A stretch of 52,680 nt of DNA from Gemmatimonadales bacterium. Its GTDB lineage: Bacteria; Gemmatimonadota; Gemmatimonadetes; Gemmatimonadales; GWC2-71-9. Under the pieces are notes generated by a model, which saw only the letters and a list, made by a program, of their open reading frames with translations, made no database searches and was not told the DNA's origin. A program made the position numbers and the translations under genes. Below are positions 1-52,680 of the stretch, piece by piece; the stretch's first letter is position 1, and every line of letters begins with the position of its first letter. Where the stretch lies: the NCBI GenBank assembly GCA_035601435.1, contig DATNOH010000264.1, positions 1 to 52,680 on the forward strand, read 5' to 3'.

Positions 1-1064
1 CAGGCGAGCCACAGCCCCGCGCCCGCCGCGGCGTGCCAGCGATCCGAGGGGTCCCGCCGGATCCAGACCCGCCCCGCGTCCGCCAGGCCCAAGATGCCCA
101 CGTCGGCAAACGACAAGCGACCGACCAAGAGGCGCAGCTCAGCGTTCCCATATGCCCCGCGCCGTCCGGCGAAGCGCTGCTCGACGTAGCCACGGACCGT
201 CGTGCCACCGCCAACATATACGAGCTCCTGGAACGGGACGGTCCCGGTCACCGCGGCGCCGCCCGCGCGGAGGGCGAGTGTCGCGGTTGGCGGGTCGCCT
301 GCCGAGACATAGGTCGACGCCTCCGCCGAGACGCTCCCGAACTGGTGGACTGCGTCCCAGACGGCGGGATGCCACTGTCCGACGATGCTCACACGCACGC
401 CGCGCGCCGGCGCGACCGTGTGGTCACGCGTGTCGAGCTCGAGCCCCGCGCTCGCCTCGACCTGACCGAAGTCCCCCGTGCCGTAGGGACTTGTCGTGGC
501 GAGCACCGTGCCGGGATCGCTCGGGGTGTGAGCGTACTTGACCGACGATCCCACGGTGAACCGCAGGCGCGGCGTGAGCGGTATCGCCACGCGCGGCGCG
601 ATGAGCACCTGCCGCTGGCGCACCCGATACACGCTGTCGGCCTGCGAACCGTCGGTGTCGTTGCCTACTCCGTAGAACCGAATCAGCTCGAGACCAGACG
701 TGCGCAGCTCGATGTAGAGAATCGCAGGCAGGAGCGGCCGCCGGAACTCACCTGCCACGTCGACGCGGTACCTGCTGGCGCTGGTCGCGTAGGCGGCCTC
801 CGCCAGCAGGCGCGTGCTCGGCGGCAGCGCGCGGAATCCGTACCGGGTGTGCAGAACTCCCGCACCGATCAGCAGTCCGAAATCCGGGGAGTAACTCACG
901 CCGAAGAGCGGCACCGTTTGGGGCTGCCAGGCGTCCGGGCCGCCCTGCCCCGCGACATCGCCTCCGACGAGGGCGAAAGCCGCGAAGAGCTGTATTCGGC
1001 GGGTCAGCCGCGCCATGAGCCGGAACATCCCGCCGCAGCGTCGCGGCAGCAAGGCTTGGCGCAT
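1..1064 (-). CDS. Omp85/bacterial surface antigen (D15)-type outer-membrane beta-barrel protein; the 3' end runs off the left edge
   Basis: Not in the ORF track because there is no stop inside the window. My reverse-strand translation from ATG 1064 reads MRQALLPRRCGGMFRLMARLTRRIQLFAAFALVGG...FGVSYSPDFGLLIGAGVLHTRYGF... and continues open to position 1. It contains VGGGTTVRGYVEQRFAGRRGAYGNAELRL...GLADAGRVW...AAAGAGLWL, which is typical of surface-antigen barrels. The listed + ORF 33..1082 is Arg-rich antisense noise. Confidence 0.55.
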   Translation of the reverse strand, partial: MRQALLPRRCGGMFRLMARLTRRIQLFAAFALVGGDVAGQGGPDAWQPQTVPLFGVSYSPDFGLLIGAGVLHTRYGFRALPPSTRLLAEAAYATSASRYRVDVAGEFRRPLLPAILYIELRTSGLELIRFYGVGNDTDGSQADSVYRVRQRQVLIAPRVAIPLTPRLRFTVGSSVKYAHTPSDPGTVLATTSPYGTGDFGQVEASAGLELDTRDHTVAPARGVRVSIVGQWHPAVWDAVHQFGSVSAEASTYVSAGDPPTATLALRAGGAAVTGTVPFQELVYVGGGTTVRGYVEQRFAGRRGAYGNAELRLLVGRLSFADVGILGLADAGRVWIRRDPSDRWHAAAGAGLWLA

Positions 1065-1078
1065 ACTATTCACGCTAG

Positions 1079-3142
1079 ATGAGATCGGGTCCTGAACGGC
1101 ACCTTCACGAAGAGCGAAGGCTTCGTGCGGGAGTGCGCCCGCCTGTAGACCACGCGCAGTCCCAACACGCCCACATGGTGGACGACTTCCGCCACCGCTT
1201 CTGGGTGTCGCTGGCGCTCACCGTTCCCGTCCTCGCGACGTCCGAGATGATCCAGCACTTCCTCGGTCTCCGGGCGACATTGGCGTTCCCGGGCGATCGC
1301 TACGTGGAGTTCGCCTTCGCCTCGGGCGTCTACTTCTACGGCGGCTGGCCGTTCCTCACCGGGCTCGTGGACGAGGTCCGGCAGAGGCTGCCGGGGATGA
1401 TGACCCTCGTCGCCCTCGCGATCACGGTGGCCTACGTCTACAGCGCGCTTGTCGTTTTCGGGCTCCCTGGGAGCGTGTTCTTCTGGGAAGCGGCAACGCT
1501 GATCGACATCATGCTGCTCGGCCACTGGATCGAGATGCGCTCGGTGCTCGGCGCCTCGCGGGCCCTCGAGCAGCTCGTGCGACTGCTCCCCGCCGAGGCG
1601 CATCGCGTCCGGGCAGACGGCTCTGTCGAAGAGGTCCCGATCGATGTGCTGCGGCCGGGTGACCGGGTGCTCGTCAAGCCCGGCGAAAAGATCCCGACCG
1701 ACGGGCGAATCGTGCAAGGCGGCACCAGCGTCAACCAGGCCATGCTGACCGGCGAGTCCCAGCCGGTGGAGAAAGGCGCGGGCGACGAGGTCATCGGGGG
1801 CGCTGTGAACGGCGAAGGCGCGATCACCATCGAGGTCCGCCGGACCGGCACCGACACCTACCTCTCTCAGGTCATCGAGCTGGTGCGTAGGGCGCAGGAG
1901 ACACGTTCCCGCACACAGGATCTCGCAAACCGCGCCGCCCTTTGGCTCACGCTGACCGCCATCGCCGGCGGAACGCTTACGCTCATGGCCTGGCTGGGAG
2001 CAGGCCGCGAGTTCAGCTTCGCGCTGGAGCGCACGGTGACGGTAATGGTGATCACCTGCCCGCATGCCCTCGGCCTCGCGGTGCCGCTGGTCGTGGCGGT
2101 GTCCACCGCCCTCTCTGCCCGGCAGGGGCTCCTGATCCGCGACCGCTCCGCGTTCGAGCGAGCCCGCGAGCTGGACGCCGTCGTGTTCGACAAGACCGGC
2201 ACGTTGACGGAGGGACGCTTCGGCGTCACGGACATCGAACCACTCGACGGACGGACCGAGCACGACATCCTGCGCCTCGCAGCCGCACTCGAGAGCCGTT
2301 CGGAGCACCCGATCGCCGCCGGGATCGTGCGGGCGGCGAGGGAACGCGCCGTGCAGTATCCGGCGCCCGAGGGGTTCGCCGCCATCCCAGGGAAGGGCGC
2401 GCAGGGTATAGTGGACGGCGTGGCCATCAAGGTCGTGAGCCCCGGTTACCTCAGGGACCAGGGGCTAGGGGCTCGGGACCAGGAGGAACGCGCTCGCCGT
2501 CTCGCGGCTCAAGGGAAGACGGTCGTCTACGTGCTAGCGGACGGGGCCCCGATCGGAGCCATCGCGTTGGCCGACATTGTCCGCAAGGAGTCGCGCGAGG
2601 CAGTGCAACGCCTTAAGGCAATGGGCATCAAGCCGATCATGCTCACGGGCGACTCGGCCGCCGTGGCTCGCTGGGTCGCCGCCGAACTCGGCCTGGACGA
2701 TTACTTCGCCGAGGTGTTGCCGGACCAGAAGGCGGCGAAAATCGAGGAGGTGAAGCGACGGGGTCTCACCGTCGCCATGGTCGGCGACGGCGTAAACGAC
2801 GCTCCCGCGCTCGTCGCTGCGGACGTCGGCATCGCGATCGGCGCGGGCACCGATGTGGCGATCGAAGCGGCGGACATCGTCCTGGTGCGCTCCGATCCGC
2901 GGGACGTGCCGGCGCTGGTTCAGCTCGCTCGAGCGACCTATCGCAAGATGGTGCAGAACCTCTGGTGGGCAACGGGCTACAACGCGGTCGCGATCCCGCT
3001 CGCCGCGGGCGTGCTGGCTCGCGCCGGGATTCTGCTCTCGCCGGCGCTGGGCGCGGTCCTCATGTCCGCATCGACCGTTGTGGTGGCGCTGAACGCCCAG
3101 CTGCTGGGGCGGGGCCGCCCGCAACTACCGGTGTATAATTGA
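1079..3142 (+). CDS. copB: Heavy-metal P-type ATPase, P1B-3 (CopB-type copper exporter)
   Basis: 687-aa ORF. Motifs read directly: [16 protein letters not shown] (CPH), [15 protein letters not shown], and GYN...MSAST in the last TM helices. CPH plus MSxST is the P1B-3 signature. There is no CxxC HMA domain, only a short His-containing N-terminus (HAQSQHAHM). Alternative start at M33 (1175). Confidence 0.85.
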
Positions 3143-3146
3143 CGCG

Positions 3147-3545
3147 ATGAAACCCCGTCGGCGTTATCCAATGCTGGTGCGAGCCTTCGCCTCCGCCGCG
3201 GCGCTCGCCGTTGCCGCGGAGGGCGGCGGCGTGCCGATGTGTGCCTCGCTCTTGGCCGAAGCCGCGGCGCCGTGCGCGATGCACAGCGCAGGCGTACACC
3301 GGGCGTATCACCCTGGGGTCGCGAGTGTAGTCGCGGCGTCGGCGGGCCACGACGGCTGTCATGTGGATGCCGCGAGCCCCGGCTGCGCCGCCGGCGGCAC
3401 GTGTCCGACCGGTGGGACCGCCGCCTTGGTGTGGATCAATATCCCGATCGCGCCGCGGGCGGCCTCGCGCACTGTGGCCGCGGGACCGAGTTCCGCGCTG
3501 ATTTCCTACCTCGCTCCACCACTCGCTCCTCCTCCTCAAGCCTAG
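3147..3545 (+). CDS. Small Cys/His-rich protein with an N-terminal signal-like segment (hypothetical, possibly metal-related)
   Basis: 132 aa, starting 5 nt after the copB stop. Basic N-terminus plus a hydrophobic stretch (MLVRAFASAAALAVAA). Cys/His motifs: PMCASL, PCAMHSAGVH, GHDGCHVD, PGCAAGGTCP. Third-codon positions are mostly G/C in this frame. No clear RBS. Confidence 0.5.
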   Translation: MKPRRRYPMLVRAFASAAALAVAAEGGGVPMCASLLAEAAAPCAMHSAGVHRAYHPGVASVVAASAGHDGCHVDAASPGCAAGGTCPTGGTAALVWINIPIAPRAASRTVAAGPSSALISYLAPPLAPPPQA

Positions 3546-3621
3546 TCGGCCATCCCAGATGTGGTGTGTCCGCGCCGCACGTGCGGCGCGTGCCCGACTT
3601 TGGCTTTGAGGAGATTTTGAT

Positions 3622-4890
3622 ATGCGACGGCTGTTGCTGGCGCTCATTGCTTGCGGGACGTGGCCGCTCCAAGCACAGATGCATATGCAGCATTCAATGA
3701 AGATGGATGAGAGACCTCTCGGCATCCCGGAGTCACGGATGGGGTCGGGCACGTCCTGGCTTCCCGACACTTCCCCGATGCACGCCGCCCATTTCATGGT
3801 CGGCGAGTGGACCCTGATGCTGCACGGGAGGGGCTTCGTTCAATACGACTGGCAGCAAGGTTCCCGCGGCGGCAATCAGCTCGGCGTCACCAATTGGGTC
3901 ATGGCGGCCGCGAGCCGCTCCCTCGGTGGCGGCCGGCTCGAGCTCCGCGGCATGCTCAGCGTCGAGCCGTGGACCATCGGGGCTCGAGGCTACCCGCTGC
4001 TCCTGCAGTCGGGCGAGTCCTACGGGGGAGCGCCGTTGCATGATCGGCAGCACCCGCACGACCTCTTCATGGAGCTCGCGGCACTGTACGAGCGACCCGT
4101 GGTGCGGGATCTCGCGCTGTCATTCTATGTCGCGGCGGTGGGCGAGCCGGCGGTCGGGCCGGTGGCATTCCCCCACCGACCGTCTGCCGCCGACGATCCG
4201 CTCGCCCCAATCTCCCACCATTGGCAGGACGGCACGCACATCACGTTCGGTGTGGTGACGGCGGGGGTGTTCACGCGTGGGGTTAAGCTCGAGGGCTCGT
4301 GGTTCAACGGCCGGGAGCCCGACGAGCAACGCACCGGCTTCGACTACTCGGGCCGGAAGCTCGATTCCTACAGCGTTCGGATGACGGCGAACCCGGGGCC
4401 GCGCTGGAGTGTGTCGGCCTGGTACGCCTACTTGAAGAGCCCTGAAGTGCTGCACCCGGTTGAGTCGCTCCACCGCTACGGTGCGGCGGCACTCACGACA
4501 CAGCCGTTCGGTCGGCGCGGGCGATGGGCGAGCGCGCTCATCTGGGGGGCGAACGACCAGATCGGCGCCGGGCAGCCGTCGCACAGCGTCGTGCTCGAGT
4601 CCAATCTCGACCTCGACGGGACGAACGCCGTGTTCGGTCGCGTCGAGTACGTCCGCAAGAGCGCCCAGGAGCTCGTGATCCCCTCGGTGTCACCGACCGT
4701 GGAATACGACGTGGCCGCGTTGGCGCTCGGCTACCGGCGTACGGTTGGGACCTTCGCCGGGCTCGCGGCGGGCGTGGGCGCTCGCGGATCGGTCAACCTT
4801 GTCCCGACGAGCCTCCAACCCGAGTACGGCAGCGAGACGCCGGTTGGACTGGCGGTCTACCTACAACTGCGGCCGTCCGGCGCTCATTGA
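3622..4890 (+). CDS. Secreted/outer-membrane beta-barrel-like protein with a Met/His-rich N-terminus (hypothetical)
   Basis: 422 aa. Signal peptide MRRLLLALIACGTWPLQAQ, followed by MHMQHSMKMDE. Alternating beta-strand-like composition and an aromatic-rich C-terminal part (VGLAVYLQL). Lies in the metal-resistance neighbourhood. Confidence 0.7.
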   Translation: MRRLLLALIACGTWPLQAQMHMQHSMKMDERPLGIPESRMGSGTSWLPDTSPMHAAHFMVGEWTLMLHGRGFVQYDWQQGSRGGNQLGVTNWVMAAASRSLGGGRLELRGMLSVEPWTIGARGYPLLLQSGESYGGAPLHDRQHPHDLFMELAALYERPVVRDLALSFYVAAVGEPAVGPVAFPHRPSAADDPLAPISHHWQDGTHITFGVVTAGVFTRGVKLEGSWFNGREPDEQRTGFDYSGRKLDSYSVRMTANPGPRWSVSAWYAYLKSPEVLHPVESLHRYGAAALTTQPFGRRGRWASALIWGANDQIGAGQPSHSVVLESNLDLDGTNAVFGRVEYVRKSAQELVIPSVSPTVEYDVAALALGYRRTVGTFAGLAAGVGARGSVNLVPTSLQPEYGSETPVGLAVYLQLRPSGAH

Positions 4891-4913
4891 TATATCAATA
4901 TAACTTGATATAT
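4887..4913. promoter_or_regulatory. AT-rich palindrome/direct repeat immediately upstream of arsR; candidate ArsR operator overlapping its promoter
   Basis: ATATATCAA (4890-4898), spacer TATAAC, then TTGATATAT (4905-4913) form a perfect 9-bp inverted repeat. TTGATATAT also occurs at 4887-4895 as a direct repeat. The site ends 8 nt before the arsR ATG (4921). It is the only strongly AT-rich patch in a GC-rich context. Confidence 0.5.
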
Positions 4914-4920
4914 TGCGATC

Positions 4921-5247
4921 ATGCCCACGACCACCGTTCCCCACACCGGCCGAGCCGCCCAGCTCTTCCACGCGCTCTCAGATGAGACGCGACTCGAGAT
5001 CGTGCGGCTCTTGTCGCACGGGGAGCGCTGCGTGTGCGAGCTGCAGAGCGTCCTCGATGCGGCGCAATCACGCCTGTCCTTCCATTTGAAGACGCTGAAG
5101 GACGCAGGGCTCGTGAGCGACCGGCGGGACGGTCGCTGGATCTACTATGCCTTGAACCGCGATGCACTGGACGAGATCGCCGAGTTCGCTTCCGGGGTGA
5201 AGCCGGGGAGGCACGCCGGGAGCTGCGCGCAGGCCTGCTGCGAGTGA
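4921..5247 (+). CDS. arsR: ArsR/SmtB-family metalloregulator
   Basis: 108 aa. LFHALSDETRLEIVRLL...ERCVCELQSVL...SRLSFHLKTLKDAGLV...GRWIYYAL is a winged HTH with the CVC As(III)-binding motif. Confidence 0.9.
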   Translation: MPTTTVPHTGRAAQLFHALSDETRLEIVRLLSHGERCVCELQSVLDAAQSRLSFHLKTLKDAGLVSDRRDGRWIYYALNRDALDEIAEFASGVKPGRHAGSCAQACCE

Positions 5248-5261
5248 GGAAACGTGGTCGT

Positions 5262-6020
5262 ATGGGCGGCGACGAGGTCAAGCGGACAGTGAAGCAGAAG
5301 TACGGACAGGCTGCGCTCGGCGTGGCCGGCGGGGAGCGGGGGAGCTGTGGCGGGGCCAGTAGCTGCGGGTGTGACCCGGTCAGCTCGAACCTCTACGATC
5401 CTGCCGAGACGGCGACGCTTCCCGCAGGGGCCGTGCTCGCATCACTCGGCTGCGGCAATCCCACCGCACTGGCCGAGCTCCACGAGGGTGAGGTGGTGCT
5501 CGACTTGGGGTCCGGAGGCGGCATCGATGTCCTGCTATCCGCCAGGCGCGTGGGGCCGACCGGAAAGGCCTACGGTCTCGACATGACTGAGGAGATGCTC
5601 GCCCTGGCGCGCGAGAACCAGCGCCAGGCGGGGGTTGCGAACGTGGAGTTCCTCAAGGGCGAGATCGAGCAGATCCCTCTGCCGGATGCATCGGTGGACG
5701 TGATCATTTCGAACTGCGTGATCAACCTCGCGGCCGACAAACGTCGGGTCTTGCGCGAAGCATTCCGCGTTCTCAGACCGGGCGGGCGGTTTGCCGTGTC
5801 GGACGTGGTGGTCCGGGGAGAAGTGGCGGCTGCCGTGCGGCGCAGCATGGAGCTGTGGGTGGGGTGTGTCGCCGGAGCCCTGGAGGAGGCTGAGTATCAG
5901 CGGCTGCTTGCGGAGGCCGGGTTCGACGGGATCGGTGTGGAGCCCACTCGGATCTACCAGGGCGAGGGCGCGGACCAGATCATGGGAGCGTTCGTGCGCG
6001 CGCGGAAGCCGCGCGACTAA
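5262..6020 (+). CDS. arsM: Arsenite S-adenosylmethionine methyltransferase
   Basis: Start reset to ATG 5262 ([15 protein letters not shown]...) inside track ORF 5034..6020, because the upstream part overlaps arsR. SAM-binding motif VLDLGSGGG. Conserved Cys clusters [15 protein letters not shown] and ISNCVINL. Confidence 0.85.
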
Positions 6021-6022
6021 CC

Positions 6023-6496
6023 GTGTTCCGCGTTCTGTTTCTCTGCACCGGGAATTCCGCCCGCAGCCAGATGGCCGAGGCCCTGCTCAACTGGAAAGGC
6101 AGAGAGCGATTTCACGCCGAGAGCGCCGGCTCGCGCCCCGCCGATCGCGTGAATCCCCACGCGATCGAGACGCTGCGCGAGTACAACGTGCCCTGGCACG
6201 GCCACGCCCCTCGCGGTATCGACGGGTTGGAGCGGGAGTCCTGGGACTGCGTGGTCACGGTGTGCGACCGAGCGAAGGAGTCGTGCCCGATCTTTCCCGG
6301 CCAGCCGATCATGGCGCATTGGGGCATGCCGGACCCCGCCGATGTCGCGGGCGACGAAGCCAAGCAACGCAAGGCGTTTGAAGCAGCGTTTCTGTTGTTG
6401 AGTCGACGAATCGATTTACTGTTGGCCCTACCGATCGGGAAGCTCGAGCGGCTCACGCTCGAGGCCCGGGTGCGGACGATCGGCCATCAGCCCTGA
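6023..6496 (+). CDS. arsC: Arsenate reductase, LMW-PTP (thioredoxin-coupled) type
   Basis: 157 aa. VLFLCTGNSARSQMAEAL contains the CX5R P-loop, and ...VVTVCDRAKESCP supplies the downstream Cys pair. GTG start 2 nt after the arsM stop. Confidence 0.9.
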   Translation: MFRVLFLCTGNSARSQMAEALLNWKGRERFHAESAGSRPADRVNPHAIETLREYNVPWHGHAPRGIDGLERESWDCVVTVCDRAKESCPIFPGQPIMAHWGMPDPADVAGDEAKQRKAFEAAFLLLSRRIDLLLALPIGKLERLTLEARVRTIGHQP

Positions 6497-6705
6497 TCGG
6501 CCGACCGTCGCCACAGCGACGACCCAAAGGCCAGACCGGCCACGATGACGTTGGCCGCGATGATGGGGAGAGAATGGATCAGCACGCCGTAGGTGGCCCA
6601 AGCCAGGGCGGCGAGCCCCTGGACGCGGCGGAGCGTCGTTGTTCGTTTGCAGAAGTAGGAAATCGCGAAGATGGCCGTCGCTAGCCACCCCACCAGGTCA
6701 GGCAT
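6487..6705 (-). CDS. Small integral membrane protein (2-3 TM helices, hypothetical)
   Basis: 72 aa. Hydrophobic helices (WLATAIFAISYF, GLAALAWATYGVLI, IIAANVIVAGLAFG). Its 3' end overlaps the arsC 3' end by 10 nt, convergently. Confidence 0.55.
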   Translation of the reverse strand: MPDLVGWLATAIFAISYFCKRTTTLRRVQGLAALAWATYGVLIHSLPIIAANVIVAGLAFGSSLWRRSADQG

Positions 6706-6720
6706 GCGCGCGCTCTCGCG

Positions 6721-7521
6721 TCACGCAACCATCGGCGGCGACGCGTCCGTCTCTCGAATGGTGAGGAGATCGGTCTGCACTTTGTCCCATTCCTGGAGCA
6801 CTAGTCCACGGGACTCGAACAGTGCGTGAATGCCGCCCGCGTCCATGCCGACGATGTCTTCCAGGATGGGGACGAGGACGCTGACCGCGTCGTCGCTCAG
6901 CACCGTGCGCTTCGCGATCTGCGCGAGGTACTTGTTCTCGGACACGGCGATCGTGAGTCCGTTCAAGCGGTTGACGTGCAGCATCACGTGAATGTCGGAG
7001 CTGCCGTCGCCCACGTAAATCACCCGGTCGTGGCCCACCGGCAGCTTGGCGCGGAGCTCCTCGAGCAGCGCTACCTTGCCATATCCGGCGGTGACCCGCT
7101 CGATCGCCTGGATCTCGCCCGACGCCGGGTCGTAGCGGAACCGCGTCCCGTAGATATGGTCCGGGGAGACGATTCCGTCCAGCGCCGACTGGATCACTTC
7201 CTGGGGAGCGGCGGAGATGACGTAGAAGGCGAAGTCGTACCCGTTCAGCTCGCCCAGCAGGCGCGGCAGCAGGCTCAGGTTTTGCTTCAGACGGACCCGC
7301 TTACCCACCTCGACCAGGTGCTCTTTCCGGACCCGCCGGTACTCCGGGTCGTGGAGCAGCAGATACGCCAGCTCCGCCCCCTGCTGCACCAGATGGATGC
7401 GGGACAGCCCGGCGGTCTTTTCGCGAAAGTCGGAAATGCCCAGCAGCTCGCTCAGGATGATCCCCGAGTCGTTGAAGCTGAGGGTTTGGTCGAAGTCGCT
7501 TGCCAGCAGATATCGCTTCAT
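6721..7521 (-). CDS. HAD-superfamily hydrolase (phosphoserine-phosphatase-like)
   Basis: Start reset to ATG 7521 ([15 protein letters not shown]...), preceded by GAGGAA. The DxD nucleophile motif is SDFDQT, and the motif IV is YVGDGSSD. The upstream 30 codons of the track ORF have no support. Confidence 0.8.
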
Positions 7522-7729
7522 CAGTCGTTCCTCACTCGTCGATACCAAATCAACGCCCCCCACCGGGGACAGCTCCGGAGGGGGGCGTTGGCACACGACG
7601 GTGCCACCCAACGGGCCGGCTCGTTCAGGGACTCGCCCAGCGGCAATTGGAGTTCAACACCGCGTTATGCATCCTGGGTTCCACTTTCTTGAGTTCTGAT
7701 ACGCACTCTAGACACGACCGTAACATGTG

Positions 7730-10522
7730 TCAAGGCGCGCGCTGCGATGATAGCTGCCGCAGCACGTACTCGAGGATCCCCCCGTGCCTGTAGTACTGCA
7801 ACTCCTGTGGCGTGTCGATTCGCACTGTCACGGTGAATTGGACGTTCGAACCTTCGGGCCGAGTGGCCTTGACCACCAGCTCCTTGCCGCGCGGAAATCC
7901 TTCCGCGAGCACGGCAGCGAGTCCCGTGATCTCGAACACTTCTTTTCCGGTCAGCCCCAAACTTTCCGGCGTCTCGTTGGGCAGAAATTGCAGGGGCAGG
8001 ATTCCCATCCCCACGAGGTTCGACCGGTGGATGCGCTCATAGCTCTGCGCAATCACGGCGCGCACGCCAAGCAGGCGCGGTCCTTTGGCCGCCCAGTCGC
8101 GCGACGAGCCTGAGCCGTACTCCTTCCCTGCGATCACGATGAGGGGCACGCCCTCGGCCTGATACTTCACCGAGGCGTCATAGATCGTCGTCTGCTCGCC
8201 GTCGGGGAGGTACAGCGTGACCGGTCCCTCGGTCCCGGGTGCGAGCAGGTTCTTGAGGCGCACGTTGGCAAAGGTGCCGCGCACCATCACTTCGTGGTTG
8301 CCCCGGCGCGCGCCGTACGAGTTGAAATCCTCGGGCTTCACCCCGTGCGCGATCAGGTACTGGCCGGCCGGGCTGGTCTTGCGGATGGAGCCGGCGGGCG
8401 AGATGTGATCCGTGGTGATGCTGTCACCCAGGAAACACAACGCGCGCGCGCCCCTGATATCGGTGACGGGTCCCGGGGTGCGCGGCATGCCGTCGAAGTA
8501 CGGCGCCCGGCGGATGTAGCTGGAGTCGGGCTCCCAGGCGAACCGATCGCCGGCGGGGACGGGAAGCCCGCGCCAGCGCTCGTCTCCCGTGAACACCTCG
8601 CCATACTCCTTGTGGAACATCGCCGACTTGACGGCCGTACGGATTACCTCGTCTACCTCCTTGGCGGACGGCCACACGTCGCGCAGATAGACGGGCTTCC
8701 CGTCTTTGCCCGTTCCCAACGGCTCCGATTGCAGATCGAGATCGATCCGTCCCGCGATGGCGTACGCGACCACCAGCGGCGGAGACGCGAGGTAGTTCGC
8801 CCGCACTTCCTGCTGGATCCGCCCCTCGAAGTTGCGGTTCCCGGACAGCACCGCGCACACCACCAGCTCACCCTCGGTGATGGCGGCGGACACGGCCTCC
8901 GGCAGCGGTCCTGAATTGCCGATGCAGGTGGTGCAGCCGTAGCCCACGAGGTGGAACCGCAGCTGCTCGAGATACCGCATGAGCCCCGCCTGCTGGAGGT
9001 AGTCCGTCACCACCTTCGAGCCGGGGGCGAGGCTCGTCTTCACCCACGGCTGGGACTCGAGGCCCTTCTCCACCGCTTTCTTCGCCACGAGGCCCGCGGC
9101 GATCATCACCGACGGATTCGACGTATTGGTGCAGCTCGTGATCGCGGCGATCACCACGGAGCCGTGAAGCAGTTTGCAGTCCACGCCGTCCAGCCGGAGA
9201 TCGACATGGCTGCGGCGCCGGGGCGGCGCTTCCACCGCGGTGGCGACGTGACCGCCCTCGCCCTCCCACCGGCCCGCGTTGACCGGCGGCGCGATGGGCG
9301 ACGTCGGCTTGACGAGCGCCGGCAGGGCGAGTTGGAAGTTCCGAGGTAGATCGCGCAGCGCCACGCGGTCCTGCGGCCGCCGCGGCCCAGCCAGGCTCGG
9401 CTCGACGGTCGAGAGCTCGAGGGACAGGGTGTCCGAGTACACCGGCTCCGGCGCGCCGGCCGAATGGAACAGGCCCTGCTCCTTCATGTACGCCTCGACC
9501 AGCTGCACCTGCTCCCTGGGGCGGCCGGTGAACTCGAGGTAGCGCAGGGTCTCCTGATCAACCGGGAAGATCCCAACGGTGGCGCCGTACTCGGGCGCCA
9601 TGTTCCCGATGGTCGCGCGATCGGCGAGAGGCAGCGTGGCGATCCCGGGACCGTAGAACTCGACGAACTTCCCCACAACGCCCCTCTTGCGGAGCATCTC
9701 CGTCACGGTGAGCACGAGGTCTGTGGCAGTCGCGCCCTCACTCAGCTTGCCGGTGAGCCGGAATCCGACGACTTGGGGAATCAGCATCGAGACCGGCTGG
9801 CCCAGCAGCGCCGCCTCCGCCTCGATCCCGCCCACGCCCCAGCCGAGCACGCCGAGTCCGTTGATCATGGTAGTGTGCGAGTCGGTGCCCACGAGGGTGT
9901 CGGGATACGCTTGCGGCATCGACCCTTGGCGACCGTCCGTTGTAAAGACGACCCGTGCCAGGTACTCGAGGTTGACCTGGTGCACGATGCCGGTGTCGGG
10001 CGGCACGACGCGGAATCCCTGGAACGTCCGCTGCGCCCATCGCAGCAAAGCGTAGCGCTCGCGGTTGCGCTGGAACTCGAGGTCGGCGTTCACCTGGAAC
10101 GCGGTAGGCGTGCCGAACTCGTCCACGATCACCGAATGGTCGATCACCAGCTCGGCCGGGAGCAGCGGGTTGACCTGTTTCGGGTCGCCGCCCATCTGTT
10201 GCATCGCGTCGCGCATGGCGGCCAGGTCCACGACGGCCGGAACGCCGGTGAAGTCCTGCATGAGGACGCGCGCCGGCATGAAGGCGATCTCGTCGTCGGG
10301 CGTCTTCTTCGGGTCCCAGCGCGCCAGCCGCTCGATTTCGGCCGGCGCCACGGTGCGGCCGTCCTCGCGGCGCAGCAGGTTCTCGAGCAGGATGCGAAGC
10401 GAATAAGGCAGGCGAGCCACGGCGAGGCCGCGCTTCTCGAGCGCGTCCAGGCGGAAGATCTCGAAGGTGCCGCCCACGGTCTTGAGGGGCGCGCGGGCCC
10501 CAAAACTGTTCGCGGTCGTCAT
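7730..10522 (-). CDS. acnA: Aconitate hydratase A
   Basis: 930 aa. Full-length similarity to AcnA/IRP-type aconitases, including VGTDSHTTMINGLGVLGWGVGGIEAEA, Fe-S ligand regions ITSCTNTSNP and GCTTCIGNSGPL, and a C-terminal swivel domain. Confidence 0.95.
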   Translation of the reverse strand: MTTANSFGARAPLKTVGGTFEIFRLDALEKRGLAVARLPYSLRILLENLLRREDGRTVAPAEIERLARWDPKKTPDDEIAFMPARVLMQDFTGVPAVVDLAAMRDAMQQMGGDPKQVNPLLPAELVIDHSVIVDEFGTPTAFQVNADLEFQRNRERYALLRWAQRTFQGFRVVPPDTGIVHQVNLEYLARVVFTTDGRQGSMPQAYPDTLVGTDSHTTMINGLGVLGWGVGGIEAEAALLGQPVSMLIPQVVGFRLTGKLSEGATATDLVLTVTEMLRKRGVVGKFVEFYGPGIATLPLADRATIGNMAPEYGATVGIFPVDQETLRYLEFTGRPREQVQLVEAYMKEQGLFHSAGAPEPVYSDTLSLELSTVEPSLAGPRRPQDRVALRDLPRNFQLALPALVKPTSPIAPPVNAGRWEGEGGHVATAVEAPPRRRSHVDLRLDGVDCKLLHGSVVIAAITSCTNTSNPSVMIAAGLVAKKAVEKGLESQPWVKTSLAPGSKVVTDYLQQAGLMRYLEQLRFHLVGYGCTTCIGNSGPLPEAVSAAITEGELVVCAVLSGNRNFEGRIQQEVRANYLASPPLVVAYAIAGRIDLDLQSEPLGTGKDGKPVYLRDVWPSAKEVDEVIRTAVKSAMFHKEYGEVFTGDERWRGLPVPAGDRFAWEPDSSYIRRAPYFDGMPRTPGPVTDIRGARALCFLGDSITTDHISPAGSIRKTSPAGQYLIAHGVKPEDFNSYGARRGNHEVMVRGTFANVRLKNLLAPGTEGPVTLYLPDGEQTTIYDASVKYQAEGVPLIVIAGKEYGSGSSRDWAAKGPRLLGVRAVIAQSYERIHRSNLVGMGILPLQFLPNETPESLGLTGKEVFEITGLAAVLAEGFPRGKELVVKATRPEGSNVQFTVTVRIDTPQELQYYRHGGILEYVLRQLSSQRAP

Positions 10523-10896
10523 TCCACCGGCTGCACGTTCACGACGAAGTATTCGGTCTCGCCGAAGCAGCTCGTCGGGATGCCCTTGTGCTGTTGGTAC
10601 GTCAGCTTCACGCGCTTGCCCACCGTCTGGTTGATCAGCGCGGCGACCGAATCGTCCCGCACGGTGAAGTAGAACTTCTCCGTCATGGTTCCCGGAATAG
10701 ATACGAGGGCGAGCTCGCCCTCCCAGGTTTTACAGATCCAGCCCTTCTTCGAGAACTTCTGCACGTAGCCGGCGCGCTCCCCACTCGAGTACGTCCACGT
10801 CAGGGCGGACCAGGTGTACAGCACGAACAGGAGCACGAGCACGATCGGCACGGCGGCGATGATCAGCTTGTGCGTCCGCGAGAGCGTGAAGTTCAC
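10519..10896 (-). CDS. Membrane-anchored hypothetical protein
   Basis: 125 aa. Single N-terminal TM helix (LIIAAVPIVLVLLFVLY). GTGA overlap with the upstream GNAT gene and ATGA overlap with acnA. Confidence 0.7.
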   Translation of the reverse strand: MNFTLSRTHKLIIAAVPIVLVLLFVLYTWSALTWTYSSGERAGYVQKFSKKGWICKTWEGELALVSIPGTMTEKFYFTVRDDSVAALINQTVGKRVKLTYQQHKGIPTSCFGETEYFVVNVQPVE

Positions 10897-11402
10897 GAGG
10901 GGAAGTTAACCTCGTAGGTCTCCGTCTTGTACGGCGCGAAGCCGCGCTTCTTGTAGTTCGGGAGAGCGGCTGGGTGATCGAGCGTGCAGGTGTGCAGCCA
11001 CACGCGTGCGGGCCCGAGCGCCCAGGCGTCCCGCACAGCACAGGACAGCAGGTGCTTGCCCAGGCCTTGCCCGATCGCGTCCGGGAGGAGCCCGAAGTAG
11101 GCGATCTCGACCGAGCGGTCCTCGGGCACGCGGCGCAGCTCGTACCATCCCGCGAGGGTGCCGCGGCGCCGCGCCACGTGCAGTGTGATCTCGGGCTTCG
11201 TTAGGTGCGCGCGGATCTCCTCGTCCGTCCAGTCCCAACGGTCGCGCCAGTGGTAGGCTTCGCCGACGCGGCGGTAGCACTCGCGATACAGCTCGGGGGT
11301 CGGCCGCTCGACCCGCTCGACCCGGACGTCGGGGAACGCGCCGAACCCCGGTTCGAACTGGCTCTGGCGCTTGAGTTCGAGATATGTACGCGTGGCTTCC
11401 AT
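10893..11402 (-). CDS. GNAT-family N-acetyltransferase
   Basis: 169 aa. Acetyl-CoA binding motif GQGLGKHLL. The C-terminus (PNYKKRGF) is typical of GNATs. Confidence 0.85.
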   Translation of the reverse strand: MEATRTYLELKRQSQFEPGFGAFPDVRVERVERPTPELYRECYRRVGEAYHWRDRWDWTDEEIRAHLTKPEITLHVARRRGTLAGWYELRRVPEDRSVEIAYFGLLPDAIGQGLGKHLLSCAVRDAWALGPARVWLHTCTLDHPAALPNYKKRGFAPYKTETYEVNFPS

Positions 11403-11418
11403 ACAAGTATTTTACGCC

Positions 11419-11784
11419 ATGACCTTCAACCGCATGGGGACCGTTCCCCTCCCACTCGCGCTGCACCTCGCGAGCTATACGGTACTCGGACTGTTCTGCT
11501 TGTTCGCGGGAGGCCTCAATCTGATCGACCCCGGCAAGATCCCGCACGGCCTGATGTTCCTCGCCGTGTGCGGCTTCAGCTGGGGGTACGTGTTCGGCAT
11601 CCTGATGGCCCGGAAGGAAGTCGTGCTGCTCGGCTTCCTGGCGAGCGCCGCCTGGCTGGTCGCCGCCGTCGTCGGGGCCGCCCGGTTCGGGTTCGACTGG
11701 CGCCTTACCGCGCTGCTCGTTGCGCTCGGCGCCTCCGGCTTGATCGTGCTCGGAGCCTACCGCACCCGCATCTTGGAGCACTGA
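11419..11784 (+). CDS. Integral membrane protein (4 TM helices, hypothetical)
   Basis: Start reset to ATG 11419 (MTFNRMGTVPLPLALHL...). Four hydrophobic helices. Divergent from the GNAT gene. Confidence 0.65.
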   Translation: MTFNRMGTVPLPLALHLASYTVLGLFCLFAGGLNLIDPGKIPHGLMFLAVCGFSWGYVFGILMARKEVVLLGFLASAAWLVAAVVGAARFGFDWRLTALLVALGASGLIVLGAYRTRILEH

Positions 11785-11792
11785 GCGCCGGC

Positions 11793-13718
11793 TCAGCCGA
11801 TGTGCCTCGTTTCCACGTTATCAGGGGCTGCCGGCACTTCGACCACAAATCTCGCGCCGCCCAGGTCCGAGTCTTCGATCCAGATCTTCCCGCCGACTTC
11901 GGTCACCACGCGCTGACAGATGGCCAAGCCGAGGCCGGTGCCTTCGTCGGGACCTTTCGTCGTAAAAAATGGATCGAAGATGCGGCCGCGGATCTCCCGG
12001 GGAACGCCCGGCCCCGAGTCGTCCACCGTCAACCGCACCCATCCCTCGCGCGCCTGCGTGCGAAGCTGCACGATCGCGGGCTTCCGGCCCCGCACCACAT
12101 ACTCCGCGTTCGTCACGAGATTGATGACCACCTGCTGCAGCTCCTGACCCAGGCCCAAGACGGCGGGAGCGGACTGGTCGAGCGTGGTGCGAAATTCCAC
12201 GCTCTCCGTGCGCAGCACGCGTTGGCGGATCTCGGCCACGTCATGCACCAGGTCGTTCATTTGCACGCGCGTCGGGGTCGTGTCGGCGCGCCGAGCGAGG
12301 CGCAGCAGGCTGCGCACGATACGCGCGGCACGGTCTACCTCGCGGGTGATGGTGGCCGCCGTGGTGCTGGTGTCGGGATCCTTGCTGGCGCGGCCGAGCA
12401 GCTCGGCCTCCATCCGGATCGCCGCGAGCGGATTGTTCACCTCGTGGGCCACACCGCTGGCGATCTCGCCCACCGTGGCGAGCTTCTCGCGCGCGATCAG
12501 CTCGCGCTGCGCCCGCAGCTCGTCGGTCCGGTCGTACAGCGCCACCAGCAGGCTGTCCGGCCCGACTCCCGAGAGGCCGGTGATCGTGCAGTCGCAGATA
12601 CGGCGGTCTCCCGAGGGCTGCGTCACGAGCACCCGACCGTGCCACGGAGATCCGTCGCGCGGTCGCGCCAGCACGAGGTGGAGCGAGATCTCGCTGGGAG
12701 AGAGCCCGAGCGCCTCCAGATGAGCCCCGAGCGCCTGGGCTTCGGACGGGATGCCCAGCAGGCGGCATGCGGCCTGGTTGAGCTGGAGCACGCGGCCGCT
12801 CCGATCCACCAGGGCCATCGGGAGCGGGCTGCCGTCTACCATGGCGTGCGCCCGCTCCGCCGCCGCGCGCGCGCCGCTCACTGCCTCAGACAGCTCGAGC
12901 CCGCCCGCGATGTACGCCGCCACCGCGGTGAGGTACTGGAGCTCCATGAGGGTGAAGGGGAATGGCTCGTCCGCGCCCGGGCGCAGGAAGCGCACCACAC
13001 CCACCGCACCCGCCACGCCGCTCGATGTCCGCAGCGGCGCAATCATCGCGGCCCGTGCCATGCCGGAAGGCGACAGGCCGGGCTGGCCGTCACCGTCGGT
13101 CAGGATGTTGTCGGTGAGAAACGGCTCTCCGGTGCTGATCACACGTCCCGTGGCGCTCTCATCGATCGCGAGCTCCGCGCCCTCGAGCTCCACGCACTGC
13201 CCGACGGTGGAGGCGACGCGCAGCGTGTCGGGGCTGGCGCCGCGCAACGCCACATAGGCGCCCTGGGCATCGACCAGGCTCGTGACGCTCTGGAGCGTGT
13301 AGCGGAGCAGTAACTCGCGCTCCGGCGCCGCCAGGAGCCAGCGCGACAGCTCCACCAGGAACGTGCCGAGCCGGCGCTCGCGCTCCAGCCCGCTGCGACG
13401 CGCCACCATCACGGCCAGGTGGGTCGCGACCTCGATGGTCGAGCGCAGCACCTCGCCGGGGAACCCGGCGGGAAGCCCCTCGAAGCGTACGCTCACGTGA
13501 CGTCCATCGGCGTCGTGATAGTCGGTGAGGAACGTCTCGCCGTCCCTCCCGGCGGCGCCCGCCTCGAGGGTGCCCGATTCAGTCAGGCCCTTGTAGGTGA
13601 GCTGGACCCGCGCCCCCCCGGCCGACTCGCTGAGGATCTCGGTGGCGGCCTGCCAGAAGGCGCGGGTTTGTTTGGCTTTGCCGGCCTCGGTCAACAGCTT
13701 ACGAATTGGGTCAATCAT
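11793..13718 (-). CDS. Cytoplasmic sensor histidine kinase (GAF + PAS + HisKA + HATPase_c)
   Basis: 641 aa. H-box [16 protein letters not shown] boxes [15 protein letters not shown] and [13 protein letters not shown]. No TM segments. No adjacent response regulator. Confidence 0.9.
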
Positions 13719-13790
13719 TACGGCAAACTGCGTCGAGCAGGGTACGATTCTGCGCGACGCCTTTGCTTGACGACTCTGCGCGACGTTGTT

Positions 13791-14504
13791 TCAAGGGTTT
13801 GTAGGCCGAATATCGACTTCGCTGATCATCGCCCGATCCGACACCGTCAGCGTTGATAGCACGGCATGCGCCACATCCTCGGCGCTGAGCGCGCGGTCGG
13901 GCGCGGGGCGCACGCGCTCCCGCTTCTCCATGAACGGCGTGGCCACGGAGCCCGGGCAAATCGCCACGACCCGCAGGCCCTGCTTGCGCACCTCGAGCAT
14001 CAGGCTCTTGGAGAAGCCTAGCACTGCGTGCTTGGAGGCGCAGTACGCCGTGCCCCCCTCGACGCCGTTCTTCCCGGCGAGCGATGCGATGTTCACAATC
14101 GTGCCGGTCCCGGCTTTGAGCATGCTCTGGAGGAACGCCCGCGTCACCAGGTAGAGGGAGCGTACGTTGACGCCCATAGTCTCGTCCCAGTCCTCGAGCG
14201 AGAGCTCCACCAGCGGCCTGAACCGCCCGATCCCGGCGTTATTTACGAGCACTTGCGGCGTGCCCCGCTCCCGGGTCACAAACGCGGCGAAAGCGTCCAC
14301 GCAAGCGGGGTCGGACACGTCGCACGGCATGCCGATGGCGTCGATGCCGTCCGCCTTCAGGGCGCGCGTCGTGGCGTGTACATTGGCCTCGGTACGCGCG
14401 CAGATGGCGACTCGTGCCCCGGCCCGGCCCAAGACGAAGGCCGTCGCTCGCCCAATGCCTTCGGTGGCACCGGTGACGACGGCGAGCGAGCCGGTAAGGT
14501 CCAT
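13791..14504 (-). CDS. Short-chain dehydrogenase/reductase (SDR)
   Basis: Start reset to ATG 14504 (MDLTGSLAVVTGATEGIGRA...). TGxxxGIG Rossmann motif, NNAG, and catalytic YCASK. The remaining ~550 codons of track ORF 13791..16166 are antisense to three + strand genes. Confidence 0.9.
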   Translation of the reverse strand: MDLTGSLAVVTGATEGIGRATAFVLGRAGARVAICARTEANVHATTRALKADGIDAIGMPCDVSDPACVDAFAAFVTRERGTPQVLVNNAGIGRFRPLVELSLEDWDETMGVNVRSLYLVTRAFLQSMLKAGTGTIVNIASLAGKNGVEGGTAYCASKHAVLGFSKSLMLEVRKQGLRVVAICPGSVATPFMEKRERVRPAPDRALSAEDVAHAVLSTLTVSDRAMISEVDIRPTNP

Positions 14505-14586
14505 AGGGACAGAAATATACGGCGCGCCGCGGCGCCCGGCGCGGGAACCCCGCGACGTTGTGGAGGATATGACGGAGGTTATAGCT

Positions 14587-15624
14587 ATGAACGCAGCACC
14601 CGTACTCGTTTCCGACGAGGCGGTCGTCTCACCCCAAGCTCCCGCGCGTTCCGTACCGCCCCGCGACGACGACCTGCTCGATGCGTACTCCCGGGCGGTG
14701 ACGGGGGCGGCCGAGAAAGTCGGCCCCGCCGTGGTGAGCGTGGAAGTGCGACACAAGGTCGAACGGCGCGGGCGGCCCGCGCGCGAGGTGCCGGGCAAAG
14801 GCTCCGGGTTCGTGTTCACTCCCGACGGGTTCGTGCTGACCAACAGCCACGTGGTGCATGACGCCACGCGGATCGAGGTCGCGTTCGCCGACGGTCGCCC
14901 GGTGGCGGCGGAGCTGGTGGGGGACGACCCCGACACCGACCTGGCAGTGATCCGGGTGCCGCCCGTGGCGCTCACGGTCGCCGAGTTCGGCGACTCGGGC
15001 GCGCTTCGAGTCGGCCAGCTGGTCGTCGCGATCGGCAATCCGCTCGGCTTCCAGAGCACCGTGACCGCGGGCGTGGTGAGCGCCTTGGGACGCTCGTTCC
15101 GCTCGGTGGGTGGGCGGTTGATCGACGATGTGATCCAGACCGATGCGGCTTTGAACCCGGGCAATTCGGGCGGGCCGCTGGTGGACGGGCGGGGCCGCGT
15201 GGTCGGCGTCAACACGGCGGTGATCCTTCCCGCACAAGGGATCTGCTTCGCCGTGGGCATCAATACGGCGAAGGTCGTGACCGGCCAGCTGATCCGGCAC
15301 GGCAAGATCCGCCGTAGCCGGATCGGGGTCGCGGGGCAGAACGTTCCGTTGCTCCGGCTGGCGCAGCGGGCGTTGGGCACCGCCGCCAAGAGCGGCGTGC
15401 TGGTGACTGGCGTGGAGCCGGACAGCCCGGCGGCACGCGCCGGAGTCGCGTCGGGAGACATCATCATCGGCTTCGACGGGCAAGCGGTCTCGGGGATCGA
15501 CGACCTGCACCGCTTGCTGGTCACCGAGCGGATCGGTACGCGCACGACCATCGCCGTGCTGCGCGATGCCGACCGTCTCGAGCTGCCGATCGTCCCGCAG
15601 GAGTCCGGGACACGGAACCCCTGA
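14587..15624 (+). CDS. HtrA/DegP-family (S1C) serine protease with a PDZ domain
   Basis: Catalytic triad contexts TNSHVV, DTDLAVI and GNSGGPL. PDZ-like segment GVLVTGVEPDSPAARAGVASGDIIIGFDG. Start at ATG 14587, 8 nt after GGAGG; an alternative in-frame ATG is at 14569. Confidence 0.85.
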   Translation: MNAAPVLVSDEAVVSPQAPARSVPPRDDDLLDAYSRAVTGAAEKVGPAVVSVEVRHKVERRGRPAREVPGKGSGFVFTPDGFVLTNSHVVHDATRIEVAFADGRPVAAELVGDDPDTDLAVIRVPPVALTVAEFGDSGALRVGQLVVAIGNPLGFQSTVTAGVVSALGRSFRSVGGRLIDDVIQTDAALNPGNSGGPLVDGRGRVVGVNTAVILPAQGICFAVGINTAKVVTGQLIRHGKIRRSRIGVAGQNVPLLRLAQRALGTAAKSGVLVTGVEPDSPAARAGVASGDIIIGFDGQAVSGIDDLHRLLVTERIGTRTTIAVLRDADRLELPIVPQESGTRNP

Positions 15625-15638
15625 GAAAGGAGCATCAG

Positions 15639-16142
15639 ATGGCCGATACGAATCCCGCCGCCGAGGGTCCGCTTCCTGCCGGGACTCAGGCGCCCGACTT
15701 CACCCTGCACAGTGCGCCGGATCAGACCGTCTCGCTGCGTGACTACCGCGGGCACCCGGTGATTCTCGCGTTCTATCCTGCGGACTGGAGCCCGGTGTGC
15801 GGCGATCAGATGGCGCTGTACAACGAGGTCCGGTCCGAGTTCGAGGGTTACGGCGCCAAGCTGCTCGGCATCTCGGTGGATGGCGCCTGGTGCCACCGAG
15901 CGTTCGCCGACCAACGCAAGCTGCACTTCCCCTTGCTCGCGGACTTCGAGCCCAAGGGGGCGGTGGCGCGCCGCTACGGCGTGTACCGCGAAGGCGACGG
16001 GTTCAGCGAGCGAGCGTTGTTCGTGATTGACGGTGACGGAGTCATTCGGTGGAGCTACGTCTCGCCCATCGACGTCAACCCCGGAGCGGACGGCATCCTG
16101 CGGGCCCTCGACGCCGTCGCCGGCGAGCGGACGCCCGCGTGA
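15639..16142 (+). CDS. Peroxiredoxin (AhpC/TSA family, Bcp/AhpE-like)
   Basis: 167 aa. FYPADWSPVCGDQ contains the peroxidatic Cys. Thioredoxin-fold pattern is present. GGAG lies upstream of the start. Confidence 0.9.
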   Translation: MADTNPAAEGPLPAGTQAPDFTLHSAPDQTVSLRDYRGHPVILAFYPADWSPVCGDQMALYNEVRSEFEGYGAKLLGISVDGAWCHRAFADQRKLHFPLLADFEPKGAVARRYGVYREGDGFSERALFVIDGDGVIRWSYVSPIDVNPGADGILRALDAVAGERTPA

Positions 16143-16690
16143 CCAAGCGCGATGCGGCCGCGGCACTGACTCTGCCGGTCGGTAAACGAGACCACATCCG
16201 GGGCCCGGCCGACGCGGCCGTTACGCTGGTCGAGTACGGCGATTACGAGTGCCCGCACTGCGGGCGCGCGTATCCCATTGTCAAAACGATCCAGAAACAG
16301 CTGGGACCGAAGCTGCGGTTCGTGTTCCGCAACTTCCCGCTGCGCGAGAGCCACCCCCACGCCGAGCAGGCGGCGGAGGCGGCCGAAGCGGCGGCCGCGC
16401 AGGGCAAGTTCTGGGAGATGCACGACCGCTTGTTCGAGCGGCAGTTTGCGCTGGACGGCGAGTATCTGATCGAATACGCGGGCGACCTGGGTCTCGATGT
16501 CGCGCGGTTTCGGACAGAGCTCAGCAGCGGGGCCTATGCGCCCCGCGTGCGGGAAGACTTCCGGAGCGGTGTCACGAGCGGCGTCAACGGCACGCCCACG
16601 TTCTTCATCAACGGCGTGCGGTATGACGACTCGTGGGAGTTCGAACCGCTGCTCGCGGCGCTCGAGGACGCGGCGGTCGCTAGGTCCTGA
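16139..16690 (+). CDS. DsbA-family thioredoxin-fold protein
   Basis: GTG start at 16139, in a GTGA overlap with the peroxiredoxin stop. VEYGDYECPHCGRAYP carries the CPHC active site. GTPTFFINGVRY is present. Confidence 0.85.
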   Translation: MTKRDAAAALTLPVGKRDHIRGPADAAVTLVEYGDYECPHCGRAYPIVKTIQKQLGPKLRFVFRNFPLRESHPHAEQAAEAAEAAAAQGKFWEMHDRLFERQFALDGEYLIEYAGDLGLDVARFRTELSSGAYAPRVREDFRSGVTSGVNGTPTFFINGVRYDDSWEFEPLLAALEDAAVARS

Positions 16691-17933
16691 TCGCGCCGGG
16701 GAAGCGCGCCGGGTCGGGCGTGAATCCCGGGAAGATCGCGGACAGGTCTCGCGCGCCGAGGTGGCGGGCCAGGAGCTCGGCGAACAGGTCGCGGAAATCG
16801 GTCGTGACGGCCACGTCCCGGCCCTCGAACCGCTGCGCCGGATCGAGCCCGGGCCACTTTCCCAAAACCCGGCCCCCGTTCACCGCGCCGCCCAGCACCA
16901 GCATGGCGGTGGCGTGCCCGTGATCGGTACCCGAACTCCCATTCTCCCGGACGGTGCGGCCGAACTCCGACATCGTGAGCACGACGACGTCGCCCATCCG
17001 CTCCCCCAGGTCCCTGGTGAAGGCCGCGAGCGCCTGCCCCAGCTCATCCAACCGCCCAGCGAGCTGTCCCTCCGACGCTCCCTGGTTCACGTGGGTATCC
17101 CACCCGGTCACGTCGGCGAAGGCCACCTGGAGGCCGAGGTCGGCCTTGATGAGCTGGGCGATCTCGAGCAGAGTCTTACCCAGCTTGCCGCGCGGGTAGT
17201 CGGCCTCGTTCGCCGGTCGGTACTGGCCGGGGTCCAGGCGCTTGAGCGTCTGGACGGCTTCGAACGCCTCGCGTGAAGACGTCGATAGCAGCCCGGTCGC
17301 AGAAGCGGCGTACAGCTCTTCGAAAGCGCGGGTGAGCCGGTCGCGCGCGGCGGGTTGGGGCGCGCGCAGGCCGAACGCCTGCAGGTCGTCGATCGCGAGA
17401 CTCGGCGCGGTGCCGGCCAGGATGCGGGGCAGCTGGGGACCGAAGGCGACGGCGCGGAACGGCGTGTCCTGGTGCTCACGGTCGTGCTGGCAGTAGCGGT
17501 TGAGCCAGCCGTCCGGCGTCGCTTTCACCCCCGGGGTGCCCGACTCCAGATAGTCCTGGGCGTCGAAATGACTTCGAGTCGCGTCCGGCGACCCGATCGC
17601 GTGGACCGCGGCCAGAGTCTTCGAATCCCACAGGGGCTTGAGCGCGGCGAGCCGGGGGTGCAGGCCGAAGTAGCCGTCCAGGTCGAGGACGTCCTTCTCG
17701 GGCACGGCAATGCGAGGCCGTTCCCGGTAATAGGTGGGGTCCCCATGAGGGACGATCATGTTGAGCCCGTCCACGGCGCCACGCTGGAAGAGACACACCA
17801 GGATTCGGCGGTCAGACGGACCGGCGGACGGGCGGACAGCGAAGGCTGCTCGGGCGAGGAACAGCGGATCGAGGCCCAAGCTGAATAACGCGAGTCCCCC
17901 CGACTTCACGAAAACCCTTCTCGAAATGGTCAT
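16680..17933 (-). CDS. DUF1501-family protein (sulfatase-like fold) with a Tat-type signal
   Basis: 417 aa. The N-terminus SRRVFVKSGGLALFSLGL is twin-arginine-like. ...SEFGRTVRENGSSGTDHGHA is typical of DUF1501. ATGA overlap with the upstream DUF1800 gene. Confidence 0.85.
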   Translation of the reverse strand: MTISRRVFVKSGGLALFSLGLDPLFLARAAFAVRPSAGPSDRRILVCLFQRGAVDGLNMIVPHGDPTYYRERPRIAVPEKDVLDLDGYFGLHPRLAALKPLWDSKTLAAVHAIGSPDATRSHFDAQDYLESGTPGVKATPDGWLNRYCQHDREHQDTPFRAVAFGPQLPRILAGTAPSLAIDDLQAFGLRAPQPAARDRLTRAFEELYAASATGLLSTSSREAFEAVQTLKRLDPGQYRPANEADYPRGKLGKTLLEIAQLIKADLGLQVAFADVTGWDTHVNQGASEGQLAGRLDELGQALAAFTRDLGERMGDVVVLTMSEFGRTVRENGSSGTDHGHATAMLVLGGAVNGGRVLGKWPGLDPAQRFEGRDVAVTTDFRDLFAELLARHLGARDLSAIFPGFTPDPARFPGAIRT

Positions 17934-19576
17934 TGTCTTTGAAACTCCGGTCCACCGAGCGCGAGGCCGACGGCGAGGGCACGCGCCTGAATGGGATCGC
18001 TGATCCCCGCCAGCTCACGTCCCAGAACCTGCTTTGTATTCTCGGACATTGCCCCACCCAGGATCTTCTCGTTGACTTCGCCGATCACTTGGTCGGCATC
18101 TCCGACTCCAACTATAGAATCGAGCACGACCGTCACGCCGGGCAGCTTGCCCGTTGCCAGAGCGACGGCAGCATTCATGCGATCGAGCAGCGCGCCGCTG
18201 TTCACCCACGCCGCTTCCCGCTCGGAGTATCCGTCGGGGGCGACATGGAGGTACAACGGCTCGCCGAGGCGCGCCACCACCTGTGCCAAACGTGGCGAAG
18301 TATCCGGCTCAGCGGAGACTGCGCGCGCCGCGCTGACCACGAACTCGAGCGGGGTCTTGACCTTGGCGCGCCCGTTGTCCGGCGCCCAGAAGTCGGGGCC
18401 GTGGAAAATGGCCCGCAGCACTTCGCGGACGTCGCCGCTCGAGCGTCTCCACGCCGCCACGGCCTCGTCCACGCAGCCGTCGGGTGGATCGTCGCGCACG
18501 AATCGTTGGCAGAGCTTCCAGCTGACGTGGTGCATGGTCGCCGGGAGGCCGGCCAGCATCTTCAGCAGGCGCACGCCCTCATCCATCCCATGGCCTGCTT
18601 GAAACCCGACACCCAGCACCTGCTTCTCCCTGCGGTCGTGCGCCCAGTCGTGGAACTCGAAGTCTCCGCCTTGTTGAGGACGCTCGATGCTCCAGCCCGT
18701 GAAAATGCGCGCTACGTCGATCACGTCCTGCTGGGTGTAGCCGCCGTCGACGCCCAGGGTGTGGAGCTCGAGCAACTCCCGGGCATAGTTCTCATTGATC
18801 CCTTTGGGCATCCCCTCGAGGGCTCGCCGGCGCATCGAGTCCTGGCGGGCAGAGTCGCGCATCGGGCCGAACAGACCGGGGCGGCGACCGAAGATGGGCC
18901 TGGCGCTGACGCGAAGGGCCGCGGGTGGGACGGAGCCCGGCGCTACACTTTCCCAGTTGTCGAGGTAGAAGAGCATCGCGGGACTCTTGGCGACGGCGAG
19001 CAGCAGGTCCGCGAACTTCCCCATCGCGCGGGGGCGAATCGTGTGCTCGATGTAATCGGGCGTGAGGAAGCGGTCGGCGCCCTTGGCCAAGTAGACGTTG
19101 AAGTGATTGGTCCAGAAGTCCACCATGATCTCATACAGCTGTCGCTCGGAGAGCGCGGCGCGGACCACCGCCAGCTCCGCGAATTCACCCGTGAGACGCT
19201 TGTCCCGTTGCGCGATCGGGCTCCCTCCATCCCTGTCGGCCATCGTGTCGGCGGCCAGTTTGCGCTCGCGCCGCTCGCGCTGCACCTCCGTGTACATCGC
19301 GGCGAGGTCGCGCCGGTCGTACTCGAGGATCTGGAACTGGCCCTCCCGCTCGGCGAGACGGTGGTCGTCGATCTCTTCGGGCGAGAGCTGGCGGTCAATC
19401 CAGCGCATCACCCCATCGGCAGCCACGCGTCGCACATCGCCGGGTCGAGGTCCGTACGCGAGGCGGTTCAGGGCGTGGAACGCCGAGTCCTGGGGAGTGA
19501 GGGCGGGTTGCTGCGCCGCGATACCGACCGGGAGGATGCCGAGCGTCAGGACCGACCAAACGATCCGCGTTTTCAT
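17930..19576 (-). CDS. DUF1800-family protein
   Basis: Start set at ATG 19576 (MKTRIVWSVLTLGILPVGIAAQ, a signal peptide); the track start at 19594 is a GTG. Motifs such as FWTNHFNV, LFYLDN and ENYARELLELHTLGVDGGYTQQDV are typical of DUF1800. Confidence 0.8.
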   Translation of the reverse strand: MKTRIVWSVLTLGILPVGIAAQQPALTPQDSAFHALNRLAYGPRPGDVRRVAADGVMRWIDRQLSPEEIDDHRLAEREGQFQILEYDRRDLAAMYTEVQRERRERKLAADTMADRDGGSPIAQRDKRLTGEFAELAVVRAALSERQLYEIMVDFWTNHFNVYLAKGADRFLTPDYIEHTIRPRAMGKFADLLLAVAKSPAMLFYLDNWESVAPGSVPPAALRVSARPIFGRRPGLFGPMRDSARQDSMRRRALEGMPKGINENYARELLELHTLGVDGGYTQQDVIDVARIFTGWSIERPQQGGDFEFHDWAHDRREKQVLGVGFQAGHGMDEGVRLLKMLAGLPATMHHVSWKLCQRFVRDDPPDGCVDEAVAAWRRSSGDVREVLRAIFHGPDFWAPDNGRAKVKTPLEFVVSAARAVSAEPDTSPRLAQVVARLGEPLYLHVAPDGYSEREAAWVNSGALLDRMNAAVALATGKLPGVTVVLDSIVGVGDADQVIGEVNEKILGGAMSENTKQVLGRELAGISDPIQARALAVGLALGGPEFQRQ

Positions 19577-19617
19577 GCGGTTATATTGACGCACCGTCCC
19601 CAGGAGAAGTTAAGGTC

Positions 19618-21510
19618 GTGACGGCGTCAACGCCGCGCTTCAACCCGCACGGTATCGGCCCCCGCCCCAGGAGCCCGCTTTCCGGCCCGGACGGCACCCC
19701 CCCGACCTGGTCGGAGCGGCTGCAGGCCCTCAGGTACGTGCCGCCGCTCCTCAAGCTCGTGTACCAGACCCACCGCCGCTACACCGCAGCGATCCTGGCG
19801 CTCCGCGCGCTGCGCTCCCTCGTCCCGCTCGCCGTCCTGTGGATCGGCAAGCTGATCATCGACGGCGTGATCGCCGCGATGCGGGCGCATGCGGGGGGGC
19901 AGCCGCTGGATTGGCGATACCTGGGCGGTCTCGTCCTGCTCGAGCTCGGGATCGGCGTCCTGGGAGAAATACTGGCGCGCCTGTCGGCGCTGCTCGAAAG
20001 CCTGCTGGGTGACCTGTTTTCGAACCGCATCAGCGTGCGTCTGATGCAGCACGCCGCCACGCTCGACATTGCGCAGTACGAGGACGCGGAGACCTATGAC
20101 CATCTCGAGCGTGCGCGGCGGCAGACGCTCGGTCGGATTGGCCTCATCACCTTGTTGCTCGCCACCGTCCAGGACCTGGTGACGCTGGTCTCGCTCGCCG
20201 GCGTGATCCTCGTCCAGTTGCCGTGGCTCCTGGTCCTGCTCGTCGTCGCCGTGCTGCCGTCGTTCCTGGGCGAGACCCACTACGCGGCGCTGGGATATTC
20301 GCTGCTGTTCCAATGGACTCCCGAGCGGCGCCTCCTCGATTATCTCCGCTACGCTGGCGCGTCCGACGAGATGGCGAAGGAAGTGAAGCTGTTCAACCTG
20401 TCGGACTTTCTCGTCGGGCGGTACGCCTCGCTGTCGCAAGAGTTCTACGACGCCAACAAGCGACTGGCGATCAAGCGTAACCTCGTGTCTACGCTCCTGG
20501 TGACGATCGGCACGCTCGGCTACTACGCAGCCTACGCCGTGGCCATCTACCTCACGGTGCTGGGGCGTTTCACGGTCGGCGCGCTGACCCTTCTGGCCGG
20601 ATCGTTCCGCCAGAGTCGCGATCTGATCCAGCGCGTTCTGCTGTCGTTGTCGCAGGTGTTCGAGCAGAGTCTATATCTCTCCGACCTGTTCACCTTCTTC
20701 GACGTGCAGCCCCGCGTCACGTCCACGCCGGGCGCGCGTCCGGTGCCGGTGCCGATCCGCCGCGGGTTCGAGTTCCAGGACGTTGGGTTCCGCTATCCGG
20801 GTTCGGACCGCTGGGCGGTACGGCACCTGACGTTCACGTTCCAGCCGGAGGAGCGGATCGCGCTGGTGGGAGAGAACGGGGCGGGGAAGACCACGCTCGT
20901 GAAGCTGCTGGCGCGCCTGTACGATCCGGACGAGGGCCGCATCCTGCTGGACGGGGTCGACTTGCGGGAGCACGACCTGAGCAGCCTGCGAAAGAACATC
21001 GGCGTGATTTTTCAGGACTTCGTGCGCTACGACTTCATCCTGAAGGAGAACATCGGGGTGAGCCAGATCGAGGCGCTTGAGGACGACGCGCGGGTGCGCG
21101 AGGCGGCGCGCCGCAGCCTGGCGGACTCGGTCGCCTCCCGTATGGCCAAGGGGTACGACCAGATGCTCGGCCGCCGGTTCGACGGCGGGGTGGAGTTGTC
21201 GGGCGGCGAATGGCAGAAAGTCGCGCTGGGGCGGGCCTACATGCGCGACGCCCAGGTGCTCATCCTCGACGAGCCCACCGCGTCGCTCGACGCCCGCGCC
21301 GAGTATGAAGTGTTTCTCCGGTTTGCGGAGCTCACCAGGGGCAGGATGGCCGTGCTGATCTCGCATCGCTTCTCGACGGTGCGCATGGCGGACCGGATCT
21401 TGGTGCTCCAGGGCGGCGAGCTGGTGGACCAGGGGACGCACGAGGACCTGGTGGCGCGGGGCGGACTGTACGCCGAGCTGTTCAGCCTGCAGGCGGCGGG
21501 ATATAGGTGA
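19618..21510 (+). CDS. ABC exporter, fused permease/ATPase (MsbA-like half transporter)
   Basis: 630 aa. Six predicted TM helices. Walker A GENGAGKTT, signature LSGGEWQKVALGRA, Walker B VLILDEPT. Confidence 0.9.
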   Translation: MTASTPRFNPHGIGPRPRSPLSGPDGTPPTWSERLQALRYVPPLLKLVYQTHRRYTAAILALRALRSLVPLAVLWIGKLIIDGVIAAMRAHAGGQPLDWRYLGGLVLLELGIGVLGEILARLSALLESLLGDLFSNRISVRLMQHAATLDIAQYEDAETYDHLERARRQTLGRIGLITLLLATVQDLVTLVSLAGVILVQLPWLLVLLVVAVLPSFLGETHYAALGYSLLFQWTPERRLLDYLRYAGASDEMAKEVKLFNLSDFLVGRYASLSQEFYDANKRLAIKRNLVSTLLVTIGTLGYYAAYAVAIYLTVLGRFTVGALTLLAGSFRQSRDLIQRVLLSLSQVFEQSLYLSDLFTFFDVQPRVTSTPGARPVPVPIRRGFEFQDVGFRYPGSDRWAVRHLTFTFQPEERIALVGENGAGKTTLVKLLARLYDPDEGRILLDGVDLREHDLSSLRKNIGVIFQDFVRYDFILKENIGVSQIEALEDDARVREAARRSLADSVASRMAKGYDQMLGRRFDGGVELSGGEWQKVALGRAYMRDAQVLILDEPTASLDARAEYEVFLRFAELTRGRMAVLISHRFSTVRMADRILVLQGGELVDQGTHEDLVARGGLYAELFSLQAAGYR

Positions 21511-22388
21511 CCCGCCTTGGTCGGCTCGCGGAGGAGATCGGATTCGTAGTCAAGGCGGCACGGCCGGGTTTTTGGCTCACGTCGATCTGGTTCTATCTCG
21601 TGCCCGCGGGCGGGCGAAATGTTTTCCATCAGCCGGAGTTCTGGCTCGGCCTCCTCTATGTGACGTTCCCGCTGGGTTTGCTGATCTACGGATGGAACGA
21701 CATCGTCGACTTCGAAGTGGATCGATTCAACCCGCGCAAAGGGACGTACCTGTTTGGTGCGCGGGGCACGCCGGAGCGTCTGGCGCGCCTGCCCTGGCGG
21801 ATCGCGGTCGTGCAAGTGCCGTTCGCGGTCCTGTTCACGCTGTTACTCGGACCCAAGGCGCTCGCGTGGTTCGCCGCGCTCATCATGGCCGCCGCGCTGT
21901 ACAACGCTCGGCCGTTCGCGTTCAAGGGCCGTCCCGGGTTGGACCTGCTGAACCAAGCGGGCTACCTGCTCGTGTTCGTCCTCGCGAGCTGGTTGAACCA
22001 TATCTCCCAGGTGCCTTGGTTCACCTTCGTGTTCGGTGCCCTGTTCGCGATGCACTCCCACCTGTTCGGGGAAATCATGGACTTGGAGCCCGATCGACGC
22101 GCCGGCCGTCGGTCCCTGGCCGGCGTGCTGGGAGCACGGCCGGCGAAGTGGCTGTTGGTCGCGTTGCTCGCCGTCGAAGCTGCGCTGATTTGGAAGTGGG
22201 CCCGCGATCCGTGGCTCGCCGCGTTTCTCGCCGCCAGCGCGGCCTGGTTCACGCTGGACGTGATGCTCCTGTGGCGCGATCGACCCTATTCGCCGGACGA
22301 GATGCGATTCTCGTTTCTCGCCTGGAACGGCGTGGCCCTGGCGTCCATGCCCTGGGTGTGGCACGCGGCCACGCTGGCGCCAGGGTAG
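21507..22388 (+). CDS. UbiA-family aromatic/polyprenyl prenyltransferase (substrate unknown)
   Basis: 293 aa, polytopic. First Asp-rich motif NDIVDFEVDRFN, second motif GEIMDLEPDRRAG. GTGA overlap with the ABC exporter stop. Confidence 0.85.
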   Translation: MTRLGRLAEEIGFVVKAARPGFWLTSIWFYLVPAGGRNVFHQPEFWLGLLYVTFPLGLLIYGWNDIVDFEVDRFNPRKGTYLFGARGTPERLARLPWRIAVVQVPFAVLFTLLLGPKALAWFAALIMAAALYNARPFAFKGRPGLDLLNQAGYLLVFVLASWLNHISQVPWFTFVFGALFAMHSHLFGEIMDLEPDRRAGRRSLAGVLGARPAKWLLVALLAVEAALIWKWARDPWLAAFLAASAAWFTLDVMLLWRDRPYSPDEMRFSFLAWNGVALASMPWVWHAATLAPG

Positions 22389-22796
22389 TCACGCTCCCGC
22401 ATCGAACGTGTAGCACCACGCTTCACCCTCGAGCACGGTTTCTCCTGTCTGGCGCGCCACCCTGATCCTCAGCTGACACACCGGCTTCGATTCATGCACG
22501 CTCACGACCTCTGCCTCGGCGGTGATCGTGTCGCCGATGTACACCGGCGCGGTGAACTTCCAGTTTTGACTCAGGAATACGGTGCCCGGCCCGGGGAGGT
22601 CCATCGCCACCAGGGCGTGCAACAGGCCGGTGGTGAGCCCCCCTTGCACGACCAACTTCCCGAATTTGGTCCGGGCGACGAACTCGGGATCGAAGTGGAG
22701 TGGGTTGTAATCGCCCGTGAGCTGCGCGAACGCGTTCACATGGTCGGGAGTGAGCGTGAGACTGCGGGATGCCCGCTCGCCCACGGCGACCTTCAT
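22389..22796 (-). CDS. MaoC-like hotdog-fold (R)-specific enoyl-CoA hydratase/dehydratase
   Basis: Start reset to ATG 22796 (MKVAVGERASRSLTLTPDHV...). GDYNPLHFD motif. ATGA overlap with the upstream hydrolase. The stop directly abuts the convergent UbiA stop. Confidence 0.85.
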   Translation of the reverse strand: MKVAVGERASRSLTLTPDHVNAFAQLTGDYNPLHFDPEFVARTKFGKLVVQGGLTTGLLHALVAMDLPGPGTVFLSQNWKFTAPVYIGDTITAEAEVVSVHESKPVCQLRIRVARQTGETVLEGEAWCYTFDAGA

Positions 22797-23836
22797 CGAG
22801 TCCGCTCCAGCGCCGCAACGAAGGGCGCGAAGTACTGCTTCCAGACAGCCGCCGCCGTGTGCGTGCCGTGGCCTCGCGTCCGCTCGCTCGTGGGAATCAG
22901 GATATAGCGGGCCCGCGGCACTGTGGGAATCAGCCGCTCCATGAGCCCGAGCTCCGGAGGGTTGATGAAGTCGTCGGCCGAGTTGATCGCGAGCACCGGC
23001 GCGGTGATGCGATCGAGCGCCGAGCTCGGATCGTAGTCGCGCGAGGCGTCCACCTGGTACACGAGATCGTTGGCGTCGGTCTCGGCGAAGCGCGTGTCGA
23101 GCCAGCGAGCGATGTAGGCGTCGGCCGCGTCGCGCGTTGGTGCGGATCGCTGGAGCTGCAGGGGACTCGACCCCGCCGTGAACAGCAGCTGGAGTGCCGC
23201 CCGGAGGCCGCGGGGCTGGCTCGTGTAGTCGCCGCTCTTCCAATCGGGATCGGTCTTGATGTCGTCGATGATCATCCTGCGCCACATGCGGTTCCGCCCC
23301 GCGATCTGCGTCGGGATGCACGCGAGCGGGACCACCCCATCCATGACCTCCGGATACCGCTCCGCCCAGAGCCAGCTGTGCATGCAGCCCATCGATGTGC
23401 CCATCACCAGGAGCAGGTGGTCGACGTGGAGCCCGTCGGTCACGAGCCGGTATTGGGCAGCCACCATGTCCTCATAGGCGTAGCGTGGGAATCGGGCCCG
23501 CAGCCCGTCGCTCGGCTTGGAGGAGCCACCGTGTCCGATGTTATCGGGCAGGATGAGGTAGTGCGTGGCGGTATCGAGCGGCTGGCCGGGGCCGTACAGC
23601 TCGCCTGCGAATACCGGCGATAGAAACTGCCGGCCCGATCCGCCGGTGCCGTGCAGCACCAGGACGGCGTTGCGCACCGTGCCGGCGGCGTTGCGACGGG
23701 GGTGGCCCAGCGTCCGGTAGTGCAGCCGCAACTCGGGCAACACCTCGCCGCTCGCGAATCGGAAATTCTTGATGACGAAGCTGCCGGTGTCCCCCTGTGC
23801 CGCCAGCGCGGCGAGGAGGAAGAGCGCCGGGCTCAT
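22793..23836 (-). CDS. Alpha/beta hydrolase, MetX (homoserine O-acetyltransferase)-like
   Basis: 347 aa. FRFASGEVLPELRLHYRTLG...NAVLVLHGTGGSG resembles a MetX N-terminus. Nucleophile elbow GTSMGCM. Short hydrophobic N-terminus. Confidence 0.85.
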   Translation of the reverse strand: MSPALFLLAALAAQGDTGSFVIKNFRFASGEVLPELRLHYRTLGHPRRNAAGTVRNAVLVLHGTGGSGRQFLSPVFAGELYGPGQPLDTATHYLILPDNIGHGGSSKPSDGLRARFPRYAYEDMVAAQYRLVTDGLHVDHLLLVMGTSMGCMHSWLWAERYPEVMDGVVPLACIPTQIAGRNRMWRRMIIDDIKTDPDWKSGDYTSQPRGLRAALQLLFTAGSSPLQLQRSAPTRDAADAYIARWLDTRFAETDANDLVYQVDASRDYDPSSALDRITAPVLAINSADDFINPPELGLMERLIPTVPRARYILIPTSERTRGHGTHTAAAVWKQYFAPFVAALERTR

Positions 23837-24360
23837 GCCAGATAGCGCTCCCGCAGGACCGCGAGGTGGTGGCGCTCGTGGCCGGCGATGATCCAGGCGA
23901 GCGCCCGCACGCTGATCGCGTTGTTGTTAGCCGTCCCCTGGCGCGCCAGGGCCTCCGCATCGAACCCTGAGAACAGGGCGATGGTCGCTCGCCGCACCGC
24001 GTCGAACTCGGCCGCGAGGTCCTTGAGAGGTCGCGCGTCGAACCGTCCTGCCGGCACCCATGCCTTCTCGTCGAACCCCGGGAGGGGGTTCGCGTCCGCC
24101 CGGCCGAACGTCAGCGCGCGGTAGCAGAAGACGCGCTCGCTGTCCGTCAGGTGGCCGAGCACTTCCTTGATGCTCCACTTGCCCGGCGCGTAGCGATGCA
24201 GCGCCTTCGCTTCCGACAAACCGGCGAGGAGCTGCTGCGTCTCGCGCCGCTGATCCTCGAGGACCTTCAGCAGGTTCCCCTTTGGGACCCTGGAGATGTA
24301 GGTCTCGTAGTACGCCAGGTATTCGGATGGCTCGGGGCGCGGGATCGCCGCGGCCGTCAT
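23833..24360 (-). CDS. DinB-family (four-helix-bundle, metal-dependent) protein
   Basis: Start reset to ATG 24360 (MTAAAIPRPEPSEYLAYYETYI...). WSIKEVLGHLTDSERVF and IIAGHERHHLAVL supply the DinB His triad. ATGA overlaps on both sides. Confidence 0.85.
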   Translation of the reverse strand: MTAAAIPRPEPSEYLAYYETYISRVPKGNLLKVLEDQRRETQQLLAGLSEAKALHRYAPGKWSIKEVLGHLTDSERVFCYRALTFGRADANPLPGFDEKAWVPAGRFDARPLKDLAAEFDAVRRATIALFSGFDAEALARQGTANNNAISVRALAWIIAGHERHHLAVLRERYLA

Positions 24361-24812
24361 GCGACCCTCCGCGGGCCCTTGGGCGTGCTCGCCTTTCCTT
24401 TGGCGGGTCCCGGGAACTTGGCGAGCCGCGCTTGGGCGTCCGGCATCTTCATGATGACCTGCTCCAGCTTCTCGAGGTAGCCCGGGTTGTTGAGTAGTGC
24501 CCGCACCTCGGTGAGGAACGGCCGGAGCCGCGCGTACACCATGATGTGCTCGCCGTTCGCGTCCGCGAACATCTGCTCGTCGATGGCGCCGTGTAGCACG
24601 AGCGTGGCCGCCATCCCCCAATAGGTGGTCACCATCCGGTAGAACGCGCTGCGCTTTCCGCGATACGCTTCGAGCACGTCCTCGGCCGTGCGGGGGCGGA
24701 ACTCCTCGCGAAACCAGGCCCGCGCCTTGCGCAGCAACGGCTCGCGGCGCATGTCGTACAGCTTGAGCAGCAGGTCGGCACTCTCGTATTTCGTGTTCAC
24801 GGGTGGCTCCAT
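24357..24812 (-). CDS. Hypothetical protein (helical, no recognised domain)
   Basis: Track ORF 24357..24827 starts at a TTG. I prefer ATG 24812 (MEPPVNTKYESADLLLKLYDMRREPLL...). Natural, non-Arg-rich composition. Sits inside the coupled operon. Confidence 0.65.
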   Translation of the reverse strand: MEPPVNTKYESADLLLKLYDMRREPLLRKARAWFREEFRPRTAEDVLEAYRGKRSAFYRMVTTYWGMAATLVLHGAIDEQMFADANGEHIMVYARLRPFLTEVRALLNNPGYLEKLEQVIMKMPDAQARLAKFPGPAKGKASTPKGPRRVA

Positions 24813-24831
24813 TCGGCAGGAGATCAAAAAG

Positions 24832-25194
24832 CTATGCGCGCGCCTGCACCGCGGCGACCCAGGCCCGCCAGGTCTCTTCCCCTGGGCCGACGGTCAGCTG
24901 CTGCTGGTGGCGGACCAGCGGCATCCGCAGGAGCAGGGGCTCCAGGGTGAGCTTGTCGAGCCAGCGTTCCTCGGAGAACAGGGCCGACTTGAGGCCGAGC
25001 TCGGTGAAGCGCTTCGCGTTGCGGTCGATCAGGCTCTGCACCCCGAACTGCTGCGCGAAACGCCGTAGCTCGCCGAGCGACGCGGCGCGCTCGTTCAGAT
25101 CCACGAAGTGCGTCTTGATACGACGCTCGGCGAAGAAGCGGAGCGCGGCCCGGGTGTCGGCGCTCTTGCGGACGCCGAAGATCTGGACTTCCAC
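24832..25194 (-). CDS. ArsC/Spx/YffB-family thioredoxin-fold protein lacking any cysteine
   Basis: 120 aa with a GTG start. VQIFGVRKSADTRAALRFFAERRI aligns with the IYGIKNCDTCRKA region of the ArsC/Spx family, but the Cys positions are Ser/Ala. I find no Cys in the whole protein. Its start overlaps the upstream stop by 1 nt (TAGTG). Confidence 0.8.
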   Translation of the reverse strand: MEVQIFGVRKSADTRAALRFFAERRIKTHFVDLNERAASLGELRRFAQQFGVQSLIDRNAKRFTELGLKSALFSEERWLDKLTLEPLLLRMPLVRHQQQLTVGPGEETWRAWVAAVQARA

Positions 25195-25976
25195 TAGCTG
25201 CCGCTCGAGAACCGCACCGCACCCAGGTCCACCAGGCCCTGCAGCGTGGCTTCGAGGTCCTCGACCCCGAGTCCCGCGACCCCGGCAATCTCCCCGAGGG
25301 TCCGCGTCCCGTCCGCGAGCTGCACGACGGCCGCCACATTTTCGTCACTGCGCGCGACCGCGACGCGTCCGTGCGCGGACCGCGCGACCAGCAGCTTCGT
25401 GCGCCGCTCCGGCGCCTGCGGCACGTCGGTCCACGGCTGGAGCAGTTTCGGCAGGATGCTCGGGAGATCGAAGGACAACTCCAAGAGCACCGTCCCTTCA
25501 ACGGTCGCCGGACGGAACCGCTCCCCGCTCCCCGCTCCCCCAGACGATGCGCCGTCCCGCCACACCCGCGGTCCCGCTTCGACGACCATCATCGCCTCTT
25601 CGTACCGCAGGAGATCGGCGAGATAGGGCACGGGCGCCTGGGCCGCCGCAACGTGAGCGGTCACGAGTCGCGCCACCGCTGCCGCCGTGTCGCGGCTGCC
25701 CAGAATGATCCCGGGGAGGAGCGCTTCGAAGGCGGGAGACTTGAGGATGCCCTCGGGCGCGCGGCCCGTGACGCGTGCGAGGGCGCGCGAGTACTTGAAG
25801 AAGTTGACGATGCGCTCGTGATAGAAATGGCGCGCCAAAAACCGCGCGTACCGCTCGACGCGGTCCGGATCGGCGAGCGCCCGGCGCCGCCACTCGAGCG
25901 AAGCGCGAAACGGTGCATCGGCGAGCGCGCGGATCACAGCGTCCTGCAGGGCGCGATCGTCCGGCAAACCGGTCAC
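25194..25976 (-). CDS. Hypothetical protein with a PqqD/RRE-like C-terminal segment; candidate partner of the DUF692 enzyme
   Basis: GTG start at 25976 in a GTGA overlap with the upstream stop (VTGLPDDRALQDAVIRAL...). The rest of track ORF 25194..26606 overlaps the upstream gene and is rejected. The N-terminal helical part (RYARFLARHFYHERIVNFF) is loosely reminiscent of DUF2063. The C-terminus VVQLADGTRTLGEIAGVAGLGVEDLEATLQGLVDLGAV resembles PqqD-type peptide-binding domains. Confidence 0.6.
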   Translation of the reverse strand: MTGLPDDRALQDAVIRALADAPFRASLEWRRRALADPDRVERYARFLARHFYHERIVNFFKYSRALARVTGRAPEGILKSPAFEALLPGIILGSRDTAAAVARLVTAHVAAAQAPVPYLADLLRYEEAMMVVEAGPRVWRDGASSGGAGSGERFRPATVEGTVLLELSFDLPSILPKLLQPWTDVPQAPERRTKLLVARSAHGRVAVARSDENVAAVVQLADGTRTLGEIAGVAGLGVEDLEATLQGLVDLGAVRFSSGS

Positions 25977-27175
25977 GGCGGGTTCGAGGGGGCGCAGGGG
26001 CGGAGCCGCACTACGGCCGTCCGCCCGTCGGAGACGACCTTCTGGCCGGAGACGTTGCGTCCCTCGGTGACCGCGCCGGGAAGGCGCATGTAGTCCAGCA
26101 GATCGCCGCATCCGCTCGCCTCGAGATCGTGTACCACGCGGTCTCGCTCCCAATCGATGTGCGACTCGATGCGATGGGTCGCTTGCGGCTCCCACGGCTT
26201 GAAAATCACCCCGACATCCTTGTTCGCGGCGCCGACCCAGACGAGCGAGAGACTGTCGAGCAGCCAGATTCGGATGTGATGACGAATCCGGACGTTCGGG
26301 CCCGCCAGCTCGTACGCGAGGTCCTGGGGCCGTCCCTCGAAGTACTGCGTGCTCACCGGAGCGGTGATCGCTGGCCTGCTCGCGATCGCGGCGGTCACCT
26401 CCCGCGTGACGCTGAGGAAAGACCGCTTCTGCGTCGGCAGCCAGCTGGCCGCCCGAAACGCGCTGTCGATCTCGGCGGCCGTACCCAGCAAGAGCACGTT
26501 GAACGGGTCGCCCGGCACGTCCCCTGTGCGGTTCTCGGAGCGGGGAACGAACTTCGGCAAGTCCGGCATCTCGGTCAGCTCGCGATGTGCCGTCAGGGGG
26601 TCGCACCGGTCCGGACCCGGGAGAACGAGGGGCTGGGTGAGTCGGATGCCGCCCGTTTCACCCGCGAGAATGCGCATCGGAGGCCCCCGGCGGATGAGCG
26701 AGAAGCCGCCGAGCACCGCTACAACCCCGGCGTCGAGGTCGGCCGCAGCCGCGACGCCTGCTGGCATGAGCTTCCTGCCGACGCCGCCGATGGACGTCCT
26801 GCCGCTGTAGACGAGCCCGGAATCGGTAACCGCGCCCGGCTTGGCGTACTCGAGCGTGTCGAGCAGACCGGAGATCGCGACCCAACGCGACGGGCGCACT
26901 TCCAGCGAGTCGAACGCCAGCCCCAGCCGGCCGTGCCGACCGAACCGCCCCCCGCCCTTGGAGATCACGATTCGGCCCTTCGCGCGGACGTAAGGCGGGA
27001 CCAGGACGCAGGAATCCTGCACCAACGCCCCCATCGTCTGCACCAGCACCCCTGTCCCCACGGTGTCCCGGCCGCTCGTGATGCGCTGCACAAAACGGAT
27101 CGGTATGCGCGTGCCCGCCGGCACCACGACGTCGGCCGAGAGCAGCGTGAGCAGCGTGATCGCGATCGCCCTCAC
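25973..27175 (-). CDS. Secreted protein with an LssY_C-like C-terminal domain
   Basis: GTG start at 27175 in a GTGA overlap with the DUF692 stop. Signal-like N-terminus VRAIAITLLTLLSA. C-terminal half DPFNVLLLGTAAEIDSAFRAASWLP...QYFEGRPQDLAYEL...RIRHHIRIW resembles the LssY C-terminal domain. Confidence 0.7.
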   Translation of the reverse strand: MRAIAITLLTLLSADVVVPAGTRIPIRFVQRITSGRDTVGTGVLVQTMGALVQDSCVLVPPYVRAKGRIVISKGGGRFGRHGRLGLAFDSLEVRPSRWVAISGLLDTLEYAKPGAVTDSGLVYSGRTSIGGVGRKLMPAGVAAAADLDAGVVAVLGGFSLIRRGPPMRILAGETGGIRLTQPLVLPGPDRCDPLTAHRELTEMPDLPKFVPRSENRTGDVPGDPFNVLLLGTAAEIDSAFRAASWLPTQKRSFLSVTREVTAAIASRPAITAPVSTQYFEGRPQDLAYELAGPNVRIRHHIRIWLLDSLSLVWVGAANKDVGVIFKPWEPQATHRIESHIDWERDRVVHDLEASGCGDLLDYMRLPGAVTEGRNVSGQKVVSDGRTAVVRLRPCAPSNPP

Positions 27176-27948
27176 AAGGCCTCCCGAATTCGCTCCACGC
27201 TGCGAAACAGCACCTCCGCCTTCAAGGAAGGCGAGAACGCGTCGAACGTGACGGCCTGGGCGCGGGGGCACTGGCTCACCGCATGGGCGGCGAAGGCAAG
27301 CATCTCGTCCGAGGGCTCGGCCGGCCCGATCCACGGACCCCCGAGGTCGTCGTCATGCTCGACGCCGGCGACGTGCAGCTCGACGACGTGCTCGAGCGGG
27401 AACTCCGCGAGCCAGCGCTCGGGCGCCATGTCGTGGTAGTGCGCCTCGAGCCACACGTGCGGCAGATCGAGCAGGAACCCGGCGCCCGTCGCCTCGAAGA
27501 AGCGACGCAGCCATACCGGCTCCGGCAGCTGACTCGCCTTGACGTCGAAGAACCCGGGGATGTTCTCCATCACGAGCGGCTGATCGAGGCGCGCCTGGAG
27601 CGCGCAGGCGTTACGGACGAAGCGCTCGAGGAACGCGTCCGTGTAGAGCGGCGGGAACACGTAGTTGAGACTGTACCCGCCGTCCTCGGTGTGGAGACAC
27701 TGAAAATGCTCGGCGACCCAGGGCGAATGATACAGGTCGGCGAGCGCGCGGGCACGCTGGATGGAGCGCTCGTCGAGCGGCTCGGAGAGCTGCCCCAAGT
27801 AGTCGTGCAGCAAGAGAGTGTAGCGCTCTTTGATCGCGGGCCACCACGGGTCCCTCGCCGCGGGAGGATCGGCCATGGCCAAGTGGTCGATCCCCTCCGC
27901 CCGGGCGAGTTCCGCTCCCAGGTGAGGGTTATAAAACGCCCCGACCAT
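27172..27948 (-). CDS. DUF692-family protein (multinuclear non-haem iron oxidase, MNIO; MbnB/TglH-like)
   Basis: 258 aa from ATG 27948 (the track start 27951 is a TTG). TIM-barrel-like family pattern: LLLHDYLGQLSEP, SPWVAEHFQCLHTEDG...LNYVFPPLYT, PLVMENIPGFF, GFLLDLPHVWLEAH, VVELHVAGVEHD, AVTFDAF. Confidence 0.85.
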   Translation of the reverse strand: MVGAFYNPHLGAELARAEGIDHLAMADPPAARDPWWPAIKERYTLLLHDYLGQLSEPLDERSIQRARALADLYHSPWVAEHFQCLHTEDGGYSLNYVFPPLYTDAFLERFVRNACALQARLDQPLVMENIPGFFDVKASQLPEPVWLRRFFEATGAGFLLDLPHVWLEAHYHDMAPERWLAEFPLEHVVELHVAGVEHDDDLGGPWIGPAEPSDEMLAFAAHAVSQCPRAQAVTFDAFSPSLKAEVLFRSVERIREAL

Positions 27949-29078
27949 CAAGTCCCCGTTGCGCGCCAGTCTAGTAACCCGCGTTGGGTGAGTTGGTCAC
28001 AAAAGACCTTGACCTGCGCCGCCACCATGGGGGACGCGTGAGCGTCCGTCCACAGGGCGGCGATCGTCTCCGCGCTCGTTGTGCCGTCCAGTCGCTCGAC
28101 GATAAACCGCTCACGCTCGCCCCAGGTGGCCGCCTCGCGCTTCAAATCATCGCTAGCGCCCGCTGGCGGAAACGCCGCCGCCACGATCTCGTCGATTTCC
28201 TGCAGTATGCTTGGGGCCAGGTGTTGGGTTCCTGCAAGGTTCTGGTCGACCTGCTCGCTGCTCCGCGCCCCCGCCAGGACGATACTCACGCCCGGGTGCG
28301 CGAGCACCCAAGCAAGCGCAAGACCCGACAGCGGCATGTCGAGCTCCCGGGCGATCGAGGCGAGCCGCTCGATCGCCGTCCGCCGGCGCTCGAACTCTCT
28401 GCCCTTGAACCAATAGATGTTGCGTCGGTGGTCGGCGGCGGTGAACTCAGGGAGCGCGGTGTACTTCCCGCTCAGCAGTCCCGCGGCGAGGGGCCGGTAT
28501 GCCAGGAACGCAATCCCACGCTCCCGGCACAGCGGCAGCTCCCGCTGCTCCACGTCCCGATCGAACAGGTTGTAGGCCCCCTGGTACGCGACCACGGGCG
28601 CGATCTCCAGCGCACGCGCGAGCTGGCGGTGGGTGGCATTACAGAGCCCCACCCCCAGGGCCTTTCCCTCCTCCTGCAGCGCGTGCAGTTGCTCGAGCCG
28701 CCCCTCCCAGCCTTCGAGCGCTTCGTGCAGCTGAATCAGATCCACATAGTCTGTCGCCAGCCGCCGCAGCGATGCCTCGAGGGCGCGGCGCGGATCGTCG
28801 CGCGGGCCGACCTTGGTGGCGATGGCGACGCGATCGCGGTCGGCCTGGAGGGCGCGACCCAGCAGGATTTCGGACGCGCCGTCGCCGTACGTAGGGGCGG
28901 TGTCGAAGAAGGTGATGCCGCGCTCGAGGGCGCGGCGGACGGTCGCGAGGCGGTCGGCTTCGGCCGAGGCAGCGCCCCACGCCGTGCCCCCCACCGCCCA
29001 GGCCCCGAACCCCAGGCGGGGTCCAGAGGTCAGGAAACGCAGCGGGGGCCCGACGTCTGTCCGGGCCCCCGGGCGCAT
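27948..29078 (-). CDS. Aldo/keto reductase fused to a ~75-aa PqqD/RRE-like C-terminal extension
   Basis: 376 aa. AKR core with the catalytic tetrad contexts FFDTAPTYGDG (D, Y), IATKVG (K) and IQLHEA (H). The core ends near ILQEIDEIV (about residue 300). The extra tail ERFIVERLDGTTSAETIAALWTDAHASPMVAAQVKVFCDQLTQRGLLD follows. GGGAG RBS 13 nt after the small ORF's stop. Confidence 0.85.
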   Translation of the reverse strand: MRPGARTDVGPPLRFLTSGPRLGFGAWAVGGTAWGAASAEADRLATVRRALERGITFFDTAPTYGDGASEILLGRALQADRDRVAIATKVGPRDDPRRALEASLRRLATDYVDLIQLHEALEGWEGRLEQLHALQEEGKALGVGLCNATHRQLARALEIAPVVAYQGAYNLFDRDVEQRELPLCRERGIAFLAYRPLAAGLLSGKYTALPEFTAADHRRNIYWFKGREFERRRTAIERLASIARELDMPLSGLALAWVLAHPGVSIVLAGARSSEQVDQNLAGTQHLAPSILQEIDEIVAAAFPPAGASDDLKREAATWGERERFIVERLDGTTSAETIAALWTDAHASPMVAAQVKVFCDQLTQRGLLDWRATGT

Positions 29079-29091
29079 CTGAACCGCTCCC

Positions 29092-29184
29092 TTAGGAGTG
29101 GCAGGTGGGCACCAGCTCCGCCGTCTCGACGATCTCGGGACGATGACAGCTGGGCACGAGCTCCTGCATCTCGACGATCTGCAT
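29092..29184 (-). CDS. Unannotated 30-aa ORF, candidate RiPP precursor peptide with two VP[ST]CH units
   Basis: My reverse-strand read is GAAGGAGGA TGT ATG CAG ATC GTC GAG ATG CAG GAG CTC GTG CCC AGC TGT CAT CGT CCC GAG ATC GTC GAG ACG GCG GAG CTG GTG CCC ACC TGC CAC TCC TAA. This translates to MQIVEMQELVPSCHRPEIVETAELVPTCHS. Strong RBS at 29188-29196. The stop lies 13 nt before the next gene. The ORF is below the size cut-off of the ORF track. Confidence 0.6.
   Translation of the reverse strand: MQIVEMQELVPSCHRPEIVETAELVPTCHS
29098..29181 (-). repeat. Tandem 39-nt coding repeat (period 45 nt) inside the small ORF
   Basis: Unit 1 (29143-29181) encodes QIVEMQELVPSCH. Unit 2 (29098-29136) encodes EIVETAELVPTCH. 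Conserved residues L, C and H use different synonymous codons in the two units (CTC/CTG, TGT/TGC, CAT/CAC). Confidence 0.7.
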
Positions 29185-29230
29185 ACATCCTCCTTCGCTA
29201 GGATACATCAGGAAGACGGCTATTGTGGGA

Positions 29231-29259
29231 ATCCTACGGGTTGCCGTCACACCCGTCAA
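29231..29259 (-). promoter_or_regulatory. Candidate sigma70-type promoter for the peptide/DUF692 operon
   Basis: On the minus strand: TTGACG (29254-29259), a 17-nt spacer, then TAGGAT (29231-29236), about 45 nt upstream of the peptide ATG. An ACGGGT/ACCCGT inverted repeat (29236-29241 and 29251-29256) lies in the spacer. Assigned by pattern only. Confidence 0.35.
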
Positions 29260-29280
29260 CCGGTAATTCTACAACCCTGC

Positions 29281-30219
29281 ATGATTCTGATTCATACGCT
29301 GTTGACAGAGAACGCACTCGCGGACGAATTCGTTTCCGCCTTCCATGAGAGGCGGCTGCCGGAGAAGTTCTTCTATTGGTTCCCCCTGTCGGTGCGCGCA
29401 TGGCTGGCCCTGTGCTCCGATGGCGCGTATCGCAACTTCGTGCGCTCGCGCTCGTTGATCGCGAGCTCCGGCGCGGAGCTGGCGCGCTTGTTTCCAGTCG
29501 CCCCGCTGGAAGTGGTGAGCCTCGGCGCGGGCCAGGGCGACAAGGACCTGCTGCTGCTCGACGCACTACGTGTGCGTGGCGCCCGGGTGTCGTACGTCCC
29601 CGTGGACACGAGCCAGGCCCTGCTGGAGATGGCGTGCGCAGGGGCGCTCGCTGCTGGCTTCCCAGCCCAGGGGATCAAGGCGGACTTCACGAACCCGGAC
29701 CACCTGAAGGCCCTCGCCGCCGAGCCCGAGACGCCGCCCCGGCTCGTGCTGCTCATCGGGAACACGCTTGGCGCCTTCGACCCCATCGCCGAAGCGCGCG
29801 AGCTGGCGCGGCTGCTGCGGCCGGGGGACGCGCTCCTGGTGGACGGCGAGCTGTACGCCGGCGATGCCACGGTAGCCGGCTACGACAATCCCCTGAACCG
29901 CCGCTTCGCTTGGGCGCCGCTCAACGCCGTGGGCATTCGCGACGCAGACGGCGAGTTGGTGTTCGAAGCGGCCGACGATCCGCGCCTTCCCGGCCTGCAT
30001 CTGATCCCCAAGCACTTCCGGGCGAGCCGGGACGTAGAGGCCCTCCTCGGGGGCGAGGCCCTGCGCCTGGCGCGCGGCGAGCGGCTCGCCATGAATCACT
30101 CGTATAAGTACGCCGCGGACACTTTCCTTCGGATTCTCTCCGAGGCCGGGCTCGCGGAGCGCTGGCAGGGACGGAGCGACGACCAGCGGTTTCTCATGAC
30201 TCTGGTCGCTCCTCGGTGA
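29281..30219 (+). CDS. EgtD-fold (Methyltransf_33, histidine N-alpha-methyltransferase-like) SAM-dependent methyltransferase, divergent member
   Basis: Start reset to ATG 29281 (MILIHTLLTENALADEF...). Blocks match EgtD as I recall it: LPEKFFYW, VVSLGAGQGDKDLLLLDAL, YVPVDTSQ, ADFTNPDHL, LLIGNTLGAFDP, LRPGDALLVDGEL, YDNPLNRRFAWAPLNAVG, MNHSYKY. The EYYPTRTE-type loop is not conserved. No RBS; the gene may be leaderless. Confidence 0.8.
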   Translation: MILIHTLLTENALADEFVSAFHERRLPEKFFYWFPLSVRAWLALCSDGAYRNFVRSRSLIASSGAELARLFPVAPLEVVSLGAGQGDKDLLLLDALRVRGARVSYVPVDTSQALLEMACAGALAAGFPAQGIKADFTNPDHLKALAAEPETPPRLVLLIGNTLGAFDPIAEARELARLLRPGDALLVDGELYAGDATVAGYDNPLNRRFAWAPLNAVGIRDADGELVFEAADDPRLPGLHLIPKHFRASRDVEALLGGEALRLARGERLAMNHSYKYAADTFLRILSEAGLAERWQGRSDDQRFLMTLVAPR

Positions 30220-30968
30220 CCCCGGCGCTCGAAGTACGCGGGCTCGGCTACCGATTGCCGGGAACGGGGAAAGGGGACTCGGGAAACGGACGCTTCCTCG
30301 TGCGGGACGTCTCTTTTTCCGTCGGCGCCGGAGAGACGTTGGTACTGCTGGGCCGGAGCGGCTCCGGGAAGACCACTACCCTCAAGCTCATCAACCGCCT
30401 GCTCGAGCCGACTTCCGGCGACGTGCGGGTGGCGGGGGAGCGCGCGGCCGACCTGCCGGTGACCCGTTTGCGGCGCCGGATCGGCTACGTGATTCAGGAG
30501 GTGGGCCTGTTCCCCCATTTCACGGTGGAGCGGAACGTGGGGCTCGTCCCACGGCTCGACGCGTGGTCGCCGGCGCGCATCGCCGCGCGGGTGCGCGAGC
30601 TGCTCGCGCTCGTGGGGCTCGACCCCGACACCTTCGTGCGGCGCTATCCGCACGAGTTGTCCGGGGGGCAGCGGCAGCGCGTGGGCGTGGCGCGCGCCCT
30701 GGCCGCCGACCCGCCGCTGCTCCTGCTCGATGAGCCGTTCGGCGCGCTCGATCCGATCACGCGGGTGGAGCTGCAGCGCGAGTTCGCGGCGCTCGAGGGG
30801 CGGATCGGCAAAGCCATGGTCTTCGTCACGCACGATGTGCGCGAGGGGCTGCTGCTGGGCACCCACATCGGGCTCATGCTGCAGGGTCGGCTCGCGTTTC
30901 TCGGCACGCCTGACGACTTCCGTCGGTCGGACAACCCGGAATGCCGGGCGTTCATGGCCGCGGCATGA
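30216..30968 (+). CDS. ABC transporter ATP-binding protein (osmoprotectant/betaine OpuB/OpuC type)
   Basis: 250 aa. Walker A GRSGSGKTT, signature LSGGQRQRVGVARAL, Walker B LLLLDEPF. GTGA overlap with the methyltransferase stop. Confidence 0.9.
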   Translation: MTPALEVRGLGYRLPGTGKGDSGNGRFLVRDVSFSVGAGETLVLLGRSGSGKTTTLKLINRLLEPTSGDVRVAGERAADLPVTRLRRRIGYVIQEVGLFPHFTVERNVGLVPRLDAWSPARIAARVRELLALVGLDPDTFVRRYPHELSGGQRQRVGVARALAADPPLLLLDEPFGALDPITRVELQREFAALEGRIGKAMVFVTHDVREGLLLGTHIGLMLQGRLAFLGTPDDFRRSDNPECRAFMAAA

Positions 30969-31603
30969 GTCTGTTGAGCTTCTACGCGCGTAACTCCCAG
31001 GAAGTCCTGGGGCTCGTGGGCCAGCACGTGTATCTGGTGGCGATCTCCACGGGCGCGGCCATCGTAATCGGCGTGCCGCTGGGTGTCTTGCTCACGCGGC
31101 GGCCGGGGTGGCGGGGCCCCGTGCTGGGTGTGGCCAATGTATTCCAGACGGTGCCGAGTCTCGCCCTGTTCGGGTTCCTCATTCCCCTGCCCTTCATCGG
31201 CGGCATCGGCGCGAGGACGGCTATCGTCGCGCTCGTCCTGTACGCCCTCCTGCCCATCGTTCGCAACACCTATGAGGGGATCGCCGGCGTGGACCCGGCG
31301 GTGCGCGAGGCGGGGCGCGGGATGGGCATGACCGACTGGCAGCTGCTGGCACAGGTCGAATTGCCGCTCGGCTTCGGCGTGATCCTGGCAGGGGTGCGGG
31401 TCGCGACGGTCGTAAGCGTAGGCACGGCGACGATCGCGGCGGCCATCGGCGCGGGCGGTTTGGGCGTGTACATCTTCCGGGGCGTGGCGGTGGTGGACGA
31501 TACGCTGATCCTCGCCGGGGCGCTGCCGGCCGCGCTGATGGCGCTCGCGGCGGACGGGCTGCTGGGAGTCGCGGAGCGGCGGTTCGCGTGGCGGGCGAAA
31601 TGA
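30965..31603 (+). CDS. ABC transporter permease (betaine/choline OpuBB/OpuCB type)
   Basis: Start set to ATG 30965 (ATGA overlap; MSLLSFYARNSQEVLGLVGQH...). EAA-like loop VREAGRGMGMTDWQLL. Five to six TM helices. Confidence 0.9.
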   Translation: MSLLSFYARNSQEVLGLVGQHVYLVAISTGAAIVIGVPLGVLLTRRPGWRGPVLGVANVFQTVPSLALFGFLIPLPFIGGIGARTAIVALVLYALLPIVRNTYEGIAGVDPAVREAGRGMGMTDWQLLAQVELPLGFGVILAGVRVATVVSVGTATIAAAIGAGGLGVYIFRGVAVVDDTLILAGALPAALMALAADGLLGVAERRFAWRAK

Positions 31604-32478
31604 GTCCTCACCCCCTGTCCCGCTGCCTCGGTCTGCTCGCGCTGCTACTCACCGGATGCGCTCAGCGCGACCGGATCGTGGTGGGCTCCAAGAACTTCAC
31701 CGAGTCCGATCTGCTGGGGGAGATCGTGGCGCAGCAAATCGAGCGGCGCACGGCGCTCCCGGTGGAGCGACGCTTCCACCTGGGCGGCACGTTCGTGTGC
31801 CACCAGGCCATCACGTCGGGCCAAATCGATCTCTACGTCGAGTACACGGGGACCGCCTACACCGCCGTATTGAAGCGCGCGCCCGTCGCCGATCGCGACA
31901 GCGTCTATCGGACGGTCGCGCGCGACTATGCGCAGCGGTTCGGGCTCGCGTGGGGCGAGCCGTTCGGCTTCAACAACACGTTCGCCATCACCGTGCGGCG
32001 GCGCGACGCGACGCGCGACGGGCTGAAGCACATCTCCGACCTGGCGCGCGTCGCCCCGCGCTGGAAGGCCGGATTCGGTTACGAGTTCCTGGAGCGCGCC
32101 GACGGGTTCCGCGGACTCGCGAGTGTGTACGGACTGCGGTTCGCCGCTCCACCCACCGCGATGGACCTGGGGCTGACGTATCGGGCCCTGGCGGAGGGGA
32201 AGGTGGACGTGATCGCCGGTAACTCGACGGACGGCCAGATCCAGGCCCTGGACCTCCTGGTCCTGGAAGACGACCGGCACTACTTCCCGCCGTATGAAGC
32301 TGCCCCGGTCATCCGCCAGGCAGCGCTCACACGACACCCCGAGATCGCCGCGGCCCTGGCTCAGCTCGCGGGCAAGATTTCGGACGCCGAGATGCGACGG
32401 CTCAACGCCCTCGCGGACGTCGAGCACCGGGACATCGCGACCATCGCGCGCGACTGGCTGCGCGCCACCCTGCCGTGA
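31600..32478 (+). CDS. Betaine-type ABC substrate-binding lipoprotein (OpuBC/OpuCC-like)
   Basis: Start set to ATG 31600 (ATGA overlap). Lipobox LLTGC. IVVGSKNFTESDLLGEIVAQ, IDLYVEYTGTAY and LEDDRHYFPPYEAAPV are typical of glycine-betaine-family binding proteins. Confidence 0.9.
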   Translation: MSPHPLSRCLGLLALLLTGCAQRDRIVVGSKNFTESDLLGEIVAQQIERRTALPVERRFHLGGTFVCHQAITSGQIDLYVEYTGTAYTAVLKRAPVADRDSVYRTVARDYAQRFGLAWGEPFGFNNTFAITVRRRDATRDGLKHISDLARVAPRWKAGFGYEFLERADGFRGLASVYGLRFAAPPTAMDLGLTYRALAEGKVDVIAGNSTDGQIQALDLLVLEDDRHYFPPYEAAPVIRQAALTRHPEIAAALAQLAGKISDAEMRRLNALADVEHRDIATIARDWLRATLP

Positions 32479-33338
32479 GGGTGGGGCCTCGCACGCAGCT
32501 GGTGCTTGCCGCCGCGTGCTTTTCGACGGCGGGGGCCGCGATCAAGTGGACCAACTTCGGCGCGTGGCAGGTTGCGGCGGTGCGGGCGCTCGTGGCCCTC
32601 GTGGCGATCCTCGCGCTGATTCCCGAAGCGCGCAGCCGTTGGAGCTGGCGCGTGGCGCTGGTGGGCGTGGCCTACGCGGCAGCGGGGCTGCTGTTCGTGT
32701 TCGCGAACAAGCTGACCACGGCGGCCAACACCGTATTCCTGCAGGCGACGAACCCGCTGTTCGTGGTCGCGCTCGCGCCATGGCTGTTGCGCGAGCGCGT
32801 GCGAGGGGCGGACCTCGCGTTCATGGGTGTCCTGGCCGCAGGCCTGGGGTTGCTGTTCGTCGGCGGGCGGCGACACTTCGCGACCGCGCCGGACCCCTTC
32901 CTCGGCAACGTGCTGGCGGCGGGGAGCGCGGTGGCATGGGCGTTCACGGTCACGGGGTACCGCTGGCTGGCGCGCCAACGAGGCGCCGACCATGGCCCCA
33001 TCGCGGCCGCGGCGGCGTGCGGCAACCTGTTCGTGTTCCTGGTGTGCCTGCCGGGGGCGCTCCCGCTCGCGGCTGGGCGTGCCACCGACTGGCTGATCGT
33101 GGTCTATCTCGGCGTGTTCCAGCTCGGCCTCGCCTACGTGTTCCTGTCGCGCGCCATCACCCGGGTACCGGCACTCGAGGCCTCGCTGTTCCTCTTGGTC
33201 GAGCCGGTGCTGAGTCCGGTGTGGGCCTGGCTTGCGCACGGCGAGACGCCGGGCCCGCTCGCGGTAGTCGGGGGAGCCGTCATCCTGACGGCGACGGCCC
33301 TCAAAGCTTGGACCGACAACCAAATGGTGGCGGCGTGA
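32475..33338 (+). CDS. EamA/DMT-family transporter
   Basis: 287 aa, ten hydrophobic helices in two EamA-like halves. GTGA overlap with the binding-protein stop. Confidence 0.85.
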   Translation: MRVGPRTQLVLAAACFSTAGAAIKWTNFGAWQVAAVRALVALVAILALIPEARSRWSWRVALVGVAYAAAGLLFVFANKLTTAANTVFLQATNPLFVVALAPWLLRERVRGADLAFMGVLAAGLGLLFVGGRRHFATAPDPFLGNVLAAGSAVAWAFTVTGYRWLARQRGADHGPIAAAAACGNLFVFLVCLPGALPLAAGRATDWLIVVYLGVFQLGLAYVFLSRAITRVPALEASLFLLVEPVLSPVWAWLAHGETPGPLAVVGGAVILTATALKAWTDNQMVAA

Positions 33339-34564
33339 GCTCCAGTGCGGTCATCCGGACCTACTACATCATCACAGGACTCTTCAACCTGGCGATGTCG
33401 CTCATCTGGGGCATCGATACGCTCTTCAAGATGAGCGCCGGGCTCGACATCCAGCAGGTGCTGCTCACGAACGCCGCGTTCACCGTCGGATCGATGGTGT
33501 TCGAGGTCCCCACCGGCGTCGTGGCCGACACGTTGGGCCGACGCGTATCTCTGCTCCTCTGCCTTGGCACGCTGTTCGTGACCACGCTCCTCTATGTGAC
33601 CATCGCGTGGCGCGGCTGGGGATTCTCGGCGTTCGTGTGGGTCTCAGTGCTCCTCGGACTGGGCTACACGTTCTACACCGGCGCGGTGGACGCTTGGCTG
33701 GTCGACGCCCTCAAAGCCACGGGCTACACGGAACCGCTCGAGCGGGTGTTCTCTCGGGGACAGATGTTGTTCGGGGCCGCGATGCTCGCGGGCACCATCG
33801 GCGGGGGGCTGCTGGGCCAGATCCGCTTGGACATCCCGTACGTAGTGCGAGCCGCGCTGGTCGTACCGCTGTTCTGGGTGGCGTGGTTCCGGATGCCGGA
33901 GGTCGGGTTCACGCCGCGCGCGTTGCAGCTGCGGCGCGTGCCCGCCGAGCTGCGGCGCGTGTTTGTCGAGGGGCTGCGGTACGGACTGAGCAATCCCGTC
34001 GTCCGGCCCGTGATGTTCGCGTCGTTCGTCTCGATGAGCTTCATGATCTTCGGCTTCTACAGCTGGCAGCGTTACTTCCTGGATCTCTTAGGACGGAATC
34101 TCGTCTGGGTGGATGGCGTGATCAGCGCGCTGGTCGGGTTGAGCCTGATCGTGGGCAACGCGCTCGTCGCGCCCCTCTCGCGCGTGGTGCGGACGCGGAC
34201 CGGAGTGCTGATGGTCTCGGTGGCGATCCAGGCGGTGCTGGCGGTGGCGTGCGGCCTGCTCACGAACTTTTTCGTGGTCGTGTCGCTGTACCTGCTGTAC
34301 GGCGTGGCCGTCGGGCTCGCGCTGCCCGTGAAGCAGGCCTATCTCAACGCCCACATCCCCTCGGCCCAACGAGCGACGATCATCTCGCTCGACTCGATGT
34401 TCGCGAGCAGTGGCGGCGCGCTCGGGCAGACCGTGTGGGGCTGGGTCGCGCGCACGCGCTCGATCGGCACGGCGTGGGCGTGGAGCGGGCTGACGCTGGT
34501 GCTCGGGATTCCACTCTACTGGTTGGCGCGCAGGAGAGACCAGCTTCACGACGCGATAGACTGA
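33335..34564 (+). CDS. MFS transporter
   Basis: GTG start at 33335 (GTGA overlap with the EamA stop; VSSSAVIRTYYIITGLFNL...). Motif A GVVADTLGRRVSLL. Twelve predicted TM helices. The first 347 codons of track ORF 32294..34564 overlap other genes and are rejected. Confidence 0.85.
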   Translation: MSSSAVIRTYYIITGLFNLAMSLIWGIDTLFKMSAGLDIQQVLLTNAAFTVGSMVFEVPTGVVADTLGRRVSLLLCLGTLFVTTLLYVTIAWRGWGFSAFVWVSVLLGLGYTFYTGAVDAWLVDALKATGYTEPLERVFSRGQMLFGAAMLAGTIGGGLLGQIRLDIPYVVRAALVVPLFWVAWFRMPEVGFTPRALQLRRVPAELRRVFVEGLRYGLSNPVVRPVMFASFVSMSFMIFGFYSWQRYFLDLLGRNLVWVDGVISALVGLSLIVGNALVAPLSRVVRTRTGVLMVSVAIQAVLAVACGLLTNFFVVVSLYLLYGVAVGLALPVKQAYLNAHIPSAQRATIISLDSMFASSGGALGQTVWGWVARTRSIGTAWAWSGLTLVLGIPLYWLARRRDQLHDAID

Positions 34565-34576
34565 GCCCGCGATGCA

Positions 34577-34615
34577 GGACGGCGCGGGTCTCCCGAAGCG
34601 AGGCCCGCGCCGTCC
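34577..34615. terminator. GC-rich hairpin between convergent genes (candidate bidirectional terminator)
   Basis: GGACGGCGCGGG (34577-34588) pairs perfectly with CCCGCGCCGTCC (34604-34615), giving a 12-bp stem around a 15-nt loop. No long U-tract follows. Confidence 0.5.
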
Positions 34616-34630
34616 GGCTATCTGAGCGGC

Positions 34631-35044
34631 CTACTTGGTACTGTCTTTCTTTTCCTGTTTGTCCTCGTGCACGTCCTTCCGATCCTGCCGCAGATCCTTG
34701 CGATCCTTGTGTACGTCGCGCACATCGTGGCGGCGATCACGCCGGTCCTGCCGGATGTCACGGCGGTCCTGCCGCAGATCCTTGCGGTCCTGGCGCGCGT
34801 CCTTCACGTCGCCGTTCTTGACGTCCTCCCGGATGTCCTTCCGGTCATCACGGACGTCCTTGCGGTCCTGGTGGATGTCCTTCGTGTCTTGGTGGATGTC
34901 CTTGCGATCGCGGCGCACGTCGCGGCGGTCGTGACGGGCATCTTTGCGAGCGGGCTTCGCGCCGCCTGAGGCCTGAGCCGACAACACCGCAGGAGCGCTC
35001 AGCGCGAGCGCCAGTACGGCAAAAAGAGCGATGTGACGTCGCAT
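34631..35044 (-). CDS. Secreted, highly charged heptad-repeat protein (D-[RKT]-[KR]-D-[IVL]-[RH]-x)n
   Basis: 137 aa. Signal peptide MRRHIALFAVLALALSAPAVLSAQA. About 14 consecutive 7-residue units follow, such as DRKDIHQ, DTKDIHQ, DRKDVRD, DRKDIRE, DRKDLRQ, DRRDIRQ and DRKDVHE. The two + strand ORFs over the same DNA are mirror artefacts. Confidence 0.65.
   Translation of the reverse strand: MRRHIALFAVLALALSAPAVLSAQASGGAKPARKDARHDRRDVRRDRKDIHQDTKDIHQDRKDVRDDRKDIREDVKNGDVKDARQDRKDLRQDRRDIRQDRRDRRHDVRDVHKDRKDLRQDRKDVHEDKQEKKDSTK
34643..34950 (-). repeat. 21-nt periodic coding repeat underlying the heptad protein (bounds approximate)
   Basis: Recurrent gtccttgcggtcctg and gatgtccttc strings on the + strand, with a period of about 21 nt and in frame with the minus-strand CDS. 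Confidence 0.6.
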
Positions 35045-35128
35045 ACATGGTCCCGGTTGGGGTTCGCAGGTGAGACCCTACTACCGGGAAGAGTGTTAAT
35101 AGCGTGACGTGGGTCACACGCGCAGACG

Positions 35129-35566
35129 CTAACGCTGCTTGAACTTGGGTAACTCGCCGTGGTGACGCTTCAAGTACTCCTCGTAAATGTGGCTGTCCGT
35201 GTAATCCCGAATCTCGCTGATCCGATCGCTCCGAAACTTGAGGATGCAGCAGGTCCGCTGGTCCATCACGTCCTTCGGGTCGGACTTCAACCAAGAGCGC
35301 TCGCGGAGCTCCACGATCACCCGATCGTCCGCCTCGTACCAATCGCGCCAGACGTCTTCGGATCCCCAGTCGGCGGCGCCCAGTCCGGCCTCGCGGCTCC
35401 AGAGGGCCTCGAGCACCGCCTTGCGGCCGCGCCATTCGCCCCCGATCCGGCGAGCCCCAGCCACCCAATAGACGATGTCATCGGTGAAGTAGCTCCCCGT
35501 TTCCGCTCGGTTCCCTGCGAACAGCGCCCGCTCGTACGCCCTGGCTACGTCGAGACGGCGGCTCAT
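35129..35566 (-). CDS. SnoaL/NTF2-like family protein
   Basis: Start reset to ATG 35566 (MSRRLDVARAYERALFAGNRAETGSYFTDDIVYWV...), in an ATGA overlap with the upstream stop. About 145 aa with an NTF2-like pattern. Confidence 0.8.
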   Translation of the reverse strand: MSRRLDVARAYERALFAGNRAETGSYFTDDIVYWVAGARRIGGEWRGRKAVLEALWSREAGLGAADWGSEDVWRDWYEADDRVIVELRERSWLKSDPKDVMDQRTCCILKFRSDRISEIRDYTDSHIYEEYLKRHHGELPKFKQR

Positions 35567-36690
35567 ACGGTCAGCTCCTCCGATTGCTCCGGCTCGGGAA
35601 GGGTGCTCGCCTTGCGGCCGGCCCGCTCCATGGGCTTGTCCATCTCGGCCTTGTGTCGATCGATGATGGTCCAGAAATCGAGCGCGCGGCCGAGCAGCTC
35701 GTAAGCGGCCTCCTTGAGCGTGTCGCTCGTCCGCACCTGCCGCACGTTGTTCTGCATGTCCTCGGCATCCCAGCCGCGCGAGTGCGCGATGAAGGGGAAT
35801 GGCGGGAACACGAAGCCGAGTTCCGCCCAGAAGGTGAACATGGCGCCCGCGACCGCCTGGATGTTGTCCTGGCCGCCAGTGATGATGAACGCCGCCACCT
35901 TGTTCCGGATCAACACCTTGTTCTGGATCGTGACCTGGTTCTGAACGCAGTTCAAACGCTCGATCATCTTGTAGTACAGCGACGATGCGTTCCCCCACCG
36001 AATGGGCGTGCCGATCAATACCAAGTCGGCCCAATGCACCAACCCCTCGTACACTGCCGTGAGCTGATCCTCGGGATCGCGTTCCGTGATGGCGCAGGGC
36101 CAAGTGCAGGCGCGCGCCGCCTTCGAGTAGTTGCCCTCACAGTGGCGGAACTTGAGGTCGCGCAGCTTGATGTGCTGCGTATCGGCTCCGCGACGCTTCG
36201 CCTGCTCCAGGGCGTGCTCGAGCAGCGCGTCCGACGTGGAGAAGCGCGGGTTCACATCGTCCATTGCCGTGGTGGAGATGACCAGCACACGGGGCGGCGC
36301 GCCGGCGGGCTTGGGGTCCGCCTCGAGCAGGTGCGACGGCTTGTGCTTGACGAGCTTCCGTGGCATCACCGGCGGCGTCTGGACGTAGACGCCGTCGTCG
36401 CGCTGCTCGACGGCGAACACGGGGACCTGCTCTTCGTCGTAGCCTTCGGGGCCCTTGCCCGTGATGACGCTGTACTCCCAGGCGTGCCACGGACACATCA
36501 CGAACTCGCCGTGGAGCCGGCCTTCGCTCAAGGGGCCGCCCTTGTGGTTACAGGCGTTGCTGATCGCGCGGAACTGACCGTCATGGTGGAAAAGGGCGAC
36601 CGACCAGCGGTCGAGATTGAAGGCGGCGGGGACGCGAGCGAGCAGCTCGCGCTTGTCGCCGAGGCGGTGCCATGTGGTCATGGGACGCAT
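35563..36690 (-). CDS. Rieske [2Fe-2S] domain fused to a flavodoxin-like NAD(P)H-dependent FMN reductase domain
   Basis: 375 aa. CNHKGGPL...CPWHAWEY is the Rieske CxH...CxxH motif. C-terminal part: RVLVISTTAM...LIGTPIRWGNASSLYKMIERL...FIITGGQDN. Confidence 0.85.
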   Translation of the reverse strand: MRPMTTWHRLGDKRELLARVPAAFNLDRWSVALFHHDGQFRAISNACNHKGGPLSEGRLHGEFVMCPWHAWEYSVITGKGPEGYDEEQVPVFAVEQRDDGVYVQTPPVMPRKLVKHKPSHLLEADPKPAGAPPRVLVISTTAMDDVNPRFSTSDALLEHALEQAKRRGADTQHIKLRDLKFRHCEGNYSKAARACTWPCAITERDPEDQLTAVYEGLVHWADLVLIGTPIRWGNASSLYYKMIERLNCVQNQVTIQNKVLIRNKVAAFIITGGQDNIQAVAGAMFTFWAELGFVFPPFPFIAHSRGWDAEDMQNNVRQVRTSDTLKEAAYELLGRALDFWTIIDRHKAEMDKPMERAGRKASTLPEPEQSEELTV

Positions 36691-36720
36691 CCGTTAGAGG
36701 CAGTGTAGATTGTAGCCCGC

Positions 36721-37866
36721 ATGAAAGATCGGAGCGAGATCGGGATCGTCGAGGCGACGGCCCGCTACGAGGCTTGGCTCGCCGAGCGGATTCCCCTCGT
36801 GAAGGCCGATCTCGAGCTCAAGCATCGAGCAATGAGCGCCGGGATTTTCCCCTTCTTCCGTGCCACCTTCTACCGCTGGGCGGCCCGCTGGCGGGCGCTG
36901 GCGGGCGACGTCGCCGTGGCTCCGACGGTGCTGGCCGTCGGCGACCTCCACGTGGAGAACTTCGGCACTTGGCGCGACGCCGAGGGGCGGCTGGTGTGGG
37001 GCGTGAACGATTTCGACGAAGCGTGGACCCTGCCGTACACCAACGACCTGGTGCGGCTCGCGACCAGCGCGCTGATCGCACGCGAATATCACGATCTGAG
37101 AATCGACGGCAAGGAGGCCGTAAATGCGATTCTCGAGGGCTACCGGGAGGCCCTCGAGGAAGAGGGACACGCGTTCGTGCTGGCGGAGCATCACACCGCG
37201 CTGCGCGAGATGGCGGTGTATCGACTGCACGATCCGGAGACCTTCTGGGACAAGCTCGAGTCGCTCGCGACGGTGAAAACCCCCATCCCGGCGGCCGTGC
37301 TGGCCTCACTGCGACGGGCCCTTCCCGAGCGCGATCTCAAGGTCAGGATCGTACATCGCGTCGCCGGCCTCGGGAGCCTGGGGCGCCAGCGGTTTGTCGC
37401 GCTGGCGGCGTGGCGCGGTGGGCGCGTTGCGCGGGAGGCGAAGGCATTGGCCCCCTCCGCCTGTACGGTGGCGGTGAGCGGCAGCGTCAGGAAGGCGGGG
37501 ATGGTGCGGCGCGCGTGGTGGGCGCTGAGCGGCGCGGCAGGGAAGATCCACTATGACGCGATGCTGCGGCGCGGCGTGCGGTGTCCCGACCCGTGCGTCA
37601 GAGTGGACGGCGCCTGGCTCGTGCGGCGGCTCGCGCCGGACTGCTCGCGCGTACGGCTGAATGAGCTGCCGCACAAGCGTGAGGAAGCACGCCTGCTGCA
37701 CGCCATGGGTTGGGAGACGGCGAATGTCCATCTTGGCAGCCCCGGCTGCCGCGCTATCCGGGCGGACTTGAAGCGGCGCGACAAGCACTGGCTATACGAC
37801 GCGGCCCGCGGCCTGGCGGACGCGGTCGATGACGACTGGAACCAGTGGCGGAAGGCAAACTCGTGA
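36721..37866 (+). CDS. DUF2252-family protein
   Basis: 381 aa. FFRATFYRW...VGDLHVENFGTW...WGVNDFDEA is characteristic of DUF2252. Confidence 0.8.
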   Translation: MKDRSEIGIVEATARYEAWLAERIPLVKADLELKHRAMSAGIFPFFRATFYRWAARWRALAGDVAVAPTVLAVGDLHVENFGTWRDAEGRLVWGVNDFDEAWTLPYTNDLVRLATSALIAREYHDLRIDGKEAVNAILEGYREALEEEGHAFVLAEHHTALREMAVYRLHDPETFWDKLESLATVKTPIPAAVLASLRRALPERDLKVRIVHRVAGLGSLGRQRFVALAAWRGGRVAREAKALAPSACTVAVSGSVRKAGMVRRAWWALSGAAGKIHYDAMLRRGVRCPDPCVRVDGAWLVRRLAPDCSRVRLNELPHKREEARLLHAMGWETANVHLGSPGCRAIRADLKRRDKHWLYDAARGLADAVDDDWNQWRKANS

Positions 37867-39065
37867 GTACAACGGCCCGCTCGCGCTTCGCGGTCATCTT
37901 TTTCACTGTTCTCATCGATCTGATCGGGTTCGGGATCGTAATCCCGATCCTGCCGGTGTACGCTCTCAGATTCGGGGCGCAGGGGCTCGGCTACGGCGCG
38001 CTCGTGTTCGTCTTCTCGGCTATGCAGTTCCTGGCGACGGCGCTGCTCGGCCGGCTGTCGGATCGGATCGGCCGCCGACCCATTCTGCTCACCACGATGG
38101 TGATCAACGCCCTGGGCTACGCTTTGTTCGCCTTCGCCCCTTCGTACGGGGTATTGTTCGTCGCCCGCGTGATCTCCGGGTTCGCGAGTGGCAACATCTC
38201 GGCGGCGCAGGCGTATATGGCCGACATCACGTCGCCGGCGGAGCGCGCCCGCGGCATGGGGGTCATTGGGGCCGCGTTCGGGATCGGATTCGTGCTCGGC
38301 CCTCTGATCGGCGGGCTCGCCGACCACTACGCGGGTCGCCTCGCGCCCGGGCTCATCGCCGCTGGCCTGTCGGTCGTCAACTTCTTCTCGGCGAGCGCCA
38401 TCTTGCGGGAGTCGCTTGCCGTCGAGCACCGCACCACGCGGCCGTTATTCGATCTCGGTCACATGGTGGAAGCGCTGAACCGAAAGGCGCTGCGGCCGCT
38501 GATGCTCGTATGGCTGCTCGCGCCGTTCGCCTTCGCGGGCTATACGGTGGTCCTGCCGCTCCAGACGGCCAAGGCGTTCGCCTGGGGCGCGAGCGAGCTG
38601 GGCTGGCTGTTCGTCCTGATCGGTGCGATCGCCGCGTTGGTTCAGGGCCTTCTGTTCGGTCGGATCGAGCGACACACCGGCGCGCGCGCCCTGCTCATCG
38701 TCGGGTTGTTCGGCATGGGAGTGAGCATCGCGGCGCTGCCCTGGGCCGGCACCAGTCTCCTCGTATACGCCTGGACGGTCCCGCTCGCCTTCACGAATAG
38801 CTTGTTCGCGCCCGCGGCGTCGGGTCTGGTGTCCGTGTACGCGGACCCCACGGAACAGGGCACGATCCTCGGGGCCGCCCAGGCGTTCGCCGCGCTGGGC
38901 CGCAGCCTCGGCCCGCTCGCCGCCGGTTTGGCGTACGACGAGCTCGGCCAGCGCAGCACGTTCCTCCTGGTGGGAGGGGTGATGCTGCTGGGCGGAGTGG
39001 TGGCCCTGTGGTTGCCTAAGAGCGAACAGCCCCGAGTCGTCAGCGAGCAGGCTATCAACACCTAG
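37863..39065 (+). CDS. MFS transporter (TCR/Tet-like drug:H+ antiporter family)
   Basis: GTG at 37863 in a GTGA overlap with the DUF2252 stop; the track start 37845 is also a GTG. LIDLIGFGIVIPILP is present. Motif A is GRLSDRIGRRPIL. Twelve TM helices. Confidence 0.85.
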   Translation: MSTTARSRFAVIFFTVLIDLIGFGIVIPILPVYALRFGAQGLGYGALVFVFSAMQFLATALLGRLSDRIGRRPILLTTMVINALGYALFAFAPSYGVLFVARVISGFASGNISAAQAYMADITSPAERARGMGVIGAAFGIGFVLGPLIGGLADHYAGRLAPGLIAAGLSVVNFFSASAILRESLAVEHRTTRPLFDLGHMVEALNRKALRPLMLVWLLAPFAFAGYTVVLPLQTAKAFAWGASELGWLFVLIGAIAALVQGLLFGRIERHTGARALLIVGLFGMGVSIAALPWAGTSLLVYAWTVPLAFTNSLFAPAASGLVSVYADPTEQGTILGAAQAFAALGRSLGPLAAGLAYDELGQRSTFLLVGGVMLLGGVVALWLPKSEQPRVVSEQAINT

Positions 39066-39194
39066 ACGCAGAGAAGGTTTGCTGCTCCCGTCCGCTGGTC
39101 TCCCCTGTGCGTCTGTGCGTCTAGCTCATGCCTAGCCTGCTCGCTGTTTCGTGCTCCATATTCTCCTCACCCCCAGCAGGAGTCGCATGCGCCC

Positions 39195-41291
39195 ATGCGC
39201 GTGTACAAGACACCGGAAATCCGCAACGTGGCGGTCGTCGGCCACGGCGCGAGTGGGAAGACCTCCCTGGTCGACGCCCTCGCGTTCGTGGCCGGGACGA
39301 GCAAGCGCCACGGATCCGTGAAGGACGGCACGGCCCTCACCGACTACACGCCCGACGAAATCGAACGCAAATACTCCATCAATCTCGCTCTCGCGGTCGC
39401 GGAGTGGATGGACGTGAAGCTCAACCTGATCGACACGCCGGGCTACCTCGACTTTACCGGTGAAGCGCTGGCGGGCGTGTACGCGGCGGATGGGGCCGTG
39501 GTGGTCGTCTCCGCCACGGGCGGCGTCGAAGTGGGCACGGAAAAAGTCTGGGACTACTGCGAAAAACGGGAGATCCCGCGCCTGTTCTTCGTCTCGCTGA
39601 TGGACAAGGAGCACGCCGACTTCGAGAAGGTCTACACCCAGATCAAGGAGCGGCTCACTCCCAAGGTGATCCCCGTGGAAATCCCGGTGGGCGAAGGCCC
39701 CGAGTTCCACGGGATCATCAACCTGTTCTCGAAGCAGTGCCACCTGTACAAGAAGGGCACGAAGGCCGGCGAGTACGAGGAAGGGGACGTGCCGCCCGAG
39801 TATCGGGAACGGTTCGAGCGCTACTCCAAGGAGCTGATCGAGCGGATCGCCGAAACGGACGATACACTGCTTGAGCGGTACCTGGGTGGTGAAGAAATCG
39901 GGCGGGACGAGGCGATCGCCGCCATGAAGGCGGGGATGCTGAAGGGCGAGCTGTTTCCGCTGTTCTGCGGCGCCGCCGACCTGACCTACGGGACGCGCGC
40001 CCTGCTGTCGAAGCTCGTGGAGCTGATCCCCGCGCCCAACGAGCGGCCGCCCATGGAGGCGCAGCGCTGGGGCAGCGCGGAGCGGGTGACCCTCAAGTCC
40101 GAGGACGCGGGGCGGTTTGTGGCACAGGTCTTCAAGACGATCTCCGAGCCGCATGTGGGCGACGTGACGTTTTTCCGGGTGTACTCGGGGACCGTCAAGA
40201 ACGGGCAGGACGTGTACAACGCGCCGCGCGAAGCGGTCGAGAAACTGAACCACCTGTGCGTGACGGTGGGGAAGGAGCGGATCGAAATTCCCGAGCTGCA
40301 CGCGGGGGACATCGGCGTGGTGGCCAAGCTGCGAGACACGCACACCAACGACACGCTCTCGAGCAAGGACCACGCGATCGTGCTCCCCAAGATCCCGTTC
40401 CCGGAGCCGGTGATCACCGAGGCGATCGAGGTGAAGCAGCGGGGCGAAGAGGAAAAGCTCTCGAACGGGCTGCACAAGCTGCACGAGGAGGATCCCACGT
40501 TTCAGCACGAGTTCAACGGCGAGCTGGGGCAGACGCTGATCCGCGGGCTGGGGGAGCGTCACCTCGAGATCATTGTCGGAAGGCTGGCCCGCAAGTTCGG
40601 CGTGCATGCCGTGATCGGGAAGCCAAAGATCGCGTACCGCGAGACGTTCAAGGCGCGAGCCGAGGGGCAGGGCAAACACAAGAAGCAGACGGGCGGCCGC
40701 GGCCAGTACGGCGACTGCTGGATCCGGATCGCGCCCCTGCCTAGGGGGTCGGGCTTCCAGTTCGTGGACGAGATCGTAGGCGGGGTGATCCCGCGGCAGT
40801 ACATCCCGGCGGTCGAGCGCGGCATCCAGGAGGCGTCGGCGCGCGGCCCTGTGGCCGGCTATCCTGTCGTGGACTTCAAAGTGGAGCTGTACGACGGCTC
40901 CTATCACGACGTGGACTCGAACGAAATGTCGTTCAAGATGGCGGGCATCCTGGCATTCCGGAGCGTCAGTCCCAACTGCCGGCCGGTGCTGCTCGAGCCG
41001 ATCCTGGAGCTCGACGTGTCGACGCCGGACGACTACCAGGGCGCCGTGATGGGCGATCTGTCCTCGCGCCGGGGCCACATCCTCGGCACCGAGCCCGACG
41101 GCCGCTTGGTGAAGGTCAAGGCGCTCGTCCCCGAGGCCGAGCTGGACCGCTATGCCACGACGCTGCACTCGATCACGCATGGACGCGGCACGTATCGGTC
41201 GAAGTTCCACGTATACCAGGAGGTCCCGCCCGACGCCGCGCAGAAGGTGGCCGAGGTCCGGAAAAAGGAGCTGGAGGAGGCGAAGGCCTAG
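39195..41291 (+). CDS. Elongation factor G paralogue (EF-G2-like translational GTPase)
   Basis: 698 aa. G1 GHGASGKTS, G3 DTPGYLDF, and EF-G domains II-V recognisable (e.g. GDVTFFRVYSGTV, GGRGQYGDCWI, VDSNEMSFKMAG). Not in the rpsL-rpsG-fusA context. Confidence 0.9.
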   Translation: MRVYKTPEIRNVAVVGHGASGKTSLVDALAFVAGTSKRHGSVKDGTALTDYTPDEIERKYSINLALAVAEWMDVKLNLIDTPGYLDFTGEALAGVYAADGAVVVVSATGGVEVGTEKVWDYCEKREIPRLFFVSLMDKEHADFEKVYTQIKERLTPKVIPVEIPVGEGPEFHGIINLFSKQCHLYKKGTKAGEYEEGDVPPEYRERFERYSKELIERIAETDDTLLERYLGGEEIGRDEAIAAMKAGMLKGELFPLFCGAADLTYGTRALLSKLVELIPAPNERPPMEAQRWGSAERVTLKSEDAGRFVAQVFKTISEPHVGDVTFFRVYSGTVKNGQDVYNAPREAVEKLNHLCVTVGKERIEIPELHAGDIGVVAKLRDTHTNDTLSSKDHAIVLPKIPFPEPVITEAIEVKQRGEEEKLSNGLHKLHEEDPTFQHEFNGELGQTLIRGLGERHLEIIVGRLARKFGVHAVIGKPKIAYRETFKARAEGQGKHKKQTGGRGQYGDCWIRIAPLPRGSGFQFVDEIVGGVIPRQYIPAVERGIQEASARGPVAGYPVVDFKVELYDGSYHDVDSNEMSFKMAGILAFRSVSPNCRPVLLEPILELDVSTPDDYQGAVMGDLSSRRGHILGTEPDGRLVKVKALVPEAELDRYATTLHSITHGRGTYRSKFHVYQEVPPDAAQKVAEVRKKELEEAKA

Positions 41292-41309
41292 CGGGGTAGA
41301 AAGGGACCC

Positions 41310-42311
41310 ATGAAAACCACACTGCTCTGCCTGCTGATTGTCGCCCTCGGCGCCGCATGCCTCCAACGCGCGGACCGTGCACCACCGGCGTCGGACACGT
41401 CTGCGGTGCGCGAGACGACCGCCACCCCATCCCCCGCGACCCCCGCGCCGGCCGCGGCGCCCGCGGCCGCACCGGCTCCCGGCGCGACGAAGCTGGCCGT
41501 GGTGGAGGGGTTTCTCACGCCGGAATCCGTGCTGCACGACCCGGTGCAGGACATCTACTTCGTCTCGAACATCAACGGCGGTCCCACAGCGAAGGACAAC
41601 AACGGATTCATCAGCCGGGTACGGCCAGACGGCGCTGTCGAGAACCTCAAGTTCATCGAGGGGGGCCATGGCGGCGCGACCCTCAACGCCCCGAAGGGGC
41701 TGGCCATCCGCGGGGACACGCTGTGGGTAGCGGACATCGACATGGTGCGCTCGTTCGACGCGAAGACCGGCGCCCCGAGGGACAGCGTGAGCCTGGCCGG
41801 TCTGGGCGCGGTATTCCTGAACGACATCGCGATCGCGCAGACCGGCGCGCTGTACATCACCGACACCGGCATTCGGTTCGACGACGTGGGCAACATGCTC
41901 CACCCCGGCCCCGATAGGATCTTCCGGATCGGCTCGGACCGGCAAGTGACCGTGGCGGTGCGGGGCGACACGCTGGGCCGGCCGAACGGGATCACGCTGG
42001 ACTCAGTGGGCAAGCGGTTCATCGTCGTGCAATTCGGCGGGCGCTCGGTGCTGGCGTGGAAGCCGGGCGACAAGGCGCCGAGCGTGATCGCCAAAGGTCC
42101 GGGCGGGTTCGACGGTGTGGAGATCGCCGGGAGCAGGCTGTTGGTCTCGAGCTGGAGCGACTCGACGGTGTCGAGCTACGAGACCGGCCAAGAGGTGAAG
42201 GTGATCACCGGCGTGCCCAGCCCGGCGGACATCGGCTACGACGCCAAGCGCAAGCGCGTACTGATCCCGGTCTTCTCAGGGAACCGCGTGGAGATCTGGC
42301 AGCTGCCCTGA
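41310..42311 (+). CDS. Lipoprotein with a beta-propeller (SMP-30/gluconolactonase/NHL-like) domain
   Basis: 333 aa. Lipobox LGAAC. Pro/Ala-rich linker. Repeated blade-like segments (LWVADID, LYITDTG, PNGITLD, FDGVEI, PADIGYD). Confidence 0.75.
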   Translation: MKTTLLCLLIVALGAACLQRADRAPPASDTSAVRETTATPSPATPAPAAAPAAAPAPGATKLAVVEGFLTPESVLHDPVQDIYFVSNINGGPTAKDNNGFISRVRPDGAVENLKFIEGGHGGATLNAPKGLAIRGDTLWVADIDMVRSFDAKTGAPRDSVSLAGLGAVFLNDIAIAQTGALYITDTGIRFDDVGNMLHPGPDRIFRIGSDRQVTVAVRGDTLGRPNGITLDSVGKRFIVVQFGGRSVLAWKPGDKAPSVIAKGPGGFDGVEIAGSRLLVSSWSDSTVSSYETGQEVKVITGVPSPADIGYDAKRKRVLIPVFSGNRVEIWQLP

Positions 42312-43298
42312 GCCGGCGACCGCCAGCACCGCAGCGCCTCTCACCTTCCCCGCCCTCAGCCGCTCGAGCGCTTCGTTCGCGCGCTCGAGCGCGTACGGCT
42401 CGATCTCGGTTCGCACGGGGACCCGCGGCGCCAGCGCCAGAAATTCCTCGCCGTCCTGCCGCGTGAGGTTCGCGACCGACCGGATGACCCGCTCTCCCCA
42501 CAGGATCTCGTAGGGGAACGACGGGACATCGCTCATGTGGATTCCCGCGCAGACCACCGTGCCGCCTTTCGCAACCGCGCGCAGCGCGGCCGGAACCAGG
42601 GCGCCTACGGGAGCGAAGACGATCGCGGCGTCGAGCGGCTCGGGAGGCTGGGCGTCCGACGGGCCCGCCCATTCGGCCCCGAGCTGCCGGGCGAACTGCT
42701 GTGCCTCGGTGTCTACGGCACGCGTGAACGCGAACACGCGCCGTCCCTGGTAGCGCGCCACCTGCGCCACGATGTGCGCCGCCGCGCCGAAGCCGTACAG
42801 CCCGAGCCGTCCCACGTCGCCTGCGGCGACGAGCGAGCGGTATCCGATGAGGCCGGCGCACAAGAGCGGCGCCGCTCCGAGGTCCGAATACCCGTCGGGA
42901 ACGGGGAACACGAAGCGCGCGTCCGCCACGCTGTACTCCGCGTAGCCGCCGTCGATCTGGTAGCCGGTAAAGCGCGCGCGGTCGCACAGGTTCTCACGTC
43001 CGGCGCGGCAATAGCTGCACTCCCCGCAGCTCCAGCCCAGCCACGGAACCCCGACTCGCTGTCCTGTTGTGAACCGATCGACGCCTGCGCCAATCCTCGC
43101 GACCGTGCCGACGATCTCGTGGCCCAGGACGAGGGGCAGCTTGGGATTGGGGAGCTCGCCGTCGCAGACGTGCAGGTCGGTACGGCACACGCCGCAGGCT
43201 TTAACGGCGAGGAGAACCTGGCCGGGGCCGGGGTCGGGAATCGCGGTCTCGGCGAGCCGCAACGGGCGGCGCGGTGCGTCGAGCAGGATCGCTCGCAT
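42276..43298 (-). CDS. Zinc-dependent alcohol dehydrogenase (MDR family)
   Basis: 340 aa. GVCRTDLH, GHEIVG, and the structural-Zn cluster CGECSYCRAGRENLC. Its 3' end overlaps the convergent lipoprotein gene by 36 nt. Confidence 0.9.
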   Translation of the reverse strand: MRAILLDAPRRPLRLAETAIPDPGPGQVLLAVKACGVCRTDLHVCDGELPNPKLPLVLGHEIVGTVARIGAGVDRFTTGQRVGVPWLGWSCGECSYCRAGRENLCDRARFTGYQIDGGYAEYSVADARFVFPVPDGYSDLGAAPLLCAGLIGYRSLVAAGDVGRLGLYGFGAAAHIVAQVARYQGRRVFAFTRAVDTEAQQFARQLGAEWAGPSDAQPPEPLDAAIVFAPVGALVPAALRAVAKGGTVVCAGIHMSDVPSFPYEILWGERVIRSVANLTRQDGEEFLALAPRVPVRTEIEPYALERANEALERLRAGKVRGAAVLAVAGSGQLPDLHAVP

Positions 43299-43361
43299 GC
43301 GGTTGAAACCTACGAGCCAGGAGATCGGGCTGAAGCCGTCCGTCAGCCCCTTCGTCGCTCC

Positions 43362-45797
43362 TCAGTGCCAGCTCTCCATTTTCACGTCTGCCAGGACCGA
43401 TGCGACCGGGTTGAGTTCGAGCTTCGTCGGCTCTGCGGGCACCTGCAGCTCCGCCTCAGCCACTAGTCCGCGCACCACCACGCGAATAGTCACGTGGCCC
43501 CCGCTCGCGAGCTCGATGGTCAGGGGCACGGGCATCACGAACTCCTTCGGCACGTCTTCCTGCCGGACCCGCACCTTCAGCAGGTACTGGCTGTTCGACG
43601 TCCGCTCGGCGTGCCATGAGAGGACGTACGTTGGAATCGACGTGCCGTTCACCCACTCATCGAAGAACCAGTCCATCGGCTGATCGAGGTGCCGCTCCAC
43701 AACCCGCTGGAAGTCGCGTGTGGACGCCGAGCGGCTGCGATACTGTTGGTAGAAGTCCTGCATCATCGTCGCAAACGCGTCTTCCTTCATGGTGCGGAAG
43801 TCGATCATCATGTTCCGCAGCATCTGCAGCACCCACGCCCCTTTTCGGTAGATCATGAGGGAGTAGTCCTCGGGATGATCCGTACCTATGAGGCGAGTGC
43901 CCAGACCGATCGGCGCGATGTCCCCACGTCTCGCCCGGATGTCTCTGCGCCAGTCGTCGAGTTGCTTGAAGAACTTCTCGTTGTTCTTGAGGAATAATTG
44001 CATGTACCAGAGGCCCGAGAAGTCGGCGAACCCCTCGGACAGCCACGCGTCCCGGTAGGTTGCGACGTCGACACCGATGCCCCACCATTGGTGTGCCATC
44101 TCGTGGGCGCGGAACGTTTCCTCCGTGCCGCTTTCGTTAACCGTCTGGAAGGTCGCCAACGACAGATAGATCAGGCCTGGGAACGCTTGACCGTAACCGT
44201 ACGGGATTTCCGTGGCGTAGAACCGGTGGGAGAGCGGCGGTCCGAACGCCTGCGAAAAGAAGCCGAGGCTGTTCACCACGTCCGCGCTCACGTCCTCTTC
44301 GGGATTGAGTCCCCCGAAGAAGCCCGCCGCCCGGAGCGCGCGATGGCCCTCGCTGTTCACCTGTACCGTGACCGGGGGGATCCGCGGATCTCGAATCTCC
44401 GACTCGTCGAATGCCCCCACATTGAACGATGCCTCCGCGACGGGCCGCTCCGAGACCCAGTGTGTCGTCTGGACGTCGCCGTCCGTCCGCACTCCCACGA
44501 GCCGTCCGATGCTCGCGAGGCGATAGCGGCTGGGGGTGTGGAAGGTCAGGTCCATGTCGGCGGGCTGCAACGCGCCGTATGTCGAGCGGCCCAACCGCGG
44601 GAACCACGTGTTCGGATCTCTCATGAAATACCACTGGCTGGTCCCGACTGGGTTACCGACGATCGGGGTGCCTCGCGGCGGGCCACGAGGCGTGAAGATG
44701 CGGCTTTGAACGGTTGGCCGCCCAAGCGTACCAAATGTGATCAGGTCCCCGTGGTACACGACCCTGATCGACCGCTTCTCGCCCGCCTGCAGCGACGCCG
44801 AGAACCGCACCCAGAGCTCGGGACTCTTGCTGGCGCGGAAGAAGGTGTCCACCGCTCCCGTCTCATCCACCACCGAGTCGACTTCGAGCTCCTTGAACAG
44901 GTTGAAGCGCGCCCAGCGTACACCGGCGCGCCGCGCCGAAACGCGCACGGTTGCCGCCGCGGCAAAGCCCAGGCTCTTCCCGATGGTCGCCTCAATCCGA
45001 TACGCCTCGAGGTTCAGGGGATTCCGATCGCCGTCGGAGGCGGGCACGCTGTCTCCGAGGTGAGCGGCGTCGGGGAACTGGCATATGGTCTGCGTCTTCT
45101 GTCCCTCCAGTCGGCCCCCGCGGAGCAAGAGGACTGGCTCCCCCTCTTGAGGGTCGAGTTCGAACATCAGGTCCTCGCCGTTCTCCCGTTTCACGTACGC
45201 ATAGAAGAACCCGTTCGCGTCGCCGTTCAAGAGCGCGGACATGAGGGTCGGCTGAGCGGAGCGGATGCGGCCCTCGACGAGGTGGTCGACGGCGTCGCCC
45301 ACGGGACCGGCGGCCGGACGAGGACCGGCGTTCGCGCCGAACGTCAGCCGGCGCTCGAGCTCGGTCACCGTCGAGTCCGCGAACACGAAGGCGACCGTGG
45401 AGACTCGTACGTCGAGCGCGGAATCGCCGAGTACCCGCTTCAATTGCGCTCGCTCGATATCCCAGGGCGGCGCAAACGACACGGAGCCGCGGCCGACGAA
45501 CAACGCGCCCACCGTTCGACCCGCGACTGGACTGAGGAGGTAAAGTTCTCCCTGATCGAGGTGGAAGTGGATCGCGTCCCGCTGCAGTACGAAATCGTGC
45601 ACAGCCGCAACGCGATCGCCGCGTGGGGCCAAGCTCCGCAACTGATCGAACAGGGACCCGTAGGCGTCCGCAGGCCCACGCCCGACCACCGTCGGCGATG
45701 GCGCGGCTCCCGTGTCGGGGCGCTGCGTGTGGCCTGGGACGAGGGGACTTGAGAGCAACAAGCAGGCGAGGATGAGCCTGAACGAGGACGGGGTCAC
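43362..45797 (-). CDS. M1-family zinc metallopeptidase (aminopeptidase N-like), secreted
   Basis: 811 aa with a signal peptide. HEMAHQWWG...WLSEGFA is the HExxH-E18 gluzincin motif. Confidence 0.85.
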   Translation of the reverse strand: MTPSSFRLILACLLLSSPLVPGHTQRPDTGAAPSPTVVGRGPADAYGSLFDQLRSLAPRGDRVAAVHDFVLQRDAIHFHLDQGELYLLSPVAGRTVGALFVGRGSVSFAPPWDIERAQLKRVLGDSALDVRVSTVAFVFADSTVTELERRLTFGANAGPRPAAGPVGDAVDHLVEGRIRSAQPTLMSALLNGDANGFFYAYVKRENGEDLMFELDPQEGEPVLLLRGGRLEGQKTQTICQFPDAAHLGDSVPASDGDRNPLNLEAYRIEATIGKSLGFAAAATVRVSARRAGVRWARFNLFKELEVDSVVDETGAVDTFFRASKSPELWVRFSASLQAGEKRSIRVVYHGDLITFGTLGRPTVQSRIFTPRGPPRGTPIVGNPVGTSQWYFMRDPNTWFPRLGRSTYGALQPADMDLTFHTPSRYRLASIGRLVGVRTDGDVQTTHWVSERPVAEASFNVGAFDESEIRDPRIPPVTVQVNSEGHRALRAAGFFGGLNPEEDVSADVVNSLGFFSQAFGPPLSHRFYATEIPYGYGQAFPGLIYLSLATFQTVNESGTEETFRAHEMAHQWWGIGVDVATYRDAWLSEGFADFSGLWYMQLFLKNNEKFFKQLDDWRRDIRARRGDIAPIGLGTRLIGTDHPEDYSLMIYRKGAWVLQMLRNMMIDFRTMKEDAFATMMQDFYQQYRSRSASTRDFQRVVERHLDQPMDWFFDEWVNGTSIPTYVLSWHAERTSNSQYLLKVRVRQEDVPKEFVMPVPLTIELASGGHVTIRVVVRGLVAEAELQVPAEPTKLELNPVASVLADVKMESWH

Positions 45798-45874
45798 GCG
45801 ACGCTCTCCGATTCTCGACTTACGAAGAATGCTGCGTGTGGCAACGTCCCGCCAGCGCCAGCCTTAGCCGCATG

Positions 45875-48283
45875 CTACTCCCACCCTTCTTCCCTCACCT
45901 CCGCGAGCACCGATTCCAACGGGTTGAGCTCGAGCCGCTTGGGCTCCGCCGGCAGGTCCAGCGTCGCTTCGGTCAGCGGCCCGGTCACGCCCAGTCGCAC
46001 GAGCGCGTGCATCGTCGTGTCGACGAACGTGATCTTGAGAGGGACCGGCATCGTGAACTCCTTGGGGGCATCCTCCTGGCGCACGCGCACATGCAGCGTG
46101 TAATGGCCGGCCTGGCCTCCTTGGGTCGGCTCGGCATGCCACGAGAGCACATACGTGGGAATGGCCGTGCCATCGACCCACTCGTCGAAGAACCACTTCA
46201 TGTCCGTCTTCAGGTGCCGTTCGACCACCCGCTGGAAGTCCCGGGTAGACGCCCGGCGGCCGCGATACTGACCATAGAAGTCCCGCATCGTAGCGATAAA
46301 GGCGTCTTCCTGCATCGTGCGGAGGTTGAGCATGAGGTTCCGGAGCATGTGAAGCACCCAGGCACCCTTGTAATAAGTCGTGAGCCTCGAGTCGCGAACG
46401 TTCAGCTGCTCGGCTCGCCACCCGATGCCGATGGGCGGTGCGTCATTGCGTCGCCCGCGAAGCTCCCGGCGCCAGTGCTTGAGGTGCTTGAAGAACTTCT
46501 CGTTGTCCCCGAGCACGATCTGCATGTACCACAGCCCGGAGAATTCCGCGAATCCCTCGGCCAGCCAGCGATCGCGGTAGCTCGCAGGCTCGATCCCGAT
46601 GCCCCACCACTGGTGGGCCATCTCGTGGGCGCGGAGGATCTCGTCGTAGCCGCTGTCGCTCATCGCCTGGAACGTCCACACGGGCAGGTAGATGAGGCCC
46701 GGGAAGGCCTGCCCATAGTCGAACGGGATCTCGGCGGCGTAGTACCGGTCGAAGAGCGGGGGTCCGTAGATGCGCGTGAAGAACGCGAGGCTGTTCGCCA
46801 CGTCGGCGCCCACGTCCTGCTCCGGCGAGCGTTCCGAGAGGAACCCGCTCACGAATGCGTTAGACGCGCCGAGCTGGTCCCGCAACGCGAGAAAGAACTT
46901 GTCGAGCTGGCGATGTGCTTCGCCGTTCATGTGCACGGTCACCGGTGGTATGCGAGGGTCATTGATCTTGAATTCGTCCACCTCGCCGATGCTGAAGCAC
47001 ACTTGGTCGGCGGGCCGCGCCGTCACCCAGTGCGACGTCACCGCGCTCCCGTCGATATGGGAATCCACGAGCCGGCCGATGCTCGCGAGGTGGTACCGCT
47101 TCGGCGTGTGGAATGTGAGGTCCACGTCCGCCGTCTGCTGGCCATAGCGTGGGAACCAGCTGTATGAGGTCTTGACGTACAACCAGCGATCCGGCGCGGG
47201 TGGCAGCTGGCCCTTCACCCACCCTGGCCACTGTCGCGAGATGCCCTGAGTGATCGACGTATACCCGATGAGATCGCCGTGATACGCTACGCGGAGGGCC
47301 AGGGTATCTCCCACACGCGGCGCGGGATCGAACCGAACCCAGAGCTCCGACGTCTTGCTGGGCCGGAAGAAACTCACTGCCCTGCCGCCCTCTTCACGCA
47401 CCGAGTCCACGTCCAATTCCGCGAGGAGATCGAGGCGAGCCCAATGGACGCCGGCGCGTTGGGCGGTCAGCCTGGTCGTGGCTGTCGCCGAAAACCCCAG
47501 TCCGCCCGCGATGGTCGCCTCGATCCGATAGGCGTTGAGCTTGAGCGCGGCGCGCCGGGCCGGTTCCACGGTCGTCGTATCGTTCAGGTCCTCGGCGCGC
47601 CGAAACTCTGAGACGACCTGGATCTTCTCCCCCTCTCGGCCGCGGCGCAGCACGGCGACCTGCTCGGCGTCCGCGGGATCGACCACGAACATCAGATCTT
47701 CGCCGTGCTCGCGCTTGACGTGCGCGTAAAAAAAGCCGTCGCTATCCCCGTTCAGGAGGGCCGTGATGAGCGTGGGTTGCACGACGTGACGGCCGTCCAC
47801 CAGATGGTCGAGCGCGTCGCTCAGGACGCCCGAGGCCCGGTCCGCCACCCCGCCACCCCCGAAGGTGAGCTGCCGCCCGAGCTCGGCCAGGGTCGAGTCC
47901 GTGAACAGGAAGGCGGCGGTCGAGATGCGCGCGTTGAGCACCGAGTCGCCGAGCACGCGCTTCAGCTCCCTGCGCTCGATTGCAATCGGGGGCGCGAACG
48001 ACACGGACCCATGCCCCACGAAGATCGCGCCGAGGGTGCGGCCCGCGACGGGCGTCGCGAGGAAGAGCTGGCCATCTTCCAGATGAAATTCGATGACGTC
48101 GCGTCGCAGCGTGACATTCCGAATCGACGCGACACGCTCGCCTTGAGGCTGCATTTTGCGGAGCTCGTCGACCACGGGCTCGTAGCGCTCCGCAGCCGAG
48201 TCGGGTCGTTGCGCGCCGGCGAGGGCGAGCGGATGGCCGAGGCACAGCGACGCGGATATCGCGAGGAACACGGCAGGACCCAA
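45875..48283 (-). CDS. M1-family zinc metallopeptidase, paralogue of the downstream gene
   Basis: 802 aa with a signal peptide. HEMAHQWWG...WLAEGFA. Collinear similarity to 43362..45797 along the whole length. Confidence 0.85.
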   Translation of the reverse strand: MGPAVFLAISASLCLGHPLALAGAQRPDSAAERYEPVVDELRKMQPQGERVASIRNVTLRRDVIEFHLEDGQLFLATPVAGRTLGAIFVGHGSVSFAPPIAIERRELKRVLGDSVLNARISTAAFLFTDSTLAELGRQLTFGGGGVADRASGVLSDALDHLVDGRHVVQPTLITALLNGDSDGFFYAHVKREHGEDLMFVVDPADAEQVAVLRRGREGEKIQVVSEFRRAEDLNDTTTVEPARRAALKLNAYRIEATIAGGLGFSATATTRLTAQRAGVHWARLDLLAELDVDSVREEGGRAVSFFRPSKTSELWVRFDPAPRVGDTLALRVAYHGDLIGYTSITQGISRQWPGWVKGQLPPAPDRWLYVKTSYSWFPRYGQQTADVDLTFHTPKRYHLASIGRLVDSHIDGSAVTSHWVTARPADQVCFSIGEVDEFKINDPRIPPVTVHMNGEAHRQLDKFFLALRDQLGASNAFVSGFLSERSPEQDVGADVANSLAFFTRIYGPPLFDRYYAAEIPFDYGQAFPGLIYLPVWTFQAMSDSGYDEILRAHEMAHQWWGIGIEPASYRDRWLAEGFAEFSGLWYMQIVLGDNEKFFKHLKHWRRELRGRRNDAPPIGIGWRAEQLNVRDSRLTTYYKGAWVLHMLRNLMLNLRTMQEDAFIATMRDFYGQYRGRRASTRDFQRVVERHLKTDMKWFFDEWVDGTAIPTYVLSWHAEPTQGGQAGHYTLHVRVRQEDAPKEFTMPVPLKITFVDTTMHALVRLGVTGPLTEATLDLPAEPKRLELNPLESVLAEVREEGWE

Positions 48284-48350
48284 ACGGACCGCCCCGAGGG
48301 GGACTCGGGAAATGTGGCGTGGGTCCGTCGGTTCAGTGAGGGGTTGGCGG

Positions 48351-49454
48351 CTACCCCATCAGCACCGGTTCGAACTCGGTCGGTGGCTGAAGCTCGGCGC
48401 GATCCGGCTGCCGGTAGACGTATCGCTTACCTGCGTAATTCCTGAGCACCACCGCATCGTCGCTGATCGACTCCACGTACTCCGGTAGCAGCGGGATCTT
48501 TCCACCGCCTCCTGGCGCGTCGATCACGAAGTGCGGCACCGCGAGCCCCGAGGTCCAGCCGCGCAGTGCCCTGATGATCTCCAGGCCCTTCTCGACCGTC
48601 GTGCGGAAGTGCTCCGCGCCCGCCACCTGGTCGCACATGTAGATGTAGTACGGCCGCACCCGCGCGGCGAGCAGCTTTTGCATCAGCCGCTTCATCACCT
48701 CGGCATCGTCGTTCACGCCCCTCAGGAGCACCGTCTGGCAGCCGAGCGGGATGCCGGCGTCTGCAAGGCGGCCGAGGGCTGCCACCGCCGCGGGCGTCAG
48801 CTCGTCGGGGTGATTGAAATGCGTGTTGATGTAGAGCGGATGATAGCGCTTCAGAATGGCGCACAGCTCCGGCGTGATCCGCTCGGGGAGATGACAGGGC
48901 ACCCGGCTGCCGATGCGGAGGACCTCGAGATGCGGGATGGCCCGCAGGCGCCTGCACAGCTCGTCGATGCGCCGGTCGGAGAGCAGCAGCGGATCTCCGC
49001 CCGACATGATCACGTCGCGGATCTCGACGTGCTCCTCGAGGTAGCGGAACGCCGACTCGAGCTGCGCCATGGGGATCTTTTCCGGGTCGCCCACTTTGCG
49101 CCGGCGCGTGCAGAAGCGGCAATATGCGGCGCACACGGGCGACACGAGGAACAGCGCGCGGTCGGGGTAGCGGTGGGTGATGTTGGGCACCGGCGAGTTG
49201 GCGTCCTCGGCCAGCGAGTCCACCAGGCCGTCGTGCACCTCGAGCTCCTGCAGGTCGGGCACGTACTGACGCCAGATGGGGTCGCCCGGCGACTTGATGA
49301 GGTCCACCATCGCGGGGGAAATCCGGAATTCGAAATCCTCCGCCGCCTGCCGCAGCCGGTCGAGGTCGGGAAAGTGCTCGGCGCCGAACCGGGCGACGAG
49401 CGCTTCGAGCGAGGCGATGCTCTGCTTACGCAGTAGCTGTTGCCAAGACTCCAT
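48351..49454 (-). CDS. KamA-family radical SAM enzyme (lysine 2,3-aminomutase-like)
   Basis: 367 aa. CAAYCRFCTRRR is the CxxxCxxC cluster in its KamA context. IRDVIMSGGDPL and LGCQTVLLRGVNDD are present. Confidence 0.9.
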   Translation of the reverse strand: MESWQQLLRKQSIASLEALVARFGAEHFPDLDRLRQAAEDFEFRISPAMVDLIKSPGDPIWRQYVPDLQELEVHDGLVDSLAEDANSPVPNITHRYPDRALFLVSPVCAAYCRFCTRRRKVGDPEKIPMAQLESAFRYLEEHVEIRDVIMSGGDPLLLSDRRIDELCRRLRAIPHLEVLRIGSRVPCHLPERITPELCAILKRYHPLYINTHFNHPDELTPAAVAALGRLADAGIPLGCQTVLLRGVNDDAEVMKRLMQKLLAARVRPYYIYMCDQVAGAEHFRTTVEKGLEIIRALRGWTSGLAVPHFVIDAPGGGGKIPLLPEYVESISDDAVVLRNYAGKRYVYRQPDRAELQPPTEFEPVLMG

Positions 49455-49926
49455 GCGTCAGATCCTTGAGATAGATCACCAGGTCGTCGCCGGGGGCGTA
49501 GTACCCCGGGAGCCGGGCCGCCTGGGTGTAGCCGCGCCGCTCGTAGAAGGCGCGCGTGGGCCCGTAGTCAGTGCGGGACGACGTCTCGACGACGACCAGT
49601 CGCCCCCTATCCGTCTTCAGCCGGTCCTCGACCGCGCGCAACAGCTCGGTGCCGAGCCCCTCGCGCTGCCGGGCGGGGTCGACGACGATCCAATAGAGGT
49701 CGAAGGTCCCCTCGGTGCCCGGCGTCGGCCCCCAGCAGGCGTACCCGACGAGGCGGTCATCCGCATATGCGCCAAGGAAGCGGTAGTCGTCGTCGCCCGC
49801 GAGGGCGTCGTCGAGCAGCTCCACGGCCATGGCGACCTCGTCCGGCCGGAACAGGCCGGTGGCCGCCGTGAGCCGCTCAAGCGGTGCGCGTTGCGCGTGA
49901 CCGACGGGACGGAGCGAGTAGCTCAC
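49426..49926 (-). CDS. GNAT-family N-acetyltransferase
   Basis: 166 aa. RQREGLGTELLRAVE is the acetyl-CoA site, and FYERRGY is present. Overlaps the upstream gene by 50 nt and the downstream gene by 29 nt. Confidence 0.8.
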   Translation of the reverse strand: MSYSLRPVGHAQRAPLERLTAATGLFRPDEVAMAVELLDDALAGDDDYRFLGAYADDRLVGYACWGPTPGTEGTFDLYWIVVDPARQREGLGTELLRAVEDRLKTDRGRLVVVETSSRTDYGPTRAFYERRGYTQAARLPGYYAPGDDLVIYLKDLTHGVLATATA

Positions 49927-50896
49927 GCGCCGCCTTGGCGCCCTGCGCCTCGCGGAGCGCGACCTCGGCGATCCGGCGCACCAGCTCCGCGTAGTCCCAG
50001 CCGGCGACCTTTGCCATGCGGGACAGGCCGGCGTCGTCGTTCAGATCCGGATTGGGATTGACCTCGAGCACCCAGGGCCGGCCCTGGTCGTCCACTCGGA
50101 GATCGACCCGGCCGTAGCCCTTTCCCTGCATGGTCCGCCACGCGAAGTCCGCGACCCGAACGAGGCGATCGGCGAGCTTCTGCGGGACGGCAGCCGGACA
50201 CTGGGGCACCGAGCCGAGGTCGTCGGCGGAGCCGACCTCCCACTTCCCGGCGTACGTGAGGATGGGCCACGCGCCCTCGGGCATGCGGCTGAAGTCGATC
50301 TCCGCGATCGGCAACACGCGGCTCCCGACGAAGCCGACGTTGAACTCGCGGCCGCCGATGTACTCCTGGACGAGCACTTCGTCGAACTGCTCCGTCATGG
50401 CCGCGAGACGCGCGCGCAGCGACTTCCGGTCGCTCACGACGGACCCCCGGTCGAGGCCCGCGCTGGCGTCCTCGCTCGCCGGCTTGACGATGGCGGGCAG
50501 CGGGAAGTCGTCCTCGATTTTGCCCTGCGCCACGGTCCACCGGGGAATAGGGATCCCGGCCTGCTGGAGCAAGGCGTTCGCGACGGGCTTGCGGCGGCAC
50601 GCGCCGAGGGTCCAGAGGCTCGCGCCGGTGATGGGAATGCCCGCGAATTCGAGCGTCCCCACGACGTGCTCTTCCCACTCGCTCTTCCCGTGTACCCCCT
50701 CGCACAGATTGAACACGAGGTCCGCCCGGCGGGCCACCTGGAACCAGCGCATGTCGTGGCGGACCGGGACTTTGCGGATTGCGTGGCCCATCGCGGCGAA
50801 GATCGCGCCGATTTCGTCGACGGCCTTCATCACGCCCCGGATGTCCTGCGGCGTCCAGTCTTCGGCCCCCGGGTCGAACAGAATAGCGATTTTCAC
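49877..50896 (-). CDS. ATP-grasp ligase, D-alanine--D-alanine ligase-like
   Basis: GTG at 50896 in a GTGA overlap (VKIAILFDPGAEDW...). PAIVKPASEDASAGL, VLVQEYIGGREFNV and GRVDLRVDDQGRPWVLEVNPNP are present. The remainder of track ORF 49877..51295 is rejected. Confidence 0.85.
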   Translation of the reverse strand: MKIAILFDPGAEDWTPQDIRGVMKAVDEIGAIFAAMGHAIRKVPVRHDMRWFQVARRADLVFNLCEGVHGKSEWEEHVVGTLEFAGIPITGASLWTLGACRRKPVANALLQQAGIPIPRWTVAQGKIEDDFPLPAIVKPASEDASAGLDRGSVVSDRKSLRARLAAMTEQFDEVLVQEYIGGREFNVGFVGSRVLPIAEIDFSRMPEGAWPILTYAGKWEVGSADDLGSVPQCPAAVPQKLADRLVRVADFAWRTMQGKGYGRVDLRVDDQGRPWVLEVNPNPDLNDDAGLSRMAKVAGWDYAELVRRIAEVALREAQGAKAARELLAPSRRSRATRTA

Positions 50897-51972
50897 GCGG
50901 AAGCAGCCGCCGCGTGTCGGGGCGCAGCATGCTGCGCCCCTATTGCTGGGCGCCCCCGTCTGTCGGCGAGCACGTCCTGTCCCGTCAGCCGACGCCAGGC
51001 GATGCGGACCACTTCCTGGATGAGCTCGTCGTAGCCGAACCCCGCGGCGCGCGCCGCCTTGGGGAAACAGGAGTTCATGGCCGGATCGGGAATGATGCCC
51101 GGCAACGGATTCAGCTCCAGGACGTTCGGGACGCCGAACCGGTCCACCCGCAGGTCCACGCGGCACCAGTCGCGGCAGCCGAGCGCGTGGTAGGCGTCGA
51201 GCGCGGTACGCTCGATTTCGCGGTACAGCCCCGCCTCCGCACGGGCCGGGCACTCGAAAATCGCGAGCGGTGCTTCCGGCCGGTCCCACACCCACTTCGC
51301 TTCGTAGCCGTACACCGGCGGCGCGCCTTCAGGCAACGCCGAGAAATCGAAACCGATGACGGGGAGGCAGTAGGCGTCGGCACCGTTCCCGAGGATGGCA
51401 ACGGTGAACTCGGGGCCTGGGAGGTACGTCTCGACCAGCACGGGCTCGGCGTAGCGCTCGAGCAGGAAGCGGGCGCGCTCCCCCAGCGCCGCGGCGCTCG
51501 CGCACAGGTTGCTGGCGAACACGCCCTTTCCGGATCCCTCGGCGACCGGCTTGATGAACACGGGGTAGGTCAGCGCCATGCGCTCGATCTGTTCCGGCGC
51601 CTCGATGCAGGTGAACGGAGCCGTGGGGACACCGCGGTACGCGAGCGTCTCCTTGGTCCGACCCTTGTGCAGCGACAGCGCCAGGGTGAGCGGGTCCGAT
51701 CCCGTGTACGGGATGTTCAGGTATTCGCAGATCGCGGGGACGAGCGCTTCGCGGCTCTGGCCATGGAGGCCTTCGGCCATGTTGAAGACGAGATCGGGGC
51801 GGGCGAGGACGACCTTCTGCGGAAAGAATTGATCGGCTTCGAGTCGGATGACGCTGCCGAAGGGACCGAGTGCCTGTTCCACCGCTGTGATGGTGGATGG
51901 GTCGTCCCACTCGGCGAAGGAGTCGCCGGTGCTGTCGGCGGGTTTTTCGTTGTATGCGAGACCGATGCGCAT
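50893..51972 (-). CDS. ATP-grasp ligase, D-alanine--D-alanine ligase-like (second copy)
   Basis: 359 aa. MRIGLAYNEK..., PVFIKPVAEGSGKGV, VLVETYLPGPEFTV and CRVDLRVDRFGVPNVLELNPLPG are present. GGAGG lies 14 nt upstream of the start. Confidence 0.85.
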   Translation of the reverse strand: MRIGLAYNEKPADSTGDSFAEWDDPSTITAVEQALGPFGSVIRLEADQFFPQKVVLARPDLVFNMAEGLHGQSREALVPAICEYLNIPYTGSDPLTLALSLHKGRTKETLAYRGVPTAPFTCIEAPEQIERMALTYPVFIKPVAEGSGKGVFASNLCASAAALGERARFLLERYAEPVLVETYLPGPEFTVAILGNGADAYCLPVIGFDFSALPEGAPPVYGYEAKWVWDRPEAPLAIFECPARAEAGLYREIERTALDAYHALGCRDWCRVDLRVDRFGVPNVLELNPLPGIIPDPAMNSCFPKAARAAGFGYDELIQEVVRIAWRRLTGQDVLADRRGRPAIGAQHAAPRHAAAASA

Positions 51973-51994
51973 GTGGTCTCGGGTGACCTCCTAC

Positions 51995-52017
51995 AAAAAA
52001 AGGCCGCTTGTGCGGTC
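51995..52017 (-). terminator. Weak hairpin plus a T7 run downstream of thyX (terminator-like)
   Basis: Minus strand reads GACCGC-ACAA-GCGGCC followed by TTTTTTT. The stem has one mismatch. It lies only 22 nt upstream of the ATP-grasp start codon. Confidence 0.3.
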
Positions 52018-52109
52018 TGTCGATCGAAACGCGTTGTCGAGTAGACAATAAAGAAGACGGGAGCGATGCGCAATAGGCAAAACAGAATTTTTTTCTGAGT
52101 CGACGCGCG

Positions 52110-52680
52110 TCAAACTTTGTGGTACGCGACGCGCGCGGCGTCGTGTTTGTCGTCGGCGAGATAAATCTCGAAATCGGCGAACAGCGCCGGCGCTTCGCGC
52201 TGCAGGACGCGCAGACACGCGACCGCCATGCGCCGGATCTCGAGCTCCGCGCCTTCGCCGGTGCGCAGCTCGAGCATGGTGCGCCACGCGCGCGCGTTCC
52301 CCGACACGACGATCTTCACCTCGGTGGCGTTGGGAAGGACGCTGCGCGCCGCTTCGCGCGCCACCTTGCGCCGGTGCACCTTGTCCGCGATCCACGCATA
52401 GCGTTGCATCAACGCCTCGACCGCGCGCACGTAGGCCGCTTGAGCGTCCGTCACGTCCTTCTCCCAGTTCGCCTCGAGCGCCGGGTCGCCCAGCATCGCC
52501 GGCGGAAGGACGAAGGCGGCGTGTGACTCGTCCACGTAGCGCTGCGACAGCTGGGAGTAGCCGAACCCGGCGCGGTGTCGCACCAGCTCGTGCGAGCAGG
52601 AGCGCGAGATTCCCTCGATCAAGAGCACGTACACCGCGTGCTCCAGCACCGAGCCGTGGCCCTGCTTCTTGATGTTCTCG
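52110..52680 (-). CDS. thyX: Flavin-dependent thymidylate synthase; the 5' end runs off the right edge
   Basis: ThyX motif ELVRHRAGFGYSQLSQRY. The frame stays open to the window edge (ENIKKQGHGSVLEHAVYVLL...), so the track start at 52649 is internal. Confidence 0.9.
   Translation of the reverse strand, partial: ENIKKQGHGSVLEHAVYVLLIEGISRSCSHELVRHRAGFGYSQLSQRYVDESHAAFVLPPAMLGDPALEANWEKDVTDAQAAYVRAVEALMQRYAWIADKVHRRKVAREAARSVLPNATEVKIVVSGNARAWRTMLELRTGEGAELEIRRMAVACLRVLQREAPALFADFEIYLADDKHDAARVAYHKV

Follow-up and report, generated by a model that had tools for sequence, protein, structure and literature searches.

A probable biosynthetic cluster for MNIO-modified Cys-His repeat peptides, with a small conserved core and variable accessory genes, in Gemmatimonadota and Acidobacteriota

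Peptide reactions without precedent are being traced to MNIO (DUF692) enzymes at a rapidly growing rate, and the majority of the gene clusters that encode them await characterisation. In the TglHI/pearlin system of Pseudomonas syringae (3-thiaglutamate), TglH reportedly modifies just one Cys, which is appended to the C-terminus of a scaffold peptide, and ApyH of the aminopyruvatide system is said to convert a C-terminal Asp. In the FonBC and HvfBC systems, the substrate contains a short Cys motif several times over, and each copy is modified by an MNIO together with its partner protein (PMC13097082). In captophorins, bufferins and oxazolins, modification of repeated Cys residues gives metal-binding heterocycles (PMC13097082 and PMC12452194). 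The FonBC, BufBC and HvfBC systems have DUF2063 (PME1) partners, mostly precursors with a Sec signal or of the DUF2282 type, and 5-residue repeats of the EGKCG type.

The window analysed here is a stretch of 52,680 nucleotides from a Gemmatimonadales soil bacterium (GCA_035601435.1, DATNOH010000264.1:1-52680). Its minus strand carries a tightly packed array of ten genes running from 29184 down to 22389, and every ORF, overlap and gap described for this array in the initial annotation was found in the sequence. From the upstream side, the minus-strand features are as follows.

29231–29259, minus strand: candidate sigma-70-like promoter, TTGACG-17-TAGGAT, a consensus match only, within the 96-bp divergent intergenic region
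29092–29184, minus strand: candidate precursor peptide MQIVEMQELVPSCHRPEIVETAELVPTCHS, 30 aa, two tandem IVExxELVP[S/T]CH units and no separate leader; 13-nt gap to the next gene
27948–29078, minus strand: aldo-keto reductase (AKR) fused to a putative C-terminal RRE/PqqD-like domain (tail at about residues 320–376); TGATG overlap with the next gene
27172–27951, minus strand: MNIO (DUF692) oxidase, starting at TTG (27951) or ATG (27948); GTGA overlap with the next gene
25973–27175, minus strand: LssY_C-domain protein (PF14067, 131 bits) with an N-terminal hydrophobic segment; GTGA overlap with the next gene
25194–25976, minus strand: 260-aa TglI/ApyI-like MNIO partner ("PME type 2"), helical N-domain and C-terminal RRE-type winged helix; TAGTG overlap with the next gene
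24832–25194, minus strand: ArsC/Spx-fold protein with zero Cys (PF03960, 37 bits); 19-nt gap to the next gene
24357–24812, minus strand: DUF4760 protein (PF15956, 74 bits; 18/42 Gemmatimonadales loci); ATGA overlap with the next gene
23833–24360, minus strand: DinB_2/thiol-transferase-like protein (PF12867, 96 bits; MST, 45 bits; 19/42 Gemmatimonadales loci); ATGA overlap with the next gene
22793–23836, minus strand: MetX-like alpha/beta hydrolase of the PRK06489 family (NF005071, 521 bits; 16/39 Gemmatimonadales loci); ATGA overlap with the next gene
22389–22796, minus strand: MaoC hot-dog protein (PF01575, 85.6 bits; 9/38 Gemmatimonadales loci)

We compared this arrangement with about 160 related loci from two phyla, all from MAGs or metagenomes, and counted gene presence only in loci with enough coverage, so that the denominators differ per gene. 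At the E-value cut-offs used, 852 MNIO and 640 partner homologues were recovered, with relatives in 132 species-level genomes, and the Cys-His repeat cluster family was abundant in soil metagenomes. The ten genes had been regarded as one fixed unit, but only roughly half of them were conserved across the loci and the distal genes were variable. The comparison supports a conserved core consisting of the putative precursor peptide, the MNIO, the TglI/ApyI-like partner and an EgtD-like methyltransferase that is encoded divergently; the AKR with its RRE-like tail would join this core in Gemmatimonadota. A minimal four-gene version was found on an Acidobacteriota chromosome (locus L081). The locus probably directs the biosynthesis of ribosomal peptides that are modified by an MNIO and form a family not described before. 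It is a genuine version of the known MNIO RiPP cassette that has yet to be characterised, and its chemistry is inferred.

The candidate precursor matched no Pfam or NCBIfam model, and it lacks a signal peptide, a DUF2282 domain and EGKCG repeats. Across the family, the unit of about 12 residues has the consensus [I/L]-V-E-T-x-E-[V/L]-x-P-[T/S]-C-H, and the number of tandem copies per precursor ranges from 2 to 4, differing between clades. Among 185 repeat units from 70 unique peptides, Cys and His were present and adjacent in all 185; 181 units carried the Pro, and 176–179 the two Glu. The two units of the window peptide were identical at 29 of 36 nt, and a six-frame search found the motif nowhere else in the window. 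Variable sites in the 51 distinct nucleotide versions of the ORF numbered 12, 8 and 25 at the three codon positions, with the motif residues invariant; this concentration at third positions indicates purifying selection on the coding sequence. The ORF adjoined the MNIO gene in 129 loci and lay immediately upstream of the enzyme genes every time, far more than chance would be expected to produce. The earlier proposal of an MNIO-centred RiPP cluster with an undescribed precursor therefore holds, and the MNIO gene was found to keep its neighbourhood association with both the small ORF and the partner gene (the latter present in 63/63 and 57/58 loci). For enzymology the substrate would be convenient, since it is tiny and leaderless and each repeat would unite recognition and core sequence. 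The Cys-His pair, which never varies, points to a metal-binding or cross-linked structure of a new kind.

The MNIO scored 94.7 bits against PF05114 (MbnB_TglH_ChrH; gathering score 25), and its nearest solved structure was TglH (8hci; E-value 1.6e-9 over about 170 residues). Residues H49, H82, E129, D162 and H193, which we take from published structures to be the iron-ligand positions, aligned with their counterparts in TglH and 3bww. Together with H165, D200, D202 and D237, they were invariant in 81 family members. The enzyme had been suspected to fall outside the curated, characterised subfamilies, and its scores were indeed far below every cut-off, with ApyH the best (95.2 bits against 400), followed by BufB (86.1 against 310), HvfB (49 against 360) and ChrH (16.9 against 600). 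Neither MbnB nor MbnC was among the matches listed in the domain searches. Given this and the ChrH score, membership in the chryseobasin or methanobactin systems was rejected. Sequence does not reveal the reaction type, and the nearest characterised MNIOs, TglH and ApyH, perform chemistry other than thiooxazole formation; both points count against the reading favoured here.

The 260-aa protein encoded downstream was modelled with AF2 (pLDDT 82, pTM 0.78). Foldseek searches with this model returned TglI (8hi7_A; E-value 1.3e-5, TM 0.58) and NGO1945 (3dee; E-value 3.4e-4) as the sole significant PDB matches. The NCBIfam model ApyI was matched by 8 of 11 partner family members (best E-value 4.6e-9), the window protein itself reaching 23.8 against a cut-off of 200, and one family member weakly matched HvfC; Pfam gave no DUF2063 match. 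The relatives P0128, P0158 and P0160 encode MNIO-partner fusion proteins, and the partner gene lay directly 3' of the MNIO gene wherever LssY_C was missing. The fold, the ApyI matches, the fusions and the adjacency identify a classical partner, contrary to the initial view that none of the accompanying genes belonged to classical MNIO cassettes.

The Tgl system resembles the present locus: it provides the nearest MNIO structure and the best partner match, its precursor is cytoplasmic and carries no signal peptide, its "type 2" partner is not of the DUF2063 kind, and its substrate contains Cys. Here, however, the Cys is internal and genetically encoded, His always follows it, the unit is repeated 2–4 times and MNIO identity to the Tgl enzyme is low. 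The Tgl cluster also has neither an EgtD-like methyltransferase nor an AKR-RRE fusion. Pearlin membership was rejected on the encoded, internal Cys and on the lack of any PEARL or LanB-like gene in the conserved neighbourhood. The aminopyruvatide system shares a type-2 partner and gives the best NCBIfam matches for both MNIO and partner, but its P450 and B12-radical-SAM enzymes are missing here, and membership was rejected on the ApyH and ApyI scores. By analogy, the captophorins, bufferins and oxazolins (FonBC, BufBC, HvfBC) are the best functional comparison. They differ from the present family in its Pro-Thr-Cys-His unit of about 12 residues, its lack of a signal peptide, and its additional methyltransferase and AKR. 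Bufferin/captophorin membership was rejected on the BufB and HvfB scores, the partner without DUF2063 and the absence of a signal peptide, DUF2282 domain and EGKCG repeat. Since FonBC does not tolerate Pro in its motif (PMC13097082) and a Pro stands two residues before the Cys here, the chemistry may differ from that of FonBC.

The AKR scored 208.8 bits against Pfam Aldo_ket_red, and its D59/Y64/K89/H118 tetrad was kept in 62–63 of 63 homologues. With this tetrad intact and the MNIO ligand positions invariant, both enzymes look catalytically competent. The tail of the AKR is a candidate RRE-like domain: 11 of 17 tails in a diverse homologue set matched PqqD (best E-value 4e-5), while that of the window protein remained below the threshold (17.3 bits, cut-off 23.4) and a tail profile found no PqqD match in the PDB. 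The AKR was present in 64 of 67 Gemmatimonadota-type loci and in none of the Acidobacteriota type, so the core reaction does not depend on it. The AKR-plus and AKR-less clades offer a natural contrast for its role. Our literature search found no RiPP precedent for an AKR-RRE fusion or for an EgtD-family methyltransferase, and it turned up no paper connecting MNIOs with Gemmatimonadota.

In the reading that we favour, the acidic, beta-strand-like VETxE[V/L] segment of each unit would serve as a built-in recognition sequence for the RREs of the partner and the AKR, and the MNIO-partner complex would use O2 to oxidise each invariant Cys. By our rough estimate, the Cys is quite likely the modification site. 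An equally rough but distinctly more tentative proposal is that the sulfur stays in the product, as part of a heterocycle or thioamide (for example a 5-thiooxazole or an oxazolone-thioamide). The oxidised Cys and the invariant neighbouring His could then form N/S/imidazole metal-binding sites, the AKR would reduce with NAD(P)H a carbonyl generated on the peptide, the methyltransferase would N-methylate the product, and the neighbouring EamA, MFS and ABC transporters may move it. No dedicated protease was identified, which speaks against this reading. The cluster family may inform the metal and redox physiology of Gemmatimonadota and Acidobacteriota, two dominant, poorly cultured soil phyla.

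The methyltransferase gene is divergent from the peptide gene and is followed by a translationally coupled block of transport genes (30216–33338).

29281–30219, plus strand: EgtD-like (Methyltransf_33) SAM methyltransferase
30216–30968, plus strand: ProV-like ATPase, coupled to the methyltransferase
30941–31603, plus strand: permease, same block
31588–32478, plus strand: OpuBC/OpuCC/EgtUC-like lipoprotein binding protein, same block
32475–33338, plus strand: EamA transporter, same block

The methyltransferase was the most conserved accessory gene, occurring in 63/63 genome loci and 42/43 covered metagenome loci. Judged by this distribution it is a core component, one that the initial annotation did not list. 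It belongs to the same Pfam family as EgtD and EasF (PF10017, 86.7 bits) and matched EgtD structures with an E-value of about 1e-11. However, it is linked to a RiPP cassette and not to egtB/C/E. Identity with EgtD was rejected, as it scored 67.5 against the EgtD equivalog TIGR03438 (cut-off 290.9) and differs from 4uy6 at the histidine-binding residues of EgtD, with Ala aligned to N166 and Asn to E282. The ABC genes were present in 52/52 Gemmatimonadales loci and were missing from Acidobacteriota-type loci. Their binding protein, as near to EgtUC as to OpuCC, is of the quaternary-amine type, which would suit a small betaine more than a peptide of 30 aa and in this respect counts against the main reading.

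These genes bear on an alternative that we consider unlikely, in which the peptide is a sacrificial scaffold: the MNIO would join or transfer the Cys sulfur to His, and the unit would be excised, N-methylated, exported (EamA/MFS) and re-imported (OpuBC/EgtU-type ABC). The adjacent, invariant Cys and His fit such a scheme, and a multi-copy precursor would suit the stoichiometric release of a small product. The sole universally linked tailoring gene belongs to a family that methylates alpha-amino groups of aromatic amino acids and is coupled to the importer, and the thiol-transferase-like DinB and the hydrolase recur nearby. Against it, the methyltransferase is far under the EgtD cut-off and has lost both EgtD residues, no C-S lyase or protease is conserved, and the importer is missing from the Acidobacteriota clade. 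No MNIO is known to form Cys-His bonds, and our literature search found nothing linking MNIOs with EgtD or ergothioneine. A specific form of this alternative appears very improbable: the MNIO would bond the Cys sulfur to the His imidazole, or fuse the two residues in some other way, and the EgtD-like enzyme would turn the excised unit into a quaternary-ammonium thio-imidazole cycled by an EgtU/OpuC-type importer. If true, soil Gemmatimonadota and Acidobacteriota would make a small molecule resembling ergothioneine or ovothiol by a ribosomal pathway that depends on an MNIO.

It is similarly unlikely that the MNIO targets another residue, such as His, Thr/Ser or Pro (by hydroxylation or backbone cleavage), as in ApyH, PbsC and std-type systems, and that the Cys has no role beyond binding metal or forming a disulfide. 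The best family matches of enzyme and partner, ApyH and ApyI, reportedly do not act on Cys, and recent MNIOs are said to hydroxylate Phe or homocitrulline. In the P0128 relative, moreover, the upstream ORF is of a VETVETE type without Cys. These family scores are nevertheless far under their cut-offs, and the nearest solved structure, TglH, belongs to an enzyme acting on Cys. With most MNIO substrates (PMC12452194), moreover, the peptide has no residue in common but Cys.

The remaining minus-strand genes varied among the loci. The LssY_C gene is an insertion between MNIO and partner that was present in 23 of 53 Gemmatimonadales loci, its site being occupied in other sub-clades by a different secreted-looking gene; the protein had no relative in the PDB. 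The ArsC-like gene occurred in 25 of 42 Gemmatimonadales loci at varying positions, and the canonical Cys position was Ser or Asn in 30/30 homologues. In another sub-clade (L050-L071), an alpha/beta hydrolase gene lay between the AKR and MNIO genes. MaoC probably lies outside the system, and it was missing from locus L001, where gene order was otherwise identical. None of the LssY_C, ArsC-like, DUF4760, DinB, hydrolase and MaoC genes was found in clades other than Gemmatimonadales. The interval from the partner to a convergent ABC exporter held 0–6 genes in varied combinations, even among loci whose MNIOs were at least 83% identical.

A single obligatory pathway of ten translationally coupled genes, in which each distal gene would add a maturation step, therefore has little probability. 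The tight overlaps in the window favour it, as do the peptide-through-hydrolase order, which L001 and some 15 further close loci share, and the recurrence of the hydrolase and ArsC-like genes at other positions in sub-clades, which hints at a functional link. However, each distal gene occurred in only 24–60% of Gemmatimonadales loci, some loci had no gene between partner and exporter, and the Acidobacteriota version has four genes. On these distributions, the six genes are a variable accessory region rather than obligatory pathway parts.

It is hardly credible that the small ORF arose by chance or encodes a leader or regulatory peptide and that the MNIO has a different substrate: the distant P0137 clade has the methyltransferase, an MNIO-like protein and the partner without a recognisable precursor ORF, but it is a poor guide because its proteins have lost metal-ligand residues, and the ORF is kept across two phyla with variable repeat number, an invariant motif and coding-type variation. 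A strong ribosome-binding site (GAAGGAGG) precedes the ORF, and the candidate promoter just upstream of it was the only sigma-70-like match in 22000–29600, where 0.4 were expected.

All ten minus-strand open reading frames between 22389 and 29184 were borne out in the sequence (window G+C ~68%), with the junctions described in the initial annotation. A 13-nt gap separates the peptide ORF from the gene for an aldo-keto reductase (AKR), and the junctions of the remaining nine genes are, in order, a TGATG overlap, two GTGA overlaps, a TAGTG overlap, a 19-nt gap and three ATGA overlaps. Profile searches upheld every domain call and gave a DUF4760 match for the gene left as hypothetical. The best matches of the window proteins were in Gemmatimonadales metagenome-assembled genomes (MAGs). 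A defence-system reading was dropped since PADLOC defence models gave no match. A divergent methyltransferase gene, absent from the original gene list, was added to the ten.

Genes of the cluster, with profile matches and, for the accessory genes, Gemmatimonadales loci with the gene/loci with enough coverage.
29281-30219 (+): EgtD-like methyltransferase; PF10017, 86.7 bits
29092-29184 (-): precursor, 30-aa peptide ORF
27948-29078 (-): AKR with RRE-like tail; Aldo_ket_red 208.8 bits; PqqD tail below threshold
27172-27951 (-): DUF692 oxidase (MNIO); PF05114, 94.7 bits
between MNIO and partner genes (-): LssY_C protein; PF14067, 131 bits; 23/53
25194-25976 (-): partner, TglI/ApyI-like 260-aa protein
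24832-25194 (-): ArsC-like protein; ArsC fold, Cys-free; 25/42
next (-): DUF4760 match; 18/42
next (-): DinB gene; DinB_2 match; 19/42
next (-): PRK06489/MetX-like alpha/beta hydrolase, 521 bits; 16/39
last, stop codon at 22389 (-): MaoC gene; MaoC hot-dog fold; 9/38

An E-value of 1e-30 to the MNIO was reached by only 33 of 1.84 billion representative proteins, mostly fragments from the same clade, and the identities of full-length neighbours were 75%, 57% and 48% before dropping to 34-37%. Every curated equivalog scored far below its cut-off (ApyH, 95 against 400; BufB, 86 against 310; HvfB, 49 against 360; ChrH, 17 against 600), which places the enzyme in no curated subfamily. The nearest solved structure was TglH (E-value 1.6e-9), and H49, H82, E129, D162 and H193 align with the His/Glu/Asp residues of TglH and 3bww. 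These five residues, together with H165, D200, D202 and D237, were invariant in 81 family members, the 57% clade and the 48% clade, while most of the nine positions were substituted in clades of 31-37% identity, which gives the active family clear boundaries.

The 31-37% clades may represent catalytically dead MNIO paralogues. In their members P0136, P0137, P0149, P0158 and P0160, H82 is replaced by R, S or P and H193 by Q or R, for example. At the P0137 locus (L134 1157-3740), a partner gene and the divergent gene for an EgtD-like methyltransferase are retained, but a precursor ORF could not be recognised. An ORF 3' of its partner gene (L134 ~3805-4084), inside which the contig ends, encodes a Tat-like signal (MNRRGFLALGAAA...) together with an AKR-like N-terminus, which makes this a second, independent case of MNIO-AKR adjacency. 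In the closest outgroup, P0128 (L082 163-2024, 48% identity), MNIO and partner are naturally fused, and the small ORF ahead of the fusion ends MQNAKLEVETVETEQIRPQ and has a VET-type acidic repeat but neither Cys nor His. The contig spans just 4.1 kb and the upstream ORF is free of Cys, so this context was set aside as uninformative about the precursor motif.

The 260-aa protein had been regarded as an extra RRE-like module with a PqqD-like C-terminus. It has no Pfam domain, and a sequence search of the PDB gave generic winged-helix matches only; its relatives were found by fold comparison. The AF2 model (50 homologues; pLDDT 82, pTM 0.78) had just three PDB matches at an E-value of 0.001 or lower, with TglI in TglHI structures (8hi7_A, E-value 1.3e-5, TM 0.58; also 8hci_A) and with NGO1945 (E-value 3.4e-4), the archetypal DUF2063 partner. 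The NCBIfam ApyI model matched weakly (8 of 11 diverse family members, best E-value 4.6e-9), and in three related lineages (P0128, P0158, P0160) the protein is fused to the MNIO C-terminus. Its gene lies directly 3' of the MNIO gene wherever LssY_C is missing. Because of the ApyI matches, the fusions, the fold match and the gene order, the protein can be identified as the usual MNIO partner, belonging to "type 2" (PMC12452194), and not as an additional module.

The RRE-like tail ascribed to the AKR is probable for the family, with Pfam PqqD matching the tails of 11/17 diverse homologues (best E-value 4e-5), but the window's own tail was sub-threshold. An AKR-tail profile searched against the PDB matched the end of the AKR barrel alone and no PqqD structure. 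The tail is conserved (W-G-x-R-E-R-F-I-V-E-R-L-D-G ... A-A-Q-V-K-V-F-x-D-Q-L), and nearly every homologue retains the complete AKR catalytic tetrad.

To define the conserved unit, we compared 80 loci from species-representative genomes, of 132 relatives found, and 80 metagenome loci, plus single contigs. The related loci came from MAGs or metagenomes throughout, and the three "Actinomycetota" loci are possibly binning errors. Homologues of each window gene were sought by tblastn (coverage of at least 50% with window proteins), and each count is the number of loci bearing the gene out of those with sufficient coverage. Since genes in the neighbourhoods were called crudely, by a GC3 filter, tblastn is the basis of the counts.

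The partner was present in 53/53 Gemmatimonadales loci, 3/3 Actinomycetota-binned MAGs, 4/4 Gemmatimonadaceae, 3/3 Acidobacteriota genomes and 57/58 Acidobacteriota-type metagenome loci. The corresponding counts for the EgtD-like methyltransferase, the most conserved MNIO neighbour across two phyla, were 54/54, 2/2, 3/3, 4/4 and 42/43. The AKR was found in 58/60 Gemmatimonadales loci, 3/3 Actinomycetota-binned MAGs and 3/4 Gemmatimonadaceae, and in neither Acidobacteriota genomes (0/5) nor Acidobacteriota-type metagenome loci (0). A complete Acidobacteriota chromosome (L081) carries a minimal version flanked by unrelated genes, in which the genes for peptide, MNIO and partner share a strand and the methyltransferase gene occupies the opposite one. 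The comparison supports a conserved unit consisting of substrate, oxidase, partner and methyltransferase, to which the AKR is a lineage-specific addition.

In 129 loci, a small ORF lay directly upstream of the AKR or MNIO gene, and 70 distinct peptides were recovered. They have no separate leader and consist of tandem ~12-residue units with the consensus [I/L]-V-E-T-x-E-[V/L]-[A/V]-P-[T/S]-C-H, joined by linkers of 1-4 residues. Gemmatimonadales peptides, including that of the window, have two units and a C-terminal CH followed by S, A, T or I; those of the Actinomycetota-binned MAGs have three (CHV), Acidobacteriota-type peptides have three and end exactly in ...PTCH, and Gemmatimonadaceae peptides have four (CHR or CHL). 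In the window, the two units are identical at 29/36 nt by direct comparison; Tandem Repeats Finder did not report these 45-nt-period units, and the motif was absent from the rest of the window. Cys and His were invariant in 185/185 units, Pro occurred in 181, the two Glu in 179 and 176, and Thr or Ser ahead of Cys in 177. An MNIO-partner RiPP system with the core defined here probably acts on the peptide, and Cys is likely to be the modification site; modification of a residue other than Cys seems improbable.

In the proposed mechanism, VETxE[V/L] in each repeat would be the segment recognised by the RRE domains in partner and AKR, and the MNIO-partner complex would use O2 to oxidise each Cys. 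The closest functional precedent for such oxidation is the FonBC/HvfBC/BufBC group, for which two reports describe conversion of every copy of a repeated Cys motif to 5-thiooxazole, with a change of -4 Da per site, yielding copper-binding peptides (PMC13097082; PMC12452194). We tentatively propose a thiooxazole or oxazolone-thioamide as the outcome. The invariant His beside Cys would provide an imidazole ligand, the AKR would reduce a carbonyl on the oxidised peptide, and the methyltransferase would N-methylate the product. Several points argue against the model in this detail: TglH and ApyH, the closest enzymes, catalyse different reactions, Pro is not tolerated in the motif of FonBC (PMC13097082), one clade does without the AKR, and the importer belongs to a type for small quaternary amines.

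The methyltransferase aligns with EgtD structures at an E-value of ~1e-11. It was ruled out as EgtD itself by an equivalog score of 67.5 against a cut-off of 290.9 and by the replacement of N166 (aligned with Ala) and E282 (aligned with Asn), histidine-binding residues of EgtD. In Gemmatimonadales it is translationally coupled to genes for a ProV-like ATPase, which it overlaps, a permease, a lipoprotein binding protein and an EamA transporter (operon 29281-33338, +); Acidobacteriota-type loci are without these four transport genes. When the binding protein was tested for a specifically EgtU-like identity, it resembled OpuBC, OpuCC and EgtUC to much the same degree (E-value 1e-50 to 1e-60), which does not discriminate. 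A route in which the peptide is a sacrificial scaffold for a small thio-imidazole betaine would unite the invariant Cys-His, the EgtD-family enzyme and the EgtU/OpuC-type importer. However, it has no lyase or protease and no precedent, an MNIO-EgtD link was not found in the literature searched, and we consider it unlikely.

The initial annotation had described a ten-gene operon, with the membership of the distal DinB, hydrolase and MaoC genes given as uncertain. The accessory genes are patchy in Gemmatimonadales and missing from all other clades, and a system in which all ten are obligatory is correspondingly very doubtful. The partner gene is separated from that of a convergent MsbA-like ABC exporter by 0-6 accessory genes, whose combinations vary even where MNIOs are at least 83% identical. 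The LssY_C gene interrupts the MNIO-partner gene pair as an insertion, and an unrelated secreted-looking 343-aa gene occupies its site in another sub-clade. In other Gemmatimonadota sub-clades (L067 10788-11819; L057 ~10618-11730), the gene between those for MNIO and partner encodes 343-371 aa that include a hydrophobic segment at the N-terminus and repetitive sequence resembling beta-strands; because it sits exactly at the window's LssY_C position, this gap looks like a hotspot for genes of secreted proteins. The LssY_C protein has no PDB relative, its AF2 model without an alignment had a pLDDT of 29, and a literature search on LssY gave nothing relevant. The hydrolase gene lies between the AKR and MNIO genes in L050-L071, and the position of the ArsC-like gene varies among loci; recurrence of both at different positions hints at a looser functional tie to the cluster. 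The ArsC/Spx-fold protein has Ser at the catalytic-Cys site of ArsC, Spx and YffB, and 30/30 homologues have no Cys there (Ser, with Asn in two). Without any Cys, the protein cannot be a thiol reductase.

The precursor ATG at 29184 is preceded by a ribosome-binding site, GAAGGAGG, and the lone sigma-70-like promoter match in 22000-29600 is just upstream of the ORF. The two-unit gene was represented by 51 distinct nucleotide versions, with 12, 8 and 25 variable sites at the first, second and third codon positions, as is characteristic of a gene that is translated and subject to purifying selection. None of the precursor variants was matched by a Pfam or NCBIfam model. That the small ORF is not a substrate is hardly credible.

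The initial annotation had proposed a new RiPP-type system. The architecture is a classical precursor-MNIO-partner cassette and not categorically new, but the precursor family, the universal EgtD-like methyltransferase and the AKR-RRE fusion appear undescribed, because the MNIO landscape study, which appears based on NCBI assembled genomes (its supplement gives GCF assemblies), does not mention Gemmatimonadota, AKR, LssY, DinB or ArsC in its main text or supplements, and full-text searches gave nothing relevant on MNIO with Gemmatimonadota, MNIO with EgtD/ergothioneine, RRE with aldo-keto reductase (the AKR-RRE fusion included) or EgtD-like with RiPP.

The MsbA/HlyB-like ABC exporter gene (19618-21510, +) was convergent to the cluster in 18/32 covered Gemmatimonadales loci, always at the far edge of the variable region and, in L026, directly next to the partner gene. 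It could encode the product exporter or merely reflect conserved synteny. A convergent UbiA-type prenyltransferase gene (21507-22388, +), a neighbour in one other locus only (L015), ends beside the MaoC stop codon, leaving no intergenic room for terminators. DUF1800/DUF1501, Rieske-FMN reductase, MFS, beta-lactamase-like and SDR genes were rejected as members, as they look like lineage synteny or are sub-clade-specific. The DUF1800/DUF1501 pair (16680-19609, -) accompanies the cluster in many loci of Gemmatimonadales, which probably reflects synteny within the lineage. The window also contains a P-type (E1-E2) ATPase gene at its start (1079-3142, +), a Rieske [2Fe-2S]-FMN reductase fusion (35563-36690, -), an EF-G homologue (39066-41291, +), two adjacent ~830-aa paralogues with C-terminal M1-peptidase domains (43362-48358, -) and a lysine-2,3-aminomutase-like radical SAM gene (48351-49457, -).

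What the first reader, a model, noticed from the sequence alone, without database searches (positions are those of the whole stretch)
29281..34564. Divergent EgtD-fold methyltransferase coupled to a betaine-type ABC transporter plus EamA and MFS transporters
The 312-aa protein follows the EgtD (histidine N-alpha-trimethylase, Methyltransf_33) fold block by block, compared with M. smegmatis EgtD as I recall it. The substrate-loop motif EYYPTRTE is replaced by AYRNFVRSRS, so the substrate may differ.

It is chained by GTGA/ATGA overlaps to five genes: an OpuB/OpuC-type ATPase, permease and lipoprotein binding protein, then an EamA transporter and an MFS transporter.

I see no egtB, egtC or egtE-like gene in the window.

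Established knowledge: this ABC family transports quaternary amines, and some members (EgtUV) import ergothioneine.

Speculation, held at low confidence: the neighbouring peptide has two Cys-His dipeptides and the operon contains a DinB-fold protein (EgtB carries a DinB-like domain). The two divergent operons might therefore cooperate in thio-histidine or betaine-like chemistry, or in exporting the peptide product.
Basis: partly seen in the sequence, partly recalled or inferred. Interest (0 to 1): 0.58.

Follow-up and report, generated by a model that had tools for sequence, protein, structure and literature searches.

The report
Methyltransferase-transporter arm of peptide cluster
A soil bacterium (Gemmatimonadales) has an enzyme that looks like the first enzyme of ergothioneine synthesis but is not it; it is a fixed partner of a neighbouring, undescribed iron-enzyme cluster that modifies a small Cys-His repeat peptide, and here it is joined to a betaine-type importer and two efflux pumps.

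Summary
Six plus-strand genes, 29281-34564, are chained by 4-nt GTGA/ATGA overlaps. They encode an EgtD-fold methyltransferase (MT), an OpuB/C-type ATPase, a permease, a lipoprotein binding protein, an EamA transporter and an MFS transporter.

The MT is not EgtD. It scores 67.5 bits against a cut-off of 290.9 and falls in a separate clade. The residues that bind the amino-acid carboxylate are kept. The histidine-recognition elements are changed (Asn166, Glu282) or lost (Thr213 loop). I found no egtB, egtC, egtD or egtE in this 87%-complete genome.

The main result is linkage. In 301 Gemmatimonadota genomes the MT ortholog (16) and the neighbouring MNIO enzyme (15) occur in the same genomes. 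Nearly all of about 150 further loci show the MT head-to-head with the repeat peptide (…ELxP[S/T]CH)n, an aldo-keto-reductase fusion and the MNIO. That includes three Actinomycetota cassettes that lack the transporters.

The MT is therefore a core gene of this undescribed peptide cluster, and the transporters are lineage-specific additions. MT homologs at 49-55% identity exist without an MNIO, and one of these is paired with the ABC genes.

Most likely the MT N-methylates a small amino-acid-like product that is exported and taken up again. This chemistry is inferred, not shown.

The scan reached the same conclusion earlier on other DNA (e1-2371778).

The parts
29281..30219 (+). EgtD-fold SAM methyltransferase of a distinct Methyltransf_33 subfamily. 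It is a core gene of the peptide cassette.
   Evidence: Pfam PF10017 scores 86.7 bits, and TIGR03438 scores 67.5 against a cut-off of 290.9. The model has pLDDT 97 and TM 0.81-0.85 to EgtD. The subfamily clade has support 99, separate from EgtD at 100. It lies head-to-head with the peptide gene in nearly all loci.
30216..30968 (+). ABC ATPase of the betaine/proline/choline type, 250 aa. Only the nucleotide-binding part of the proV model is matched.
   Evidence: ABC_tran scores 128.6 bits. TIGR01186 proV scores 246 bits, matching model positions 7-219 of 363. It overlaps the MT gene by GTGA.
30965..31603 (+). Single ABC permease. The likely start is ATG 30965; the ORF listing starts at 30941.
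   Evidence: BPD_transp_1 scores 69 bits, and the best NCBIfam hits are choline and ProW permeases. There is an ATGA overlap at 30965.
31588..32478 (+). Lipoprotein substrate-binding protein, OpuAC family, cluster F-III. The likely start is ATG 31600.
   Evidence: OpuAC scores 214 bits. The best PDB relatives are OpuBC-derived sensors, OpuCC and EgtUC, at E 1e-50 to 1e-60. The putative ligand residues K35, F37, Y86, T89, N130, F132, E166, R170, N212 and Y236 are invariant or nearly so in 74 orthologs.
32475..33338 (+). EamA/DMT transporter, a putative metabolite exporter. It is a variable accessory gene.
   Evidence: EamA scores 95 bits, and TIGR00950 (carboxylate/amino acid/amine transporter) scores 65 bits. 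It is missing from many orthologous loci.
33335..34564 (+). MFS efflux-type transporter.
   Evidence: MFS_1 scores 68.8 bits, and the nearest NCBIfam models are Tet(40)/TetA(P)-type efflux pumps. It is present in most Gemmatimonadota loci and sometimes sits directly after the MT (L102, L112).
29185..29280 (.). Short divergent intergenic region (96 nt) shared by the two operons.
   Evidence: Read from the sequence. The head-to-head arrangement is conserved in Gemmatimonadota and Actinomycetota.
29092..29184 (-). 30-aa precursor peptide with two repeats of the form IVExxELxP[S/T]CH.
   Evidence: Translation. The orthologous peptides have 2, 3 or 4 repeats.
27948..29078 (-). Aldo/keto reductase with a PqqD/RRE-like C-terminal tail.
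   Evidence: Aldo_ket_red scores 208.8 bits. The PqqD hit is weak (E 0.006, residues 325-369). It is conserved in the cassette.
27172..27951 (-). MNIO (DUF692) oxidase.
   Evidence: PF05114 scores 94.7 bits. The ApyH and BufB models score far below their cut-offs. It occurs in the same genomes as the MT.
22793..23836 (-). Alpha/beta-hydrolase with a hydrophobic N-terminus, possibly secreted. It is a recurrent accessory gene of the cassette.
   Evidence: Abhydrolase_1 scores 56 bits. It is 70% identical to the gene inserted between the reductase and the MNIO in L046-type loci. It is present in 35 of 77 loci with enough upstream DNA.
23833..27334 (-). Lineage-specific accessory genes: LssY_C, two unassigned ORFs, DUF4760 and DinB_2.
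   Evidence: Pfam hits. They are found only in a subset of Gemmatimonadales loci and are absent from the short cassettes and from Actinomycetota.

Best explanation
The six-gene operon is the second arm of an undescribed MNIO (DUF692) peptide-modification cluster.

**Shown**
- The MT has the full EgtD fold but belongs to a separate subfamily.
- It co-occurs with, and sits head-to-head against, the precursor (…ELxP[S/T]CH)n, an aldo-keto-reductase/RRE fusion and the MNIO, in two phyla.
- The ABC importer, EamA and MFS genes are additions found in Gemmatimonadota.

**Inferred**
- The MNIO and the reductase modify the Cys-His units.
- A small amino-acid-like unit that still carries a free alpha-carboxylate and amine is released by peptidases. 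In many loci a cassette alpha/beta-hydrolase is a candidate for this step.
- The MT N-methylates that unit, probably to a betaine.
- The MFS and EamA pumps export the product.
- The ProX/OpuC-like binding protein, whose carboxylate-binding Lys/Thr/Arg residues are intact and whose aromatic cage is altered, recaptures it or its unmethylated precursor.

This make, export and re-import logic resembles small metallophores or protective thiols more than osmolyte uptake.
For: **Not EgtD**
- TIGR03438 scores 67.5 bits against a cut-off of 290.9.
- Bona fide EgtDs of the same phylum score 315-373 bits.
- In the quick tree the subfamily (support 99) is separate from EgtD (support 100).

**Fold and active site**
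- TM 0.81-0.85 to EgtD.
- Tyr39, Tyr56, Tyr206 and Ser284, which contact the carboxylate and C-alpha, are kept. Asn166 is Ala, Glu282 is Asn or Ser, Met252 is Lys, and the Thr213 loop is deleted (residue roles, except Met252, from PMC8593015).

**Linkage**
- The MT ortholog occurs in 16 of 301 Gemmatimonadota genomes and the MNIO ortholog in 15. These are the same genomes; in the 16th the contig ends inside the reductase gene.
- All 14 loci fetched from those genomes show the head-to-head arrangement, as do 72 of the 80 GTDB loci (1 more is cut at the MT; 7 lack it).
- In soil metagenome contigs the peptide is present in 68 of 71 informative loci, the MNIO in 49 of 49, and the ABC trio in 52 of 55.
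- Three Actinomycetota cassettes keep MT, peptide, reductase and MNIO in three different housekeeping contexts, without the transporters.

**Small-molecule substrate**
- MT homologs with the same motif residues exist without any MNIO.
- One homolog is fused to an ATP-grasp ligase.
- One is operonic with the same ABC type without an MNIO (L127).

**Binding protein**
- K35, T89 and R170 correspond to EgtU K242, T296 and R379, which bind the carboxylate.
- Cage residues Y86, F132, Y236 and N130 are conserved.
- N212 replaces a cage Tyr in 73 of 74 orthologs.
Against: - There is no experimental data, and the chemistry of the MNIO step is unknown.
- The minimal cassette in Actinomycetota has no dedicated protease and no transporter.
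- MT homologs at 49-55% identity occur in genomes where the MNIO query finds nothing. Their substrate therefore need not come from the peptide.
- One 74%-identical MT (L179) has no cassette beside it, and one locus (L193) has lost the peptide gene.
- The binding protein is close to ordinary glycine-betaine/proline-betaine binders and could simply import osmoprotectants.
- My mapping of binding-site residues rests on motif spacing and sequence alignment, not on superposed coordinates.
Confidence: 0.55

Rival explanations
1. The MT acts on the peptide itself. It methylates the N-terminal amine of the processed or modified peptide, or a side chain, as tailoring methyltransferases do in many RiPP clusters. 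The transporters move the peptide product.
For: The co-occurrence and head-to-head linkage fit this reading equally well. The minimal cassette has no protease. Replacing Asn166 with Ala could make room for a larger N-substituent.
Against: - The EgtD-type closed pocket and its alpha-carboxylate triad (Tyr56, Tyr206, Ser284) are conserved.
- Homologs with the same motifs live in genomes without the MNIO.
- The partner binding protein is a small-betaine type with carboxylate-binding Lys/Thr/Arg residues.
- MFS and EamA pumps usually carry small molecules (established knowledge).
Confidence: 0.2
2. The MT and ABC genes form an independent betaine (compatible-solute) synthesis and uptake module. 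It merely sits beside the peptide cluster by descent or by joint transfer.
For: The binding protein is ProX/OpuC-like. An MT plus ABC pair occurs without an MNIO in an Armatimonadota MAG (L127). MT-only loci occur in several phyla.
Against: - In the 301 genomes sampled, MT and MNIO occur in the same genomes.
- The Actinomycetota cassettes keep the MT but not the ABC genes, in three different genomic contexts.
- Only the nucleotide-binding part of the proV ATPase model is matched. From my own knowledge, osmoregulated Opu/ProU ATPases carry a C-terminal CBS module in that unmatched part.
- Two efflux pumps in the same operon are not expected for osmolyte accumulation.
Confidence: 0.12
3. The MT is a diverged but genuine histidine N-alpha-trimethylase. 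It makes hercynine for ergothioneine, and the ABC system is an EgtUV-like ergothioneine importer.
For: The fold is EgtD-like and databases name the protein 'L-histidine N(alpha)-methyltransferase'. EgtUC is among the binding protein's PDB relatives, at E 4e-52.
Against: - It scores far below the EgtD cut-off and lies in a separate clade.
- The His-recognition elements Asn166, Thr213 and Glu282 are not conserved.
- No EgtB, EgtC or EgtE is found in the genome.
- The cassette genomes tested lack canonical EgtD, while other Gemmatimonadota have it.
- The EgtU signature residues Gly244 and Phe293 are Phe and Tyr here, and the permease and binding domain are not fused.
Confidence: 0.03

Closest known systems
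EgtD, L-histidine N-alpha-methyltransferase of ergothioneine biosynthesis (M. smegmatis, M. tuberculosis; PDB 4pio, 4uy7, 7scf)
   Same: The two-domain fold is the same over the full length (TM 0.81-0.85). The SAM-binding GxGxG region is shared. Tyr39, Tyr56, Tyr206 and Ser284, which hold the substrate's C-alpha and carboxylate, are conserved, as are Gly161 and Thr163.
   Different: - Identity is only 21-23%.
- It scores 67.5 bits against a cut-off of 290.9 and lies in a separate clade.
- Asn166 is Ala, Glu282 is Asn or Ser, Met252 is Lys, and the Thr213 loop is deleted.
- It has no egtA, egtB, egtC or egtE partners. Its partner is an MNIO peptide cluster instead.
MNIO RiPP clusters that yield small or metal-binding products (TglHI/3-thiaglutamate 'pearlin' logic; bufferins and oxazolins; methanobactin)
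   Same: A DUF692/MNIO enzyme sits next to a Cys-containing precursor. The repeated core units recall oxazolin precursors. A peptide used as a scaffold for a small product is the TglHI logic.
   Different: - The partner is an aldo-keto-reductase/RRE fusion, not MbnC, TglI or a DUF2063 protein.
- The precursor has almost no leader.
- An EgtD-fold methyltransferase is a core gene.
- A betaine-type ABC importer is attached.
- None of these features is mentioned in the main text of the 2025 MNIO landscape paper (PMC12452194).
ProX/OpuBC/OpuCC/EgtUC binding proteins (cluster F-III quaternary-amine SBPs)
   Same: It matches the OpuAC domain at 214 bits. Carboxylate ligands equivalent to EgtU K242, T296 and R379 are present, as are the cage positions Y86, F132, Y236 and N130.
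   Different: - One cage Tyr (EgtU Y419) is Asn212, in 73 of 74 orthologs.
- The EgtU signature residues Gly244 and Phe293 are Phe and Tyr.
- The binding protein is a separate lipoprotein, not a permease fusion.
- Only the nucleotide-binding part of the proV ATPase model is matched.
Opine-metallophore operons (staphylopine cnt; pseudopaline with an EamA-type exporter)
   Same: The operon logic is the same: a biosynthetic enzyme, an MFS or EamA exporter, and a binding-protein-dependent importer. This comparison rests on my own knowledge and was not tested here.
   Different: The enzymes are not homologous, the importer family differs, and no metal link has been shown here.

Membership tests
EgtD (NCBIfam TIGR03438 equivalog) | Score at or above the curated cut-off of 290.9 bits | tested here: not met
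   It scores 67.5 bits. Whole-genome search finds no match over the cut-off. As a positive control, five other Gemmatimonadota score 315-373 bits.
EgtD (NCBIfam TIGR03438 equivalog) | Histidine-recognition elements Asn166, Thr213 (water to imidazole) and Glu282 | tested here: not met
   Alignment with five bona fide EgtDs shows Asn166 as Ala, Glu282 as Asn or Ser, and the Thr213 loop deleted. Residue roles come from PMC8593015.
EgtD (NCBIfam TIGR03438 equivalog) | Alpha-carboxylate and C-alpha contacts Tyr39, Tyr56, Tyr206 and Ser284 | tested here: met
   These correspond to Y32, Y50, Y201 and S274, which are invariant or nearly so in the subfamily.
EgtD (NCBIfam TIGR03438 equivalog) | Falls within the EgtD clade | tested here: not met
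   In the quick ML tree the EgtD clade has support 100 and the subfamily clade has support 99; the two are separate. The careful tree search did not finish.
EgtD (NCBIfam TIGR03438 equivalog) | Pathway partners EgtB, EgtC and EgtE present in the genome | tested here: not met
   None reaches its cut-off in the 87%-complete MAG. EanB and OvoA were not searched.
Pfam Methyltransf_33 (PF10017) / EgtD fold | Gathering score reached and fold matched | tested here: met
   It scores 86.7 bits against a cut-off of 23. TM to EgtD is 0.81-0.85 and the model has pLDDT 97.
Quaternary-amine binding proteins (OpuAC, cluster F-III) | OpuAC domain plus a full aromatic cage | tested here: inconclusive
   The domain scores 214 bits. 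Three aromatic cage residues are kept, but the fourth is Asn212. The mapping rests on motif spacing against the published EgtU and OpuBC numbering.
EgtUV ergothioneine importer | Invariant Gly244, Phe293 in place of Tyr, and a fused permease-binding domain | tested here: not met
   Phe37 and Tyr86 occupy those positions in 74 of 74 orthologs. The permease and binding protein are separate genes. The criteria come from the EgtU paper.
MNIO (DUF692) RiPP biosynthetic cluster | An MNIO enzyme adjacent to a conserved short precursor, with the MT operon co-occurring with them | tested here: met
   PF05114 scores 94.7 bits. Precursor repeats are conserved. MT and MNIO occur in the same genomes, 16 and 15 of 301, and synteny is conserved.
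MNIO (DUF692) RiPP biosynthetic cluster | Demonstrated modification of the peptide, and of the MT's substrate | not testable with these tools
   This needs heterologous expression and mass spectrometry.

The most novel reading that the evidence does not exclude
The cassette may be a ribosomal route to a thio-histidine or other sulfur-bearing amino-acid betaine, analogous to ergothioneine. In this reading the MNIO and reductase rework each Cys-His unit, the peptide is broken down, and the EgtD-fold MT trimethylates the released residue. Dedicated pumps and a betaine-type importer then cycle the product. Genomes that carry the cassette would use this route in place of EgtB, EgtC, EgtD and EgtE.
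Probability: 0.12. Interest if true: 0.9.

Novelty: new variant of a known kind. Interest (0 to 1): 0.62.

Why it matters
EgtD-fold enzymes are known only as makers of amino-acid betaines from free amino acids. MNIO enzymes are known only as peptide modifiers. A tight, cross-phylum pairing of the two suggests a pathway in which a ribosomal peptide feeds a methylated small molecule. In abundant uncultured soil Gemmatimonadales this pairing is extended by export pumps and a betaine-type importer. That combination of enzyme classes is absent from the papers I could search.

The finding also corrects database annotation: these proteins are widely labelled 'L-histidine N(alpha)-methyltransferase'.

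It gives concrete, cheap experiments: four genes to co-express, and one binding protein to screen.

Tried and rejected
- **Canonical ergothioneine synthesis** is rejected. It fails on score, clade and residues, and no partner genes were found.
- **An EgtUV-type importer** is rejected on the signature residues and on architecture.
- **The DinB-fold gene as a link to EgtB** is rejected. It is not part of the conserved core.
- **Conserved neighbours around distant MT homologs (L121-L127).** None emerged apart from the ABC genes in L127.
- **Metagenome scan aimed at a basal MT clade.** It returned only Gemmatimonadales-type cassettes. These are useful as replicates but say nothing about other clades.
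- **Selenocysteine (TGA) at the Cys position**, a lead from note e1-4683043. I found no case in the roughly 180 loci held here.
- **Literature.** No paper holds both 'MNIO' and 'EgtD', or both 'multinuclear non-heme iron' and 'Gemmatimonad'. The main text of the MNIO landscape paper has no aldo-keto reductase, methyltransferase or betaine.
- Two alignments were too diverse for the search for related loci. The careful tree search did not finish, so the quick tree was used.

Full report
**Where the window comes from**

The window is a 52.7-kb contig with 64-70% G+C. It belongs to a 3.1-Mb, 87%-complete MAG. Close homologs carry the source names Gemmatimonadales or Gemmatimonadetes.

**The observation**

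ORF listing and Pfam/NCBIfam scans confirm six plus-strand genes:
- a 312-aa Methyltransf_33 protein (29281-30219)
- a 250-aa ABC ATPase of the betaine/proline/choline type, which matches only model positions 7-219 of the 363-position proV model
- one permease
- an OpuAC-family lipoprotein (lipobox LLTGC)
- an EamA transporter
- an MFS efflux-type transporter

All five junctions are 4-nt overlaps, GTGA or ATGA. After the MFS stop, by eye, an inverted repeat lies before a convergent gene.

On the other strand, 96 nt from the MT start, lies a 30-aa ORF with two Cys-His units. It is followed by an aldo/keto reductase with a weak PqqD-like tail, an MNIO (DUF692) enzyme, an LssY_C protein, unassigned ORFs, DUF4760 and DinB_2.

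**Is the methyltransferase an EgtD?**

In fold, yes. An AlphaFold model with mean pLDDT 97 matches EgtD structures at TM 0.81-0.85 over the full length. The next fold, AzeJ, reaches only 0.53.

In family membership, no.
- It scores 67.5 bits on the EgtD equivalog model, whose cut-off is 290.9.
- Real EgtDs from five other Gemmatimonadota score 315-373 bits with the same model. That also serves as a positive control.
- A search of 1.8 billion cluster representatives finds about 78 relatives at E of 1e-30 or better, then a drop to a cloud of other uncharacterised Methyltransf_33 proteins. None of the eight cloud members scanned reaches the EgtD cut-off.
- In a quick maximum-likelihood tree the subfamily forms a clade with support 99, apart from the EgtD clade with support 100. 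The careful search did not finish.

I aligned the subfamily with the five bona fide EgtDs and read the alignment against the residue roles given in PMC8593015.
- Kept: Tyr39, Tyr56, Tyr206 and Ser284, which contact the alpha-carboxylate and C-alpha, and also Gly161 and Thr163. Phe47 becomes Trp.
- Changed: Asn166, which binds the alpha-amine, is Ala. Glu282 is Asn or Ser.
- Met252 aligns with an invariant Lys. That Met252 helps set specificity is inferred from the M252V,E282A tryptophan-binding variant 4pip, not taken from the paper.
- Lost: the loop carrying Thr213, which positions the water bound to the imidazole.

My reading is that the enzyme still grips a free amino-acid backbone but has a different side-chain pocket. 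That pocket may be basic (Lys244, Arg207, Arg55). This rests on the sequence alignment, because I could not inspect the model coordinates.

**No canonical pathway**

No EgtB, EgtC, EgtD or EgtE reaches its cut-off in this genome. Five other cassette-bearing genomes also lack a canonical EgtD.

**Linkage to the peptide cluster: the main result**

- *Phylum sample.* In 301 Gemmatimonadota species genomes, MT orthologs (E of 1e-89 or better) occur in 16 and orthologs of the window's MNIO in 15. They are the same genomes. In the 16th (G042) the contig ends inside the reductase gene.
- *Fetched loci.* In all 14 loci I fetched, the MT is head-to-head with the peptide gene.
- *GTDB-wide scan.* This returned 80 loci. 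Of the 70 from Gemmatimonadota-type MAGs (one is labelled only 'uncultured bacterium'), 69 show the same arrangement; in the last (L115) the contig starts at the MT. So do three Actinomycetota MAGs at 58-63% identity.
- *Actinomycetota cassettes.* These consist only of MT, peptide, reductase fusion and MNIO. Two of them also carry a 255-aa protein with a faint DUF2063-type resemblance. They sit between different housekeeping genes: guaA and guaB in L119, sdhB in L117, and a Cys/Met-metabolism PLP enzyme in L118. They have no ABC, EamA or MFS genes.
- *Soil metagenome contigs.* The peptide is present in 68 of 71 informative loci, the MNIO in 49 of 49, and the ABC trio in 52 of 55.
- *Exceptions.* L193 has lost the peptide gene. 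L179 carries a 74%-identical MT with no cassette neighbours.
- *Second position in the tree.* The cassette-linked MT of G104, from another family at about 50% identity, sits elsewhere in the subfamily tree. There the peptide has four repeats and the ABC genes are rearranged.

The MT is therefore a core gene of the cassette. The transporters are lineage-specific additions.

**The precursor peptide**

The precursors are tandem repeats of (I/V)VExxELxP[S/T]CH. There are two repeats in the window's lineage, three or four in Actinomycetota and four in G104. There is almost no leader, and only one residue follows the last Cys-His.

**Methyltransferase homologs without the MNIO**

MTs at 49-55% identity occur in KSB1, Planctomycetota/Scalindua, Thermodesulfobacteriota, Lambdaproteobacteria, Saccharibacteria and Armatimonadota MAGs.
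- Their neighbours are heterogeneous.
- In five of these genomes the window's MNIO finds no relative.
- Their pocket motifs match those of the cassette MTs.
- In the Armatimonadota locus L127 the MT is followed by the same type of ATPase and by a permease/OpuAC gene, at 61% identity.
- One subfamily member is fused to an ATP-grasp ligase.

These facts favour a small-molecule substrate. They also make the MT the hub that pairs either with the MNIO cassette, with the ABC importer, or with both.

**The importer**

The binding protein's nearest solved relatives are OpuBC-derived sensors, OpuCC and EgtUC, all at E between 1e-50 and 1e-60. I mapped its residues by motif spacing onto the published EgtU residues.
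- Carboxylate ligands K35, T89 and R170 are present, as is E166.
- Cage residues Y86, F132, Y236 and N130 are present.
- The fourth cage tyrosine (EgtU Y419) is Asn212.
- The EgtU signature residues Gly244 and Phe293 are Phe37 and Tyr86. The paper describes that pattern for glycine-betaine ProX proteins.
- All these residues are invariant or nearly so in 74 orthologs.

It is therefore not an EgtU-type ergothioneine binder. It is a ProX/OpuC-like binder of a carboxylate-bearing amine with an unusual cage.

**Accessory genes**

A gene for an alpha/beta-hydrolase with a hydrophobic N-terminus (22793-23836, minus strand) is 70% identical to a gene inserted between the reductase and the MNIO in another group of loci. 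It is present in 35 of 77 loci with enough upstream DNA. It is a candidate processing enzyme. The DinB_2, DUF4760 and LssY_C genes are confined to part of the Gemmatimonadales.

**Interpretation**

- *Shown:* the gene content; that the MT has the EgtD fold but is not an EgtD; and its core status in the MNIO cassette.
- *Inferred:* the MT N-methylates a small, amino-acid-like product derived from the Cys-His units; the MFS and EamA pumps export it; and the ABC system recaptures it or its precursor.
- *Rivals:* methylation of the peptide itself; an unrelated osmolyte module; and genuine hercynine synthesis. I rate the last as very unlikely.

**Literature and earlier notes**

No paper in the library combines MNIO with EgtD. 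The main text of the 2025 MNIO landscape paper mentions no aldo-keto reductase, methyltransferase or betaine.

Earlier notes of this scan reached the same view of the peptide, the operon and the reductase on this window, and of the MT arm on other DNA. I re-derived these points independently here. The selenocysteine lead from one note was not seen in my loci.

**Caveats**

- Genomes G182 and G306 are flagged as unpublished. G182 is one of the 16 MT and 15 MNIO genomes. G306 holds L117, one of the three Actinomycetota cassettes. Counts that include them rest partly on them.
- G157, also unpublished, is only one of the weak, non-orthologous matches.
- Kin are not independent. The co-occurrence counts cover about eight genera plus two further lineages.

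Noticed in passing
window 22793-23836 (-); L046 7407-8558 (-): A gene for an alpha/beta-hydrolase (Abhydrolase_1, with a weak S33 aminopeptidase-type hit) that has a hydrophobic N-terminus recurs in the cassette at two positions. It sits either at the end of the long operon or between the reductase and the MNIO. The two copies are 70% identical, and the gene is present in 35 of 77 loci with enough flank. It is a candidate processing enzyme.
   Followed up: partly
L193 7750-8000: In this otherwise intact cassette (MT 91% identical) the peptide gene is missing. The reductase gene starts directly after the intergenic region.
   Followed up: partly
L179 1349-2362: An MT 74% identical to the window's sits on a 5-kb soil contig without the peptide, MNIO or ABC genes beside it. 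It is the only such case above about 58% identity.
   Followed up: partly
P0149 (740 aa, metagenomic protein): An ATP-grasp (RimK-like) domain is fused N-terminally to a member of this MT subfamily, at 43% identity. This hints at amino-acid or dipeptide ligation coupled to N-methylation. Its genomic context was not obtainable.
   Followed up: no
L119 8886-9562 (-): A gene for a PIN-domain protein and a 95-aa ORF, apparently a toxin-antitoxin pair, are inserted between the peptide gene and the reductase in one Actinomycetota cassette.
   Followed up: no
L122, L124, L126: Closely related MTs (short tree branches) occur in MAGs labelled Planctomycetota, Candidatus Scalindua and Lambdaproteobacteria. 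This points to a binning error or a recent transfer. Two of the loci share an argininosuccinate-lyase-like neighbour.
   Followed up: no
L121 3036-4034 (-) and 10001-10948 (+): This KSB1 contig carries two MT-subfamily genes 6 kb apart, with an AbiEi/AbiEii pair next to one of them.
   Followed up: no
window 35563-36690 (-): A Rieske [2Fe-2S] domain is fused to an NADPH-dependent FMN reductase domain, just downstream of the operon on the opposite strand. The 137-aa ORF at 34631-35044 has no Pfam match.
   Followed up: no
L047 10247-10441 (+); L117-L119: The repeat number of the precursor varies between 2, 3 and 4 across lineages. The ELxP[S/T]CH core stays fixed throughout, and the last repeat is always followed by a single residue.
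   Followed up: yes
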